Positions 1-64,000 of a stretch of 64,000 nucleotides of DNA are shown piece after piece. Both the position numbers and the translations under genes were made by a program. The stretch is from positions 64,001 through 128,000 of the forward strand of contig CAVPOC010000008.1 of assembly GCA_963706955.1 (NCBI GenBank). Direction: 5' to 3'. The DNA comes from an uncultured Verrucomicrobiae bacterium. Lineage in GTDB: Bacteria; Verrucomicrobiota; Verrucomicrobiia; Chthoniobacterales; Terrimicrobiaceae. Below the pieces are notes generated by a model, which was given only the letters and a program-made list of their open reading frames with translations, searched no databases and was not told where the DNA came from. The number at the start of each line of letters is the position of its first letter. Position 1 is the stretch's first letter.

Positions 1-179
1 AATGTCGGCCATTGTCCGCAGAAAGACATGACCGCTTAAGAAAAGCGATGGGCAGCATAACATCTCTTGGCTGGGCATACGGTCAACTTGGGCGAACCGC
101 ATGAGTTCGGTTGGTTCCTGAACCTGACGCCCGACTCGGGGGCAGTTGAATCTTTCCCGAGCGGTTTTATCCTAAGCGC

Positions 180-344
180 GTGAAAGCAATTTTCGCATTG
201 GGAATCTTGGTGTTGACTCTCGCGGGCTGTCGAGGTCCCGGCGGCCCGATGGAGCGCGCCGGACGCAGCGTTGACGATGCGGTTCATGACGTTGGCACTG
301 GCATCAAGAAGGCCGGCCAAGAAGTTCAGGAAGCAGCGCGATAG
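180..344 (+). CDS. small lipoprotein (entericidin-like)
   Basis: Manual translation from GTG180: (M)KAIFALGILVLTLAGC-RGPGGPMERAGRSVDDAVHDVGTGIKKAGQEVQEAAR*; hydrophobic signal plus LAGC lipobox. Below the ORF-track size cutoff. Confidence 0.6.
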   Translation: MKAIFALGILVLTLAGCRGPGGPMERAGRSVDDAVHDVGTGIKKAGQEVQEAAR

Positions 345-528
345 CGGGCACCCGCTCGCCCGCAGGCCGGTCGCGGTTTGGGAGCTGCTCGAACTAACCG
401 CACCTGGTCGTCGGCGACCAAGATCTCGCAACGGCGCACGAGCCACCATGCCCCGAGGGAAGCTCACCTCCTCGCAAAATCAGATTAGGGGTTGTGGATC
501 AGCAGATGCACTTTCCACCAAGGCTTGC

Positions 529-678
529 CTAACGGACACGGCCCTCCTCGGTATTCCAACCCCGCTGATCATACTTCTCGAGTGCGGTCTCAGCGGCAGT
601 GGGTTGATTTTCCGAGGTAGCACAACCGATGATAAGCAAGGAGGCTACAAGTGCGACAAACAGCTTGGTCACGCTCAT
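529..678 (-). CDS. putative small lipoprotein
   Basis: Manual translation MSVTKLFVALVASLLIIGC-ATSENQPTAAETALEKYDQRGWNTEEGRVR*; signal peptide with IIGC lipobox-like end. Confidence 0.35.
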   Translation of the reverse strand: MSVTKLFVALVASLLIIGCATSENQPTAAETALEKYDQRGWNTEEGRVR

Positions 679-1122
679 GGTCAACCACTACGGCATTTAT
701 CAGCGCGTCACAAAAGAAAAGTAAGTCCCGCCTCAGCTCGCACTCCTCAGGCCAAATATCCACCCAGGTTGGGGCGCCCTTAGTCCTAACCTGCAAGGAA
801 TGGCTTCCACGGGCGCGACAACAAATCAGGCGGAGAGTCCCGCTTGATTATCGAACCGGACGATCTGCGGCCAACCCGCCAACATTGCAACCCCCTTGCT
901 CTTCCGGAAAGGAAGCTCGCCATACGCGTAGGGCGCTAGCATGAGTCGGCGCCCCGCCCGGCAAGTTTCGTAGCGACCTCAAGCCAGCCAGCGCCTTCGT
1001 CGAGTAGGACCTCTTGCGCTGCATGGACCGTATTGGCGGCTGGGGCTTTCTGGGATTACAGAGGACCAAAGCACCAAGACGATTGTTCTTCTTGAGCAGG
1101 TTACCATATTAGGATGCGCGCT

Positions 1123-1912
1123 ATGACCGACTGGGATGCTTCCGGATACGGCAGGATATCGGGCCTCCAGCAAGCCATGGCCGCGGAAGTGCTCGCGCTG
1201 CTCGATCTTAAAGGCAGCGAGCGCGTTTTGGATGTCGGTTGCGGCAACGGTAAAGTCACCGCAGAGATCGCCTCTCGCATCCCGGAGGGCAGTGTCGTCG
1301 GCGTCGATTCATCCGCGGACATGATCGGTTCTGCAAGGCACGAGTTCGGACCCGGCGCGCTGCCGAATCTTCGCTTCGAAGTAGCTGACGCCCGCCAGTT
1401 GTCGTTTCGGCACGAATTCGATGTGGTGGTCTCGTTCAACGCGCTCCACTGGGTGCCGGAGCAAGAGCAAGCGCTCCGTTCAATACACTCTGCCCTGAGG
1501 TCCGAGGGCAAGGCACAACTGCGTCTGGTCCCAGCAGGCAAGCGCAAGAGCCTGGAAAATGTGATCGAGGAGACACGCCTCTCGTCACCTTGGGCTCGCT
1601 ACTTCACGCGGCTTTAACGATCCTTATCTCCATCTCACCCCTGAACAATACCAAGCTTTAGCTGAACAGAACGGGTTTCGGATCGAGCGCGTTCACACCG
1701 AAGCCAAAGCCTGGGATTTCCAGTCTCGCTCTGGGTTCGCCGCGTTCGGCTCGGTAACCTTTATCGAATGGACGCAATTTCTACCCGAATCAGAACGACT
1801 CGCCTTCATCAACGATGTCTTGGATCGATACCGAAGCGTCGCGACCGATCGATCCGGGGAAGAGAATACCTTTAAATTCTATCAGATGGATATCACGCTT
1901 TCCGCCGCCTAA
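1123..1912 (+). pseudogene. class I SAM-dependent methyltransferase (trans-aconitate MTase-like), one frameshift near 1608
   Basis: ORF 1114..1617 has VLDVGCGNG and FDVVVSFNALHWV. The reading continues in another frame (GFNDPYLHLTPEQY...FKFYQMDITLSAA*, stop at 1912) if one base is removed. Real frameshift or sequencing indel. Confidence 0.75.
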
Positions 1913-2105
1913 CACAATCACCTGAGAGAATAGACGTGAGCCGACATGAGCTTGAGCCTATTCGTCTCGCTCGGCCGCCAGACCAGCTCCTCTCGCTGAT
2001 GCGTCTGAAAACGGCCCTGCCCATCTACTCGCAGTAGATCCGTTCAGATGAAAGTGTCTCTTCCCTGGGAAGTGAGTTTGCAGTAATGACTTCAAGTCGC
2101 GGAAG

Positions 2106-3713
2106 ATGACCATGAACAGAAACGATATTCAAAAAGCAATTGAGAGCGGCAAAACCGCGCTTGGCATTGAGTTCGGCTCGACGCGCATCAAGGCAGTGCT
2201 CATCGGCGAGGATCATACGCCAATCGCCTCGGGAAGCCATGATTGGGAAAATCGGTACAAAAACGGCGTCTGGACCTACAGTCTCGAAGATGTTTGGACG
2301 GGCTTGCAGGAGAGTTATCGCAACCTCAGCAAAGAGGTTTCCGAAAACTACAACGCCCAGCTACGGACACTTGGCGCGCTCGGCTTTAGCGGCATGATGC
2401 ACGGCTATATGGCTTTCGATAAGGACGGAAATCTACTCGTCCCATTTCGAACATGGCGAACCACCACGACGGCGCAGGCAGCGACCGAACTCACCGATCG
2501 GTTTCAATTCAATGTTCCGCATCGCTGGAGCATTGCCCACCTCTACCAAGCGATATTGAACAAGGAACCCCACGTCCCTGACATCAGCTACCAGACGACG
2601 CTCGCAGGCTATGTCCATTGGAAATTGACCGGAGAAAAAGTCCTGGGTGTGGGCGACGCATCAGGCATGTTCCCCATCGACAGCAAGATCAACGACTACG
2701 ATGCCAGCAAGATCGAGCTGTTCAATAAACGGCTCGCCGCAACTAACATCCCGTGGAAGCTCCAGGACATCTTTCCTAAGGTCCTTGTCGCCGGAAATGC
2801 TGCCGGGGTCCTCACCGAAGAAGGCGCCAAACTCCTTGACCCAACCGGGCAACTCGAAGCCGGAATTCCACTCTGTCCAGCAGAGGGCGACGCAGGCACA
2901 GGCATGGTGGCGACGAACAGCGTTGCCGAGCGAACCGGAAATGTGTCCGCAGGAACATCCGTCTTCGCGATGATCGTTCTGGAAAAGGAGCTCTCAAAAC
3001 TCCACCCCGAGATCGACATGGTGACCACCCCCAATGGCAAACCGGTGGCAATGGCACATAGTAACACCTGCACATCCGATCTCAATGCCTGGGTCGGGAT
3101 CTTCCGAGAGTTCGTCGATGGGCTGGGTGTGGAGATCAGTCAGTCCAAGCTCTTTGAGATGTTATACAAGAAGGGACTTGGCGGAGACGCCGATGGCGGC
3201 GGGCTTCTTGCCTACAATTATCTTTCCGGCGAGCCGATCACCCATCTTGAAGAGGGGCGTCCACTGTTTGTTCGAACGCCCGAAAGCCGCTTCTCGCTTG
3301 CGAACTTCATGCGGGTGAATCTGTTTTCGGCAGTGGCCACATTGAAGATTGGAATGGACATCCTCTTCGAGGAAGAGCAGGTGAAAATCGATCGAGTCCT
3401 TGGTCACGGTGGCTTCTTCAAGACAGAAGAAGTGGGGCAGAAAATCATGGCTGCGGCGCTGAATGTTCCCGTCTCAGTGATGGAGACGAGCGGCGAAGGC
3501 GGCGCCTGGGGAATCGCTTTGCTTGCTGCCTATGTCCTCCGTAAGCAAGAGAATGAAACTTTGGAAGCCTATCTCTCCGAGAAAGTCTTCGCCGAGAGCA
3601 AGAGCACCACGATAGCCCCCGATCAGCGAGATGTTGATGGGTTTGCCGCCTTCATGAAGCGTTACAACGAGGGACTCGCCATCGAAAGAACCGCCGTCGA
3701 GGCGCTGAAATAA
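2106..3713 (+). CDS. FGGY-family carbohydrate kinase (xylulokinase/ribulokinase-like)
   Basis: 535 aa; [14 protein letters not shown] phosphate-binding motif, [35 protein letters not shown]. Confidence 0.9.
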
Positions 3714-3754
3714 TTACATTGAAGTTGAGGGCTGATGGCTGAGGAATTGGTCCT

Positions 3755-3920
3755 CCTACGCCAAAGCTTCGGCGGAGACGTCTAGAGCAATTCTCGTTAG
3801 AAGTTTCCGAAAACGATGCCAGCACTAAAGCGTCTGGGGAGTATACGCGTCCCCGCGTGTGGGGCTCGGCGTCTCGCCGAACACGGTTTTCCGGCGGGAC
3901 GCCGGAAAGTGCACGCGCAG
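3755..3920. repeat. cluster of short GC-rich palindromes (REP-like)
   Basis: cgcc-aaagcttc-ggcg; tcggcg-tct-cgccga (3866-3880); tttccggcg-gga-cgccggaaa (3888-3908), intergenic after the kinase. Confidence 0.5.
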
Positions 3921-4256
3921 GAGGGGTGAAGGGGCCCCTCCCCCTCTGGCGTGCGCTCCCCAGAGAGCAGTTACCTCGCCAGTTCCTAGCGCGACAACCT
4001 CTCTGCGGTGGCAGCGCACAAGGTCCAGATCTCTTGACTCGAATCAGGGCCTCTTCCTGGAGACAGACCATTTCGCCTTCGCCATTTCGGAAAATTCCTT
4101 CGGTATTTGTGATAGGTATGTTAACGCTTCAGTGATAGGTGGCCTGAACTCTTTCAATCCTCTGTGTTCGCAGTGTCCTCTGCGGTAAGAATGAGTCGAC
4201 TTCCAAGCGAGGCGGCCCGCTAGGCGTACTTATCTAATCTTACTAAGCAGGGCCAA

Positions 4257-5969
4257 CTAATCGCCACTTAGCATTTCGAGCTTACCCTTCAAGAACGCCA
4301 GACGCAGACGCTGATGGGCGACACCAGGGATGCCTTGGAGGACGCTGAGACTGTGTTTCACCGCCTCGAGCGCGACCGAAGCATCGCTTGATTCTTGAGC
4401 GGCTTTCAAATAGTCGATCGCCGCGAGCACACCGGCGCTCGGACGTTCCCCTTTGGCGATCGTCATCAGGTCGTTTCTGATCGAGCCGAGTTTGTCGATC
4501 GCCCTTCTTAAAGGTAGATTCGCGGTATTGAGAATGTCTTTCGCATAGCCCCATTTCGAGTTCGCCCAGGCTTCGACGCGCCACGCATCGTCGCGAGCCT
4601 CAATAAGGAAACGTCGAAAGTTGCCACCAATTTCCTTGCCAAACCGCAAATCGAGAATCTGGGTGGCTTCCATTACCGCCTTGCGTGTGAAATCTCGGGT
4701 CGCGTTGCTCTGTGCCACCACCGCGTCCCACCCTTGAATGATTTTGTCCAGCTTCACCCTGGCGTCAAAGGCTTTGCTGATAATGTTGCCGGCGCTGGTG
4801 GCGTACGCATCGATATATTCCAATTCGCCGAGGCTAACGCTGACGGACGGGGCTTGTTCGTCTGTTGCCAGAGGTTCGCTTGGCAGCGCGGCCTCGGCAC
4901 TTTGGAGCTCGTTGACCGCACCCCTCAAGGCGCGCGCCCCTTTCTCGAACTCTTCAACGTGACTGAGCAAGTTGTTAGCGATCTCGAACCTTTTGCTTAC
5001 CTGCTCTAGTGCCTCGAAATGGGCGGCGTGGAGTTGCAGGTAGAGAAATGCCGCATCGACTGCTCCAACCTTACCCAACTCGGCGACCGACCCCAGCGTG
5101 CGCGTCACTCCCCCTCCGGACTTGCCGGTCTTTCCTGCGGACTTCGATGCGTGCTCCCGCCTCCACCCGATGTTCCGCTCCCGCTTCCGCCCGACGTCGG
5201 CCCCCGCGGTTTTTTGGTATCGATTTCGCCTCTCGCTTCGTTTCCCGGGTAAATTTCGCCACCTCGTTCAACATGGCCGCGGGGTACCTTGGCGGGGCTT
5301 GTCGCGGATTGTCGGTTCCTCATCGTCAAAGTCTTGGCGGCGGACCACGTTCGGTTGAGTTCCAGATTGCTGCACAACATGTGTCAGCTCATGTGCCAGT
5401 AAGCGGCGTCCTTCACGCGTTCCCGGACTGAACTCACCGGCACCAAATACCATGTTGTTGCCTACGGTGTAGGCACGGGCGTTTACATCGCACGCCGATT
5501 GCTCCGCAGTGGCGCCGCGATGCACGCGCACACCCGAAAAGTCGTGATCAAAGCGCTGCTCCATCTCTCGCCGTAACGCGGGCTCAAGAGGGTCGCCAGA
5601 GCTGACCAGCGCGTGCTGCACACTGGCGGGAGCCGTAACCGCCTCACTGCCGGATTGCCCTGCATCGCGACGGATATGCCCCGCGCCGCTCACTCCACCA
5701 TGAGCTGACGTTGTCAGCACGTGCCCGGAAATCCGGTCGGCTTCCTGTTCGTAGATATCGCCCGGCCCATTAACCTTGAGCTTGGCTTGCATTATCCCTG
5801 ATCGGAGCAGTCGCCCCACCTGACGGTTACCGACCGTTCGTTGCAGGAAAGAAATTTGGTCAACGGGTGAATTTTCCCTTGGAGAAAGGTTAGGCTTCTT
5901 TGCATGAGCAGAGCAATTTCTGGTCATTGACTCACGTGTTGTGAGTGATGCTCTGTTGCTCGCGCTCAT
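4257..5969 (-). pseudogene. DUF4157 (eCIS core domain) effector 1, helical C-terminus; two frameshifts
   Basis: 5268..5969 carries leader LQRTVGNRQV/QAKLKVNGPGDIYEQEADR and DUF4157 motifs ([34 protein letters not shown]). It continues via the 5105..5380 frame (GEIDTKKPRGP linker) and a G5 tract near 5110 into the 283-aa helical ORF 4257..5108. Confidence 0.8.
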
Positions 5970-6018
5970 CTTTACTCGGTCATGCGGCTTGGCGGCCCTG
6001 CTCTTTGAACTTCGCCTG

Positions 6019-6068
6019 AGGAACCGCGCTCACCGCTGAGCATGGTCGAGGATTGCCAGCAAGATCAA
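6019..6068 (-). promoter_or_regulatory. conserved upstream element and putative sigma70-like promoter of DUF4157 gene 1
   Basis: AGGAAYCGCGC (+ strand) at 6019, 9970 and 13584, 45-50 nt upstream of each ATG; minus-strand TTGAYC-N17-19-CATRNT upstream of genes 1, 4 and 5. Confidence 0.45.
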
Positions 6069-6621
6069 GCCCACAGGTCAGGGGTTCGTTAGGACAATAC
6101 GTTGTGCTTCGACTCGTTTATCTGCGATTCTCTTGCCGAACTGCTCAGTCCGCAGATTTTAGCACAACGCCGGGAAGCTGTGGGAACAGAGAACCTAGTT
6201 TTTGAAGCCGACAGACCCCCATACCTTCGCATCCCTCAGACGTTGCTCCGCTTCGCGTTTCTCGCGGACCTCCTTACGCTCGGCTGCCTGACGCAAGAAG
6301 TCATCTGCCAGAGGCATCAGCACGGGGCAACACGCGCAACGGTGTCAATGGTAAATAGCCCCTCCTCGTCCGTCATGTAACCTTCTTGGGCAAAGATGGT
6401 GAACGCTTCCTCGAGGATCTGATAGTTCCTTCCCCGGGGATGTCCCGCGTCGGACTTGTGACCACAGGCGAGACTGTCGTCATAGGACCGCTCCGCCTTG
6501 CCGACCGCTGCGATCACCTGGGTCGCCACGTCACGCGTGGCGAATCGACGCCAGAGGTTCCCTTGGATCCACCCCAGTCGAGTCTTATTATCCCAGTGGA
6601 GATGCCCGTTGATATTCGTTC

Positions 6622-9600
6622 TTAGTGCATTTGGAGAAGCTGCACCTCAATTTTACCACCGATGGCGGACGGAATAGCCGAAGGCTCCTTAACGATACGA
6701 AACACGAGGCGCATTTCGTTCGCATATCCTGGATTGTTTGGGAGCAAATCAATTTCTTCCCAGCCTATATACGGTTCCTTGGTCAAATTCTTCCGCCGAT
6801 GGGGTGGTCGTTGCGATGTCAACCGATCGATCGCTTTCTGATCGCCTCTGGCATAATCGTCGAATGCGTCCAATATTTTCTTGGCGCCCTTTTTCTCATC
6901 TGCTGTGAGGGTACGGCGGGGTCGTCCTTCGAGGCTCTTGACCCCCTCCGCATGCGGAACTGGGTCGTTGAGTCTCTGTCGGGGAAACGACTCGACCGCA
7001 CGACTCTCGGCCAGCCACTTTTCCTTTATCGCTTGGCCCTGTGGCGACTCCATCGGAACGCCGCTAATCTCCTCTGATGACGGTCCCGGCTGAGTGCGCC
7101 TGATGATCACACACGTCTCTTTGGAACGTCTGCACCAGATTCCACCACCATGGTGTTCCCAGTCATGATTGCCCAACGGTCGGTGAACGCGAGCGCCCTC
7201 ACGTTTGATCAGCTGAGGATGGGCCAGCACCTCGTCGATCTCATGTCGTAGCTGTTGCGGACCAGGTTCATCGAGAAGGCTGCTCTTGGCGACGCTTGCC
7301 TTTCGCACCTCGGCGCTTCCGCTGGCAACGTTCGTCAGATCCAAAGGCGCCGCCGCCGCCGGACGGGGTATCGTCGTCGGCTCTGGGCGCGGCTTCGCCA
7401 CCGGAGACTTTGCAGTCACTGCCGCGGCGCGCTCCGCGGCCCTCTTGATCTGCTCGTTGTTGAGATTGGACATGGTGGCGGCCACCGCATCGGCCTCCCA
7501 GTCGCAACGGAGACGACAGCCGAACAGCCAGCGCTTGGCTCCGTCCGGCAATGCCCCGATGCGGTCGAAGAATTTCCCCAACTTCCTGGAGTGGACGACC
7601 GCCTTGTCGACGATGTAGACCGCGATGTCGCCCGGGAGTTGCAGGGCGGTCATCACCTTGCCGGCGGTCCACGCCACGGCGGCGCCGGTAACCTCCGCCG
7701 CCTTGACGGCTGTCCCGAGTCGCGACTTCCTGAGCGCGTCAACGGCCTTGCCAAATTCGCCGCTCGCCGCCCGCCGTACCTTCGAGACCTGCTCAATGCT
7801 CGTTTCGAGAACCTTGAAGGCGCGCGACGCCTTTACGGCGCTGCCGAGCTTGGACCCCCAGATGGCTGCTTTGGCCCCCGTCGCCGCTCCGCCGGTCAAG
7901 AGCAGCATCGCGGCTTCGGCCATGACGTAGCCAGTTAGATAGCCATGCGCGTGCCCGGCAATGAGCGGGTTGGTGGAATGCAGCTTTTCGGCCCAGCCGG
8001 CGGCCCATTCGCCGAGCATTTGCTTGATCTGCTCTACGGTCAGCTTCTTGAGAGCACCAATGATTTTCTCCAGGTCCGAGACAAGATCTAAGGAAAAGAT
8101 GCTCTTCAACACCTCGTAAATCAGCTTTGCGATGCCGGACACCGCATCCCAGATCGCCTTGAAAAAGCCGTGGACCACGCCCGCACCGAAAGCGATCGCG
8201 TATCCGGCCTTTTCAATCAGACCCATCAAGGCATCGACGATTCGTCCGATTGCGGCCGCCGTGAGCTCTATGGGCCTCACAGCGACCTTTCCTGCGAGAA
8301 CCATCGATCCACCAATGCCAGGACCCGGTAGATTGGGGCTCCTCACCTGTATGAATCGCCGGATGTGCGCATTTTCTGCCTCGCCTCCTGGGTCGAAAGG
8401 ATGTAGCGGCGCATGGGCTCAGACATCTCTTGCAACGCCTTCGGACGCTGAATGAACTGGACCGGAACGATGATCGATTGGCCCGCCTCGATCGGTGTCG
8501 TGCGCGAAAGCTTGTTCAGCCGCGCAAGCGCAGGCGGGACGGCCGGGTTGTCCGATACGTACGCTGCGACGGCATCGAGCGTCGTTCCGGCGTCGGGGAC
8601 CAGGGCGAATACCCCCGGATAAAGCTCAATCCACTTCGGCGTGGCCGCGGACGGTGGTGCGGCTGCCGGACGGCGTCTCGGGTGGCTTGGCTTCAGTCAC
8701 AGTCCTTGTGGCAGCCCGCTCGCGCAGGATCTCGAGCAACGGGCCGCGGAAGTCTGAATCAAGCCTGAGGAAACGCTTGCGCAGGTGCTCCTGCCTGGCG
8801 CCGACGGGCGTGGTCAACGCCTTGAGGACGACCGCGGCACTCTCGTTGTCGAGCAAGCTGAACGCAGCGGTGAGCAATCGCAGGCGGCTTCTCCAGTTTT
8901 CCGAGGTAGAGGGGCGTGTCCAACGTCTCTTCGATGGCATTCATCGCGGCGAATGTGTCATCTACCCCTCCCTTCGCGATGTATGCCGCCAGCACCGCAC
9001 GCGCCTCGTTGCGATCCATCCTCTTCAGCGCCGAGGGCGCACCGGTGCGGGGTTGGCGTGCGATGGAATAATTAGCAGACAGCGACGGATGGCGCGTTTG
9101 GTTACTTTGGCCACCATGAATCCGGGCGGCTCCGGACTGTTGCACCACGTGAGTTAACTCGTGGGCAATTAGCCGGCGTCCCTGGGACGTCCCCGGGGCG
9201 AATTGGCTTTCACCAAATACAATGGCATGACCCACTGTGTAGGCGTTGGCGTTCACGTCCCGTGCCGATTGCCCAGCAGCCGCGCCCGAGTGAATCCGAA
9301 CGTTCGCGAAGTCACAGGCGAAACGTTGCTCCATCTCCTGCCGTAATCTTGTCTCCAGCGGTTTGCCAGGACTAGCAAGAGCCTGATCTACACTGGCGGC
9401 AGCCGTAGCCGTTTTATCGGCGGGTTGCCCGGTGACGCGTTGGATGTGCGGTGGAGCGCCGCCAACGGAGTGACGCGCAGACGTTGCCATCACCTTATTG
9501 GCAACGCGGTCCGCTTCCTGTTCGTAGATATCTCCCGGTTCGTTAACTTTGAGTTTCGTCTGCAGACCCAAGCGCCGTTTCTTGCTGCACTCCTCGCATT

Positions 9601-9925
9601 CGCCCGATATGCCAACTGCACCTCCGCACGCGCATTGGCGCTGTAATATCCCGTGCTCGCTCGCACGCCGCGAGGATGCATCGGCATGTGGGGAACCTGA
9701 CTTCTCTCCAGAGTTCTCGATTGTGAGCTCGGGTCGAAACAGCCTTGATCTTAGCAGCCGTTCTACTTCGCGATTTCCGACCGTTCTCTGGAGGAAAGAG
9801 ATCTGGCCAAGGGGCGAATTAATTCGTGGAGAAAGATTAGTCCTCTGTCCTTCAGAACAGGGATTTCGCGTCTTCGCTGTCTTGGACTCACGGTTTGTGA
9901 GCGATGCGGTCGCGCTTGCACTCAT
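6622..9925 (-). pseudogene. DUF4157 effector 2 (CxC/CxxC leader, LysM-like segment, hydrophobic region, RelE-like C-terminus); about three frameshifts
   Basis: 8759..9925 has LQRQCACGG..GECEEC and DUF4157 ([12 protein letters not shown]). Frames 8626..8940 and ~8375-8640 link it to the 574-aa ORF 6622..8346. Confidence 0.75.
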
Positions 9926-10242
9926 CACTAGGTCATGCAGCTTGCAGTCCTACTCTCGACACCCACTTAAGGAATCGCGCTGATCGGCAAATTGTAGCTA
10001 AGATTCCCGGTTGGTCTAGCCAAGAATAGCGGGCTTGACTTCATCGTGTCCATCACCCCGATTCAGTGGATGAGCCGCTCGAGGTCACAGCAGCTGCCAC
10101 CGCGTTTCGCGACGTGTTCGATCGGAGGAGTTCGGCCTGCGTATTTTTACGAGCCGACGAGTGAGAACTGTGGCCGGGCGTATTGGCAGAACCGCACTTG
10201 GAATGCGAACTCGGGGTGGGCGACCCCTCTTTCGACGCTTTC

Positions 10243-11808
10243 CTATTTCTCCGGCTGTTTGTTCGCGGGAGGGCTACCGGTTGGGGTGATCGGCGTAGTC
10301 GTTTTCGCCGTCTGGTCGAGTTTGTCGAAGAGCTTCTCTGCGGCTGCGGCCAGCTTATCCGTTAGCACCTTAAGAGCCGGAAAATCGTCCGGAACGAGGC
10401 GCAGAGCAACAACCTTACTATAGTTCTTGGCGATCAGAGCATTTGAGTAACTTTTTCCGAAAGCCTTGCCTGCTGTGTCGGCATCGTATTTCTCGTGGAC
10501 GAGAAACTCGTAGAAATTGTCCTGTGCAAGCGCGACGTCCTTAACTTGGCCTCCGCCGGCGGCCAGTGGCCCGATCTCTTTCTTTAACGCCTGGCGTTCC
10601 TTGTCCACAGCTGCGGAATTGGCAATTTGCATGAGGCTCATGAAATCTAAAAACACCTGTGTATGCTGGCTCGTCCAGTTCGGGTCGCTCTCCATCATAA
10701 GGCGCGCATGAAGCAACTCATGGTACAACGGGTACAGCCGCAGTCAGGGTGAAGGCCTCGTCCGGGGAGCTCGTTTGTTGGAGGAACTCCTTGTCAGTAG
10801 CCAGAGGGAGGGCCCACGTTACATCAAGAAAGTGCGTCACCTGAACCCCGCCCTTGATCTTGACGCGCTTTTCTTCTCCTTTGACGATTTGCGAACCACG
10901 GAATCCCTGCGCAGCGGAAACTCTTACTTTCCAGAGATGCTCTTCGCCGCCTTTCATCGGCCCTCCTTTAATGGCGGGCGGTTCCTTAGGATTTCGGAAA
11001 TCGATTGAGGCAGGGGTGATCAACTCGGCGAGATCAGGATTCCGCTTCTTGATCTCGTCATGAACCAACTTAGAGTTCGTGGTCGGTTTCTTTGCCGGAG
11101 GATCCTTTTTCTTGGGCTGCCGCTGGATGGCGCGTGGCGCAAAACCCTGCTGGAGGACGTGGGTCAGTTCGTGCGCGATTAATTTTCTGCCTTCGCTTGA
11201 TCCGCGTCGGTATTGACCAGCACCAAATACCACGTCCTCTCCCACGGTATACGCCTGCGCGTTCAACCCTCGCGCGGAGTGTGCTGCTCTCTGATCCGCA
11301 TGCACCCGCACTCGACTGAGGTCCCGTCCAAAGCGTGCCTCCATAGAGGCACGCGTCGTCGAGTCGAGCGGCTCGCCCGGCGCACGCAGCACATCGCTAA
11401 CCAGAGATGGCGCTGCATCCTTTCCCGTTTGGCTGCCTCCGAGGCGCGTTGTCTGCAGCCCCTCATGTTCAGCGCCGAGTTGCTCCGAGTTTCGCTGGTC
11501 GCGCCCTCCGCGCCAAGGGGCAGTGCGCCGCGGTTGCGGCTCAGGCATCTTTGTCACCTCTTCCGAGATCTTATCCGCCTCCTGTTCATAAACGTCGCCA
11601 GACCTCTCCAATTTTAAGTTCGACTTGGTTCGCGTCCTGATTTCAGCAATCGCTCCACTTGGCGATTTCCGATCGCTCTTTGCAGCAAGTAAATCTGCTC
11701 AAGAGGCGCCTCTGAGGTGGCAGAAAACCTTCTCTGGCTCGAGTCAGAGAGAGCACTGCTTTTCTCCGACTCGCATGTTCGGACTAAAGGTTTGGCGCTT
11801 GTTCTCAT
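10243..11808 (-). pseudogene. DUF4157 effector 3 with C-terminal HExxH domain; frameshifted
   Basis: Leader from ATG11808 (LLQRAIGNRQVERLL); DUF4157 in 10718..11611 (LIAHELTHVLQQ); 10243..10728 begins YHELLHAR after a 1-bp shift near 10730. Confidence 0.75.
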
Positions 11809-11950
11809 CTTATCGCCGACAATTCCTGTCATCCCTTCATGTCGCGTGACGCCGTCTCCCCCAGGGATCTCGCCGTCTCCTCTTGCTACCGATCTCGCGC
11901 CCTCCCATTCTCCTCCACGCAGAGGGCGCCAGTTCGCGTTCGAGAAAATG

Positions 11951-13539
11951 TCAACACTTCTTCCCTTCCTCGATCGGCGGATCGGATGAGGTTACCGTCT
12001 TCGTCGCGGCAGGGGAGTCCTTCGTTACTTTTCCTTTCCCCCCTTTTGAATTCTGGCTGGTGACTACCCACCGCTTGGCACAGTCTTCTTCGCTATCCTT
12101 TTTGACCTTCGCTTCTCCCGACCACCTCCAGGTCACCATTGCGAGGGGAACTCTGTTTGCGTCTGGAGGTTGGTCGGGTTTCCACATCAGCCACATTTTG
12201 AAGCTATCTACTGCCTTGACGCGCTCGACAGATGGCGCCACCGGTTGGTGCGGGCTGTCATTGGTAGAGAATTCCACGGGGCCTGAGGAAGTGACGTGTT
12301 GCTCGTCAACGGGATCTTTCGTATCGATCCAGTCTCCGCCGGTGTTCCGGCGGAGGTTCTTACCGGTGAAGAGATGAAAAGATCGACACATATTAGTCAG
12401 CTGAACGTACTGCAAAGTTCCGGGACATCCCGTGGGAACTTCAACCTTTGAGGTAAAGGTTGCCCCGTTAGCTTTGCCGGGCGTCCCTAATATCAACGCA
12501 CATCTCCCGTTGACTTCTCTAACGCCGACAGTACCCGTGATCGCAGCGGTTAGTGATTTATAGAGCGGGACGCAGGGCGAACTTTTGGGCGGTGGGGTTT
12601 CAGGTTTGTCATCGTCTTTCTTGCGGAGCACGGCACGCGACGGCTGGCGGTCAGCTCCTTCTTGCTGAATCACGTGCGCCAGTTCGTGCGCCAGCAGCCA
12701 ACGTTCCGTGCGCGTGGTTGCCGGGTACTGCCCTGCACCGAAGACAACGTCGTTGCCGACGGTGTAGGCCAGCGCGCGAAGCGAGCGAGCCGAGTCGCGC
12801 GCCGGGGCGCCGGTATGGACGCGGACGTTCGAGAAGTCATGCCCGAACCGCTGCTCCATGTCCTGTCGAAGCGCCGGCTCGAGCGGCCTACCGCCACTGG
12901 TTAGGGTTTGGTCTACGCTGGCGGGCACCACATCCACCTGGCCATTCGATTGTCCTGAGAAGCGCTGGATACCTCGTGGAAGCGCCGCTCAACCACGGAA
13001 TCTGCCGGCGCTGCCATCAGCTTGATCGGCAATCCGATTCGCTTCCCGTTCAAAGATATCGTCGGGAGCGTTGACCGTGAGCTTAGTTTGCAGACCCAAG
13101 CGGCTTTTCTTCCGGCACTCCTCGCATTCGCCCGAATGTCAGCCGCACCTCCACATGCACATTTCCGCTGCAATATCGCGCTTCGGCCAGCGCCAAATCG
13201 CCCCGCGCCGATGGGTAGGCAGCTTCTCACGGGAGCGGACTGAACTGACCCGCCAGAGTCTCTCACCCGTTCCCCCCGATGGTCAAGCCCTTCGGCGACG
13301 AATGGCTGAAAAGATGGTTTGCCGACGGCCTGCTCCGTTTCGGGTCTTCTCGGCTTTGCTCACCCATGAATTCAACAGTCGACCTACTTCGCGATTTCCG
13401 ACGGTTCTTTGAAGGAAAGCAATTTGGTCGGTCGGCAAATTTGTCGGCGGAGAAAGCTCGGGCGTGGTTTCTTGCGACAGAGAATTCTGTGTGACGGGAC
13501 TCGCGTGCCGTCAGTGATGCTTTGAGTACCTGCGCTCAT
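11951..13539 (-). pseudogene. DUF4157 effector 4 with C-terminal domain of unknown function; N-terminal part frameshifted
   Basis: 11951..12937 holds intact DUF4157 (LLAHELAHVIQQ) plus a Cys/Trp-rich beta domain. Upstream frames carry LQRKCACGG and an MSAG start at 13539. Confidence 0.75.
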
Positions 13540-13720
13540 CTTCTCTCACTGGTACCCTTCTGCGCATGGCTCCTGGGTGCCTTAGGAACCGCGCCCACAG
13601 GAAAATCATGATTCAGGATCGCTGAGAAAGGTCAAGACGAAGAGGGCAGAGGTCTTTAGGATTTCACCCCTTGGCCATTCTCATGGAAAGTCCCGAGAGA
13701 TGTAACAGGAATCGGGCTGG

Positions 13721-15052
13721 TTATCCGCGTTTGAGGAAGCTCCGCAACGCAGCGGCCGCCAAGTCTATTACGTAGGAGATTTGCGTCTCTCGGTTCCAGT
13801 TTTTTGGAACCCGAATCCCACCGAATTTACGGATCTGCCTGAGGTAAGCCTTCTTCTCAGCAGCGGAGAGCGTGGCCGCAAAATCATAGCCCGTTCTCAA
13901 CCCTCGATTGTAGGCGTTGACCCGGATGACGTCCGTCGCTTCATCCATAGCGTTAATTCGGAGCACGGACCACCTTCCGAAGAGCTCGCGGGCTTGCCCC
14001 CATGTCCAGTTGAGGAGGCCCATAACAAAACCCTGAGACAACCCCGAAACCGTGTTCTCGTTCTTAACCGCCTCGCGAGCTGCATAATAGCCCGAGCCGA
14101 GAGCCACGAAAACGCCCACCATGGTAAGTACAGGCAGCGCTCCTGCGACGACTGCACCTGCACCTCCACCTAGCACCGATGCGCCCTCGACGGCACCTGC
14201 GCCGGCGGCGCCACCGCCGGCGGCGCCACCGCCGCCTCCGCCCGGCGTCGGTCCCCGGGGCCTAGCCGTATCGATTTCGCCGCTCGTTTGGTTTGATGGA
14301 ATGTATTTCCCCACCTCTCTCGACATGGCCGCGCGCCGAGCTTGGCGGACCGGCTCGGGGATGGTCCCCGCACGTGGCCACTCGCGCGTCGGCATCGTCT
14401 TCGAAGTCGCTCTGAGCGGCGAACCACGTTGGCCGCAGCCGTCGGACTGCTGCACGACATGGGTTAACTCATGGGCCAGCAATCGTCGCCCCTCGCGAGT
14501 CCGCGGGTCGAACTCCCCCGCACCAAACACCAGCGATGTTACCAACGGTGTAGGCACGGGCATTTACATCCCGCGCCGATTGTTCGGCCGCTGGGCCGAG
14601 ATGTACGCGAACCCGCGAAAAGTCGTAGCCCAAAGCGCTGTTCCATTTCCCGCTGTATCGTCGGGTCGAGTGGTTTGCCGGCGCTGGCGAGGGCCGCTCC
14701 ACACTGGCAGGTGCGCTGGCTGTTTCAGCGACAGGTTGCGCGACAACGCGGTGGATGCCCGGTGCGCCACTCACGAGCGCGGGAGTCTGCGTAGCCTGAA
14801 CTTGGTCGGAAATTCGGTCTGCTTCTCGTTCGTAGACATCCCCGGGCTTGTTAACCTTAAGTTTGGCTTGAATGATCCTCGACCTGAGCAGCTGTCCCAT
14901 CCCGCGATTCCCGATCGTTCGTTTGTAGGAAAGCAATTTGATCGACGGGTGAACGCGCGGGCGCCGGAAAATTGTTTCTGTTTACATGAAGAGGGGAATT
15001 CCCCTTCCTTGACTCATGATGTTTTGGCCCATGCTCTAGCGCCTGCGCTCAT
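13721..15052 (-). pseudogene. DUF4157 effector 5 with Gly-rich linker and hydrophobic C-terminal domain; frameshifted
   Basis: 14469..14936 (QAKLKVNKPGDVYEREADR, YDFSRVRVH, ARAYTVG) and 13721..14563 ([23 protein letters not shown], hydrophobic [19 protein letters not shown]); MSAG start at 15052. Confidence 0.75.
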
Positions 15053-15386
15053 CTTTTCCTCGGTTCTGCGGCGGGCTCCCGAGAACCGCTTTAGATAGCC
15101 CCTCTCCCCGTAAATATGCTGACGATCGTCCGGTAGATCAAGCGGTAACGTAGAGAGGCTCGTCCATCCCGGTTTTTCACAAACGATTGCCGCAAAGCAG
15201 CACGACGGCATCTTAAGAAATGGCTTCGAACGGAAGCCTTTTAGGGACTTCAACTTGCGCAGGAGCCTTTAGAAAGTCCAATCGCTGCTGACTGTACGCC
15301 GCTTGGCGACTCTCCCGCGCCTTCTAACCAACAGAGCACGTTCAGAGCTTGACTCCTTCAAACTTTCTTCCAGCATCGTGAGCGGA

Positions 15387-17750
15387 ATGAAAGCGTCTCG
15401 GCGTTCGCGTGCGCGTGACGCTCGAAAATTGAGTTCTAACGCAGCGACTGAAAGCGCGCAAGGGAGAGGGACGGAGCTGGTGGGGGCTATTGCAGCCGAG
15501 GGCACGGACGCAGCAACAGGGGAGCCACCAGAGCGGTACCAGACAGGTTGGGAGCATCTCTTCGATGAGCTTCGACGCTTGGATTTGCTGATTTCTTGTC
15601 GGCTGCCTAAGCAAGGGGCGGACCCAGGAACAGCGATACCTCTCCAGGAATTCAAGGGTCTGGTGCTGACGGAGGAGGAGATTCGGAGATTGCTAGGCGA
15701 TCCGCTCAACAACTCGCCATCAGAAGCGCATCAAGACACCGATGATTTACCGACGCGGCATCTTCAAGTGGCCCTCGGCCACGTATCCTCCCACATTCAG
15801 GCGCGACGGATCGCGAGCTTGCACGACGGAATCTATTTGCCGTTGCCTTATCTCGCGCAACTCTTCCAGCTGACCGCCTTTGAAGAACAATGTCTCCTCA
15901 TTTGCCTGGCTCCCGAATTGGACCGCAAATACGAGAAACTCTACGCCTACTTGCAGGATGACGTCACGCGCAAGAAACCGAGTGTGGACCTCATCCTGAA
16001 GTTGCTCTGTCAAACGCTGCCCGAGAAGCTCGCAGCTCGCCTGGCCTTCGATCCTAGTTCTCCTCTGATCAGATACCGCCTTTTGCAGATGACCGATGTC
16101 TCATCGGACGGACCATCGCCGTTGATTTCACGCTTCCTGAAACTCGACGACCGGATCGCAAATTTCCTTATTGGCTTCGGGCAAATCCACGCTCGGCTTG
16201 AAATATTTGCCCGGCTTGTCTCCGGGCAGGCGAAGCTCGATGAAGTGCCCGTGAACGAGCAGATCCAGAGCCGTATCCGGAGCGCCATTGACTGGCACTA
16301 CAAGCAGGAACCTTCCCGCCGTGAACCGATCGTCTTCCATTTCAGCGGACCGTATGGTTCCGGGAAGCGTTTGCTCGCGCAGGCCATTTGCGATGAAGTC
16401 AAGTTGCCTGTCTTGCTCGTCGAGTCGGATAGAATGGCGGCCGGGCAGATTCCCTTGGAGGAGGCACTATGGTTACTGGGCCGAGAGGCGGCGCTACAAT
16501 CGGCTGCACTCTGCTTCCAGGATTTTGATTCGCTGCTCGTGGACGATAAACAAGCGCTCCTGGTCAAGTCGCTTCTCGAGGTAACCAAGACCTTTTCTCT
16601 TACTCTCTTTCTTCTCGGCCGTCGAACTTGGAAGCCTCTTGGGCTCCTCAATGATCTCGCCTTCGTCGTCTGCGAGATCCCAATTCCCGACGATGGGATT
16701 AGAAAGAGCCTCTGGAAAGGCCACCTGAACGGACGATCACCGCTCGCGTCTGACGCAGACGCGGGAGCACTTGCCAGCAAATTCCGATTGACGCCGGGCC
16801 AGATCCAGGACGCCTTGGCGGCAGCTGGAAATCTCGCCCGGTGGCGCTCGCCGGAGATTGGCACCCTCACTGCCGAAGATCTTCATGCTGCATGCCGCGC
16901 CCAGTCGGACCCAAAGCTAAACACCCTCGCGCGAAAAGTCCGGCCCGTCCATGGTTGGAAGGACATTGTGCTGCCCGCTGACGCGCTGGCGCAGCTCACC
17001 GAAATGTGCCAGCGAGTCGCGCAAAGTTACCGCGTGCTGGGCGAGTGGGGCTTTGCGTCCAAGCTGTCGACGGGCAGAGGCGTGAACGCCCTGTTTGCAG
17101 GCCCGAGCGGCACAGGCAAGACGATGGCGGCTGGAATTCTCGCCCAGGAGCTCGGACTCGAGCTCTACAAGATCGATCTCTCGCAAGTTGTCAGCAAATA
17201 CATCGGGGAAACCGAAAAGAATCTCGATTCCATTTTCACCGGGGCCGAAAACAGCAATATTATCCTGTTTTTCGACGAGGCCGATGCGCTCTTTGGTAAA
17301 CGCTCCGAAGTTCGTGATTCTCACGATCGCTATGCCAACATCGAGATTTCCTATCTCCTCCAAAAAATGGAGGAGTATGAGGGAGTGGCCATTCTGGCGA
17401 CCAATTTGCGCCAAAATCTCGATGAGGCCTTTGTCCGGCGTTTAGCCTTTTCGATCAATTTCCCATTCCCTGACGAGGGGGACCGGCGCCTTATCTGGTC
17501 CGGCATCTGGCCCGATGGAATGTCTTTCGCCAACAACGTAGATTTCGATCTCCTGGCGCGGCAATTTAAGCTTAGCGGCGGGAATATTAAGAATGTCGCC
17601 CTCGCGGCTGCTTTCCTCGCCGCCGCCGACGGTGGCATCGTCAACATTTCCCACCTGCTTCACGCAGTCCGACGGGAGTTTCAGAAGCTTGGCAAAGTTG
17701 TGACGGAATTCGACCTCCGAGACGCTTCCAGCGAACCGCTAACAAAATAA
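15387..17750 (+). CDS. eCIS AAA+ ATPase (Afp15/Pvc15-like)
   Basis: N-terminal LLICLAPELDRKYEKLYAYLQDD; Walker A GPYGSGK and GPSGTGKT; Walker B LFFDEAD; SKYIGETEKNL; DRYANIEISYLLQKME. Start uncertain (TTG15303 or ATG15387). Confidence 0.9.
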   Translation: MKASRRSRARDARKLSSNAATESAQGRGTELVGAIAAEGTDAATGEPPERYQTGWEHLFDELRRLDLLISCRLPKQGADPGTAIPLQEFKGLVLTEEEIRRLLGDPLNNSPSEAHQDTDDLPTRHLQVALGHVSSHIQARRIASLHDGIYLPLPYLAQLFQLTAFEEQCLLICLAPELDRKYEKLYAYLQDDVTRKKPSVDLILKLLCQTLPEKLAARLAFDPSSPLIRYRLLQMTDVSSDGPSPLISRFLKLDDRIANFLIGFGQIHARLEIFARLVSGQAKLDEVPVNEQIQSRIRSAIDWHYKQEPSRREPIVFHFSGPYGSGKRLLAQAICDEVKLPVLLVESDRMAAGQIPLEEALWLLGREAALQSAALCFQDFDSLLVDDKQALLVKSLLEVTKTFSLTLFLLGRRTWKPLGLLNDLAFVVCEIPIPDDGIRKSLWKGHLNGRSPLASDADAGALASKFRLTPGQIQDALAAAGNLARWRSPEIGTLTAEDLHAACRAQSDPKLNTLARKVRPVHGWKDIVLPADALAQLTEMCQRVAQSYRVLGEWGFASKLSTGRGVNALFAGPSGTGKTMAAGILAQELGLELYKIDLSQVVSKYIGETEKNLDSIFTGAENSNIILFFDEADALFGKRSEVRDSHDRYANIEISYLLQKMEEYEGVAILATNLRQNLDEAFVRRLAFSINFPFPDEGDRRLIWSGIWPDGMSFANNVDFDLLARQFKLSGGNIKNVALAAAFLAAADGGIVNISHLLHAVRREFQKLGKVVTEFDLRDASSEPLTK

Positions 17751-17860
17751 GCCTATTGCGACTGTGTCCCCTAAGGAAAAAGATTCCCGCGCTGATCGCG
17801 CAATTATAGAGTGGCGACTTTAACTCTCCAGAACTTCGACGAGTTGAGACGACAACGAGC

Positions 17861-18715
17861 ATGATTGACGATCTGAGCCAGACCCTGCGAACCATCTTGA
17901 CCCGAAGCGGCAACGATCCGCTCAAGTCAGCGCAGATTGTCTTTGACCGGCCCGCGGACCCATTCACACCGCAGCAGACGACGGTGGATTTGTTTCTCTA
18001 CGACATTCGGGAGGATGTGGAGCTTCGGAGAAACGAGCCTGTGTTCGAGCGCATCAATGGACAGGTTATCACGCATGTGCCCGCATTGCGTGTCGCGTGC
18101 TCTTATCTAGTAACCGCGTGGCCCGGCGGGGAGACTGGCGATGCAGCGGCTTTGCTCGAGCAACGATTGCTGAGCCAGACGCTGCAGGTCTTTGCTGCTC
18201 AGCCGACCATCGACCCTAAGTTCTTGCAAGGTAGTCTCAAAGGGCAGGAGCCCCCATTGCCATTAGTGACCGCGCTGGTGGATCCGCAGAAGAACTTGTC
18301 GGAATTCTGGACCGCACTGGGCAACAAGTTGCGGCCGTCGCTCACCGTAAAGGCCACTATCTCTATCACGGATCTGATTCCGCCAAAAACCGAGCCGATG
18401 GTGCTCATCGAGCATCTGCGATCGGGAATTCGATCCTCCCCCGGCGAGGAGAGCATCATCCCCGCAACGCTTGAAAAGAACTTTCGCATTGGCGGGCGGG
18501 TTAGCGATGCGTCCAGTCGGCCGGTTGGAGCGGCGATTGTTACCGTTGTCGAGCTCGGCCTGACCAGCCGCACCGACGCCGATGGGCGCTTTGTCTTGGG
18601 AACGATGAAAGCGGGTGACTTTACCGTGAGAGTAAAAACCGATACTGCCACGAGCGTCTTTCCAATTAGAGTTCCCGCTCCCACGGGAGAGGACTACAAC
18701 ATTCAACTAACGTAA
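17861..18715 (+). CDS. Pvc16/DUF4255 tail terminator-like protein with C-terminal carboxypeptidase-regulatory-like domain
   Basis: MIDDLSQTLRTIL, VDLFLYDIRED, SYLVTAW, EFWTALGNKLRPSL; C-terminal IGGRVSD...TDADGRFVL. Confidence 0.85.
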   Translation: MIDDLSQTLRTILTRSGNDPLKSAQIVFDRPADPFTPQQTTVDLFLYDIREDVELRRNEPVFERINGQVITHVPALRVACSYLVTAWPGGETGDAAALLEQRLLSQTLQVFAAQPTIDPKFLQGSLKGQEPPLPLVTALVDPQKNLSEFWTALGNKLRPSLTVKATISITDLIPPKTEPMVLIEHLRSGIRSSPGEESIIPATLEKNFRIGGRVSDASSRPVGAAIVTVVELGLTSRTDADGRFVLGTMKAGDFTVRVKTDTATSVFPIRVPAPTGEDYNIQLT

Positions 18716-18760
18716 CTAAAGACTAACAACCCCGGAAACGGGCAACCTAAAAGAACTATC

Positions 18761-20152
18761 ATGCCACAGTACTCATCACCAGGTGTCTATGTCGAAGAGG
18801 CGCCGCCATTAGCCCGTCCGATCGCAGGTGTCGGGACCAGCACCGTAGGTTTCATTGGCCTCGTCCCGGCTCAGTTCGACATCCCGCTGAAAAGAGTCAC
18901 CGGAGAACAGGTCAAGGGCGCCGATAGCACGAAAACAGAGCTTCCGCTGCTGAGCTATCCCGTGCTAACCACCGCAAAGACTTTTAAGGTCCGCGTGGAC
19001 GATGAAGAGCTCGCCGCGCAATTGCTGAATGATGATGCCAGCAAGACTGCCAAGGTAAAATTCGCGAACGCTCCAGCGAAGGAAGCCACCATCAAGGCGG
19101 AGTATCTGACCGTTGCGCGCTTTAAGGCAGTCGAAGCGGGCAAGGCGATCCTCTGCACTAACTTTGGTGAGTTCGCCAAATCCTTTGGGGAGTTTTCCAC
19201 GGACAAAAACCAGCAGATGCTGGCACATTCGGTGCACGGGTTCTTCAACAACGGCGGGACCCGTTGCTACGTCATGCGCTTCGCTGCAGAAGCAGATATC
19301 CAGCGCGACGCTCTCGACGAGTTCGCCGCCATCGATGAGATTTCGCTTGTTGCCGCTCCCGGGATTGTCTCGGAAGGGGTTCAGGAAATGCTTATTGATT
19401 TCTGCGAATCGCTTAAAGATCGCTTCGCCATTTTGGATGGCACCCAGCAGGCAAACAACCCCGAGTTCACTAAGACAAAGATTCAAGGCCAAACTAAGGA
19501 TAGCTCCTATGCGGCGATTTATTTCCCTTGGCTTAGAGTGGACGACTTCACCGGAAGGCTCGTCTCGCCAGACGATCCGCAGAGAGAGCCTCTCTTTGTC
19601 GCCCCCAGTGGTCACATCGCTGGAGTCTACGCGCAGGTGGATGGGGCGCGAGGAGTGCACAAGGCGCCCGCCAATGTCGCCATTCGTGGCGCACTCGATG
19701 TTCAGCATGCCTTAACGAAGGCTCATCAAGAGGGCCTCAATCCGCCAGGTGTCAATTGCATCCGTAATTTGAATGGAAATATCTATGTTTGGGGAGCCCG
19801 AACCATGGGTGGAGACGCCAATGGTGAGTTCAAGTACATAAGCACGAGACGCCTCATGAATTTCTTGCGAGAGTCCATCGAAGAGGGGACGCAATTTGTG
19901 GTTTTCGAACCCAACAATCCCGGGCTTTGGCAGCGAATCAAGCGCTCGGTAGGGGATTTTCTATTAGGCCAATGGAGAACAGGCGCACTTCTCGGTGACA
20001 CACCCGACAAAGCGTTCTTTGTCAAATGCGATGCCGAGACGAACCCTCCGGACGTGCGGGAAGCCGGCCAAGTGGTGACCGAGATTGGGGTGGCCATCGT
20101 CAAACCGGCCGAGTTTGTCATCTTCCGCATCCAGCAACAAACCGGTGGTTGA
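18761..20152 (+). CDS. contractile tail sheath protein
   Basis: YSSPGVYVEE, GFFNNGG, YAAIYFPW, PSGHIAG, GVHKAPAN, VWGART, FEPN, VKPAEFVIFRI. Confidence 0.95.
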   Translation: MPQYSSPGVYVEEAPPLARPIAGVGTSTVGFIGLVPAQFDIPLKRVTGEQVKGADSTKTELPLLSYPVLTTAKTFKVRVDDEELAAQLLNDDASKTAKVKFANAPAKEATIKAEYLTVARFKAVEAGKAILCTNFGEFAKSFGEFSTDKNQQMLAHSVHGFFNNGGTRCYVMRFAAEADIQRDALDEFAAIDEISLVAAPGIVSEGVQEMLIDFCESLKDRFAILDGTQQANNPEFTKTKIQGQTKDSSYAAIYFPWLRVDDFTGRLVSPDDPQREPLFVAPSGHIAGVYAQVDGARGVHKAPANVAIRGALDVQHALTKAHQEGLNPPGVNCIRNLNGNIYVWGARTMGGDANGEFKYISTRRLMNFLRESIEEGTQFVVFEPNNPGLWQRIKRSVGDFLLGQWRTGALLGDTPDKAFFVKCDAETNPPDVREAGQVVTEIGVAIVKPAEFVIFRIQQQTGG

Positions 20153-20190
20153 TAACTTAGCAATTAACGAAACGAAAAAGAAAACATCCT

Positions 20191-20619
20191 ATGGCAAGAG
20201 TTGATCCTTATAAAAACTTTAGATTTCTCGTGGAACTCGACGGCATTGTGCAAGCCGGCTTCACCGATTGCTCGGGCTTCGGCTCGGAGGTGGAGGTTGT
20301 GGAATATCGCGAGGGTGGCGATCCGAACCAGGTGCGCAAGTTGCCCGCCAAGACAACTTATCCGAACATTACACTCAAGTGGGGGGTAACCGACTCGCAC
20401 GAACTCTACGATTGGCACCTGGCGGCCCTGCAAGGCCAACTGCAGCGCAAGAACGGTTCGATCGTCCTGCAAGATGACATTGGACAGGAGAAGCTCCGCT
20501 GGAACTTTTTCAACGCGTGGCCCAGCAAGTGGGAGGGATCGGCTCTCAGCGCCAAAGGCAACGATGCGGCCATTGAGACACTCACCGTGAGTTGCGAAAG
20601 ACTCGAACGAGCAAAGTAA
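20191..20619 (+). CDS. tail tube protein (T4 gp19-like)
   Basis: DPYKNFRFLVE, EYREGG, NITLKWGVT, RKNGSIVLQD, WNFFNAWPSKW, AIETLTVSCE. Confidence 0.95.
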   Translation: MARVDPYKNFRFLVELDGIVQAGFTDCSGFGSEVEVVEYREGGDPNQVRKLPAKTTYPNITLKWGVTDSHELYDWHLAALQGQLQRKNGSIVLQDDIGQEKLRWNFFNAWPSKWEGSALSAKGNDAAIETLTVSCERLERAK

Positions 20620-20632
20620 GAGAACGGCAACG

Positions 20633-20998
20633 ATGTTCGAAACCGAATATGAGTTTACCCTTCCGCGAGGCTATCAGGACCCTCAAGGCGATCTTCATCG
20701 CGACGGGGTGATGCGACTTGCGACCGCGGCCGATGAGATTCTGCCGCTCAAGGATCCGCGCGTGCAGGCGAACCCTGCCTATTTGGTGGTGATTCTCCTC
20801 TCTCGCGTAATTACGCGACTGGGTTCACTTGATGCCATCAACCCAAAAGTGATTGAGGGGCTGTTCGCATCGGACTTAGCCTACATCCAGGACTTCTACA
20901 ATCGGATCAACGGCAATGGCAGTTCGGTGATAAAGGTTGTCTGTCCCCATTGTGAGAAAGGGTTTGAGGTGGAGCCAGAGCGCCTGGGAAAATCATAG
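20633..20998 (+). CDS. tail assembly chaperone-like protein
   Basis: FETEYEFTLPRGY..G.LHRDGVMRLATAADEI, LFASDLAYIQDFYNRIN, CPHC; conserved gene type after the tube gene in eCIS loci. Confidence 0.8.
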   Translation: MFETEYEFTLPRGYQDPQGDLHRDGVMRLATAADEILPLKDPRVQANPAYLVVILLSRVITRLGSLDAINPKVIEGLFASDLAYIQDFYNRINGNGSSVIKVVCPHCEKGFEVEPERLGKS

Positions 20999-21147
20999 GC
21001 TACCCCCTCGGGCAGCTTTACGAGGAGGTAGCCTATCTCGCTTCTCACTTTCACTGGCAGCACGAGCAGTTGGTATCGCTGGATCATAGGGAACGTCGCC
21101 GGTGGGTGGAGGAGGTCAACAAAATGCAGCGTTCGACAAGCAGATGA
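20986..21147 (+). CDS. DUF6760-like ORF, probably reached by -1 frameshift (gpGT-like extension)
   Basis: -1 frame from G GGA AAA (20986-20992): GKIIGYPLGQLYEEVAYLASHFHWQHEQLVSLDHRERRRWVEEVNKMQRSTSR*; no ATG/GTG/TTG start ahead of the conserved LYEEVAY..HFHW core. Confidence 0.7.
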   Translation, partial: GKIIGYPLGQLYEEVAYLASHFHWQHEQLVSLDHRERRRWVEEVNKMQRSTSR

Positions 21148-21150
21148 CGC

Positions 21151-22470
21151 ATGGTAGCTGAAGCAACATCACAGATTCGAGAACAGGGCTTCGCACCCTC
21201 CGCGGGTATTCATCGCCGTCAGGCGTGGCGTCCGGTGGGACTTCGAGGCGTCGAATCCATTCTCTCGGGCATAGCCACTCGCAGCAAATCCTTTGCGAGT
21301 CACAGAGCACGTCTAACCGCTTGGTACCAGCAGTTCGTGCAGCGGAGCCAGCCGCTTACCGGATGGCAGCCTTTGCTCACGGCACCGTCGGAGGTCCCCC
21401 ACTCCCAGGCATCATTTGGCAGCGCTCAGTCGGCAGAGCGGATCTCCAGAGGAGAGCCTTCAATGATCTCAAAAGACCTGCGCGTTACTCGGCCCATGAG
21501 CGGTCCCCAAGAACAGATGTCGGCAGCACCTCCCCACCAATTTATCGAACAGCCAAGACGGCAGGAGCCTTTCGTTTTGCCTCGATCCATAACCGGGTCG
21601 ATGCACACAGCCGACAGATCGACACCTCCAAGCGACCGCCTGGTCGGCGACTTCTCCAAGCCGGATGAACCGAAGGAGTCAGCTGTTGAGCCGGTGGCCC
21701 CCTCAACGGGCAAGAAGACCGCCGAGAGCGGCGCCCTGCGCGCTCATCCCCTCGAAAAGAGGCGCCTCCCTGCTAGCCCCGCTGAACAAATATCGATCCC
21801 GCCGCCGCCACGAGATGGAGAACAATCTCTCGCCCGTCCCGCAATGCAACTGGCCATTCTTCGACCCTTAAACACCGCGGCGGGCACGGTGAAGCGAATA
21901 GAATCGCGTCCACTCTCTTCCGGCAACGGCACATTCTTGGCCCAAGGAACGACAGACTTCGGCGGAGCCCAACGCTCGCCGGAAGCGAAGCTACCCGCGG
22001 TGCAAACCCGTCTCGTCTCAAGTGTGTCGTCCTTGCCGCGTCAGGAAGTGCGCGGCGGCTTTCCTCTCAGTGTGAATGCGGAGTTTCGTCGTGACGCAGA
22101 CACTTCGTCCGAAGATCCGGTTAGGGTGTCCGTTCGCGATAGCTCAGCAGTTCGGCCTGACGGAGGGCCGGAACCCGTTTCACTCCCTCGCCCGCCACAA
22201 GCGAAGATTCCCGGACCGCTCGCTCTCTCGACCGTGACGCTGCCTGAAGTTCAAATACGCCTGTTGAGGCGTGATGAGCCGGCTTCCGCAACTCAGTCTT
22301 CGGGCAACAATGTCGGCACCGGCGGGCGATCGACGATTCAGCTTCCAAAACCGCAACCACCTGTGCCCGCTGCTCCGCCGCCGCTGGATATCAACGCCGT
22401 GGCCGACAAGGTCTACCAAGCGCTGCAACGGCGCCATCAACTGGAGCGGGAGAGGAGAGGACTCTACTGA
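21151..22470 (+). CDS. Pro/Ser-rich low-complexity eCIS protein (possible tape-measure or accessory)
   Basis: 439 aa, mostly disordered composition, ending LDINAVADKVYQALQRRHQLERERRGLY; stop overlaps the next start (TGATG). Confidence 0.6.
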   Translation: MVAEATSQIREQGFAPSAGIHRRQAWRPVGLRGVESILSGIATRSKSFASHRARLTAWYQQFVQRSQPLTGWQPLLTAPSEVPHSQASFGSAQSAERISRGEPSMISKDLRVTRPMSGPQEQMSAAPPHQFIEQPRRQEPFVLPRSITGSMHTADRSTPPSDRLVGDFSKPDEPKESAVEPVAPSTGKKTAESGALRAHPLEKRRLPASPAEQISIPPPPRDGEQSLARPAMQLAILRPLNTAAGTVKRIESRPLSSGNGTFLAQGTTDFGGAQRSPEAKLPAVQTRLVSSVSSLPRQEVRGGFPLSVNAEFRRDADTSSEDPVRVSVRDSSAVRPDGGPEPVSLPRPPQAKIPGPLALSTVTLPEVQIRLLRRDEPASATQSSGNNVGTGGRSTIQLPKPQPPVPAAPPPLDINAVADKVYQALQRRHQLERERRGLY

Positions 22471-23096
22471 TGCCACTCGCCAAAGCGCTCATTATAGATT
22501 GCGACTCGGTATTGAAGATTCCGATCCCTGTGATGTTCAATCCGCCGGAGTACCAGCTTCAGGTCACCAACCAATTCGCGGAGGTCGGCATACCTGGACT
22601 TGGCTCCTCCTTATTGCAGTTTGTCAGAGGAAGCGCCCAGACGCTAACGACAGAGCTGTTTTTTGACACGACCGATAACGGAATAGACGTGCGCGTTCAT
22701 ACGGGACTCGTCCTTGGTTTAACCAGCCTGAATAGCGAAACCCACGCCCCGCCTCGCCTGCTCTTTCTCTGGGGCTCCCTAATATTTCCCTGCGTGTTGG
22801 AAAGCGTGACGCAAACGTTTGATTACTTCAACGCGTTGGGCATGCCGCTGCGGGCGCGGCTGAATGTCACCCTGAAAGGCAACGACACCATTCAGGACCT
22901 TCTCGGCAGCATCCAACTGCTCTCGGCGGATCGCACCAAGCAGTGGATCTTCAAGAGAGGCGATACGCTGCAAAAGATCGCCGCTCGGGAATACGGCGAT
23001 CCCAATAAATGGCGGCCGATCGCAGAGGCTAATAATATCGATAATCCACTGACCATTCCCATCGGCCGAGCTCTAAAAGTTCCCGCTCTAACCTGA
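22470..23096 (+). CDS. CIS tube initiator with LysM domain (Afp7-like)
   Basis: VMFNPPEY, LQFVRG, LFFDT, PPRLLFLWG, PLRA; C-terminal LysM GDTLQKIAAREYGDPNKWRPIAEANNI. Confidence 0.9.
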   Translation: MPLAKALIIDCDSVLKIPIPVMFNPPEYQLQVTNQFAEVGIPGLGSSLLQFVRGSAQTLTTELFFDTTDNGIDVRVHTGLVLGLTSLNSETHAPPRLLFLWGSLIFPCVLESVTQTFDYFNALGMPLRARLNVTLKGNDTIQDLLGSIQLLSADRTKQWIFKRGDTLQKIAAREYGDPNKWRPIAEANNIDNPLTIPIGRALKVPALT

Positions 23097-23104
23097 TGTA
23101 ACCG

Positions 23105-24820
23105 ATGGCACTCTCGCAATCGCTGCCCGACGTCTATGTGCCAACGTTTGAGATGACCGTTGGAAATCGGAAGCTGGAGACCTCGCTCGCCAAGAGTATT
23201 ATGGATCTCACGGTTACCGAGCATTCGACGGGACCGAATTCCTTTAGTTTTCGACTGAACGATCCGGAGTTGGCCCTTATCGACGAGAGAAGAGGGCCAT
23301 TCACTGAGGGAACCCGTGTGGAGATCAAGATGGGATTCGTGGGCAAGACGCGAAAGATGATCATCGGGGAAATCTCGGCACTGGCCGCCGATTTACCCAG
23401 CAGCGGTCCGGCCACGGTGCACGTGCAGGGATTCGACTTCTTCCATGGACTCGCTCGGGGCACGGTTTACCGCCAATTTGGTGGAGAAACGCCCAATAGC
23501 GGGATGCTCGATAGTGAGATCGTCTCACGGATCGCCTCGGAAATGCAGTTGCAATCTGACGTCGAACCAACCACTGCGCGTGGGCTGAGAATTCAAAACA
23601 ACGTCACCAATCTTGATTTTCTTCTAAAGCTGGCGAAACTAAACAAATACTTCGTTCGGGTAGATTCCGGGACCCTTTACTTCGGAAGCGAACCCCCGCG
23701 ACGTCCCGAGACGATCCGGTTGGAATGGGGCAAGAATCTCTTGGACTTTTCCCCGCGGCTTAGCACGGCTGGCTTGGTGAATGAAGTGGTTGTGCGAAGC
23801 TGGGATCCGATCCAAAAACAGCGTATTTCTGTGAGCGTGAAGCGCGCCAATGAGAAGCCGAGCCTTTTATCGGAGACTGGATTGAAACAGATCAGTAAAG
23901 GATCGGGCGGGCGCTCGCAGCGTGTCATTGATGTTCCTGTTGCCAATTTGCTCGAAGCGGAGGCACTGGCAGACAGCGTTCTTAGCAATCAGCAGGTCAC
24001 TGCCATCAGCGGCAGCGGCACCTGTCTTGGGGATCCCACGATGCGCGTTGGCGGCAAGCTTGAACTCCGTGGCATTGGTCGCTTCTCAGGAACCTATTAT
24101 ATTAGCACAGTTACCCACTCCATTAGCGGAAGTGGGTACCTGACATCGTTTGAAGTGAGCGATTCAGCCCAAACTACGCGGGAATCTGCCGACGAGCCCG
24201 ATTTCTCGGGTGGTCCTGGTCGCCAGGCGGCCGTCAATGTCTTGATTGGCCTCGTCCTAGATAATCAAGACCCCGAAGGTTTGGGGCGAGTAAAGATCAA
24301 TTTGCCAGGCGTAGCGGAGGATGAGAGCGGGCATTGGGCCCGTGTGGCGGCACCGATGGCCGGCGACGGGCGCGGCATGTTCTTCTTGCCGGAAAAGAAT
24401 GATGAGGTCCTGGTCGCCTTCGAACAGGGCGATGTCACACGACCCTATGTTCTTGGAGCGCTCTGGAACGGCAAAGATAAGCCGCCGGAAGCTAATTCAG
24501 ATGGCCAAAATAATTTTCGTTTGATCAAATCGCGCAGTGGGCATCTGGTTCGCTTTGATGACAGTGACGGCGGCGAGAAAATTGAGATCATCGACAAAAG
24601 CGGGGAGAACAGTCTGACGATAGATACTAAGAGCAATTCTATCTCGATCAAGTCGGCCAAGGATGTCGTTATCGAGGCACCCCAAGGAAAAATTAGCCTC
24701 AGCGCAAAAAGCATTGAGCTGAAGAGCACAGCGGAGACCAAGGTCCAAGCACAAAGCACCATGAACCTTAAGGCGAGCGCAACCATGACGATCAAGGGCC
24801 AGCGGGTAAATATCAATTGA
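23105..24820 (+). CDS. VgrG-like spike/hub (late-control D fused to gpV OB-fold; Afp8-like)
   Basis: N-terminal gpD-like hub; C-terminal DPEGLGRVKI, WARVAAPMAG..RGMFFLPE.NDEVLVAFEQGD..RPYVLGALWN, SRSGH, beta-helix tail. Confidence 0.9.
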   Translation: MALSQSLPDVYVPTFEMTVGNRKLETSLAKSIMDLTVTEHSTGPNSFSFRLNDPELALIDERRGPFTEGTRVEIKMGFVGKTRKMIIGEISALAADLPSSGPATVHVQGFDFFHGLARGTVYRQFGGETPNSGMLDSEIVSRIASEMQLQSDVEPTTARGLRIQNNVTNLDFLLKLAKLNKYFVRVDSGTLYFGSEPPRRPETIRLEWGKNLLDFSPRLSTAGLVNEVVVRSWDPIQKQRISVSVKRANEKPSLLSETGLKQISKGSGGRSQRVIDVPVANLLEAEALADSVLSNQQVTAISGSGTCLGDPTMRVGGKLELRGIGRFSGTYYISTVTHSISGSGYLTSFEVSDSAQTTRESADEPDFSGGPGRQAAVNVLIGLVLDNQDPEGLGRVKINLPGVAEDESGHWARVAAPMAGDGRGMFFLPEKNDEVLVAFEQGDVTRPYVLGALWNGKDKPPEANSDGQNNFRLIKSRSGHLVRFDDSDGGEKIEIIDKSGENSLTIDTKSNSISIKSAKDVVIEAPQGKISLSAKSIELKSTAETKVQAQSTMNLKASATMTIKGQRVNIN

Positions 24821-24830
24821 GGGGCAACCC

Positions 24831-25217
24831 GTGGGAATGCCAGCAGCAAAGAAAGGCGACCAGATCACGGCGGAGGACGTGCACCTTATACAGCCGCCTG
24901 GGACCTTTCCACCAGTGCCCACACAACATCCATTTCGAGGGATTATCACGGGAAGCGTGAGCACTAACGTCAACATCATGGGAAAGCCAGCCGCCATGGT
25001 AAATAGCACTGCGACGAATACGCCGGCGCATCTTCCCATTGGCGGTACTTTCGTGAAACCACCCGCTAACCGCGGCTTGATCATTCGGGGGAGCGCGACG
25101 GTCTTTATTAGTGGCCAACCGGCGGCGCGCAACGGTGACATCGCCATGACGTGCAACGATCCCGCCGATCTGCCAGTCGGCAGCGTCGTCGCTAAGGGAA
25201 ATGTGTTCATTGGCTAA
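24831..25217 (+). CDS. PAAR-domain spike tip protein
   Basis: PAAKKG, NVNIMGKPAA, GSATVFISGQPAARNGD, CNDP, NVFIG. Confidence 0.9.
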   Translation: MGMPAAKKGDQITAEDVHLIQPPGTFPPVPTQHPFRGIITGSVSTNVNIMGKPAAMVNSTATNTPAHLPIGGTFVKPPANRGLIIRGSATVFISGQPAARNGDIAMTCNDPADLPVGSVVAKGNVFIG

Positions 25218-25329
25218 CGGCTTTCGGATCCTGAGTGATGAAAACATCCGCTGATAGTTTAGCTGGCACGCCATCGAGGAACGATGCAGGCGCTGCCACC
25301 TTCTTAGTTGCACTATGTGTTAGATCGCG

Positions 25330-25746
25330 ATGAATGGTGAATCAGATCAACGCAATGAGTTCCTGGGAACAGGAATCGCGTTTCCGCTCAGCGTAACCGA
25401 GGAGGGACTGCTCGCGATGAATGCCCTGGATGATCATGTCCGACAATCCATCCTGCTGATCCTGCAGACCGCCAGAGGCGAGAGGGTGATGCGCCCCGGT
25501 TTCGGATGCGATCTCAACGAGCTTGTATTTGAGCCCCTCAGGCAGACAACCTTCACGCTTGCCGAACATCATGTTAAGGAGGCATTAATCCGATACGAGC
25601 CGCGGATTGAGGTGCTGGGTGTTCAGGTCGGCGTGAACCCAGAGCAGCAGGATGGCCTCCTTATTCGCCTCCGATATCGCGTTCGATCCACCGACACCAC
25701 TTTTAACCTCGTTTACCCGTTTTATGTGGAAAGGGGAGGTTTGTAA
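25330..25746 (+). CDS. GPW/gp25-family baseplate wedge protein (Afp9-like)
   Basis: FLGTGIAFP, SILLILQTARGERVMRPGFGC, YEPRIEV, NLVYPFY. Confidence 0.92.
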   Translation: MNGESDQRNEFLGTGIAFPLSVTEEGLLAMNALDDHVRQSILLILQTARGERVMRPGFGCDLNELVFEPLRQTTFTLAEHHVKEALIRYEPRIEVLGVQVGVNPEQQDGLLIRLRYRVRSTDTTFNLVYPFYVERGGL

Positions 25747-28700
25747 TGGCTCTCCCTCCACCGGTTCTCGATCGTAGAGATCACGAGCGGATCGTCGATC
25801 AGCTCCGGAAACTTGCTGCCGAGTATGTTCCGGAGTGGAAGGGCTATCAGCATCCAACCGGAGACGCCGGAGTAATGTTACACCGCATCTTCACCCGGCT
25901 GCTCGAGATCACCCTCGAGCGTCTGAACAAGGCTCCGGGTATGAATCTTGATGCCTTTCTCAACGCCATGGGCGTCAGCCTCTTGCCACCTATCCCGGCG
26001 CGCGTGCCGCTAACATTCTCACTTACCTCGGGCACCGCTCCGACGCGTGTGCCGCAGGGCACTCGAGTAGGCATCGCGCCAAAAGGTGGACAGCAGGCGG
26101 TGGATTTTGAGACGGAAGCGGATCTTACCGTCGTCCCGAGCAGCCTCATCGCCGTCTGGACGATGGATCCGGCATGGGATCGTTCAGCCAATCACTTTGG
26201 GCTAATCGATGGAGGGATCGGCTTCGCACCTCTTCTGGGTGCCAAGCGGCTGTCTCACGCATTATTTCTCGGCGATGAGCAACTGCTCGATTTTCGCAGA
26301 GCGGAGCTGACTATTACCTTCGCAGGTTCTAGTAGCTCGGAGATAGAGGGCCAGCTTAGAAGAACTGTTTGGCGATACGTTTCCGACGGCCGGGCCTTTA
26401 TCCTGCCAGTCAGGGCCGGGGCCACTCCGAATCAGATCACTTTCAGTGTAGTCAACCGGATCGATCAAACGCTGCTTAAAGGTCCTAGCGAAAACCCTGC
26501 TTTGCGCCAGGGCCTGCGCAACCGGTGGCTGCATGCCGCCTTGGAGCAGTCGCTTGCGGAAGATCCCCGTCCGGAACGTCTAATCTTGAAAGATGTTCAC
26601 TTGTCGATCAGCGTGACAAATTTTCCTCCCGACTTTGCGTTCGCAAACAATGCGCCGATCGATGTCAACATGCCTTTCCAACCATTCGGTGAGCAGCCGC
26701 AGGTCGGCGACGCGTTCTACCTGGCTTCTTCCGAAGCGTTCTCTAAGCCTAATGCGAGCTGGATTCTTAGTTTTGAGTTCCCTAAAGCTCCGGATGGGCC
26801 CCCAGGCGTGCCAGACGATTCGCGATCAGCGGCCAAAACGGTCCTGGAATGGGAATTTTTCGGCCCAACCGGCTGGACGAAATTCGAATCCGTCACAGAT
26901 GAAACCGCCTCTTTGTCGAAATCGGGAGCTGTGGTCCTAAAATCGGGCGACTTGACGATGGGCGCGGTCAATGGAGAGAATGGCCTCTGGATTCGTCTGC
27001 GAATCCAGTCTGGCGACTTTGGAAGAGCCGCCGAGTACATCGCAGTGGATTCCGGAGACCCCTCCAAGGGCTTCACGCTGAAAAAGGACACCGGCAATTT
27101 GGCTCCTCCGCTCGTGACAAGGTTGACTCTCAGTTATCAGGCGAACGATGTTCCGGAAGCGGTAATTACCCAGAACGGCTTTCTGTTGGCGGAACAAACC
27201 GTGCCCAACGCCAAGGGGTTCCAGCCTTTTGTCACTCTTCAACATTTGACGCCCTCCCTTTACGCCGACACCGTGCCGTCCCTCTATCTTGGGTTCGACA
27301 AGCTTTCCCCCGAAGAGGTAATGACCCTCTTTTTCGTCGTCGTGCCCCGATCGTTTTCGGGGGACTCGGAAGCCCAGCGTGCCGCAGCTCCGACCTTGCC
27401 GGAGCAATCCCTGCACTGGGAGTATTTTAATGGCGTGACATGGGTCGAGTTGGCCGTGGTTGATCGGACCAATGCCTTCACCGAATCTGGGATGGTCGAC
27501 ATTTTAACGCCGACTGACAGCGCAGCGTTAGCCAAGTTCGATTTAAAAGAGGTTTACTGGATACGCGCTTTGCTGATCCAGACTAAGAATGATGACAAAC
27601 CGATCCGCAGCGACCCTCTGACCACCCCAGGTCTGCAGGCGATTTTCTTAAATACGGTTCCGGCTGTTCAGGCGTTAACCATAAGCAATGAAATCGTCGG
27701 TTCTGGTAACAGTTTGCCCCGACAAACTCTCCGTCTGACGCAGCACCCTGTCTTAGCGAATCCAAAGATTCTCGTGCTCGAACCTGAAGTTCCCAGCGCG
27801 GTTGAACGAGATCAATTAGAAAAGGAGGAAGGCGCGGACGCTATTCAGCCGCGCGTCAATTCGACCACCAAGCAAATGGAGAATTGGATTCGCTGGCACG
27901 AGGTTTCGGGTTTCAACGGTTCATACCCGCATAGCCGGCATTACACACTTGATCATGGCACAGGAGAAATTGCCTTTGGCGACGGCACATTTGGCCTGAT
28001 TCCTCCGCTGGGAACCAACAACATCGTGGCAAACTATCGGGTGGGTGCTGGTTCCAACGGAAACGTCCCCAAGGGAGCGGTCGCGCAGCTTAAGTCTCCA
28101 GTTCCGGGTATCGCCTCAGTCGCAAATCGGCTCGACGCCGATGGCGGAGCCGACCTTGAGACCGTCGAGAGCGCGCGAGAGCGTGGACCCCAAACACTGC
28201 GGCACCGAGGGCGCGCCGTCAGTCGCACCGATTTCGAATGGCTGGCTCGCGAGGCAGCGGGAACGAGGCTCGCACGCGTCGTCTGCTTGTCGAACACTAA
28301 CCGCACCTTAGATTTCGAGCCTGGATGGGTCACACTGGTCATCGTGCCGCAGGGCACCGAGCAAAGACCGGTTCCGAGCGCGGAACTGATTCAGCAAGTA
28401 GCGAAATCCTTCGGCAACCGCTCCTTCGCCGGTTTGAGCGCACTCAACCTGGTAAACGTCGTCGGACCAAGTTACGTGGAAGTCACTGTGGTAGCGGATG
28501 TCGTCTTGCGCGATCTCCGGCAGGCCTCTCAGGTCAAAGGGCAGATCGTCGATGTGCTCGATAAGTTTCTTCATCCGCTGACGGGTGGACCTCACGCTGA
28601 GGGATGGAAGCTGGGAAGGAACGTCTTTGTTTCCGAGATTGCTAGTGTGATCCACACCGTAGATGGCGTCGATTATTTGAAGAGCTTGCAGTTAATTCCC

Positions 28701-29285
28701 AGCCAAGCGCAGCACCGGATCGAAGTCGCTGCCCCAGGGGTCTGCGAACTCGATTTGCCGGAGAATGCGTTAGTTGTCTCGCGGGATGGCCGGAAATCAG
28801 CTCTTCTGGCCGAACCCGTCGCGGCCGGAACTGAGCTGCGGTTTCTCACCACGAAGGGTTTCCAAGTTGGCGATCGCATCATCCAGAAGCTGAATGCCGA
28901 GATCTTTAACCCTCCTCTTACCATCACTGCGGTCACAGCGGACCGTAAGAGCGCCACGCAGGTTATCGGCATTGAGGCCTGGGGATATGATCGACCAGAC
29001 CCGGGAACCCTGCTCTCGACCCCCGATCATCGTATCAAGCTGCCCGTTTCGGCTCTGGGCCAAGAATCCGCTACCCCACCTCTGCGGTTCTTGACCCTGG
29101 AGGACTTCAGCAAAAATGAGGTCGTCCAAATTCAGCTTTCCGAGCAAGGTTCAACGCCGCCACTGCTCAAGATCCGGGAGGTGTCTCCAGCGCCCAATGT
29201 TTGCGTCGGCGGGATCTCTCTCGTGTGCTCCGGACAACATCGCATCACCGTCAGCGCTCCTTCGACAGCGCAAAGCCCCGCCTAA
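25746..29285 (+). CDS. baseplate J-like assembly protein (Afp11-like)
   Basis: LPPPVLDRR, YVPEW, RLNKAP, FETE, FGDG.FG.IPP.G.NNI.ANYRVGAGSNGNV, GGADLET, RAVS..DFE, FLHPLTGG..GW.LGR. Confidence 0.9.
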   Translation: MALPPPVLDRRDHERIVDQLRKLAAEYVPEWKGYQHPTGDAGVMLHRIFTRLLEITLERLNKAPGMNLDAFLNAMGVSLLPPIPARVPLTFSLTSGTAPTRVPQGTRVGIAPKGGQQAVDFETEADLTVVPSSLIAVWTMDPAWDRSANHFGLIDGGIGFAPLLGAKRLSHALFLGDEQLLDFRRAELTITFAGSSSSEIEGQLRRTVWRYVSDGRAFILPVRAGATPNQITFSVVNRIDQTLLKGPSENPALRQGLRNRWLHAALEQSLAEDPRPERLILKDVHLSISVTNFPPDFAFANNAPIDVNMPFQPFGEQPQVGDAFYLASSEAFSKPNASWILSFEFPKAPDGPPGVPDDSRSAAKTVLEWEFFGPTGWTKFESVTDETASLSKSGAVVLKSGDLTMGAVNGENGLWIRLRIQSGDFGRAAEYIAVDSGDPSKGFTLKKDTGNLAPPLVTRLTLSYQANDVPEAVITQNGFLLAEQTVPNAKGFQPFVTLQHLTPSLYADTVPSLYLGFDKLSPEEVMTLFFVVVPRSFSGDSEAQRAAAPTLPEQSLHWEYFNGVTWVELAVVDRTNAFTESGMVDILTPTDSAALAKFDLKEVYWIRALLIQTKNDDKPIRSDPLTTPGLQAIFLNTVPAVQALTISNEIVGSGNSLPRQTLRLTQHPVLANPKILVLEPEVPSAVERDQLEKEEGADAIQPRVNSTTKQMENWIRWHEVSGFNGSYPHSRHYTLDHGTGEIAFGDGTFGLIPPLGTNNIVANYRVGAGSNGNVPKGAVAQLKSPVPGIASVANRLDADGGADLETVESARERGPQTLRHRGRAVSRTDFEWLAREAAGTRLARVVCLSNTNRTLDFEPGWVTLVIVPQGTEQRPVPSAELIQQVAKSFGNRSFAGLSALNLVNVVGPSYVEVTVVADVVLRDLRQASQVKGQIVDVLDKFLHPLTGGPHAEGWKLGRNVFVSEIASVIHTVDGVDYLKSLQLIPSQAQHRIEVAAPGVCELDLPENALVVSRDGRKSALLAEPVAAGTELRFLTTKGFQVGDRIIQKLNAEIFNPPLTITAVTADRKSATQVIGIEAWGYDRPDPGTLLSTPDHRIKLPVSALGQESATPPLRFLTLEDFSKNEVVQIQLSEQGSTPPLLKIREVSPAPNVCVGGISLVCSGQHRITVSAPSTAQSPA

Positions 29286-29286
29286 C

Positions 29287-30318
29287 ATGCCGCTGCCAAT
29301 TCCCCCTCTCGACGATCGCAGTTTCGACCAATTGGTGGACGAGGCCAAGGCGCTAATTCCAAAACACTTTCCCGCCTGGACCGACCACAACTTTTCTGAC
29401 CCCGGCATCGCGTTTCTGGACCTGTTCGCCTTTCTCATGGAGAACGCGATTTACCAGATCAACCGCGTCCCAGAACGATCGCTCGAACATTTCGCCAGCC
29501 TGCTGGGGGTGGCGCGCCGACCGAGTGAACCCATCGAGATGTTGTTTCGGAGAGTTCGCGAGAAGTTAGACACGCGTGAGCGTGCGATCACTGAGAATGA
29601 AATAGAGCAGCAGATCCTCGCGCAACCGAAGGAGCGGTGGCGGCAAGAACAGAAAATCGCCCGGGCCGAAGTGATCCTGGATTTACAGGCCGCCGACGAT
29701 GTGCGCCATCCGGAACTAACGTTAAAGATCGTCATTGTCCCTGAACCAAGTTCCGAAGAGGACAGTGCTCCAGTGCCTGCCGATAAGCTTCGCCAAGACA
29801 TCTTTGAATTCCTTAGTGAGCGGGTTCTGATTGGCACCCGGCTTAAGATAGTGCCTCCCGACTATTATTCTTCTTTTCAACTTAGAGCTACTGTCGTTCG
29901 CAGCGGCCAGAGCACACTCGATCGGGCGACCGTCCGTCGCAATGTGGCGAACGCGGTTCGCAAATTTCTCCATCCCACTCTCGGCGGCAAGGACGGGCGT
30001 GGCTGGCCATTGGGACGGTCGATCTTTCGGTCGGAGCTCTACAAGGTGATCGAAGGTCTTCCCGGCGTTGACCATGTCCGCGAGTTGCTCCTTCTCGATA
30101 GCCAAGAGGTTCATACCCGCGAGTCTACCGGTGGCGATGCATCGGTCTCTGCGCGACTCGGGGCGGAGTTGTTGTCGCCGGCGGCCGCTCCGCTCCTTCC
30201 GCTCTCAGCGAATCAGCGCCACTCGCCCGAGACCGTCTCGGAGCTGCCTCTGCCCGGGCCCAGCTCGCTCATTCGGTGGACTGAGCGAAGCTTCGAAGTG
30301 ACGGTCGTAGATGAATGA
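29287..30318 (+). CDS. second baseplate J-like protein
   Basis: From ATG29287: MPLPIPPLDDRSFDQLVDEA..IP...PAWTDHNFSDPGI; FLHPTLGG.DGRGWPLGRS..RSELY..IEG.PGVDHV. Confidence 0.85.
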   Translation: MPLPIPPLDDRSFDQLVDEAKALIPKHFPAWTDHNFSDPGIAFLDLFAFLMENAIYQINRVPERSLEHFASLLGVARRPSEPIEMLFRRVREKLDTRERAITENEIEQQILAQPKERWRQEQKIARAEVILDLQAADDVRHPELTLKIVIVPEPSSEEDSAPVPADKLRQDIFEFLSERVLIGTRLKIVPPDYYSSFQLRATVVRSGQSTLDRATVRRNVANAVRKFLHPTLGGKDGRGWPLGRSIFRSELYKVIEGLPGVDHVRELLLLDSQEVHTRESTGGDASVSARLGAELLSPAAAPLLPLSANQRHSPETVSELPLPGPSSLIRWTERSFEVTVVDE

Positions 30319-31472
30319 CGGGAACAAAACGAATGCCTAATCATTCCACACGTCCGATTCAATTCCGCGACTATCTCCCGGAGCTTTTGCGTGGGGATGA
30401 GTCAGACGCTAACAGCTTCCAGAATCGCTTCCTTAAAGCCTTTGAAGACTTATTCGAAGAGCTGCAAAGCGTCATCGAAGGCGTTTCATCAGGAGATCTC
30501 CAACTGATTGCCGATTCCGTGCCATCCTCCGTGGACGGTTCCCAGAAAATACAAATCAACCTGAGATCGCCTCCCGATAAGCCGCCAAAATTCCCGGCCG
30601 ATACCTTCGTCACGCTCGCGCGAGGTGACACCGACTCCACCACGCTCGCGGAGGAATATCCCGGAAAGAATCCTCAATCGCTTTTTGTCCGAGATGCCGA
30701 CTTTGCCCATTCGGTAGCAGCGGGAGACGAAATCGTCCTCCACGCCGGTGGTTTGCCAGACTTGTTCAACCCTGATCTGACACCGCCCCCACAGCTCGCC
30801 CGCCGGCTTCACCTGCACGAATACCAAGTGGATCCCGATTCCACCTTTCTGAATTTTCTGGCCAGCTGGATCGGCCTGCCGTTGCGTAACGAGCTCATCC
30901 CTCGGGGAGGTGAAACCGATCCCCAGGGCCAGCTGCGGGTCGATGACGGATGGTACGAGCGACGCAAGGCCCGCTGGAATCGACACCTTGTGCGCAGCGC
31001 CTTGGACATCTATCCCCGACGTGGCACGCGCGCAGGTGTTGAAGGAATGCTCCGAGCCTGGCTCAAAGATGACCTCGGTGAGAACGGAGTTATGGTCACT
31101 GACCTCTTGCGCGCTTATACGGATGTCGATGCCGTTTTTCAGTTGGGCGTCCGGGCAACTCTGGGAGTTGACACTGTCCTTGGCGAGGGGCCTCCCTTCT
31201 TCTTCGTCACCGATCTGGTGGTGGATCCCACGGTGCGCGGGCTGCGCAATCCGGCCGGAATTGATGTTTTCATTCGTGAGGCTCGATTCATCCTGGAAGC
31301 GGAGACCCCGGCCCACACCTATTTCCAGCTCCGGGTCCATGCCCAGACAATGCAATTGGCGCCGCCGCCAGGGCAGGAGGTCGCCGGCGAGATTTATGCT
31401 CAGCTGGGTGAAACCACATTGTTGTGGGGTGAGCCGTCGATCTTCCTTTCGACGCCTACCGAACAACCATGA
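30315..31472 (+). CDS. phage tail protein I-like (P2 gpI family) baseplate protein
   Basis: DYLPEL, FLKAFEDLF, FNP, FLNFLASWIG, IYPRRGT, E.PAHT. Confidence 0.8.
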   Translation: MTGTKRMPNHSTRPIQFRDYLPELLRGDESDANSFQNRFLKAFEDLFEELQSVIEGVSSGDLQLIADSVPSSVDGSQKIQINLRSPPDKPPKFPADTFVTLARGDTDSTTLAEEYPGKNPQSLFVRDADFAHSVAAGDEIVLHAGGLPDLFNPDLTPPPQLARRLHLHEYQVDPDSTFLNFLASWIGLPLRNELIPRGGETDPQGQLRVDDGWYERRKARWNRHLVRSALDIYPRRGTRAGVEGMLRAWLKDDLGENGVMVTDLLRAYTDVDAVFQLGVRATLGVDTVLGEGPPFFFVTDLVVDPTVRGLRNPAGIDVFIREARFILEAETPAHTYFQLRVHAQTMQLAPPPGQEVAGEIYAQLGETTLLWGEPSIFLSTPTEQP

Positions 31473-31528
31473 CTCGCACAAATATGACAAATCCTCGCAC
31501 TGCCTGAGGTCAGAAAGAAAACAAGAAT

Positions 31529-32557
31529 ATGCCTGAAGACAACATCAACAAGCGAATGTATTATTTCGACCGTCAATTCTTGCGAGCCCGCGATTTCAAG
31601 GTCGAGCAGCAATATCATATCGACCGCCACCGCCGGCATAATCGCCTGCTGCATACGCCGGGAGTGGCCACGCCGCATGATCTTACGGTTATGGGTGAGG
31701 AGGGAGATCTTTTGATAACAGTGACCGCGGGCACGGCGATAGACAAAGAGGGTCGTGAAATCATACTCCTAAAGCCAAGACCAATAACTCTCCCTTTCGA
31801 ATTGGGTGAGACTCTCGAGGTTGTCATAAATTTTCAGGACAAGCCGGACGATCGGAGCAGTGATCCCGGCCTGGATGACTTCACACGGGTCACCGAAGAA
31901 CCCAATGTTCAGATCGTTGGCTCTGAGATAACACCCGAGCTCAAGCAAATGATCAATGAAGGCACCGCGTTCCGGCTGGCGAGGATGGAGGTGGTGATCG
32001 ACGACAATGCCAAAACAGCGAAGTTAAAGGCCGATCCAGACAACTCCATTCGGACCCTGGCCGGCATTGTCGCCGGCACGGGCACCACCTTCGCAACCGT
32101 TACAGCGAGCAGCCTCGAGCTCAAAAAGGGAAACACGTCAACGGTCCAAATCACAAATGATGGCGTCATAAGAAGTCCGAAATGGAAGGTGACAGAGATA
32201 TTCAAGAATAGACGCGCCGAGGCTACGGAACCCAACACGGTTTTCTTTACGAACAACAATCAATTCGAATCTGCCGGCGGCACCTTGCTGATTTTCGCGT
32301 CTGGTTCCGGGACGGCAAAACAAATTCCGGCAGGTCAATCCGTCGTCATCGGCGTGCAACTGCTATTGGACGATGCCGGTATTGGCGAAGTCCAAAGCGT
32401 CGTTAAGAACCAAGACCCCCAGCCATTTGTGACCACTTTCCTAACTGTCCGCAACGTGGCGTCAGGAATCCATAAGCTGACACTGAAAACTTTGGGAAAT
32501 ACGACGGTGGGCGGAAATGACTTTTTCAACGCCACCATCCTTGAACTGCCTTTCTGA
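31529..32557 (+). CDS. baseplate-anchored tail fibre or adaptor protein
   Basis: N-terminal KRMYYFDRQFLRARDFKVEQQYH...HNRLLHTPGV, V.AG.AID..GREI as in eCIS fibre anchors; C-terminal beta domain ending TILELPF. Confidence 0.75.
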   Translation: MPEDNINKRMYYFDRQFLRARDFKVEQQYHIDRHRRHNRLLHTPGVATPHDLTVMGEEGDLLITVTAGTAIDKEGREIILLKPRPITLPFELGETLEVVINFQDKPDDRSSDPGLDDFTRVTEEPNVQIVGSEITPELKQMINEGTAFRLARMEVVIDDNAKTAKLKADPDNSIRTLAGIVAGTGTTFATVTASSLELKKGNTSTVQITNDGVIRSPKWKVTEIFKNRRAEATEPNTVFFTNNNQFESAGGTLLIFASGSGTAKQIPAGQSVVIGVQLLLDDAGIGEVQSVVKNQDPQPFVTTFLTVRNVASGIHKLTLKTLGNTTVGGNDFFNATILELPF

Positions 32558-32608
32558 TTGTCCATTTTGAAGCTGAAGCATCACACATCATAAGATCGAA
32601 GACAGCTT

Positions 32609-34039
32609 ATGCCAATCGATCAAACTTTGCGCGGGCTAGCCCTGGAGATAAATGCATCCATTGATCCAGGCCTAGAGAAGCACCCGCTTCTCGAATATCG
32701 CTTCATTGATGGTGCCAGCACCCAAACGATTCTTGCGCGTGTCGAAGGGATACCGCAACCGGATGGTGGAGGCCAGTTGGCGTTTGAAACCAATGCGGGC
32801 GGCGATAGCACAACCCTGCGGATGCTTATTGATCGCCAAGGAAACGTGGGCATCGGGACGGAGAATCCGGCGGCTAGGTTGGATGTCGACGGCGACGCGA
32901 AGTTCCGCGGCCCGCTATCAATTGAAGGCGCTCTCACCGTAAGCGGTGTCGCGCAAATCGGTGGTGATCTGACCGTGGCGGGCAAGCTGACCGCCGCCAG
33001 CTTCGTGGGTAACGCCGAAGGATTGAGCAATATCACTCCGGCAGATAATTCGGTAACCAGCGCCAAATTAGCCCTCGATCCTGCCTCGCTTAGCAAAGTG
33101 TCAGGCGAAAGCATGGTCGCTCATGACGGCCAGATTGGAATTGGAATCCCGGCTCCTCGTTCCAAGCTGGAAGTTACAAGCGACTGGACTGGTGAACGCG
33201 GTGCGCTCGAATTGTCAGGTCACAAGCCAACGATACGACTTACAGGCGGATCGGACCTAGCAAATCGCTCCTGGATCATTCATCTTGGAGGCAATGGGCC
33301 CGGAGATTTGGAATTTTATAAGAAAAGCCCTTCAGATCGACAATGGATGTTCCGGATGGCACTCACAGAGAGTGGAATCACTAAAATTCCCAAGCTTCAA
33401 CTAGGCAATAAATGGCTTTTGTCGGGAGAGGGCGATGCGCACGCGAACGATGACTGGCTGCGTCTTTTTAGTATCCAGGGCACCGGTTATTTCGGCGGAT
33501 TTGCGGCAGAAAAGCTTTATAGCGGAACTACTACATTTACACAAAAGCTTCAATTAGGCAGTAAATGGCTTTTATCGGGAGCGGGCGATGCTCATGGGAA
33601 TGATGACTGGCTGCGTCTTTTTAATGTCCAGGGCGATGACTATTTCGGCGGATTTGCAGCAGCGAAGCTTTATAGCATAGGGGGTACCGTTCACGGATCA
33701 GACCTTCGCTTAAAGGCAGACGTCTCTTCGCTGGAGCGCATGGTCGATAAAATTCTCGCTTTGCGCGGTGTGCGTTTCAAGTGGCGCAATGCGAGAGACG
33801 AAGATTCTTATCGAATTGGTCTAATTGCACAGGAGGTTGAACGCGTGCTCCCGGAAGTAGTAGAAACAGGGCCAGACGGTATGAAAGGCATTAACGCAGC
33901 CGGACTTGTCGCTGCCATTATCACTGCCATTAAAGACCAGCAGGCCGAACTTAGCGCACTGCGGACCGAATTTGCTCTCTTCACCCTGCGTAAGAGGAAG
34001 GATCCGCGAACGACGTGCCGACCAGCCGATGCTTGTTGA
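32609..34039 (+). CDS. fibre-like protein F1 (MPIDQ module; peptidase S74 chaperone C-terminus)
   Basis: Shared N-module; GNVGIGT repeats; SDLRLK..I.ALRGVRFKW..IGLIAQEVE.VLPE. Confidence 0.85.
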   Translation: MPIDQTLRGLALEINASIDPGLEKHPLLEYRFIDGASTQTILARVEGIPQPDGGGQLAFETNAGGDSTTLRMLIDRQGNVGIGTENPAARLDVDGDAKFRGPLSIEGALTVSGVAQIGGDLTVAGKLTAASFVGNAEGLSNITPADNSVTSAKLALDPASLSKVSGESMVAHDGQIGIGIPAPRSKLEVTSDWTGERGALELSGHKPTIRLTGGSDLANRSWIIHLGGNGPGDLEFYKKSPSDRQWMFRMALTESGITKIPKLQLGNKWLLSGEGDAHANDDWLRLFSIQGTGYFGGFAAEKLYSGTTTFTQKLQLGSKWLLSGAGDAHGNDDWLRLFNVQGDDYFGGFAAAKLYSIGGTVHGSDLRLKADVSSLERMVDKILALRGVRFKWRNARDEDSYRIGLIAQEVERVLPEVVETGPDGMKGINAAGLVAAIITAIKDQQAELSALRTEFALFTLRKRKDPRTTCRPADAC

Positions 34040-34195
34040 CAATCACGGTAGAATCGTCATCGGATGGAGAGGAAATTGCCTCGTTGCATGTGGTCGTGGC
34101 ATTGAGTTCGTCAGGGATGCCGCCGTGGCAGCGGTGAGAAGCATGTGAGAACCGTACTCTCGCCATCAAAATCGACCTCAGACAGGAGATAGCTT

Positions 34196-35452
34196 ATGCC
34201 GATCGATCAGACCATACGTGGCCTTGCTTTAGAAATAGATGCATCCACCGATGCAGGACCGGAAACGCAGCCGCTCCTCGAATATCGCTTCATCGATAGT
34301 GCCAGCACCCAAACGATTCTCGCTCGCGTCATAGGTATACCGCAAGCCAATGGGGGAGGAAAGTTGGCCTTTGAAACTAACGCGGGAGCTGCTGCCACGA
34401 CCCAGCGGATGCTTATCGACAACAATGGCAATGTCGGCATCGGAACGGCCAGTCCCGGAGCCAGATTGGATGTCGCCGGTGACGCGAGGTTCAGCGGACC
34501 ATTGTCACTTCAAGGCGCTCTCAAAGTGGATGGCGTCGCGCAAATGGGTGGTGATTTTGAGGTGGCCGGCGACGGAAAGTTTAGCGGGACGCTCAGCGTC
34601 CAGGGAGCTTTCACGACAAGTGGCGCCGCGAGAATTGGTGGAGACTTGACAGTAACGGGCAGGCTGGCTGCAGCCACTCTCACCGGCGATGGTGCCGGAC
34701 TAAGCAACGTGACACCAGCAGACAATTCGATAACTAGCGCCAAACTAGCCCAGGATCCCGCTTCAATCTCCAAAATCACGGATGGAAAGATAGCCGTTAA
34801 CGCTGACAGATTGGATCTGACCGGCCACACGACCTTGAACGGTTCAATAAACATCCTCAGGGGGCTCACAGCCGGGTCTTTCGAGCAGAATCCCAACTCC
34901 CAAATTTACGGGAATCTGCACGTCCAGGGGAGGTTAACTGCCGGTGTAAAGACGTTCCGGATCGATCACCCACTTGACCCTGAGAACAAGTATTTATCTC
35001 ATTCCTCAGTCGAATCTCCGGACGTGATGAACATCTACAATGGCAACATCACCACGGATACGCAGGGCAATGCGACGGTAGTTTTGCCTGATTACTTCGA
35101 GGCTTTGAACCGAGACTTTCGTTACCAGTTGACGGTAATCGGCAAGCGTGCACAGGCAACTGTCGCTAGCGAAATCGAAAACAACCGCTTTACCATTAGC
35201 ACCGATCTGCCCTACGTGAAGGTCTCGTGGCAAGTGACGGGTGTTCGACAAGATGCTTCCGCTAGAGCTTTTCCGAATTCGGTGGAGGAAGAAAAGCCTG
35301 AGGCTGAGCGCGGTTTGTTCCTGCACCCGGACCATTATGGCTATCCCAGGGAGCGGGGAATCGCTTTCGCGCGGCATCCAGACCGTATGCACCACCCGCC
35401 CGCGGAGCGGCCAAACCTAGTGCCATGCCATAACGCCGCGGCCATCGAGTAA
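34196..35452 (+). CDS. fibre-like protein F2 (MPIDQ module; KxFxIDHPLDP-type C-terminus)
   Basis: Shared N-module with a duplicated 30-aa shaft repeat; KTFRIDHPLDPENKYLSHSSVESP..LPDYFEALN.DFRYQLTVIG..VSWQVTG.R. Confidence 0.85.
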   Translation: MPIDQTIRGLALEIDASTDAGPETQPLLEYRFIDSASTQTILARVIGIPQANGGGKLAFETNAGAAATTQRMLIDNNGNVGIGTASPGARLDVAGDARFSGPLSLQGALKVDGVAQMGGDFEVAGDGKFSGTLSVQGAFTTSGAARIGGDLTVTGRLAAATLTGDGAGLSNVTPADNSITSAKLAQDPASISKITDGKIAVNADRLDLTGHTTLNGSINILRGLTAGSFEQNPNSQIYGNLHVQGRLTAGVKTFRIDHPLDPENKYLSHSSVESPDVMNIYNGNITTDTQGNATVVLPDYFEALNRDFRYQLTVIGKRAQATVASEIENNRFTISTDLPYVKVSWQVTGVRQDASARAFPNSVEEEKPEAERGLFLHPDHYGYPRERGIAFARHPDRMHHPPAERPNLVPCHNAAAIE

Positions 35453-35490
35453 TTGACTTCTCTCCATGGTCTGAAGAAAAAAGAAAGCTT

Positions 35491-36354
35491 ATGCCCATCG
35501 ATCAAACCTTTCGTGGTCTTGCGCTGGAAATAGATGCGTCCTCTGATCCCGCGCCCGCAGCCCATCCGCTCCTCGAATACCGGTTCATTGATCTAGCCAG
35601 CACCCAAACGATACTTGCACGTATCATCGGAATACCGCAACCGAATGGTCGAGGCCAGTTGGCCTTCGAAACTAATGCGGGAGCTGCTGCCACGACCGAG
35701 CGAATGCTAATCGACAGCAATGGCAACGTGGGCATTGGAACTGAGAATCCCGGAGCCAGATTGGATGTCGCCGGTGACGCGAAGTTTAGCGGACCATTGT
35801 CAATTCAAGGTGCTCTCAGAGTGGAGGGTGTCGCACAAGTCGGTGGAGATCTAAGCGTGACGGGCAAGCTGACCGCCGGCAGCTTCGCCGGCGACGCCGC
35901 AGGATTGAGCAATGTCACACCGGCGAATGGCTCCGTAACCAGCGCCAAACTAGCGTTCGATGCTGCCTCGCTCAGCAAAGTCTCGGGCGGCAAGATGGTC
36001 GTCCAAGGAGATACTGTCGCCATACGCGGACAACTCGAGGTCAACGGAGCTGTCAAGTTTCAAGGGTCCGGGTCGACCACGCCCGGCTCCACCGACTGGC
36101 AGCCTTACCCCGGCAACATCGGCATCTACCTGGACGTGGACACCAGCGCCGGCCAGTTCACCACCACGCCCAAGTATTTTACGTCGCTCGGCGGCAACTC
36201 GCACCACTGGGCGACCACCGGCGTCACCTCTATCTACACGCCTTCGCCCACGGGCTTTCGGGTGTACGTGCGCTGGGCGGACGGCAGCGCCCTGACGCCA
36301 GAGTTTGCCAATTCCCTCCAATGGCACGTTAATTGGCTCGGAGTCGAAGCCTAG
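35491..36354 (+). CDS. fibre-like protein F3 (MPIDQ module; Trp/Tyr-rich tip domain)
   Basis: Shared N-module; C-terminal WQPY..GIYLDVDTS...YFTSLGG.SHHW..TG..SIY.....GFRVYVRW...WHVNWLG; no chaperone domain. Confidence 0.85.
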   Translation: MPIDQTFRGLALEIDASSDPAPAAHPLLEYRFIDLASTQTILARIIGIPQPNGRGQLAFETNAGAAATTERMLIDSNGNVGIGTENPGARLDVAGDAKFSGPLSIQGALRVEGVAQVGGDLSVTGKLTAGSFAGDAAGLSNVTPANGSVTSAKLAFDAASLSKVSGGKMVVQGDTVAIRGQLEVNGAVKFQGSGSTTPGSTDWQPYPGNIGIYLDVDTSAGQFTTTPKYFTSLGGNSHHWATTGVTSIYTPSPTGFRVYVRWADGSALTPEFANSLQWHVNWLGVEA

Positions 36355-36454
36355 CGGAACGGGTTATTGCGAGTCTATGTTCCAGGTGCGCTGCAGAAAC
36401 CAGGCAAGTTGTGTGGCCTTTGCGTTGAGCACGCGGAATCCGCAAGGGACCCGG

Positions 36455-36663
36455 ATCCGGCAAGATGTCTCAGCGAAGGCGTTTCCGAATTCGGTGGAGC
36501 AAGAGAAGCCTGAGGCCATGCGCGGTTTGTTCCTCCACCCGGAACATTATGGCTATCCGAGAAAGCGGGGCATCGATTTGACACGCCAGCCAGATCGTAT
36601 GCACGATCCCCGGCACCGCGGCCACGCCTTGTACCATGCCCTGGCGCTGCGTCCATCGAGTAA
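36455..36663 (+). pseudogene. orphaned 3' end of an F2-type fibre gene
   Basis: Encodes RQDVSAKAFPNSVEQEKPEAMRGLFLHPEHYGYPRKRGI, nearly identical to the F2 C-terminus RQDASARAFPNSVEEEKPEAERGLFLHPDHYGYPRERGI. Confidence 0.8.
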
Positions 36664-36691
36664 CTAGTTTTCTCCATAGTCAAAAAAAATC

Positions 36692-38155
36692 ATGCCCATC
36701 GATCAAACCTTGCGCGGCCTTGCTCTGGAAATAGATGCATCGCTCGATCCCGTACCCGAAGCTCAGCCGCTCCTCGAGTACCGATTCATCGATCTTGCCA
36801 GCACTCAAACCATCCTTGCGCGAATCAAAGGGGTTCCGCAACCCAATGGTCGAGGCCAATTGGCCTTTGAAACTAACGCGGGAGCGACCGCCACCACCCA
36901 ACGAATGGTTATTGACCATAATGGCAACGTCGGCATTGGAACTGAGAATCCCGGAGCCAGATTGGATGTCGCCGGTGACGCGAAGTTTAGCGGACCATTG
37001 TCGGTGCAAGGTGCGCTCAGGGTGGAGGGCGTTGCGCAGGTCGCTGGTGATTTAAGCGTGACGGGCAAGTTGACCGCCGCCAGCTTTGCCGGTGATGGAG
37101 GAGAGTTGAGCAATGTCCGACCAAGGAACGATTCGGTCGGAGGTGCGCAACTGGCAAGCGACCCGGAATCTCTGAGCAAAGTGTCGGGCGGCAAGATCAT
37201 CGTTAAAGGGGACCGGGTTGGTGTGGGCATGCAAAATCCCGACGGCGATTGCGTCTTTGCCGTGGGAGCTCGTATGAAGGTCCACCAAGGAGACAGTAAC
37301 AGCGCTGGGATTTGGTTTGCTCAAAAAGGAGCAGACCTTCACGCTTCGGCTTTTGTTGGCATGGCAGATGACAACACAATAGGGTTCTACGGCCATGGAG
37401 TGGGATGGGGTCTGAAGATGAGAGGGGATGACGGCTCGGTTACCCTGGCTGGTGCGCTAAGTGTCGGAGGCAAAGTCAGTCTCGCTTCCCTGGGCGTCAG
37501 TGGAGAAATCCGCGTTGCCGGCCGGGATCCCGTCATTGGCGGAGAAGCTCTGCGTTCCACCTTTGGCCGGAGACGATCCGGTGGTTCCTTCGCTCTGAGG
37601 CAGACTTTTCACGATGTGGATATCAATGGCGAAGTCCATTGTAACAAAATTACCACTCCGGCCGGTAAGGGCTTTAAGATAGATCACCCTCTGGATCCCG
37701 AGAACCGGAATCTGTATCACTGGTGCGTCGAATCGCCCGACATAATGAACATCTACAATGGCAATGTGATTACCGACGTTCGTGGTAAAGCGACCGTGGT
37801 GTTGCCGGAGTACTTCGAGGCATTAAACGAGGATTTTCGCTATCAGTTAACCGTCATCGGCCAGACCTCAGTGGCCACGGTCGAACGTGAAATAGAAAAC
37901 AACACATTTACGATTCGAACCGACAAGCCGGAAGTGAAGGTATCCTGGCAGGTGACAGGTCGGCGGCAGGATCCCGCCATCCGCGCGAATCCTCTGCCTG
38001 TGGAGGAAGAGAAGCGCGGAACCGAGCGTGGGTTTGTTGCTTATCCGCAAAATAGAAAGCAGAACAAATTTTCCCTTACCGGTTTCGATAGCGGCCAGGT
38101 AATCGTCAAGACGGAGGAAGGCTGCGAGCATCCCCTGCCCGTGGCTTATTCTTAG
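36692..38155 (+). CDS. fibre-like protein F4 (MPIDQ module; KxFxIDHPLDP-type C-terminus)
   Basis: Shared N-module; unique middle (SAGIWF..AFVGMADDNTIGFYG..GWGL); GFKIDHPLDPENRNLYH.CVESP. Confidence 0.85.
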   Translation: MPIDQTLRGLALEIDASLDPVPEAQPLLEYRFIDLASTQTILARIKGVPQPNGRGQLAFETNAGATATTQRMVIDHNGNVGIGTENPGARLDVAGDAKFSGPLSVQGALRVEGVAQVAGDLSVTGKLTAASFAGDGGELSNVRPRNDSVGGAQLASDPESLSKVSGGKIIVKGDRVGVGMQNPDGDCVFAVGARMKVHQGDSNSAGIWFAQKGADLHASAFVGMADDNTIGFYGHGVGWGLKMRGDDGSVTLAGALSVGGKVSLASLGVSGEIRVAGRDPVIGGEALRSTFGRRRSGGSFALRQTFHDVDINGEVHCNKITTPAGKGFKIDHPLDPENRNLYHWCVESPDIMNIYNGNVITDVRGKATVVLPEYFEALNEDFRYQLTVIGQTSVATVEREIENNTFTIRTDKPEVKVSWQVTGRRQDPAIRANPLPVEEEKRGTERGFVAYPQNRKQNKFSLTGFDSGQVIVKTEEGCEHPLPVAYS

Positions 38156-38346
38156 GCGAGATCTCGTAACACATGGGACCGAGACATCAGTTTGACAAGG
38201 ACCCGCGATCATGCCGACTTTTCATAAGTGTTTTAACATGCACGGCAATCGAATCGTCTCGGAAAGGCTCTAAGGGAAAGTGAGACTTTTCTCTCTGAGA
38301 CTTGTTTCGTAGTCGTTGGAATTCCTCCCGCAGAAAAAAGACAATT

Positions 38347-40086
38347 ATGCCCATCGATCAAACCTTGCGCGGCCTTGCTCTGGAAATAGATGCATCGCTC
38401 GATCCCGCACCCGAAGCTCAGCCGCTCCTCGAATACCGGTTTATTGATTTAGCCAGTACCCAAACGATACTTGCGCGTATCACCGGAATACCGCAACCCA
38501 ATGGTGGAGGCCAGTTGGCCTTTGAAACTAATGCCGGATCGACTGCCACGACCCAGCGGATGCTTATCGACAACAATGGCAATGTCGGCATCGGAACGGC
38601 AAGTCCCGGAGCTAGATTGGATGTGGCCGGTGACGCGAAGTTCAGCGGACCGCTATCCATTCAAGGTGCTCTGTCAGTAGAAGGGACCGCGCAAATTGGT
38701 GGTGATTTGAGCGTGACGGGCAAACTGAGCGCCGCCAGCTTTGCCGGCGATGCAGCCGGATTGAGCAATGTCATACCGGCAGACAACTCCGTAACCAACG
38801 CCAAATTGGCCTTGGATCCCGCCTCGCTCAGCAAAGTGTCGCACGAGGTGATGGTTGCTAGTGAAGCTAATATTGGAATTGGGGCATCCGCTCCGCGGTC
38901 CAAACTGGAAGTCACAAGCGACTGGACCGGTGAACGCGGTGCGCTCGAGGTGTCTGGTCACAAGCCAACGATACGATTTACCGGCGGATCGGATTTAGCA
39001 GAACGCTCCTGGATCATTCATCTTGGAGGCAATGGACCCGGAGATTTGGAATTCTATACAAAAACCCCTTCCGATGCAAATTGGGCTGCCCGCATGCTGC
39101 TGACGCAGCACGGGGTGAACGTCGTTGGATCACTTTCCGGAACGAGCAATAACCCAGGGCTTGCCGGCGTTCACGGTGTGCACACGGCCGGCCAAGCGGC
39201 CGTCATCGGAACGAGCGATGCGGGACGCGGTGTCCTTGGAATCAGCAAAACTGGACAGGGCGTCTGGGGGGCGAGCGAGTCGTCAGCAGGTGTGGTGGGA
39301 GTGAGCGTGAAAGGGGAAGCTTTCAGAGGGGAAGGAGTTTCCGGTGTCGTGGGAATAGGCAAGGGCTGGGTGGGGGTTTACGGGGAAACTAACGGAGCGC
39401 GAAACGTTGGCCCGGCCGGCGTGTGGGGCGAGGGAAAACAATCGGGAGACGGCGTCAAGGGAGTGACCAGCGCCGCCAACGCTGCGGGAGTTGCGGCATT
39501 TCACCTCACCAATCAGGGGCCAGGCATTTTCGCGCAAGGTGCCCCAGCCGGACTCTTCAACGGAGATGTGACTATCAACGGAAGGTTGCGTGCTTCTGTT
39601 AAATCATTCGTGATTGACCACCCGCTCGACCCAGCCAACAAGTACCTCTCTCATTCCTCGGTCGAATCTCCTGACTTGATGAACATCTACAGTGGCGAGG
39701 CTGTCACCGACAGCGAGGGTCACGCGACTATCACGTTGCCTGACTATTTTGGCGCCTTGAATCGTGATTTCCGTTATCAATTGACGGTAATCGGAAAGTT
39801 CGCGCAGGCGATCGTAGCCAGCGGAATCGAAAACAACCGCTTTTCTATCAAAACTGACCAGCCCGACGTGAAGGTCTCATGGCAAGTAACCGGCATCCGT
39901 CAGGACGCTTCCGCCCGGGCGCTTCCCACCCGCGTCGAAGAAGAGAAACCTGCAGCTGAGCGTGGTTTGTTCTTGCATCCCGAACATTACGGTCATCCCA
40001 GTGACCGCGGAATCGCTTCCAAACATTATACAGAGGCGACGCAAGAGCGGCCGACACTGCAGAACATCCCCAGTTTATCGCAATAG
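38347..40086 (+). CDS. fibre-like protein F5 (MPIDQ module; GVxG glycine-rich repeats; KxFxIDHPLDP-type C-terminus)
   Basis: ATG38347 MPIDQ; module shared with F1; GVHG/GVLG/GVWG/GVVG/GVYG repeats; KSFVIDHPLDPANKYLSHSSVESP. Confidence 0.85.
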   Translation: MPIDQTLRGLALEIDASLDPAPEAQPLLEYRFIDLASTQTILARITGIPQPNGGGQLAFETNAGSTATTQRMLIDNNGNVGIGTASPGARLDVAGDAKFSGPLSIQGALSVEGTAQIGGDLSVTGKLSAASFAGDAAGLSNVIPADNSVTNAKLALDPASLSKVSHEVMVASEANIGIGASAPRSKLEVTSDWTGERGALEVSGHKPTIRFTGGSDLAERSWIIHLGGNGPGDLEFYTKTPSDANWAARMLLTQHGVNVVGSLSGTSNNPGLAGVHGVHTAGQAAVIGTSDAGRGVLGISKTGQGVWGASESSAGVVGVSVKGEAFRGEGVSGVVGIGKGWVGVYGETNGARNVGPAGVWGEGKQSGDGVKGVTSAANAAGVAAFHLTNQGPGIFAQGAPAGLFNGDVTINGRLRASVKSFVIDHPLDPANKYLSHSSVESPDLMNIYSGEAVTDSEGHATITLPDYFGALNRDFRYQLTVIGKFAQAIVASGIENNRFSIKTDQPDVKVSWQVTGIRQDASARALPTRVEEEKPAAERGLFLHPEHYGHPSDRGIASKHYTEATQERPTLQNIPSLSQ

Positions 40087-40155
40087 GGCCCTGGGCCGCT
40101 CCCATCGGGAACCCTGCAATCCTAAGACTACCTCGCTGAGAAAGCAGACAGCTCT

Positions 40156-41010
40156 ATGCCAATTGATCAAAGCTTGCGCGGACTTGCTCTGGAAATCGAC
40201 GCATCACTCGATCCCGCACCCGAAGCCCAGCCGCTCCTCGAATACCGGTTCATCGATCTTGCCAGCACCCAAACAATTCTTGCGCGTATCAAAGGAATAC
40301 CGCAACCCAACGGTGGAGGCGAGTTGGCCTTTGACACAAATGCGGGAGGCAATGCCACGAGCCAGCGGATGCTTATTGATAGTAAGGGCAATGTCGGCAT
40401 TGGAACGGAAAATCCGGCGGCCAGATTGGATGTCGCCGGTGACGCGAAGTTCAGCGGACCGTTGTCAGTTCGAGGTGCTCTCACCGTAGATGGTGACACG
40501 CAAATCGGCGGTGATTTGAGCGTAACGGGTTCGCTCACCATAGCCGGCACGAACCTCAGGTTGACAAAAGCGGATTCGGCACGAGCGGTCGAAATCACCG
40601 GTGAAGGCGCAGTGATCAGTCCGATGTGGACTGTGACCCAGGTGTATTTGAATGAGCAGGCGACATCCACACCGTTCCCTGTCCCAGGCCAGCCTATTTG
40701 TTCTCCGAAGCCATTCACAACCGGAGGTGGCACCTTGCTGATTCTGGCGTCGGGGTCGGGAGCCGCACTCTCAGGGGTGCCGGGACCCATAATTATTGGA
40801 ATGGACTTGTTGCTTGACGATCGTCACGTGGGTAGCGTCCTTAGCCGCGTCAATAACATGACCGAGGCCAAACCATTTATGACCAGCGGTCTGGTGGTTC
40901 GCGGAATCGCTTCGGGATCCCATACCCTTACGCTGAAGACCGCTCCGTCGACGGTCGTTGGCCGCAACGATTTCTTTAATGTGACAATCCTTGAATTGCC
41001 GTTTCAGTAA
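40156..41010 (+). CDS. fibre-like protein F6 (MPIDQ module; tip homologous to that of 31529..32557)
   Basis: SPMWTVTQV..GGGTLLILASGSG..IGMDLLLDD..HTLTLKT..VGRNDFFNVTILELPF. Confidence 0.85.
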   Translation: MPIDQSLRGLALEIDASLDPAPEAQPLLEYRFIDLASTQTILARIKGIPQPNGGGELAFDTNAGGNATSQRMLIDSKGNVGIGTENPAARLDVAGDAKFSGPLSVRGALTVDGDTQIGGDLSVTGSLTIAGTNLRLTKADSARAVEITGEGAVISPMWTVTQVYLNEQATSTPFPVPGQPICSPKPFTTGGGTLLILASGSGAALSGVPGPIIIGMDLLLDDRHVGSVLSRVNNMTEAKPFMTSGLVVRGIASGSHTLTLKTAPSTVVGRNDFFNVTILELPFQ

Positions 41011-41067
41011 GCATCCAATCGCGACACCAGCAGCACCGATTAAACGACCTAAGGAAGGAGACAGCTT

Positions 41068-42495
41068 ATGCCAATCGACCAGACCTTACGGGGTCTTGCT
41101 CTGGAAATCGACGCATCCGTCGATCTCGCACCCGAAGCCCAGCCGCTCCTCGAATATCGGTTCATCGATCTTGCCAGCACCCAAACAATTCTCGCCCGCA
41201 TCAAAGGGGTCTCGGTCTCGACTGGCGGAGGCAAGTTGGCTTTTGAAACTAACGCGGGCACCGCTGCCACGACCCCGCGGATGCTTATTGACGATCAGGG
41301 CAACGTGGGCATTGGAACCGAGAACCCGGGAGCCAGACTGGATGTCGTCGGTGGCGCAAAGTTCAAGGGTCCGCTCGATATTCAGGGAGCTCTCACCGTG
41401 AGTGGCGTCGCGACGATTGGTGGGAATTTGACGGTCAGCGGAAAACTGACGGCAGGCAGCTTTGCGGGCGACGCTGCCGAATTGAGAAATGTCACACCAG
41501 CGGACGGCTCTGTGACCAACGCCAAACTCGCCCAGGATGCCGCTTCGCTTAGCAAAGTGACCGGCGGATCGATGGTCATGAGCGGCGGGAAGCTTGCCAT
41601 CGGAACCGAAAATCCGATCGCGAAGTTGCACATCCGGTCAGCCGCTGGTGACGTCCTCCCGCCACGCTTAGAGGCTTCGGACGCCGCAAGTTTCGCCGCT
41701 GGCTGGGACTTTTATCATGAGACCGCAGGGAAAGGTTACGTCGGGGTGCCAGGTTCCGCGACGGGGATCGCTCCGGGGGAGATGCTGCTCTTCGGGTCGG
41801 CGGGAACCAAGCTCTCGCTGTGGGCAGGAGGAAACAGAAGTCTCACCCTGGACACGAACGGCAACGTCGGCATCGGGACGACCGACCCGACTCACCGCTT
41901 TCACGTATCGGCGCCTGACGCCGTTGGGCTGTTTGAGTCCACCGGAAGCCAGGCCTATTTGCGACTGACCACCAGAGAAGGACTCGACAACCGAGTGGAA
42001 ATTACGAACCGACCCGGTGGACGATTAAGCCTATGGACGCCCGCGGGGGATGTATTAAACATCACCAGAGCGGGAATGGTCGGCATCGGCACCATCGCGC
42101 CGAGTTTCAACCTCGATGTCGCTGGCTTCGCTCATGCATCGAGCTTCCCGACCTCCTCGGACGCAAGATTCAAGACGAACGTCGCTCAAGTTCGCGGCGT
42201 TCTTGAGAAGCTGAAGCAGGTTCGTGCGGTTTTCTTCGAGTGGAACGAGCATTATCGAACACTCGGCCGTTCAACCGGAAAGCGGGAAATCGGCGTGGTT
42301 GCTCAGGAGATCGAAGCTGTCTTTCCCGAGTTGGTAACCGAGTGGGGTGATAAGAAATACAAGGCACTTGACTACGGCCGCCTGGCCGCAGTCCTACTCG
42401 AAGCGGTCAAGGAACTTGCGGCGCATAGTGAGATCTTGAGCCAACAGGTCCGAGACCTGCAAAAGGCAACCGCACGCAATATGCCAAACTGCTAG
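41068..42495 (+). CDS. fibre-like protein F7 (MPIDQ module; peptidase S74 chaperone)
   Basis: Several G.VGIGT..P repeats; SDARFKTNV..V.FEWN..IGVVAQEIE.VFPELV..LDYGRL.AVLLEAVKEL. Confidence 0.87.
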   Translation: MPIDQTLRGLALEIDASVDLAPEAQPLLEYRFIDLASTQTILARIKGVSVSTGGGKLAFETNAGTAATTPRMLIDDQGNVGIGTENPGARLDVVGGAKFKGPLDIQGALTVSGVATIGGNLTVSGKLTAGSFAGDAAELRNVTPADGSVTNAKLAQDAASLSKVTGGSMVMSGGKLAIGTENPIAKLHIRSAAGDVLPPRLEASDAASFAAGWDFYHETAGKGYVGVPGSATGIAPGEMLLFGSAGTKLSLWAGGNRSLTLDTNGNVGIGTTDPTHRFHVSAPDAVGLFESTGSQAYLRLTTREGLDNRVEITNRPGGRLSLWTPAGDVLNITRAGMVGIGTIAPSFNLDVAGFAHASSFPTSSDARFKTNVAQVRGVLEKLKQVRAVFFEWNEHYRTLGRSTGKREIGVVAQEIEAVFPELVTEWGDKKYKALDYGRLAAVLLEAVKELAAHSEILSQQVRDLQKATARNMPNC

Positions 42496-42600
42496 TAGTA
42501 ATTTCTCCAGTGTGATAATGCCCGACTGCTATTTTGATTCTCAATAGGACGATTATTGCCTCTACTGAGTAGCAGCTATCGGAATCGACTAAGGTACTTT

Positions 42601-44173
42601 ATGCCAATCGATCAAACCTTGCGCGGGCTTGCTCTGGAAATCGACGCATCCAATGACCCGGCCCCAGAAACGCAGCCGGTCCTTGAATATCGCTTCATCG
42701 ATCTTGCCAGCACGCAAACGATTCTCGCTCGCGTCAAAGCAATACCGCTAGCCAGCGGCGGAGGCGAATTGGCCTTTGAAACCAACGCAGGAACCGATAC
42801 CACGACCCCGCGGATGCTTATTGACGATCAAGGCAATGTCGGCATTGGAACGGAGGAACCAGCCGCCAGATTGGAAGTCGCCGGCGACGTCAGATTCAAC
42901 GGCCCGCTCGATATCCAAGGGGCCCTCACCGTAAGTGGCGTCGCCACAATCGGTGGCGATTTAAACGTCGCGGGAAAACTGAACGCAGGCTAGCTTTGCG
43001 GGTGATGCGGCCGAATTGCGCAATGTCACACCAGCAGACGGCTCTGTGACCAATGCGAAACTGGCCCAGGATGCCGCTTCGCTTAGCAGAGTGACCGGCG
43101 GATCGATGGTCGTCAGCGATGGCAGGCTCGGAATCGGAACCGAAAATCCGATCGCGAAGTTGCACATACGGTCAGCCGCTGGTGAAGTCCTCCCGCCACG
43201 CTTAGAGGCTTCGGACGCTACAAGTTTCGCCGCTGGCTGGGACTTTTATCATGAGACCGCAGCGAAAGGTTACGTCGGGGTCCCAAATTCCGCGACGGGG
43301 ATCGCTCCGGGGGAGATGCTGCTCTTCGGGTCGGCGGGAACCAAGCTCTCGCTGTGGGCAGGAGGAAACAGAAGTCTCACCCTGGACACAAACGGCAATG
43401 TCGGCATTGGAACGACTGATCCCGACCGACCTCTCGCTATAACGGCGGTCCGCACATCCCAGGAGTTGATTAGCTTCAAAGATCCGAGTGGTGTCACCAG
43501 ATGGCACATCAACCAAAACTTGGGCGGGTCGTTTGCGGGCTTGAACTTCGTGGAATCACGCGTGGCCGACGGCAGGCTGTTTCTTAAAGCCGGCGGGAAT
43601 GTGGGCATCGGAACAGTCAATCCGGAACGCAAGCTGCAGATTGGCGACGATGTTATTGGTTTGGGTTTCGACCCGGGAACCTCGCCCAATGCAGGTGTCC
43701 TCCGTTTCGGCGACAATACCGGATGGAAATTGCATTTCGGCCGTTCCCGCGAAGCGAGCGGGGGTGCGCTGAATCGCGGGACCGCTGGGTTACTGATGAC
43801 GATTCAGGATAACGGCAACGTCATTGTGAAGGGGTCGGTTCAGGCTCGTAGCTTTCCTACGACGTCCGATGCAAAGTATAAGACCGACATCGCACCTTTA
43901 ACTGGTGTCTTGGCAAAATTGGACAAGTTGCGCGCAATAGTATTTTCGTGGAATGGTCTGCCTGAGTCTCAAGATCACTGCGCGGACCGCAAAGAAATTG
44001 GAGTTATCGCCCAAGAGGTCGAAGCCGTCTTTCCTGAATTAGTGACAACATGGGAGGGGCGCTACAAAGCAGTTGAGTATGGTAGGTTCTCCGCCGTGCT
44101 CCTTGAGGCTGTTAAAGAGTTGAAGGCAAAGGTTGATGCCTTGGCGCAGAGAACTGCACCGTTAGGATCTTGA
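42601..44173 (+). pseudogene. fibre-like protein F8 (MPIDQ module; peptidase S74), split by a 1-bp insertion at 42991
   Basis: gcaggcTagctttgcg versus gcaggcagctttgcg in F7; the extra T creates TAG. ORFs 42601..42993 and 43016..44173 join into a full fibre. Confidence 0.8.
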
Positions 44174-44218
44174 GCAAAGGACGATTCGATAGATCCAGAG
44201 CCTCAGAACGAACAAATT

Positions 44219-44449
44219 ATGCAACAACAGATCCAATCCAGGATTGCGGTTTTAAAAAGTGAATTCGAGACCGGCCAAACAAAACTCCAGGAACTCGAAC
44301 TGCAACAGTCACGAATCCGCGAAACGCTCTTGCGCATCAGTGGCGCCATCCAGGTCCTCGAGGAGATGCTCGAGTCAAACAAAGCCGAGGAAGAACCGGC
44401 GCCGAACGACTCCGTTCCGGCCGAACCCTCCGCCGTTGGCAAGGGCTGA
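44219..44449 (+). CDS. small coiled-coil protein at end of the eCIS operon
   Basis: MQQQIQSRIAVLKSEFETGQTKLQELELQQSRIRETLLRISGAIQVLEEML; heptad pattern, co-oriented directly after the fibres. Confidence 0.7.
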   Translation: MQQQIQSRIAVLKSEFETGQTKLQELELQQSRIRETLLRISGAIQVLEEMLESNKAEEEPAPNDSVPAEPSAVGKG

Positions 44450-44766
44450 CGCTTTTCACCGAAGCCAAGGCACCATCCGCCGGGCGGTGGGCTCTACCTC
44501 GAAGCTGGACGAGGCGAACTCAAAGCATGCTCGTGCGTTCGAAAACGAACCGGCGACCCAAAGTCAGCGATGGGAAACCCATCTGCGCGCCCAAAGCTTC
44601 GACGTGTCGGTGCTTTGATTATCGTCACTCCTCTGAGTTCTCGGTGGTCAGGATAGCTGGGATCCAACCAAGTTTCTCATCCTCGCAAAGATCCGGCCGA
44701 GAGGACTCGAACTAAGGCCCGCCTCATCGAAACGGTTGGCGTGAGTTCGGCATCAATGAATCTGAG

Positions 44767-46008
44767 TCATGCAAAACGGTTTTTTGAGAGATATTTCGAC
44801 CACCCTGTCCTCTGATCAAAGGAGAGCTTCTCGTAGGTCTTCCTCACACTGTCGAAAGAGTAATTGGATGTTGGATACCAAAAGGCGAGGCCATGAGAAT
44901 TCTGAACTGCTGGGCCGAGAGCGGCCGAATGGATGCGACTATCGTCAAATGCGGCGATAATTTGATCGCAACTAGCCTTCACATCCTCTGCAGTTGCCGT
45001 GGATTTTAGTTTTTCGGCAAAATCGCGAATGTCAAAGGTATCGCGCCGCGCGAAAGACTGTGAATCAAGAACGGCTAACTTTAGCCACTTCATGCCTTCG
45101 GTAGCATGAGGACTAAGGACGTCCACCAGCCCTTTCATTGCATCCGTTAGTTGATTATCGGTCCGAAACGCAGCGAGGGTGCATGGAAATTGATCTGGTC
45201 GATTTTTGTAGCCAACTTCAAACCCTTCGACGGCTTGTCTGGCCCACTCGACTGCATCTGCCGGGGGCGAGTCGCTCATCAGACCAAACCACTCGTGGTA
45301 CTCCCACCCGTCTCCTGGTTCGAGATCCTCCGATCCGACGACCACCTCGGCGAATTCCTTGAACTGATCCAAAACCTCAATCATCCCATTTAGACAGGTA
45401 TCCGAAAAAATCAGATCAACCTTTTTTCCCTCCATTCCTGCCCTCGAGAAAGCCGCCTTGAGAACACCGTGAGCCTCATAATTGGTCAAAACGCCACCGT
45501 TTGTGTCATCATGCAGCATTGCGCGCAGCTCGGGCTCAGCCGCGAGCTTCGAAGGGGAGACGAACAGCTGTCGCGCCGGCACAGAACGACTGCGACGATG
45601 GCGCGGAACAGCCCTCAACCGACGTTCCAGATACGTCTCATTCGGATCGTGCTCATCGAAGACACCGCTTCCGTGATCCCAAAACCCGATCGCCTTGTGA
45701 GGCACTTTCTTCGTTGTCACCAAACTTCGCGCGAGAAAGCTGGCCAACGTTTCGGGATCGCCGGTATCAATCTCTCCGAGCGATTCGACAACATGAAGGC
45801 CCGCGCTCGGGGTGAGAGCCATGACTTTGGCCTCGCCATCTTCGAAGTCTGAAAGGGCGATGACTGCGAAGGGACCCCTGTTGCCTGCAGCCATTTCTTG
45901 AAGGTCTTCGATGACATATGCATTCAGGTTATTGTCGCCACCGAAGATCTCGATGACTACGTGGGTTACATTCGAAAGATCAATGGGAATGGGTATGGGC
46001 GTTGCCAT
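44767..46008 (-). CDS. clostripain-family (peptidase C11) cysteine protease
   Basis: GGDNNL, DLQEM, EIDTGDPETL..F, FWDHGSG (His), DLIFSDTCLNG..E (Cys), SEDLEPG.GW.Y, GLAFWYP. Confidence 0.8.
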   Translation of the reverse strand: MATPIPIPIDLSNVTHVVIEIFGGDNNLNAYVIEDLQEMAAGNRGPFAVIALSDFEDGEAKVMALTPSAGLHVVESLGEIDTGDPETLASFLARSLVTTKKVPHKAIGFWDHGSGVFDEHDPNETYLERRLRAVPRHRRSRSVPARQLFVSPSKLAAEPELRAMLHDDTNGGVLTNYEAHGVLKAAFSRAGMEGKKVDLIFSDTCLNGMIEVLDQFKEFAEVVVGSEDLEPGDGWEYHEWFGLMSDSPPADAVEWARQAVEGFEVGYKNRPDQFPCTLAAFRTDNQLTDAMKGLVDVLSPHATEGMKWLKLAVLDSQSFARRDTFDIRDFAEKLKSTATAEDVKASCDQIIAAFDDSRIHSAALGPAVQNSHGLAFWYPTSNYSFDSVRKTYEKLSFDQRTGWSKYLSKNRFA

Positions 46009-46551
46009 AAATTTGTTTGAAGAATTTCCTGTTAGTTTAGTTTCGATTTGGTGCGCGGTTCAAGCCGCAGGATGCGGATGCGTGGTCTCACGAAGCGAGA
46101 ACAAAATTGGATTATTCACTCACTGAAATTTTTAATTCGGCTCGTGGGAGCAACGACCGGCTGTTTGAGTTCCTCGACTTCGAGAACCGCCAAAGCCTTC
46201 CGTTGCGTTCCGCCACCGGACCATGATGATCTTGTTCTGCAGCAGATCGTTTCCGTGAAGTTCATTGAGAAAACTTATCCGTTCAAGCATGTACAAAGGC
46301 ATTTAGGGCGCAGAGTTTCACTATTAGCTCAGAAATCGACGACCATTCACGGCGAGACAAGGGGCGCGAATAACGCCTACACTCGCTGGCCTCGAGTCAA
46401 CGTCGACGCAACTAGCAATTCGATCCAAGGCGAGTTCAGATTTGGCTGGGCAAATTGCCGTGAACCGATGAAGAGCATGTTAATCTTTCGAAAAACGATC
46501 CGCCACCCACCTGCACCGAAAAGTCGGGCAATGGTCTTGAATTATCGTCGA

Positions 46552-46754
46552 CCTCTGTGTTCTCGGTGTCCTTGGCGGTTAGGAGGGTTGGATGGATGAG
46601 AGTTGAGCGGATCAAGCAAGCCTCTCGTCCGGTCGCAAGAAATCGGGCCGACACGATTATCCCCCTCGAGTCAACCTCGCCCCCCATGTCCACTCGCCCC
46701 AGCTAGGTCGTTTCGACTAACTCTTCCTCTGTGTTCTCGGGTCCTCTGTGGTTA
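46552..46754. repeat. CCTCTGTG-type short intergenic repeats
   Basis: cctctgtgttctcggtgtccttggcggtta (46552) and cctctgtgttctcgggtcctctgtggtta (46726); related copies at 4159-4187 and 44630-44648. Confidence 0.6.
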
Positions 46755-47184
46755 GGTGTCGGGGCGACAGGATTTGAAATCGAAGCCCGTTCCTTACAAT
46801 CAGGCGCTTATAACGAGAGACTCACAAGGAGACTCACAAGCCTCAAGGGTGATGCTGATTCGGACCTGCAGAGGGTCATTAAGGCATGGCGCAACTTGCC
46901 TACAAACTTAAAGGCTGCGATCGTGTCGATCGCTTGCCCCGATTGTTACTGACAGAAGTAAATCAACGGATCTTTTCAGGGTTACACCTTTGGGTCACGG
47001 GAGTTGCATAATTTTTTCCGCCGCATTCCCGTAGCACGTCCATCTGATACGTATGACCCTCGAGTATTCCAGAATTCGCGATGTTATGAGGGAGGCTCGG
47101 TGACCCAGGAACAACTCGCATGACCCTGCCGTGAGTCGTCTCGCAACTGTTGAGTGCGTCTGGCCACCGTGTTAGACTCCACTC

Positions 47185-47409
47185 ATGGATCCGATCATCA
47201 ACCTCGAGGAAACACCCGGCAAGACGGTCGGGCGGAGACGAGTCGCTGACGGATTCCGCTTTGGTATGGGACTTCAGAAGGCAGGCGCCTCGTTTCGGCA
47301 AGCGCTCGGCGTTCCCAAAGGAGTTTATCGGTTTCACTCACATGAGGAGGCAAACGATTGGCTGATGACGAAGATCGCCGAAGCGGCAGCGAGGAAGAAT
47401 CGGAATTAG
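47185..47409 (+). CDS. small protein upstream of a nucleotidyltransferase (putative TA partner)
   Basis: 74 aa with PKGVYRFHSHEEANDW; overlaps the start of the NTase gene. Confidence 0.6.
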   Translation: MDPIINLEETPGKTVGRRRVADGFRFGMGLQKAGASFRQALGVPKGVYRFHSHEEANDWLMTKIAEAAARKNRN

Positions 47410-47891
47410 TCCCGAGACCGCCGGTTGAAGAGGATCTCGTCGCGCTCTGCCGGATCCTAAACAAACTCGGCGCACGCTACCTGGTGATCGGCGGTTACGC
47501 AATCATCCATGCCGGATATCCGAGATTCACCGGGGACCTTGATATCCTCATGGACACCGCGCCTGAGAACGAAGCGAAGATCTATATGGCGCTTCGGAGC
47601 CTCCCCGACCGTGCGGCGGACGAACTCGACCCCGGGGACGTCTCCAAATACACCGTTGTTCGCGTGGCGGATGAGATTGTAGTCGACCTGATGAAATCCG
47701 CTTCCGGGATCGGTTATGAGGAAGCATCCAAAGATATCATCGTCCGAAAAATCGGCGATGTTGAAATTCCGTTCGCCTCGCCTCGCCTCCTTTGGCGCAT
47801 GAAGAAGAACACTCGCCGAGAGAAGGATGCTGGAGATTTGTTCTTCTTGCGAAAGTGGTTCGAAGCTCGCGGCGAATCTCCCCCGGAATAG
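47358..47891 (+). CDS. nucleotidyltransferase (AbiEii/DUF6036-like)
   Basis: YLVIGGYAIIHAGYPRFTGDLDIL (GG..A...R.T.D.D) and C-terminal L..MK...REKD..DL. Confidence 0.75.
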   Translation: MADDEDRRSGSEEESELVPRPPVEEDLVALCRILNKLGARYLVIGGYAIIHAGYPRFTGDLDILMDTAPENEAKIYMALRSLPDRAADELDPGDVSKYTVVRVADEIVVDLMKSASGIGYEEASKDIIVRKIGDVEIPFASPRLLWRMKKNTRREKDAGDLFFLRKWFEARGESPPE

Positions 47892-48013
47892 TTCAGGTCG
47901 TGCCTCAGGCGCTCCTAAAAATGGAATTTGCGCACGCTAGCAGTCGTAGGAGGGTTATCGCAGCCGGTCCGAAGCGCGCCACCCTTCGCAAAGCACTCTG
48001 ACCGTTTAAAAAG

Positions 48014-48135
48014 CTACGCGCCGATGATCTCGTTCAATGCCTCAATCACTTGATCCGGTTCCTCAACCAAAATGCGCCCAAGTTTCTTGCCGAGCCGCTT
48101 TGCTGAAAGTGTCCTCAGGTGGCTGATTTCACCCA
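48014..48135 (-). pseudogene. 3' remnant of a PemK/MazF-type toxin
   Basis: ISHLRTLSAKRLGKKLGR...DQVIEALNEIIGA resembles a PemK C-terminus; no N-terminal half upstream. Confidence 0.5.
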
Positions 48136-48561
48136 CGAACGCTTTGGCAGGTTCGCCCCGGTCAGTTCCAGCGTGAGCGGAAAGCCAGCTCGTGGTTCCT
48201 GGGTTGTGAGCTTGCAGGCAACTACCGTCCCGGACCCTCGTTAAAAACATCGTGACTAAAAACAATAACCGGACGCCGGCCGTTGCGGGCACCTGTGGCA
48301 ATCCGGCGATCCTTGCCTACTCGAACAAGCTTATTCCCACCGACCGGCCAAACATCGGCGACGCCATGATCTTTCCAGGCGTGACCATCGTGAGATCCTC
48401 TTCGTGGACATCGTCCCGGCGTTTTCCTTTCTCTCGCTCTCCCGACGATTTCGAAGCACGAGATCGCGGGCCTCGAGAAAATGCCGCCCTGTCTTCGTCA
48501 TACGCACCACTTTCATGTAAGCGTCTCGTTGGCAAGGCATGACATTTGGGCCCAGCGCGGT

Positions 48562-49065
48562 CTACCGGTCGGCGTACCGCTTGGCCGCCGCGAGGTCTCT
48601 TCGTAGCTCCTCCGCCGTGCGACGTGGGCCGTAGCCGGGTGTATCGCGCTGGATACGCCACCCTTCCTTCAGCGGCCCAGCGTCGACCGTGTCGAAGCCG
48701 AACTGGTCGAGCAGATCCTTCACCGCAGCCTTGGCGTCAAGGTCGTCGCCCGCGATGACGAGCGCGCGGCGGTTCTTCGAACCCGCCGGCTGCCCGTCGG
48801 TAGTGAGTTGCGCGGCGTAGATATGGTTGAACGCCTTGACGACCTTCGACGTCGGCAGGTGCGCTTGCAGGAGCTCGGACGTCGTTGTCGACTCGTTGTC
48901 GAGCTCAGGAATGTGACCGTCCCGCTGGGGGTAATAGTTGTTGGTGTCGATTACGATTTTCCCCGCCAGTGGCTCAATCGGCACCTCCCGGTAGTTCTTG
49001 AGCGGCAGGGTGACCACGATGATCTCTCCGACCTTTGCGGCGTCCAAGGCGGTTGCCGCGCGCGC
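48562..49065 (-). pseudogene. N-terminally truncated NADPH-dependent F420 reductase-like oxidoreductase
   Basis: GKIVIDTNNYYPQRDG, VVKAFNHI, IAGDD..AK, GFD.VDAG.L; the Rossmann GxGxxG N-terminus is missing. Confidence 0.7.
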
Positions 49066-49143
49066 CAATAAGCTGCGCATACGCGATGGCCGTCGGCAAA
49101 GCCCGCTGCTGGTGTATGCGGTTTCGCCGCACGCAGTGCGCCG

Positions 49144-49460
49144 GTGCTCGCGAAGATCGGCAACGCCAGCCTGCTGCTGTTCTTCGTCCTGCTCATCGCG
49201 CTCAATGTCCGCTTGCTGCTCGGCGTCCTCGGCAGCGGCGCGATCCTCGTCGCGGTGCTCTACTTCGCCGGCCTCTTCATCATCGGCTGGCTGCTCGGCG
49301 GATCAAAACCGGAGGTGCGCGGTGTCCTGGGTCTCGCCACCGCCGGGCGCAATTTCGGCGCCGCGCTCGTTCCCGCCACGAGCAGCTTCAACGATCCGAA
49401 AGTCACCATCATGATCGTCGTCGGCGCCGTCGTCTGCCCCATCATTTTGCTCCCTCGCCG
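49144..49460 (+). pseudogene. fragment of a bile-acid:sodium symporter-like membrane protein
   Basis: Hydrophobic helices with GWLLGG...VLGLATAGRNFGAAL; truncated and running in frame into the SDR. Confidence 0.5.
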
Positions 49461-49566
49461 CCGGCTGGGTGCGGCGCCGGACGGGGTCCGTCCCGGCCTG
49501 AATGCCCTTCTCACCTCGCCAACCACAAACCACCGCCCTCAACGTCACTTCACTCACCAATCCCCT

Positions 49567-50391
49567 ATGAAACTCCAAGACAAAGTCGCCCTCATCACTG
49601 GAGGCGCGCAGGGCCTCGGAAAATCCATCGCCCTCGCCATGGCCCGCGAGGGGGCGGATATCGTCATGTGCGACATCAACCCCGACACGCTCCCCGCCGC
49701 CGCGGCGGAGATCGAAGCGCTCGGTAGAGCGTGCCTCGCCGTCCGCTGCGATGTTTCCTCAAGCGCCAGCGTGCGGGAGATGTTCGCCCAGATCGCGGAC
49801 CGCTTCGGCACCCTGCACATTCTCGTGAACAACGCCGCGCTCGTGCAGAAAGGCGAAGCCAATGAGGCGGCACGTTCCCGCTTCTATGAGATGGTGACGA
49901 CGCCGATCCCGAAGCGATCGCTCGGCGTGACGAAGGATTTCACCGACGAGGAATGGCACAAATACTGGGGCGTCAATGTCCACGGCGTCTTCTACTGCAC
50001 GCGTGAGGCGCTCAAGCTGATGGAGCCGCAGAAGGCCGGGAAGATCATCAACATCGCGTCGGTCGCCGGCATTGGCGGCTTCAGTGCGTTTCATCCCTCC
50101 TACTGCGCGACCAAGGGCGCGGTGCTCGCCTTCACCCGCTCGGTCGCCGTCGAGGTTGCCGGGGCCAATGTCTTCGTGAATGCCATCGCCGCGGGCGGCA
50201 TCCTCACACCTCCGATGGAGGCTTATCTTTCCAAGTGCTCGGAGGAAGAGCGAAACCGCGTGCATCAGCTCGTCCCGCTCGGTCGTCTCGGCAAGCCGGA
50301 GGAATATGCCTCGCTCGCGGTCTATCTGGCGTCCGATGAGCACTATCTCGTCGGACAGACCATCAGTCCTAATGGCGGGATGGTTCTTTGA
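49567..50391 (+). CDS. short-chain dehydrogenase/reductase (SDR)
   Basis: MKLQDKVALITGGAQGLG, LVNNA, INIASVAG, YCATK, VNAIAAG, GRLGKPEE. Confidence 0.9.
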   Translation: MKLQDKVALITGGAQGLGKSIALAMAREGADIVMCDINPDTLPAAAAEIEALGRACLAVRCDVSSSASVREMFAQIADRFGTLHILVNNAALVQKGEANEAARSRFYEMVTTPIPKRSLGVTKDFTDEEWHKYWGVNVHGVFYCTREALKLMEPQKAGKIINIASVAGIGGFSAFHPSYCATKGAVLAFTRSVAVEVAGANVFVNAIAAGGILTPPMEAYLSKCSEEERNRVHQLVPLGRLGKPEEYASLAVYLASDEHYLVGQTISPNGGMVL

Positions 50392-50724
50392 GCACGCCTA
50401 TGACTCTCCCCACTCAAGATCGTCGCCAGAGACCCAGCTTTTCAAGGAATGCCTTGGAATAGACGCCCGCGGGGACGGTCTTGTGTCCGCCAATGCAAGT
50501 CGCTTGATCTCAGGTTGAGCCAGGTCTTGCGCAGTCAGCGTGGTGATGGCGCTATCTTTGGAGCGAGGCTTATTCCCAACTCCGGGAGAATGCGGTCGCC
50601 GAGGTCCACCACGACGACTCGGACCATGTCCTCTTTGAGGCGATGGGAAGGGGTGCGAGGACGAGGCTTTCGGCCGCTGCCGATGCGATTCCCGGGTATA
50701 ATTCTCCGGCGTCGTCGAGGCTCT

Positions 50725-51717
50725 TCAAGAAATGCTGAGGATAGATTCTTTTTTCTGTTTCGCCAGTTGCTTGTCGAAGCGCTTGGCAACATTGGCGTAA
50801 AACGGATAGCGGCCAGTTTGATCGCCCCCCGGACGGAAGCGCCAATGTTTGTAGGCCCAAAGCCAGCATTCGGGTTGTTCAAGGATGGAAGGTTCGAGCA
50901 CATTCCAGCAGCGCTGGGTGATTTCCGCCGCGGTCGCTCCAGGAGGAAACACAACCGGCTTGTTATAGATAATGCGATACGTGCCGTCCGGCTCGGGACG
51001 GCACTCCGCCGGAACGATTTTGGCTCCGGTCCGAAGAGCGAGCACCGCCTGCATCGGCGTCACGCACATTTTTAGTCCTCCGAAGGTATCAATGACAACG
51101 CCCGCCTCCCTGGGATCGAGGGTGAGGTCGCAAGTCATCCTAAATCTTCCTCCGCTTTTCAGCAGCTTGAGCATCCGAATCATCGCGCGCTCCTGGGGGA
51201 TCACACTGTGTCCCGTACTGGAGCGCAAACGGTCGAAAATGCGGCCAAAGAGCGGATTTTTGAATCGCTGTGCGACGACCGGACCATTGCCGATCGAATA
51301 GGCGCTGAGCTGGCTCAGCCATTCGAAGTTCGAGTAATGCAGACAGAGATAGACAACGGCTTGACGCCGATCTTTGTGGCAGGAATCCTCGATCCCCTCG
51401 AAGTGCGCAATACTCTGCGTCACGGATTCGCTCAGGTTGGGTGACCAGAAAAGCTCCAACATGGTCCGCGCAAACGTCCGATAGCTGCCCACGGCGATCC
51501 GACGCTTTTCGGCTGGTGTCCGCGAATTCCCGAAGGCCGACTCCAAGTTGGCCAAGGCAACCTCCTGCCCGCGTTTGTCAAAAAGGAAGACGACGGATCC
51601 CAGCGCGTTCCCGATGTGCCGAAGCCAGCGGTACGGCAAACGCTCTATCAGCGAGATAAAACCGGAAAACCCCAGGAATTCCAGCCTTTGACGGAGAGTC
51701 GGAATGAAGTCAGGCAC
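50725..51717 (-). CDS. lysophospholipid / lipid A acyltransferase family (LpxL-like)
   Basis: ANLESAF, HYSNFEW, R...G..VIP, DTFGG, LALRTGA.IVP, P.CWLWAYKHWR. Confidence 0.8.
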   Translation of the reverse strand: MPDFIPTLRQRLEFLGFSGFISLIERLPYRWLRHIGNALGSVVFLFDKRGQEVALANLESAFGNSRTPAEKRRIAVGSYRTFARTMLELFWSPNLSESVTQSIAHFEGIEDSCHKDRRQAVVYLCLHYSNFEWLSQLSAYSIGNGPVVAQRFKNPLFGRIFDRLRSSTGHSVIPQERAMIRMLKLLKSGGRFRMTCDLTLDPREAGVVIDTFGGLKMCVTPMQAVLALRTGAKIVPAECRPEPDGTYRIIYNKPVVFPPGATAAEITQRCWNVLEPSILEQPECWLWAYKHWRFRPGGDQTGRYPFYANVAKRFDKQLAKQKKESILSIS

Positions 51718-52137
51718 CTACAATTGTACTCTGCTAAACAGTGTTCCGCTTCTTTGTCGCTTGGCGCTAATCCTACAGGGCGTCAGAGAGATCTCTCTCT
51801 GCGGTCGCACACTTGTGTGATCGTGTCAGCCTGAACAGTGAAAGCGTGACACATCAACCCCATTCTGATGCGTGAGGTAGCAAGGTCTATCCCAATTGCG
51901 TAGGCGAGCACGCCACGCATCGAGAGATCATGCCATACTTTTCCTTAATTGCAAAAAGCCCGCTACCTTTCCAGGTTGGCTCCACAATTTGGAACCTGGA
52001 TGGGTTTGCACAGCACTCCTCTCCTGAAACCGACACCTTGCCCTAGTCGTTGAGCTCCGCATTCTACGATTTCACGCCGGCCGATCAGTTCGACGTGAAA
52101 GGCACGTATGTTTCGAATCGCTCGCGCAAGGAAGGCG

Positions 52138-52419
52138 TGCGCAGCGATTCGGCAGGGTGATTGGAAATTGATCTGGAACACCCTGCTGCCGGCAAGCGTG
52201 GAACTCTATAATATCGCGCAAGACCCGTCGGAGCAGCACGACCTCGCGGCGGCCAATCCCGAAAAGGTCGCCGTCTTCCAGCAGCGCCTCAACGCGCTGG
52301 CGAAGGAAAGCGCCAAGCCCTTGTTCCTCGTGGACCAGTTCAAGGTCATCAAGAAGAACATGAAAGGCGAACCGATCCTGCCCACGGACGAGGAATACGC
52401 CGAGTTCGAAGCGCCCTGA
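52138..52419 (+). pseudogene. 3' fragment of an arylsulfatase
   Basis: AAIRQGDWKLI...ELYNIAQDPSEQHDLAAANPEKV; catalytic N-terminus absent. Confidence 0.65.
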
Positions 52420-52774
52420 GTTCCAAGGATCAAACGCATAACGATGAAAGCCACACGCGCAAGAGGTCAATTGATGAACGGAGGATGTCTTTTATGAACG
52501 ACGGTAAAAATCTAGTCATTCACTTCAACAACGGCGCGGAGATGGGAAGTGTCGTTCCCCACGCAGATCAAGAATTCACTTGGCGCCATCGTGGAAGCCG
52601 CCAAGAGCATCCTTGAAATTACGAGAACAGAATTATTGAAACCCACTAGCGGGGCATCGCCCGGAAGAACGGTCATTCGGGCGGAATCAATTAACAAGCA
52701 ACGTTCCACCTCACATCGATCAATCTCGCCCAAAATTCAAATATTCGGCCACCATTGGACCTAAGAAGTAGCAG

Positions 52775-52993
52775 CCCGGCATCCCATACCACGTCATCGG
52801 CGGCGACCGTGGAAAGGCTGGAAATAGGGACCGCACCAAACCCGTGTGCTCCGACGGCATCGTGCCGTATTGGAGCAGCCACCTCGACGGCGCGCAGAGC
52901 GAACTCGTCGTGCCATCGAGCCACAACGCGGATCAGAATCCACAGGCCATCGCCGAAGTGAAGCGCATCCTCAAATTACACGCTCAGCGATGA
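52775..52993 (+). pseudogene. 3' fragment of an alpha/beta hydrolase
   Basis: Manual reading: IPYHVIGGD...SDGIVPYWSSHLDGAQSELVVPSSHNADQNPQAIAEVKRILKLH. Confidence 0.5.
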
Positions 52994-53034
52994 AACAAAC
53001 GTTGCGAAGTGGGCCTTGGTGGGTGTGTGTTCAT

Positions 53035-53270
53035 CGGAAGTTCTCGGCGAACGACGCGAAGGAGCGTGGCTTTTGGGATAAGTACATGGAGACCTATGAG
53101 AGACGATCCGCGAGACGGCAACGGAGGATTCGCCGTGGTAGGTGGTGGCGGCGGACAACAGATGGTTTACGTGTGTGATTCGTCGCGGCGGCGGAGATCG
53201 ACGCTCTTGCCTCTTTGGACCTTCAGTACCCCAAGGTCGGCCCTGCTAAGCAAGAGGAGTTGTCGACGGA
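53035..53270 (+). pseudogene. degraded 3' fragment of polyphosphate kinase 2 family gene
   Basis: KFSANDAKERGFWDKYMETYE..., then (frameshifted) TATEDSPW.VVAADN and LDLQYPKV. Confidence 0.55.
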
Positions 53271-53438
53271 GAGGACGTCGCCGTCAAAAACCCCGTAAAT
53301 CTGTTCGTCAGACTCTATTTCACTGCAGTGTCCTTCACCGTCAAAGAGATCGCAAACCTAATCGAATCACGCTACTGATATACAGCAACATACGGATGAC
53401 ATTCCCGGGTCTGTCACGGCCACTCAAGAAACGTCGAA

Positions 53439-53515
53439 TGGTCGGGGCGACAGGATTTGAACCTGCGACCTCGTGGTCCCAAACCACGCGCTCTACCAAG
53501 CTAAGCTACGCCCCG
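53439..53515 (-). tRNA. tRNA-Pro (TGG)
   Basis: Reverse complement cggggcgtagcttagcttggtagagcgcgtggtTGGgaccacgaggtcgcaggttcaaatcctgtcgccccgacca: cloverleaf, TTCAAA T-loop, CCA end. Confidence 0.97.
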
Positions 53516-53889
53516 ATTGTCCTACTCGCAGTTGCGGAAGGCAAATTCGGCTGTCTGACAGAACCCGGTTGCGGCGGCTAGCCGCAGCCCTGGCTGCTAG
53601 ATGTGGAGTTCACTATGCCGTTTTCAAGCGCGAGGGCAAATATTTCCTCTTCCCACTGAACGCGATCTGAGGATTCGGACCGAGCGGCCAAACCGTGCGC
53701 GGGATGCCGGTTAGAACGAGGCGCCTTCAAATACGTTTCACCTTCTCGGCTGGCGTTCTTTCGCGGACCCGTCCTCGCGATTCGACGCTGGTCGATGGAC
53801 TTTTACCCATGACCAGGGGCGAACGGGCGACGCCTCGCCTACCTTAACCAAAAAACTTTAAACACTGAAGCCCTCCATGAGCCGGCGGC

Positions 53890-54222
53890 CTAATTTACGG
53901 GGGGAACTTGTGCTGCATCGACGCTTTTGATCTGCACGCCGATGTTGTTAGCACCAGCATCTCTTAAAGTGACGACCAAATGTACATCCTTGTCCGGCTT
54001 GGCCTGCTGTAAGTAGTTGGATGGCGTGGCAACTCCCCCAACCATCAACTTAGCCTCGACTCTTATCAGGAAGGGGTAAGAGGCAGGTTCAACGCTTACT
54101 GTTTTGCCCGTCGCTAACGTGGACTCCGTCGCTGTTTTCCCTTGTGGGCCTGCACCAACCTTGAGAACAAACCCATTAGAATTGCCCGCTTTCGTCCGGT
54201 TATAGATATATATTTTTGGCAT
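53890..54222 (-). CDS. hypothetical beta-rich small protein
   Basis: 110 aa; paralogous N-terminus MPKIYIYNRTK shared with the next gene. Confidence 0.65.
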   Translation of the reverse strand: MPKIYIYNRTKAGNSNGFVLKVGAGPQGKTATESTLATGKTVSVEPASYPFLIRVEAKLMVGGVATPSNYLQQAKPDKDVHLVVTLRDAGANNIGVQIKSVDAAQVPPVN

Positions 54223-54334
54223 AACTTGGATAGGACATTGCTTTTGACCCTCCGGAGCATCGGCCCGGAGTTTGCAGCCGAAAGCCTCAGTTTACATTAG
54301 CTCCAAGAGAAAAGCGTCCTGGCGCAGCGACAAG

Positions 54335-54655
54335 CTAGCCGCTTGGCTTGTCAAGGATGATCTCCAGATGATCTTTATTTGATGCGACGATGTAGACATC
54401 GGCATCCTTTGTCACCGAACCTTTCTTCGGAAAGTAGTTGGCAGCCTTCATTGTCTTGTCTTTGGGCTCGGCCGTAATCCTGAAGGAGTAGGAGGATGAA
54501 ACATCATAATCGACAAACTTGCCGACCTGGACCTCTAATTGTTTGGGGGCCTCGAATACCCCTTGACTATCTGTTACCCCCGCTCGAACCACGATTACTG
54601 TACCATTAGGCAGCGCAGTTCCTTTCGTCCGGTTATGAATGCGTATTTTCGGCAT
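54335..54655 (-). CDS. hypothetical beta-rich small protein (paralog)
   Basis: 106 aa; MPKIRIHNRTK; aligns by eye with 53890..54222 (GK.V, Y.F.I..E.K, NY, KD..V.V). Confidence 0.65.
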   Translation of the reverse strand: MPKIRIHNRTKGTALPNGTVIVVRAGVTDSQGVFEAPKQLEVQVGKFVDYDVSSSYSFRITAEPKDKTMKAANYFPKKGSVTKDADVYIVASNKDHLEIILDKPSG

Positions 54656-54870
54656 GACAACTGTTAGGATATATTAGCCGGCCTCGCGGCGCTCGCGGCT
54701 CCCTCACGCTCCCAATTGCGCCTGTCCATAGGGCTGCTGATGATGTTTGATCAAATTTCAAATCGAACGATGCACACTTCCAGTTGCACTAGGCTCCCCT
54801 TTTGGACCTTTTTCTAGTGCGCGCAACAGGTTGGCTTTATCGGTGTTTCTGGAGGGGAGACTGGACGCGG

Positions 54871-55293
54871 TTAGGCAAATTTAACAGATGCAATGCTCCA
54901 GGGGGCCTGCTCCGTTGTCTTATCCGGCTTCTCCCGAGCTATATACAGCACAACGTCGCAACTATTTTTAACATTCTGGAGTGCCTTCACCAGTTTATCT
55001 TTATCTGCTTGGGCGTTGTGTGCGTCGAACTGTATCGTAAATGTGAGTGGTGGGGGAGGCGTCTTGGGAGCCGAGGCCGGGTCAGTCGTTCCGCCGCTGC
55101 GTCCACGTTGTTTTTTGAGGTCGTCGATCCACGTCTTGACTGGTCCGAACGGCGGATTGAAACCTGAAAGGCTATCTGCCTTTAGAATCCTCGGCACGCC
55201 ATCCTTAGTATATGGCTTAAGCTCCGTGTACCTTGCAATCCACTCGTTAAAGACCGCAGTTTTGTTGGTCAGTTTATCCTCTGTAAGAGACAT
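54871..55293 (-). CDS. hypothetical protein
   Basis: 140-aa ATG-started ORF co-oriented with the two small paralogs; upstream hairpin shared with 53890..54222. Confidence 0.55.
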   Translation of the reverse strand: MSLTEDKLTNKTAVFNEWIARYTELKPYTKDGVPRILKADSLSGFNPPFGPVKTWIDDLKKQRGRSGGTTDPASAPKTPPPPLTFTIQFDAHNAQADKDKLVKALQNVKNSCDVVLYIAREKPDKTTEQAPWSIASVKFA

Positions 55294-55707
55294 CTAATGG
55301 GCTCCGTTCTAACTGATAAAAATTACTTTTGCCCTCCGGGGCACTCGCCCGGAGTCTGAGGCCGAAGGGGGAATATTTCTATAGCGCAGAGAGCCAGAAG
55401 GGGGTATGGAAGTCAAACACTTTTCCGTTTGAAAGCCTACAAAGCCGCCGACTGGGCTGGAGCAACCGCTGAAGAAGTTGGCGAGCCGGGGCCACCATGC
55501 GGTTGTCGCTTGGTCCGACCAATCGGCGTCTTGGGGGTCACTTCAGTCGACCCGAGGCGCCCGAGTTCCTGGGGTCGTTCGCCTCGCGCGATCTCCATAA
55601 ACTCGCCAGGCCGAAACACCGACTCCGCCAGGCCGGCGCGCACGTCTTGAAAAGTGGCATTTGCCGAACGACCTTAAAAGATGCGGAGGTCATGCCGGTG
55701 ACTGGCT

Positions 55708-56653
55708 GATGCCTATGGAAAGCAGACCAAAGCCGACCGACGGTATGACGCCATTTCTAAACGCCCTTGACGTCATTCGCGCAATCCCGACCGCGAAGCG
55801 GTTTGAGATCGGAGAAATGCTCTTTGCTCAGTTCGACTGCCCCGTCCAGGACGAACCGCTCAAGATCTGGTCTCAAACGGATCACCTCGTACATGTGGTC
55901 AGTGCACGCTCGACGTGGAAGACCTCCATGGGATCGTGTTCGGCGCAGGCGGGCGAAAGCGTATTCTTCCGGAAGGGAGCTCATATTTCACCGCCGCATC
56001 TAGAGCGAGATCTTTGTCTCTTGATTTTCTTTATTCCGGACGCCTTCGTGCGTGAGGTGATTCGGGAATTGGCCGCAAATCTTCAATCGCTATCGCGGCC
56101 GTCCGATTCGAACGACGTGGTCATCCGATTGAACAATGACACGGCCTTGTCGGCGTTTTTCCATTCGATGCTTGTTTATTTTGCCAGCGAGGAATATCCG
56201 GCCGAGGCGTTGCTGAAATTGAAGCTTAAGGAGCTGCTCACAAGTCTTCTCATCAGCCCGAGCAACCCTTCATTGTCTGCCTATCTCCGTTCGCTGGCAA
56301 CGTGCGACGCGCCGCCACTCCCGCCGATCATGGAGGCCAACTTTTGTCACAGCCTGCCGTTGGATGCTTTCGCGAAGATGTGCCATCGCAGCCTTTCCTC
56401 GTTCAAACGCGAGTTTCACCGATGCTACGGAACCACGCCGGCCAGATGGCTGATCAAACGGCGTCTTGAATGCGCCGCCCAGATGCTACGAACAACCGAC
56501 CTGAGCATCATGGAGATCGCCCTCGAATGTGGATTCGAAGAGCCATCGCATTTCAGTCGCACATTTCGGTCGAGATTTGGTCACTCCCCAACTGATTATC
56601 GAGAAAAGGTAACGAGTCGCGCAGACCCTGCTCAGCTAGTTTCTTCGAGGTAG
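55708..56653 (+). CDS. AraC-family transcriptional regulator
   Basis: C-terminal FAKMCHRSLSSFKREF..YGTTP..W...RLE.A...L....SI.EIA.ECGF...SHFSR.F...FG.SP..YR; start uncertain. Confidence 0.9.
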
Positions 56654-56753
56654 CGCCGGACGCTGACGCAAAACGGCCGGGGTGGACGTTTCAGGCCAGC
56701 GATTGAACCTCTCATGCAAACGTCGAAGCACGGTGCTGTGGTATGGAGTGGGC

Positions 56754-57902
56754 ATGAACGATGAACTACGTGCCGCGCGCGCCCTGCGGAGCACGATTCG
56801 CGCGACGCGCCAGCAGACTGAAGAAGGTCGTCGCCTGGCCCCGCAGATCGTTGAAGGACTGATTGCCGGCGGGCTCTTTCGCCTGGCTGTGCCAACTAGC
56901 CTCGGTGGGCCCGAGACCCAGCCGGGAGTAGCCCTCCAAATCTGCGAGGAGTTGGCGTGGGCGGACGCTTCCGTAGCCTGGATCGTTTGGAACAATCAAT
57001 TCGTCGGTCTGGCCAGTCGCTATTCGTCTGAAGCAGTCAGAAACGAGATTTTCAGCGACAATCGCGGAATTTATGCAAACTCCACGCGTCCATCAGGACG
57101 AGCTGTGGTGGTCGACGGCGGCTTCAATGTTTCGGGACGTTGGTCGCTGGTCTCCGGTTGCGAGCTGGCCGATTGGATTCCGGCGATGTGCGTTGTCCAT
57201 AACGCAGATCAACCGCAGACACTCGCAGATGGCGAGCCCGAGACGAGGATGGTTTATCTGTCGAAGGGCTCGTACCGCATTCTGGATACTTGGCACGTCG
57301 GGGGACTTCGCGGGACGGGCAGCCACGATATTGTCGCGGATGACGTCTTCGTTCCGATGGAGCGAACCTTTTCATTCAGTGACGCTGCTCAGGACGACCG
57401 ACCGCTTACTCGAATGCCCTTTTTTGCAACAGTGTGTGCCGGTTGCGCCGCACTCTGTCTGGGAGTTGCGCAGGCGGCACGCGACACGCTGCTGGAGCTC
57501 GCGTCATCAAAGGTCCAGGTCGATCCGGTTCCCGCCACGCGTGATCGGCCGTGGGTGCAAACGTTGGTCGCTTCCTCGGGCGCGAAGCTGGCTTCCGCCC
57601 GGCTGCTGCTCTACTCCGCACTGGCAGACGTATGGGCCACCTGCACCCAGAGAGTAACAGTAACCGACACCCAACGAGCGCAGCTATGGGAGAGCGGTCA
57701 TCATGCCGCGCAGGTTTCCAGGGAGATCGTGAGATCCATGTATGACCTGGCGGGTGCCTCCGCCCTCTATATTGAGTGTCCTCTCGAGCGAGCCCACCGC
57801 GATATCCACGCAGTGTTGCAGCACATCGTCTTCGCACCATTTTGGATGGAGGCCGCCGGTCAGGTCAGACTCGGCCTCACACCCCGAAATCCGATTTTCT
57901 AA
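56754..57902 (+). CDS. acyl-CoA dehydrogenase-family flavin-dependent monooxygenase
   Basis: GLFRLAVP..LGG, ADASVAW, VSGRWSLVSGC..ADW, W...GLRGTGSHD, LERAHRD. Confidence 0.85.
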   Translation: MNDELRAARALRSTIRATRQQTEEGRRLAPQIVEGLIAGGLFRLAVPTSLGGPETQPGVALQICEELAWADASVAWIVWNNQFVGLASRYSSEAVRNEIFSDNRGIYANSTRPSGRAVVVDGGFNVSGRWSLVSGCELADWIPAMCVVHNADQPQTLADGEPETRMVYLSKGSYRILDTWHVGGLRGTGSHDIVADDVFVPMERTFSFSDAAQDDRPLTRMPFFATVCAGCAALCLGVAQAARDTLLELASSKVQVDPVPATRDRPWVQTLVASSGAKLASARLLLYSALADVWATCTQRVTVTDTQRAQLWESGHHAAQVSREIVRSMYDLAGASALYIECPLERAHRDIHAVLQHIVFAPFWMEAAGQVRLGLTPRNPIF

Positions 57903-58378
57903 TGCGGAAGAGACCTGGCTTGAGAAGAGAGGAGCGCAGAAGAATGACTAAAAACAAAGGCCGATTCAGACCGTTTACCTTCAGGCTTTCGAGCGCCGAT
58001 TGGAGCGGCATCTTTGGGCAGTGCGCGAATTGGCTCACGGAGTCAACCGCGCTCATCGATAACCAAAGACTAAAGCGCTATTTTGCAGCGTATTGGGCCC
58101 TTTCGTCACCTGTTTTAGAAATTGCCTGGTCCCCAGACCGACTCCCGGTCGAAATTCAAACCGAGCTCCAAGTCCAGAAAAGACCCCGAGGGCAGCTCGA
58201 CGTGCGTGAAAATTGTCCATCAATGTCCCGACCGACCGATCGTGAGTCGCCACTGCACGCGTGATCAGATTCGGCATTGGTCACAGGAGCAATGCGCCGG
58301 ACCATTAAGGTTTGTGCGGGGCGTACCGTTATTCTCGGCACCGCCCAACTGGTGGGCCACTTTCCGCGCGCGATGGCT

Positions 58379-58762
58379 TCACTGGACGATTAGTTTTCCA
58401 GCCATCGGCGGATGCATGAGACAAGCGTAGGTTAGAGTCCCTCGCTCCGATGGACGAACCGTTACGGTTACGGTTTGACCCGAGTCGATGCTCGGGACTT
58501 TGACATCGAGTCCACTAATGGAAAAGCAGTGCAGGACGCGGTTGGGATCTTCGTTGCGGAGCACCAGTTCAGTCACCTCCCCTCGTTTAAGAGTTATGGG
58601 TGGATTCCGGAGGTCGGGTTGACCCTCGAGATGGAAGGCCTGATCTTTGGCGACGATGGTGATGCGAACCTTCGTCGTCTCCGAGATATTCGCGTCGCCG
58701 CAGCCGACAAGACTGGCCGCGGCGCAAAGGAGTAACGCAAGCTTGTAAACAAGGATTTTCAT
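58379..58762 (-). CDS. cupredoxin-domain lipoprotein
   Basis: Lipobox LVGC; NP.I..K.G..V.L..RN.D...H.F.I; YACLMHPPMAGKLIV. Confidence 0.8.
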   Translation of the reverse strand: MKILVYKLALLLCAAASLVGCGDANISETTKVRITIVAKDQAFHLEGQPDLRNPPITLKRGEVTELVLRNEDPNRVLHCFSISGLDVKVPSIDSGQTVTVTVRPSERGTLTYACLMHPPMAGKLIVQ

Positions 58763-58775
58763 AAGTCAGTTTTCG

Positions 58776-59972
58776 TTAAGTCGCGACAAACAGCGCCGTG
58801 ACCCACATCACGATCATGCCGAGCAGAAATCCTGCCGCATTGCCCAACCGGAAAAAATTGCCCTCTTCCGTCTTCATCATTTGCATCCCGATCGCGCAGA
58901 CGACTTGGAATACTGCGCCGGCGCCGATCCCGAGGAATAGGGCGAGCGCGATATCGGAGTATGTAAAGCCTCCCATCCAGCAACCAAGAACCGTCGGCGC
59001 TCCGCCAATGAGACCAAGCACGATCAGATGAAGCATTTTTGGTTTGGAGCGAGCCAGGGGGGAAACAATCGCCAGACCCTCCGTCGTGTTATGGAGCGTG
59101 AAACCCACCAGCAAAAGCGCTCCGAGCGCAACTTCACCCGAGGCGTAGGCGCTCCCGATAGCCAGACCCTCGCCCAAATTGTGAATGCCGATGCCGAAGG
59201 CGATCATGTAAGCCAGAATCAATGAGGATCCGGATCCATGCGCATCGCTCCGGCCGCGGAAAAACCGGTCGAGGGCTGTGATGAGAAGGAAGGCGAGCAT
59301 GAAACCGAGTGCCAGCAGTCCAACCCCTGAGAATACGCCAGGGAGTTGCCCGGCAACCTCCAAACCCTCGTGCAACGCGTCGACGCCGAGAAAAACCAGG
59401 AGGCCGACCGTGAAGCTGAGAAAGAAGTTGATCCAGCTCTTTCCTAGTCGCCGCAAGAACGGCAACCACAAGATCCCGAAGGCTACGGGAAGAATTCCGA
59501 CATAAAGTCCCATCGCGCCGAAAACAAAGAACATTCGCGCTGACGGCCTGGGAGTTTCAATGGCGACCGGAATCTCCTTCTCGAATGACAACCCATTAGC
59601 CGTGAAGAGTTCGATCTTATACGGGTCGCCGGCAACCCAATCGAACGGAATGCGAACGATCGCTTCCGCCAACCTTTCCAGATGGCGGCTTGGGCTAAAC
59701 CCGGCTTTCCAAATCGCCTCGTCGACCGTGACCAATGTCATGTCGACGGGCATCGGGCCCGTATTGCGAATCGTCAGTTTGAATTCACCCGGCTTCAACT
59801 CGACTCGGCGAATGCTGATTTGTTCGATCGGCGGAACCGGGCGGTCAATCAGCTCACTGCCTCCATGGAAGAACCACCAGATCAGTCCCGCGAGCAGCAA
59901 GAGCGGGGCAATCGCGCTGAGGAATACAAACGCCGGGAATGGCCTCGGGGTGATCGGAGTTGCGGCATCCAT
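58776..59972 (-). CDS. ZIP-family metal transporter with N-terminal periplasmic domain
   Basis: GIGIHNLGEGLAIG and GFTLHNTTEGLAI motifs; multiple TM helices. Confidence 0.88.
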   Translation of the reverse strand: MDAATPITPRPFPAFVFLSAIAPLLLLAGLIWWFFHGGSELIDRPVPPIEQISIRRVELKPGEFKLTIRNTGPMPVDMTLVTVDEAIWKAGFSPSRHLERLAEAIVRIPFDWVAGDPYKIELFTANGLSFEKEIPVAIETPRPSARMFFVFGAMGLYVGILPVAFGILWLPFLRRLGKSWINFFLSFTVGLLVFLGVDALHEGLEVAGQLPGVFSGVGLLALGFMLAFLLITALDRFFRGRSDAHGSGSSLILAYMIAFGIGIHNLGEGLAIGSAYASGEVALGALLLVGFTLHNTTEGLAIVSPLARSKPKMLHLIVLGLIGGAPTVLGCWMGGFTYSDIALALFLGIGAGAVFQVVCAIGMQMMKTEEGNFFRLGNAAGFLLGMIVMWVTALFVAT

Positions 59973-59975
59973 CGC

Positions 59976-61061
59976 TTAACCTTTCACATCGAAGAAGCCC
60001 ATCCAGCCCAGCTCGGCAAACTCCGAAGTATGTGCGTGAAACATATACATGCCGGGATATTTGTAGCTGAATTCCAAGATGCCGCGTTGACCTTGGCAAA
60101 GGTTGATCGTGTCAGTCAGTTCCGCCGCCTCAAGCGAAGTGCCATTCGGATAGTACTCGAACATGTTAGCGTGAAGGTGAAAATTGTTGACGAGGTCAAA
60201 CTCCGTCATGTTCGAGAGATAGACGCGCACCTTCTCCCCGACCTTCAGTCCGATCGGATGCTCGGCGTAGTAGTTTGCCACCCCGTTGACCGCATAAAAT
60301 TCGTTCTCCATATCGAGGTCCACGTCCAGTCCGTGCATCACCATGATCATCTCGGTGGCCGGCGGACGCGCGGCTGCGGGATCGACAATCAAGGTGCCAT
60401 AGAGCCCGCGCGCAATGTGCTTTCGCAACGGCATCATATGGCAATGGTAGGGAAAGATTCCGAACGGCTCGGCCGTAAAATCGTAGGTAAAACTCTTGCC
60501 CTCTGGCACGACCTCGAAGACGCCATCCATATTCGCGGGGTGAATCCCATGAAAATGCATGGTGTGTGGCTTGCTCCCGCGATTCTCAAAATGGATGACC
60601 AGGCGATCGCCAACGGTTGCCCGAAGTGTCGGCCCAGGCATAAATCCGTTGTAGACCCAAGCGGGAAACTTTACCCCTTCGGCCACTTCGATCTCTTTGT
60701 CCTCCGCCACGACCAGGTATTCCCGCTCCGAGGTTCCATCCGCTCGTCGTGTGGTCTCCCCATAGTCAAAGGTCGTCAGAAACTTCATTGGGTCCATCTC
60801 GCCGCCGGGCGTGCCCGGAAGCGTTCCCCTAGACAGCGAAGGGCCCGTCGAACCGATTGGGATCACCTCGTCGCCAACGACGGTCGTCTTGCCAATCGGA
60901 TACTTGCCCTCGAGCTTCTCGGTCAGGCACTCCATGCAGGCCCGCGCCCGGCTAACGGTAAATGACAATCCAGCCGCTCCCGCGGCCGTCAGCGCGCTAG
61001 CCTGCAAAAACCTTCTCCGCGGAAAACCCGGCCTCTCAGGATTGTCCCAGGAACCCTTCAT
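59976..61061 (-). CDS. two-domain multicopper oxidase with Tat signal
   Basis: RRRFL signal; PGPTLR, HTMHFHG, YHCH....HIARGLYG, FHLHAN, YMFHAH.....ELGWMG. Confidence 0.88.
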   Translation of the reverse strand: MKGSWDNPERPGFPRRRFLQASALTAAGAAGLSFTVSRARACMECLTEKLEGKYPIGKTTVVGDEVIPIGSTGPSLSRGTLPGTPGGEMDPMKFLTTFDYGETTRRADGTSEREYLVVAEDKEIEVAEGVKFPAWVYNGFMPGPTLRATVGDRLVIHFENRGSKPHTMHFHGIHPANMDGVFEVVPEGKSFTYDFTAEPFGIFPYHCHMMPLRKHIARGLYGTLIVDPAAARPPATEMIMVMHGLDVDLDMENEFYAVNGVANYYAEHPIGLKVGEKVRVYLSNMTEFDLVNNFHLHANMFEYYPNGTSLEAAELTDTINLCQGQRGILEFSYKYPGMYMFHAHTSEFAELGWMGFFDVKG

Positions 61062-61092
61062 CTCTTCCCCATGTCGGTGGTGCTTGTTTCAC

Positions 61093-61113
61093 AATGTAGT
61101 AATAGCTACACTT
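61093..61113. promoter_or_regulatory. palindromic operator candidate upstream of the metal operon
   Basis: aaTGTAG-taatag-CTACActt, about 35 bp upstream of the oxidase start. Confidence 0.45.
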
Positions 61114-61722
61114 TGCGTTAATAACTACGCGAAGTATCCGGTGAATGTCAATGATTCTCTTGGTCTGAGATTTTCAAGAGTTTCCCTATCGGCGAGTCGG
61201 AGCGTCGAAAACCACGATCAATCGTCCACGAACGCAAGACACGGGGAGCTCCGGCGTCCGGCGAGTTTGGATCGGGCGACGGCGAAAAGTCCGCTCCGCG
61301 TCCTTGGCGTTCAAGCGCTGACCGTCATCTTGCCTGTGGTTAAACTTTGCCGGGACTGGAGGAAAATCTCCTGAATTCTCGCGCTCTCCTTAAGCATGCT
61401 CAGGCTGCGTTCTTTTCTTTCGGGTCATGCTCTTCTTGATGGCGATGCGTATGCTTTCATTTGAGTAGTCGGTCCGGCAGACCGAACCTGAAAATGGTTG
61501 ACTACCCTTGGCCTTCACCTCATACAAATAAGAGGGTTGGCGGCGGAGTCGCCCAGGTTGTTGAACGAGGTTATTCCCTATGGCCGCCGAAAACGACACA
61601 CCCTTCTGCAGCCGGTTCTTGCATCTCATCGCCTGCCACCGGCGGCGTCCTCTTCAGGTGAGATGCGGGAAGTATCACGCCAGCGCGGCGCTTCGGCGAC
61701 ACCAGCAACCAGTGGCATAGCG

Positions 61723-62589
61723 ATGACCGCGAAGAATCCCTATCGACACTTCGTGGACGGCTTTGTCCGCTTGCTGACCGAAAACCGGACGTTGAGCGCG
61801 ACAGATCTGTTGCGGCCCGACCGGGCAGTGGTGGCAACCGGGACGCCCAAGGCTCTCATCTTTGCGCCGCATCCGGACGACGAGGTGATCATTGGCGGGC
61901 TGGCGTTGCGTTTGCTTCGTGAATTGAAGATGAACGTCCTGAATGTCGCGGTGACCCTCGGTAGTCGCGCCGATCGCCAGGCCGAACGCTGGCAGGAACT
62001 TAAGAACTGCTGCGACTACATCGGTTTTGGACTGGTTTCCACGGGAGAGCGAGGACTGGAGGGAATCAACCCGGCCGCGAAAAAGAAGGACCCTCGTCGG
62101 TGGGCGTCGTCGGTCGAGGTGATCGCCAGGCTTTTGTCAGAGCACCAGCCTTCGATCATTTTCTTCCCGCACGACGATGACTGGAACCAGACTCACCTCG
62201 GAGTTCATCATCTGCTCGTCGAGGCGTTGGGCGTGTCTCGTTTGACCTGCCTGACAGTGGAGACGGAGTTTTGGGGCGCGATGGACACACCGAACTTGAT
62301 GGTGGAGTCGAGCGCCGCAGATGTGGCCGATCTGGTCGCCGCGCTCTCCCTGCACGTCGGCGAAGTCGCACGAAACGCCTACCACCTGCGTCTGCCCGCC
62401 TGGATGATCGATAACGTGCGCCGCGGGGCGGAGCTGGTCGGTGGTCAAGGGGGAGCAGCGCCGGAGTTTGCCTTCGCAACTCTCTACCGACTGCGCCGGT
62501 GGGAGAACGGCGAATTTCACAATCTCTTCGCGGACGGCCAAGTGCTCGCCAGCCAGGACGACCTGCGCAAACTGTTTCAACCAGTCTAG
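61723..62589 (+). CDS. PIG-L family deacetylase
   Basis: FAPHPDDEVIIGG, R..E...C, P..DD.NQTH; ATG61723 chosen as start. Confidence 0.85.
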   Translation: MTAKNPYRHFVDGFVRLLTENRTLSATDLLRPDRAVVATGTPKALIFAPHPDDEVIIGGLALRLLRELKMNVLNVAVTLGSRADRQAERWQELKNCCDYIGFGLVSTGERGLEGINPAAKKKDPRRWASSVEVIARLLSEHQPSIIFFPHDDDWNQTHLGVHHLLVEALGVSRLTCLTVETEFWGAMDTPNLMVESSAADVADLVAALSLHVGEVARNAYHLRLPAWMIDNVRRGAELVGGQGGAAPEFAFATLYRLRRWENGEFHNLFADGQVLASQDDLRKLFQPV

Positions 62590-62597
62590 ATAAACTT

Positions 62598-63389
62598 ATG
62601 GAGGTTATCATTCGAACGGACCCTGACGCAGTGGCGGAACTCACCTGTCGGTTGATTACCGGGCGGTTAAACGCAAAACCGGATTTGGTTCTTGGATTGG
62701 CGACCGGTCGGACGATGGAACGAGTTTATGAACGCCTCGTTGCCAGGCACAAGAGCGATGGCTTGGACTTCTCGCGCTGCCACACGTTCAATCTGGACGA
62801 ATACATTGGCGTTCCTCCCGAGGATGAACACTCCTATCGCTTCTACATGAACCATCACCTTTTCAGCCGGGTAAATATCGATCTCGCCAACACCCATGTG
62901 CCTGACGGTATGGCAACGGATCTGCGCGCGGGAGCAGCGCATTACGAACAACTCATTCGAATGGCGGGAGGAATTGACGTGCAACTCCTGGGAATCGGGG
63001 AAGCAGGGCATATCGGGTTCAATGAACCTCTCTCCGCCTTTATGTCGCGCACCCGCGATAAGGCTTTGACTCCGCTCACGCGGAAGCAAAATGCCGAAAT
63101 GTTCGGAGGCGACCCCGACAAGGTGCCGAAGCGAGCCCTCACCATGGGCGTCGGCACGATCCTCGATGCAAGGGAATTGTTGCTTCTGGCCACCGGCAAG
63201 GCCAAGGCATCAATCCTTGCCAAGGCAGTTGAAGGGCCGATTACCGCCATGATCAGCGCCTCGGCCATTCAATTGCACCCGAATTGCAAGGTGATCGTTG
63301 ACGAAGACGCAGCTGGTCAACTCGAAGAGCGGGAATATTACGACTGGATCTTTGCCAACGAACCCGAGTGGCAGGAATTCCAATCATAG
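62598..63389 (+). CDS. nagB: glucosamine-6-phosphate deaminase
   Basis: VLGLATGRT, TFNLDEY, SY..YM..HLF, GGIDVQLLGIG..GHIGFNEP, ALTMGVGTI, ASAIQLH. Confidence 0.93.
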   Translation: MEVIIRTDPDAVAELTCRLITGRLNAKPDLVLGLATGRTMERVYERLVARHKSDGLDFSRCHTFNLDEYIGVPPEDEHSYRFYMNHHLFSRVNIDLANTHVPDGMATDLRAGAAHYEQLIRMAGGIDVQLLGIGEAGHIGFNEPLSAFMSRTRDKALTPLTRKQNAEMFGGDPDKVPKRALTMGVGTILDARELLLLATGKAKASILAKAVEGPITAMISASAIQLHPNCKVIVDEDAAGQLEEREYYDWIFANEPEWQEFQS

Positions 63390-63447
63390 ACTCGCTCGCG
63401 TGGGTTGCGTCCCGTGCCGACTTGGACCCTTTTAGCGGCACTTCACA

Positions 63448-64000
63448 ATGAAGCCGTTTGCATCAGCATCCCTCGCCGAAGCCGGCGTCTTCGCGATCCG
63501 TCAAACTTTGCGACGCATTATTCGAGAGTTCGAAGACGATCCCAACACCGCAGTGAGGCAAACCATCGATGCCGAAACGAAAAAGAGGGCCATCGATGTT
63601 GACCTCATCGCCGATCGGGAGTTTGCCACTCAGTTCCGCCACTATGACGGCGGCAGATATGCATGGGTAGTCGTCACTGGGGAGGAGCGGCCGGGCGACA
63701 GCGACTCTCTTGACGGACCGTTTGGCACATATGTTCTCCTCGATGCATTGGACGGGAGCGATTTGGCGGAGCGAGGACTAGCCAACTGGTGTTCCGCCGT
63801 GGTCTTCTTTGAAGTCGCTCGTTCCACCGCAAAGATTCGTGCCGCAGTAGTTGGCATGCCGCCGAACCACGTCTATTTCGCCACCGACGACGATCCCCGC
63901 GTCCGTGTCTACCGCAATCTTCCTGACCTCGAAGGTCAGTTCTTGGCTAACTTGGCTCTCGAGGCTGAAGAGGTGACCGGCTTGCCTCCAGAGCGAGCAC
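63448..64000 (+). CDS. inositol monophosphatase/FIG-superfamily-like protein (partial, runs off window)
   Basis: Open frame from ATG63448 to the window end: AIDVDLIADREF...VVVTGEE...YVLLDALDGSD resembles D...D/GEE/DPxDGT motifs. Confidence 0.5.
   Translation, partial: MKPFASASLAEAGVFAIRQTLRRIIREFEDDPNTAVRQTIDAETKKRAIDVDLIADREFATQFRHYDGGRYAWVVVTGEERPGDSDSLDGPFGTYVLLDALDGSDLAERGLANWCSAVVFFEVARSTAKIRAAVVGMPPNHVYFATDDDPRVRVYRNLPDLEGQFLANLALEAEEVTGLPPERA

Follow-up and report, generated by a model that had tools for sequence, protein, structure and literature searches.

Multi-fibre eCIS have already been described: in the available part of a 2026 survey (PMC12923769), more than one fibre is reported for 23.4% of 2585 eCIS loci, so the single fibre per eCIS that the original prediction took as the state of knowledge is outdated. 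The same part of that source distinguishes five N-terminal anchor classes (eBAP1-5), records no more than five fibres for any locus and proposes polyvalence for Tail_P2_I-type baseplates. According to the accessible portion of PMC8894136, the Cis13 trimer of the Anabaena tCIS binds the baseplate via its N-terminal domains, with the C-terminal extension of Cis11 making contact with the trimer. In the Bdellovibrio bacteriovorus MAT fibres, as far as the consulted section of PMC10769870 covers them (8OML, 8ON4, and 8OND), chimeric trimeric paralogues share an invariant N-terminal domain and carry S74 as well as non-S74, TNF-like and lectin tips.

The window, the whole 64,000-nucleotide stretch of DNA analysed here, belongs to the metagenome-assembled genome of a soil bacterium of the Verrucomicrobiota (Terrimicrobiaceae). 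Pfam matches to sheath, tube, VgrG-type spike, PAAR, gp25, baseplate J, ATPase, Pvc16-like and eCIS_core proteins uphold the earlier reading of the locus as an eCIS; going by these family matches, the gene set is a complete Afp/PVC-like one (Table 1). The locus resembles the eBAP3/eBAP4 multi-fibre loci, as the seen part of PMC12923769 presents them, in its Tail_P2_I-like adaptor, in the position of the fibre genes downstream of J and I, in the TssK/Cis13-like, putatively shoulder-type anchor of its first fibre and in its S74 and C1q/TNF-like tips. It differs in having nine fibre genes in total, compared with the maximum of five in that part of the catalogue; the array here is larger and is built on a module that has not been described before.

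Table 1. Features of the eCIS locus and its fibre array (window coordinates; fibre gene starts from the ORF list).
Feature	Position	Strand	Evidence
Five eCIS_core (DUF4157) cargo-domain genes: 5268-5969, 8759-9928, 10718-11611, 11951-12937, 13721-14563 (last, partial domain only)	5268..14563	-	PF13699 E 1e-32 to 4e-11
AAA+ ATPase with winged-helix domain, Afp15-like	15303..17750	+	Pfam WHD E 6e-62, AAA E 7e-32
Pvc16-like protein	17861..18715	+	Pfam Pvc16_N E 3e-29
Sheath	18761..20152	+	Pfam Phage_sheath_1/1C
Tube	20191..20619	+	Pfam Phage_T4_gp19 E 6e-45
CIS_tube/LysM	22470..23096	+	Pfam
VgrG-like spike	23105..24820	+	Pfam
PAAR	24831..25217	+	Pfam
gp25	25330..25746	+	Pfam
J, baseplate J-like wedge protein, 1179 aa, Cis11/Afp11 position	25746..29285	+	Pfam Baseplate_J E 2e-21
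J2, second J-like wedge protein, 343 aa	29287..30318	+	NCBIfam TIGR02243 E 4e-40, profile positions 484-658
Tail_P2_I/TIGR02242-type adaptor (I-like)	30315..31472	+	NCBIfam TIGR02242 E 7.5e-11, CIS12_fam E 3e-5
fib0, short receptor-binding protein, Cis13/TssK-like N-terminus (putative shoulder) + TNF/C1q-like head	31529..32557	+	NCBIfam, AF2
F1, module + shaft + duplicated distal unit (repeat D7) + Peptidase_S74 chaperone	32609..34039	+	PF13884 E 6e-14
F2, module + shaft + distal domain common to F4 and F5	34196..35452	+	phrog_17490, no named family
F3, module + short shaft + small unnamed beta-rich tip	35491..36354	+	
Non-coding remnant matching the 3' end of an F2-type gene	36442..36609	+	
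F4, module + shaft + F2-type distal domain	36692..38155	+	
F5, module + long Gly-rich shaft + F2-type distal domain	38347..40086	+	
F6, module + short shaft + TNF/C1q-like lectin head	40156..41010	+	fib0-head paralogue, AF2 fold
F7, module + repeat shaft + Peptidase_S74 chaperone	41068..42495	+	PF13884 E 4e-14
F8, module (42601-42993) + remainder (43016-44173) with S74 chaperone	42601..44173	+	PF13884 E 2e-15
cc76, 76-aa coiled-coil protein, last gene of the fibre region	44219..44449	+	homologues in lineage

Protein J2 is 32% identical to J residues 805-983. The I-like adaptor, TssG-like according to the literature, carries in the alignment an inserted domain of ~85 aa at residues ~60-143, and this insert is also present in locus L092, which is without secondary fibres. 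Homologues of cc76 (41-86% identical) lie downstream of fibre genes in four congeners and in 9 of the 15 distant loci inspected.

The eight-fibre array spans positions 32609-44173, between fib0 and the cc76 gene, and encodes proteins of 284-579 aa. All eight predicted starts were recovered on the plus strand, and the near-invariant start block is borne out by an alignment of the first 130 residues with 71 invariant columns and a mean column identity of 86%. At the DNA level, eight direct repeats of 300 nt, each beginning 13 nt 5' of its ATG, are 75-86% identical, far more than expected by chance. Each gene keeps an ATG of its own, preceded by a conserved stretch and followed by a frame of full length, with F8 split in the assembly: contrary to the original prediction of one open frame at 42601, this frame ends after 130 codons and resumes in a different frame, owing to a one-base insertion near 42987-42991. 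A contig of run X6 has one base fewer at 42987, which rejoins both frames.

The predicted divergence into different middle and tip domains was likewise recovered, the sequences parting ways past residue ~175 into at least four tip classes, namely S74-chaperone fibres, a TNF/C1q-like lectin head and two unnamed ones. The C-terminal PF13884 matches of F1, F7, and F8 all exceed the gathering score. For the F3 tip, neither a family nor a PDB sequence match was obtained. The F6 model (AF2, pLDDT 78) places in residues 154-284 a head comparable to the Bc2L-C lectin (Z 10.2), Pgp3 (Z 10.0) and C1q (Z 9.5); the TNF/C1q-like jelly roll of F6 and fib0 is a fold match only, as sequence families give no match. 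With a dN/dS of ~0.05 in the F6 head, the tips are under constraint.

The earlier description of the N-terminal block as unusual holds for the genus-specific residues 1-~42; residues ~43-130 consist of a single unit of a very widespread fibre repeat, followed by shaft. The repeat matches 135,444 representative proteins, including Bdellovibrio MAT fibres and phage tail fibres, and residues 54-100 match the PDB chains 8oml_A (E 1.2e-7), 8on4_A (E 1.4e-6), and 8ond_A (E 8.5e-4). No Pfam or NCBIfam model covers the block, in agreement with the suggestion that it is not a named family. A total of 147 protein clusters (268-626 aa, at least five distal classes) carry residues 1-55 at 78-100% identity. 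The monomer model of the module contains strands at 27-33, 39-49, 55-61, 69-74, and 80-82, with residues 1-20 of low confidence, and no helix of four or more residues in positions 1-110, so a helical bundle of ~50 residues of the eBAP1/eBAP2 type was not found there. Judged by this model against the fold descriptions in the accessible part of PMC12923769, the F1-F8 N-terminus appears to be neither a shoulder nor a helical bundle and would stand apart from eBAP1-5; the terms Verrucomicrobi, Terrimicrobi, MPIDQ, and GNVGIGT are absent from four of its five supplement files. All eight proteins begin with MPIDQ(T/S) and, by eye, are without a hydrophobic leader, as expected for parts put together in the cytoplasm.

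The fib0 protein was assigned to the Cis13/TssK-like type from its residues 11-130, which match positions 8-128 of NCBIfam CIS13_fam NF053767 (E 2.2e-13), a domain-level match only (50 bits compared with the equivalog cut-off of 370). Its AF2 model (pLDDT 85) aligned with TssK 5y0e (Z 7.8, rmsd 6.7, 152 aligned, fib0 residues 9-192) and with the phage 1358 RBP 4l92 (Z 9.4, 256 aligned), both middling Z values, and the head (residues 216-342) with TNF/C1q-like heads at Z 9-10 (Pgp3 10.2, C1QL1 9.9). The N-terminus thus resembles Anabaena Cis13, as given in the part of PMC8894136 consulted, with a TNF/C1q-like head where Cis13 has a transmembrane helix. The original prediction that the eight genes lack the fib0 anchor stands, the alignment of F1-F8 with fib0 revealing no likeness between module and anchor; at the other end, fib0 residues 190-342 are 47% identical to the F6 head.

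Comparison with relatives supported the expected confinement of the N-terminal part of the module to eCIS carriers. Of 41 related genomes, seven carry the I-like baseplate gene, and strong module matches reaching profile position 22 or lower occurred in exactly these seven; the 34 eCIS-negative relatives gave none, or weak matches to the generic repeat. The gene order J-J2-I-fib0-[two to six module genes]-cc76 is kept in the congeners G001, G010, G009, G015, and G004 and partly in G016, and fib0 lies immediately upstream of the array in all seven genomes. Four unlinked orphan copies (G001 C36; G004 C11, two copies, and C7) were detected, in eCIS-positive genomes only, one of them directly 3' of a 980-aa eCIS_core cargo gene. 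Three homologous yet distinct N-terminal types (A, B, and C) were distinguished, one per genome, orphans included.

Across 28 paralogue pairs of G000, the genome of the window, the module has a dN of 0.13 against a dS of ~0.85 (dN/dS ~0.15), so its conservation does not come from recent copying. The G004 modules reach a dS of 1.26; with dS of 0.84-1.26 and dN/dS of ~0.12-0.15, selection rather than recent conversion holds the protein sequence in these two genomes. The five modules of G015 have a dS of only 0.09, and G001 and G010 are intermediate (0.34-0.42); gene conversion can also make the modules of one genome alike. Module and tip have different histories: modules cluster by genome, not by tip, and F4 and its G001 orthologue differ at a dS of 1.00 in the module and 0.34 in the distal part. 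No clear covariation signal between the module and candidate partners was obtained across six genomes. Distant loci of this eCIS lineage have the same repeat-type shafts joined to a Cis13-like anchor, which indicates that such shafts are normal fibres of this machine.

On balance, we lean slightly towards the explanation that F1-F8 are trimeric phage-type fibres of the eCIS particle and that the module is their shared part for attachment and trimer start. Several indirect lines of evidence point to attachment through a shared module, namely the co-occurrence with eCIS, the position in the operon, the lack of a signal peptide, the dN/dS values, the N-terminal types, and the separate histories of module and tip; physical attachment, its site and co-assembly we infer. 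The module, comprising the genus-specific residues and the first repeat unit, would mount shafts and tips of different kinds at the same kind of site in the baseplate region, in addition to fib0 with its own putative shoulder-type anchor. Eight fibre types on a six-fold baseplate would give a particle population that is mixed or multi-specific, and the repeated 5' module may double as a recombination substrate for tip exchange and copy-number change. Comparable designs occur in multi-RBP phages (the branched tailspike complex of Ackermannviridae, phi92, and PhiKp24), which combine conserved N-terminal attachment with exchangeable distal parts in multi-specific particles, as predicted here for the F array. 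The anchors of these phages are named domains with solved interfaces, whereas the machine considered here is a non-replicating eCIS with a putative anchor.

Without any specific docking, the block could be the first shaft repeat plus a start region, its copies kept alike by recombination or gene conversion as well as by constraints on folding, with the proteins acting off the particle (e.g., as free lectin-like fibres that escape when the cell lyses) or with only a subset in use. Most of the block is indeed a generic repeat, concerted evolution is evident, and MAT fibres combine a shared front end with swapped tips outside CIS, as the part of PMC10769870 seen describes. However, MAT fibres are exported to the surface of the producing cell, where they are displayed, their constructs beginning after residue 20, whereas the F proteins have no secretion signal, are much shorter and stand in tandem in an eCIS operon, always between fib0 and cc76. 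Together with the strict co-occurrence, the synonymous divergence in G000 and G004 and the orphans that retain the N-terminal type of their genome, this makes off-particle action rather unlikely. Slightly less probable still is a branched arrangement in which fib0 alone is anchored to the baseplate and serves as an adaptor for the eight module fibres, like phage tailspikes borne on an adaptor spike. It would suit the constant place of fib0 before the array, and since anchor and shaft form a single polypeptide in distant loci, the anchor protein and the separate fibres may plausibly have arisen by a split. However, fib0 by its model appears to be a complete shoulder-neck-head receptor-binding protein, and its residues 61-240 are only 23-47% identical across type-A genomes, the modules of which are 79-85% identical; a conserved docking surface on fib0 would be expected to be better kept.

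The array might also mainly store alternative tips that are recombined in register via the 5' module, few fibres being deployed at once per cell line, which we consider very improbable. Consistent with storage are array sizes from two to eight between congeners, the F2-type relic downstream of F3 (80% nucleotide identity to 35230-35397, 66% aa identity over 70 residues) and in-register module joints in metagenome contigs, 40245->41158, which skips 912 nt (the F6-to-F7 start spacing), and 40519->34560. These joints share 35 identical letters or stem from diverged relatives, and may therefore be artefacts of assembly. Against storage speak the intact start, upstream stretch and frame of every copy and the purifying selection on tips; the repeat analysis detected neither an invertible segment nor inverted repeats.

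Returning to attachment by the shared module, a bolder extension, which we put forward tentatively and hold to be somewhat improbable, is that the module represents a sixth, non-eBAP anchor class by which up to eight interchangeable fibres form a second tier next to fib0 on a Tail_P2_I-type baseplate; particles of mixed specificity would result, and unlinked satellites of cargo plus fibre, as in G004, would add target/toxin pairs in trans.

Engineering work is turning eCIS into programmable devices for protein delivery, in which the fibres set targeting. If the module carries many tips and differs from the five anchor classes, it would be a ready-made plug-in scaffold for retargeting. Secondary fibres of this kind would escape anchor-based catalogues. 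If true, the arrangement would show the reach of polyvalence in eCIS and provide a tractable case for the evolution of fibre repertoires via in-register recombination; as predicted from the genes, the fibre set probably lets one machine recognise many targets.

The source genome (G000; 4.16 Mb, 15 contigs), whose congeners are labelled in public collections as Terrimicrobiaceae or Verrucomicrobiae MAGs, contains a complete eCIS operon on the + strand, as annotated with Pfam and NCBIfam, within an island bordered by housekeeping genes. The operon encodes, in order, an AAA+ ATPase, a Pvc16-like protein, the sheath, the tube, two unnamed proteins, a CIS_tube/LysM protein, a VgrG-like spike, PAAR, gp25, the baseplate J protein (J, 1179 aa), a second J-like protein (J2) with a TIGR02243 C-terminal part, and the I-like protein (I), behind which nine fibre genes (the short fibre fib0 and F1-F8) and the coiled-coil gene cc76 form the operon end. 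The coordinates of the features are listed in the table. The cargo-type gene nearest to the operon may have a truncated N-terminus or a mis-set start. A clostripain-family (Peptidase_C11) gene faces the operon end. Promoter-like and terminator-like sites showed no excess over shuffled expectation. The stretch was present in 20 DNA runs from 8 soil or rhizosphere studies, and no RNA run carrying it was found among 24 runs.

Coordinates of the eCIS locus and of features within the fibre array
Feature	Position	Strand	Remarks
Five eCIS_core (DUF4157) cargo-domain genes	5268-14563	-	
Cargo-type gene	13721-14563	-	match limited to last third of eCIS_core (profile positions 47-78)
eCIS operon	15303-44449	+	
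I-like gene	30315-31472	+	TIGR02242/Tail_P2_I-like
fib0	31529-32557	+	short fibre
F1	from 32609	+	Peptidase_S74 chaperone fibre
Tandem duplication in F1	33392-33676		132 nt, copies 86% identical
F2	from 34196	+	unnamed distal domain (phrog_17490)
F3	from 35491	+	small unnamed tip
Relic of F2-type 3' end	36442-36609		in 337-nt gap behind F3; 80% nt identity to 35230-35397
F4	from 36692	+	unnamed distal domain (phrog_17490)
F5	from 38347	+	unnamed distal domain (phrog_17490)
F6	from 40156	+	TNF/C1q-like lectin head (Bc2L-C lectin, Z 10.2)
F7	from 41068	+	Peptidase_S74 chaperone fibre
F8	from 42601	+	Peptidase_S74 chaperone fibre
Base missing in one contig of run X6	42987		
Other-frame continuation of F8	from 43016		
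Module joints in metagenome contigs	40245/41158; 40519/34560		runs X10, X8
cc76	44219-44449	+	76-aa coiled coil with acidic tail
Clostripain-family (Peptidase_C11) gene	44767-46008	-	

The eight-gene array is real and well supported. The original prediction of eight genes starting with one common block, hereafter the module, was borne out for each of F1-F8. The alignment of the eight copies over 130 residues had 71 invariant columns and a mean column identity of 86%, and the proteins diverge beyond the aligned block. At the DNA level, the repeat starts 13 nt 5' of each ATG, its copies are 75-86% identical, and the whole genome contains these eight only. The F8 frame stops after 130 codons; the single base missing in one contig of sequencing run X6 rejoins the two F8 frames, with the three other compared runs giving no coverage there. 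Split frames were also observed in fibre or I-like genes of congeners (L026:13668-15159 in G004, L021:6093-7248 in G010, and L024:13436-14825 in G015). Single-base assembly errors are possible in these MAGs, and this bears also on the F8 split. The tips of F1-F8 fall into at least four classes in the window. The F6 head is 47% identical to that of fib0, and PDB sequence searches with the F2-type tip, the F3 tip, fib0, and I yielded nothing credible. Through its internal duplication, F1 has a ~45-residue distal unit twice before the S74 domain.

No Pfam or NCBIfam family covers the module, and Pfam at E up to 10 gave chance-level matches only. Its description as unusual held for residues 1-~42, but not for residues ~43-130, which match a widespread fibre repeat. 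Residues 54-100 matched the shaft of the solved Bdellovibrio MAT fibres (8OML, E 1.2e-7; 8ON4; 8OND), and the same residues aligned with internal positions of two PHROG tail-fibre profiles, phrog_9942 and phrog_18345. The 130-position profile matched 135,444 representative proteins at E <= 0.001; the best 150 of these were proteins of 1,788-7,920 aa with 15-65 matched stretches each, and 2,024 of their 2,875 stretches began at profile positions 50-69 and 150 before position 40. This search, swamped by giant repeat proteins, is informative only on positions ~50-100 as a generic repeat. Internal repeats in the congeners' own fibres matched the profile from position 43-52 on. Taken together, these matches indicate that residues ~43-130 comprise one widespread repeat unit and the first shaft turns, and that the special part is residues 1-~42 only. 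This part is under tight conservation: residues 1-55 were common to 147 protein clusters (from 171 candidates); among the 120 listed, identity over this region was 78-100%, lengths were 268-626 aa, and 113 had the same first six residues. Residues 1-58 had no distant homologue in 400 other Verrucomicrobiota genomes and no match in 21 fibres from distant metagenome loci of this eCIS lineage, 17 of them anchor-bearing and the other 4 secondary (all E > 6). In the ESM Atlas, the nearest named clusters for residues 1-100 were T4_gp9_10_N and PTL_trimer (scores 0.89-0.90), which serve as leads only. In the AF2 monomer model of F6 (pLDDT 78), residues 27-82 contain five strands, residues 1-20 are modelled with low confidence, and the shaft lacks structure, which is what a chain able to fold only as a trimer should show; all listed structure-search matches of this model cover the head domain, not the module.

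Strong module matches were found in 7 of 41 related genomes (G000, G001, G004, G009, G010, G015, and G016), and the I-like baseplate gene occurs in exactly those seven. Three more genomes had weak matches only, to the generic repeat. The order J-J2-I-fib0-array-cc76 was retained wherever the contig allows. The arrays comprise six module genes in G001 and in G010, five in G015, four in G004 (the first one split), two in G009, and at least one in G016 (contig end); unlinked orphans number one in G001, three in G004, and zero in G010, G009, and G015, with none seen in G016. An F6-like gene with a fib0-type head was present in the arrays of G001, G010, and G015. The four orphan module genes sit among housekeeping genes. 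In G004, far from the eCIS locus, a 980-aa eCIS_core (DUF4157) cargo gene is directly followed by an orphan S74 module fibre (L028:6899-11665, contig G004:C11), a satellite pair suggesting that joint addition of cargo and targeting parts in trans is possible. Three homologous N-terminal types were distinguished: five genomes have type A, G015 has type B, and G004 has type C. The type is uniform inside each genome, the unlinked G004 orphans included.

Residues 11-130 of fib0 match the CIS13 family (E 2.2e-13), with a score far below the equivalog cut-off. In its model (pLDDT 85), residues 9-192 resemble TssK (Z 7.8), residues 216-342 resemble TNF/C1q-like heads (Z 9-10), and the full-length chain resembles a lactococcal phage receptor-binding protein (Z 9.4). 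For the tCIS of Anabaena, PMC8894136 describes Cis13 trimers that attach to the baseplate through their N-terminal domains. The I-like protein has an inserted domain of ~85 aa at residues ~60-143; in the alignment of its relatives this insert is absent (~265 aa), single, double (~470 aa; G009, G015, and G004), or triple. The insert was considered as a marker of secondary fibres and rejected, since I of locus L092 has it without a secondary fibre and the type-A genome G009 has the two-insert form; by itself, the insert does not suffice as a marker.

Scanning metagenomes with the fib0 alignment retrieved 79 loci, 43 of which were analysed by script, the others being set aside by eye as too short. 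A downstream stretch of 2.5 kb or more was available for 24 loci, among which three pairs look like duplicates of one sequence; two of the 24 (L054 and L105) had a fib0-like gene followed by two fibres with another common N-terminus, unrelated to the module. The other N-terminus-sharing pairs were one of cargo proteins and one of whole-length paralogues, and many remaining loci had a Cis13-like anchor fused to a long repeat-type fibre. The cc76 protein, for which Pfam, NCBIfam, and PHROGs hold no family, is encoded behind the fibre genes in four congeners, and, of the 15 distant loci inspected, nine had homologues 41-66% identical, some of these loci having a single fibre (L105, L049, L066, L080, L093, L113, L101, L073, and L070). 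This distribution places cc76 among the core genes of the eCIS lineage, with the array inserted between fib0 and cc76. Presumably similar to T4 gp57A in size and type, cc76 could be a general fibre-assembly factor.

The module paralogues had dS values of 0.84-0.85 in G000 (dN 0.12-0.13), 1.26 in G004, 0.54 in G009, 0.42 in G001, 0.34 in G010, and 0.09 in G015, which indicates that purifying selection is at work, joined by homogenisation in some lineages. The module tree groups by genome, not by tip. Between F4 and its G001 orthologue, the module had a dS of 1.00 and the distal part one of 0.34; modules and tips thus have different histories. The relic behind F3 is a scar of tip replacement. 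The in-register module joints, one of which skips 912 nt, equal to the F6-to-F7 start spacing, may reflect unequal crossovers that truly occur in the population, or chimeric assembly over 35 shared letters. The relic and the joints are signs of recombination through the module. Another explanation is that there is no specific docking and the likeness stems from recombination and folding constraints. The homogenisation of modules and the generic residues ~43-130 fit this, the confinement of the module to genomes with the I-like gene fits it poorly, and we regard it as unlikely. That the array is a reservoir for tip switching would agree with the relic and the joints; no invertible segment was found in the window, which has one short palindrome only, and this explanation seems quite improbable.

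We lean, with some reserve, towards F1-F8 being eCIS particle fibres whose common front end is an attachment and trimer-start module, the attachment role being plausible. The I-like adaptor, the J C-terminus, and fib0 are all candidates for the attachment site. Module type showed no clear covariation pattern with the J C-terminus, J2, I, fib0, or cc76 across six congeners; divergence of the J C-terminus is somewhat higher in G015, yet this region is variable in all congeners. A branched arrangement, with the F fibres carried on fib0, is compatible with the constant position of the array behind that gene; it is rather improbable.

The assumption that an eCIS uses a single fibre is contradicted by PMC12923769, which reports that 23.4% of 2585 loci have several fibres, up to five per locus, along with five N-terminal anchor classes of eCIS fibres and polyvalent Tail_P2_I-type baseplates that bear TssK-like fibres. 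Compared with the loci described there, the present one has the same Tail_P2_I baseplate type, but its nine fibres exceed the reported maximum, and eight of them have a front end that resembles neither a shoulder domain nor a helical bundle. The searchable supplement files of PMC12923769, two further files of which are not text-searchable and may bear on the claim, contain none of four terms for such an array, and the literature search retrieved no description of an eCIS with such a fibre array. Functionally, the nearest analogues are multi-RBP phages and the Bdellovibrio MAT fibres, although the latter are exported and not CIS-linked. On the favoured reading as particle fibres, F1-F8 would be mounted on the eCIS particle through their common N-terminal module, which would bring many tips to one kind of site, beside fib0, and the repeated 5' module may also drive tip exchange.
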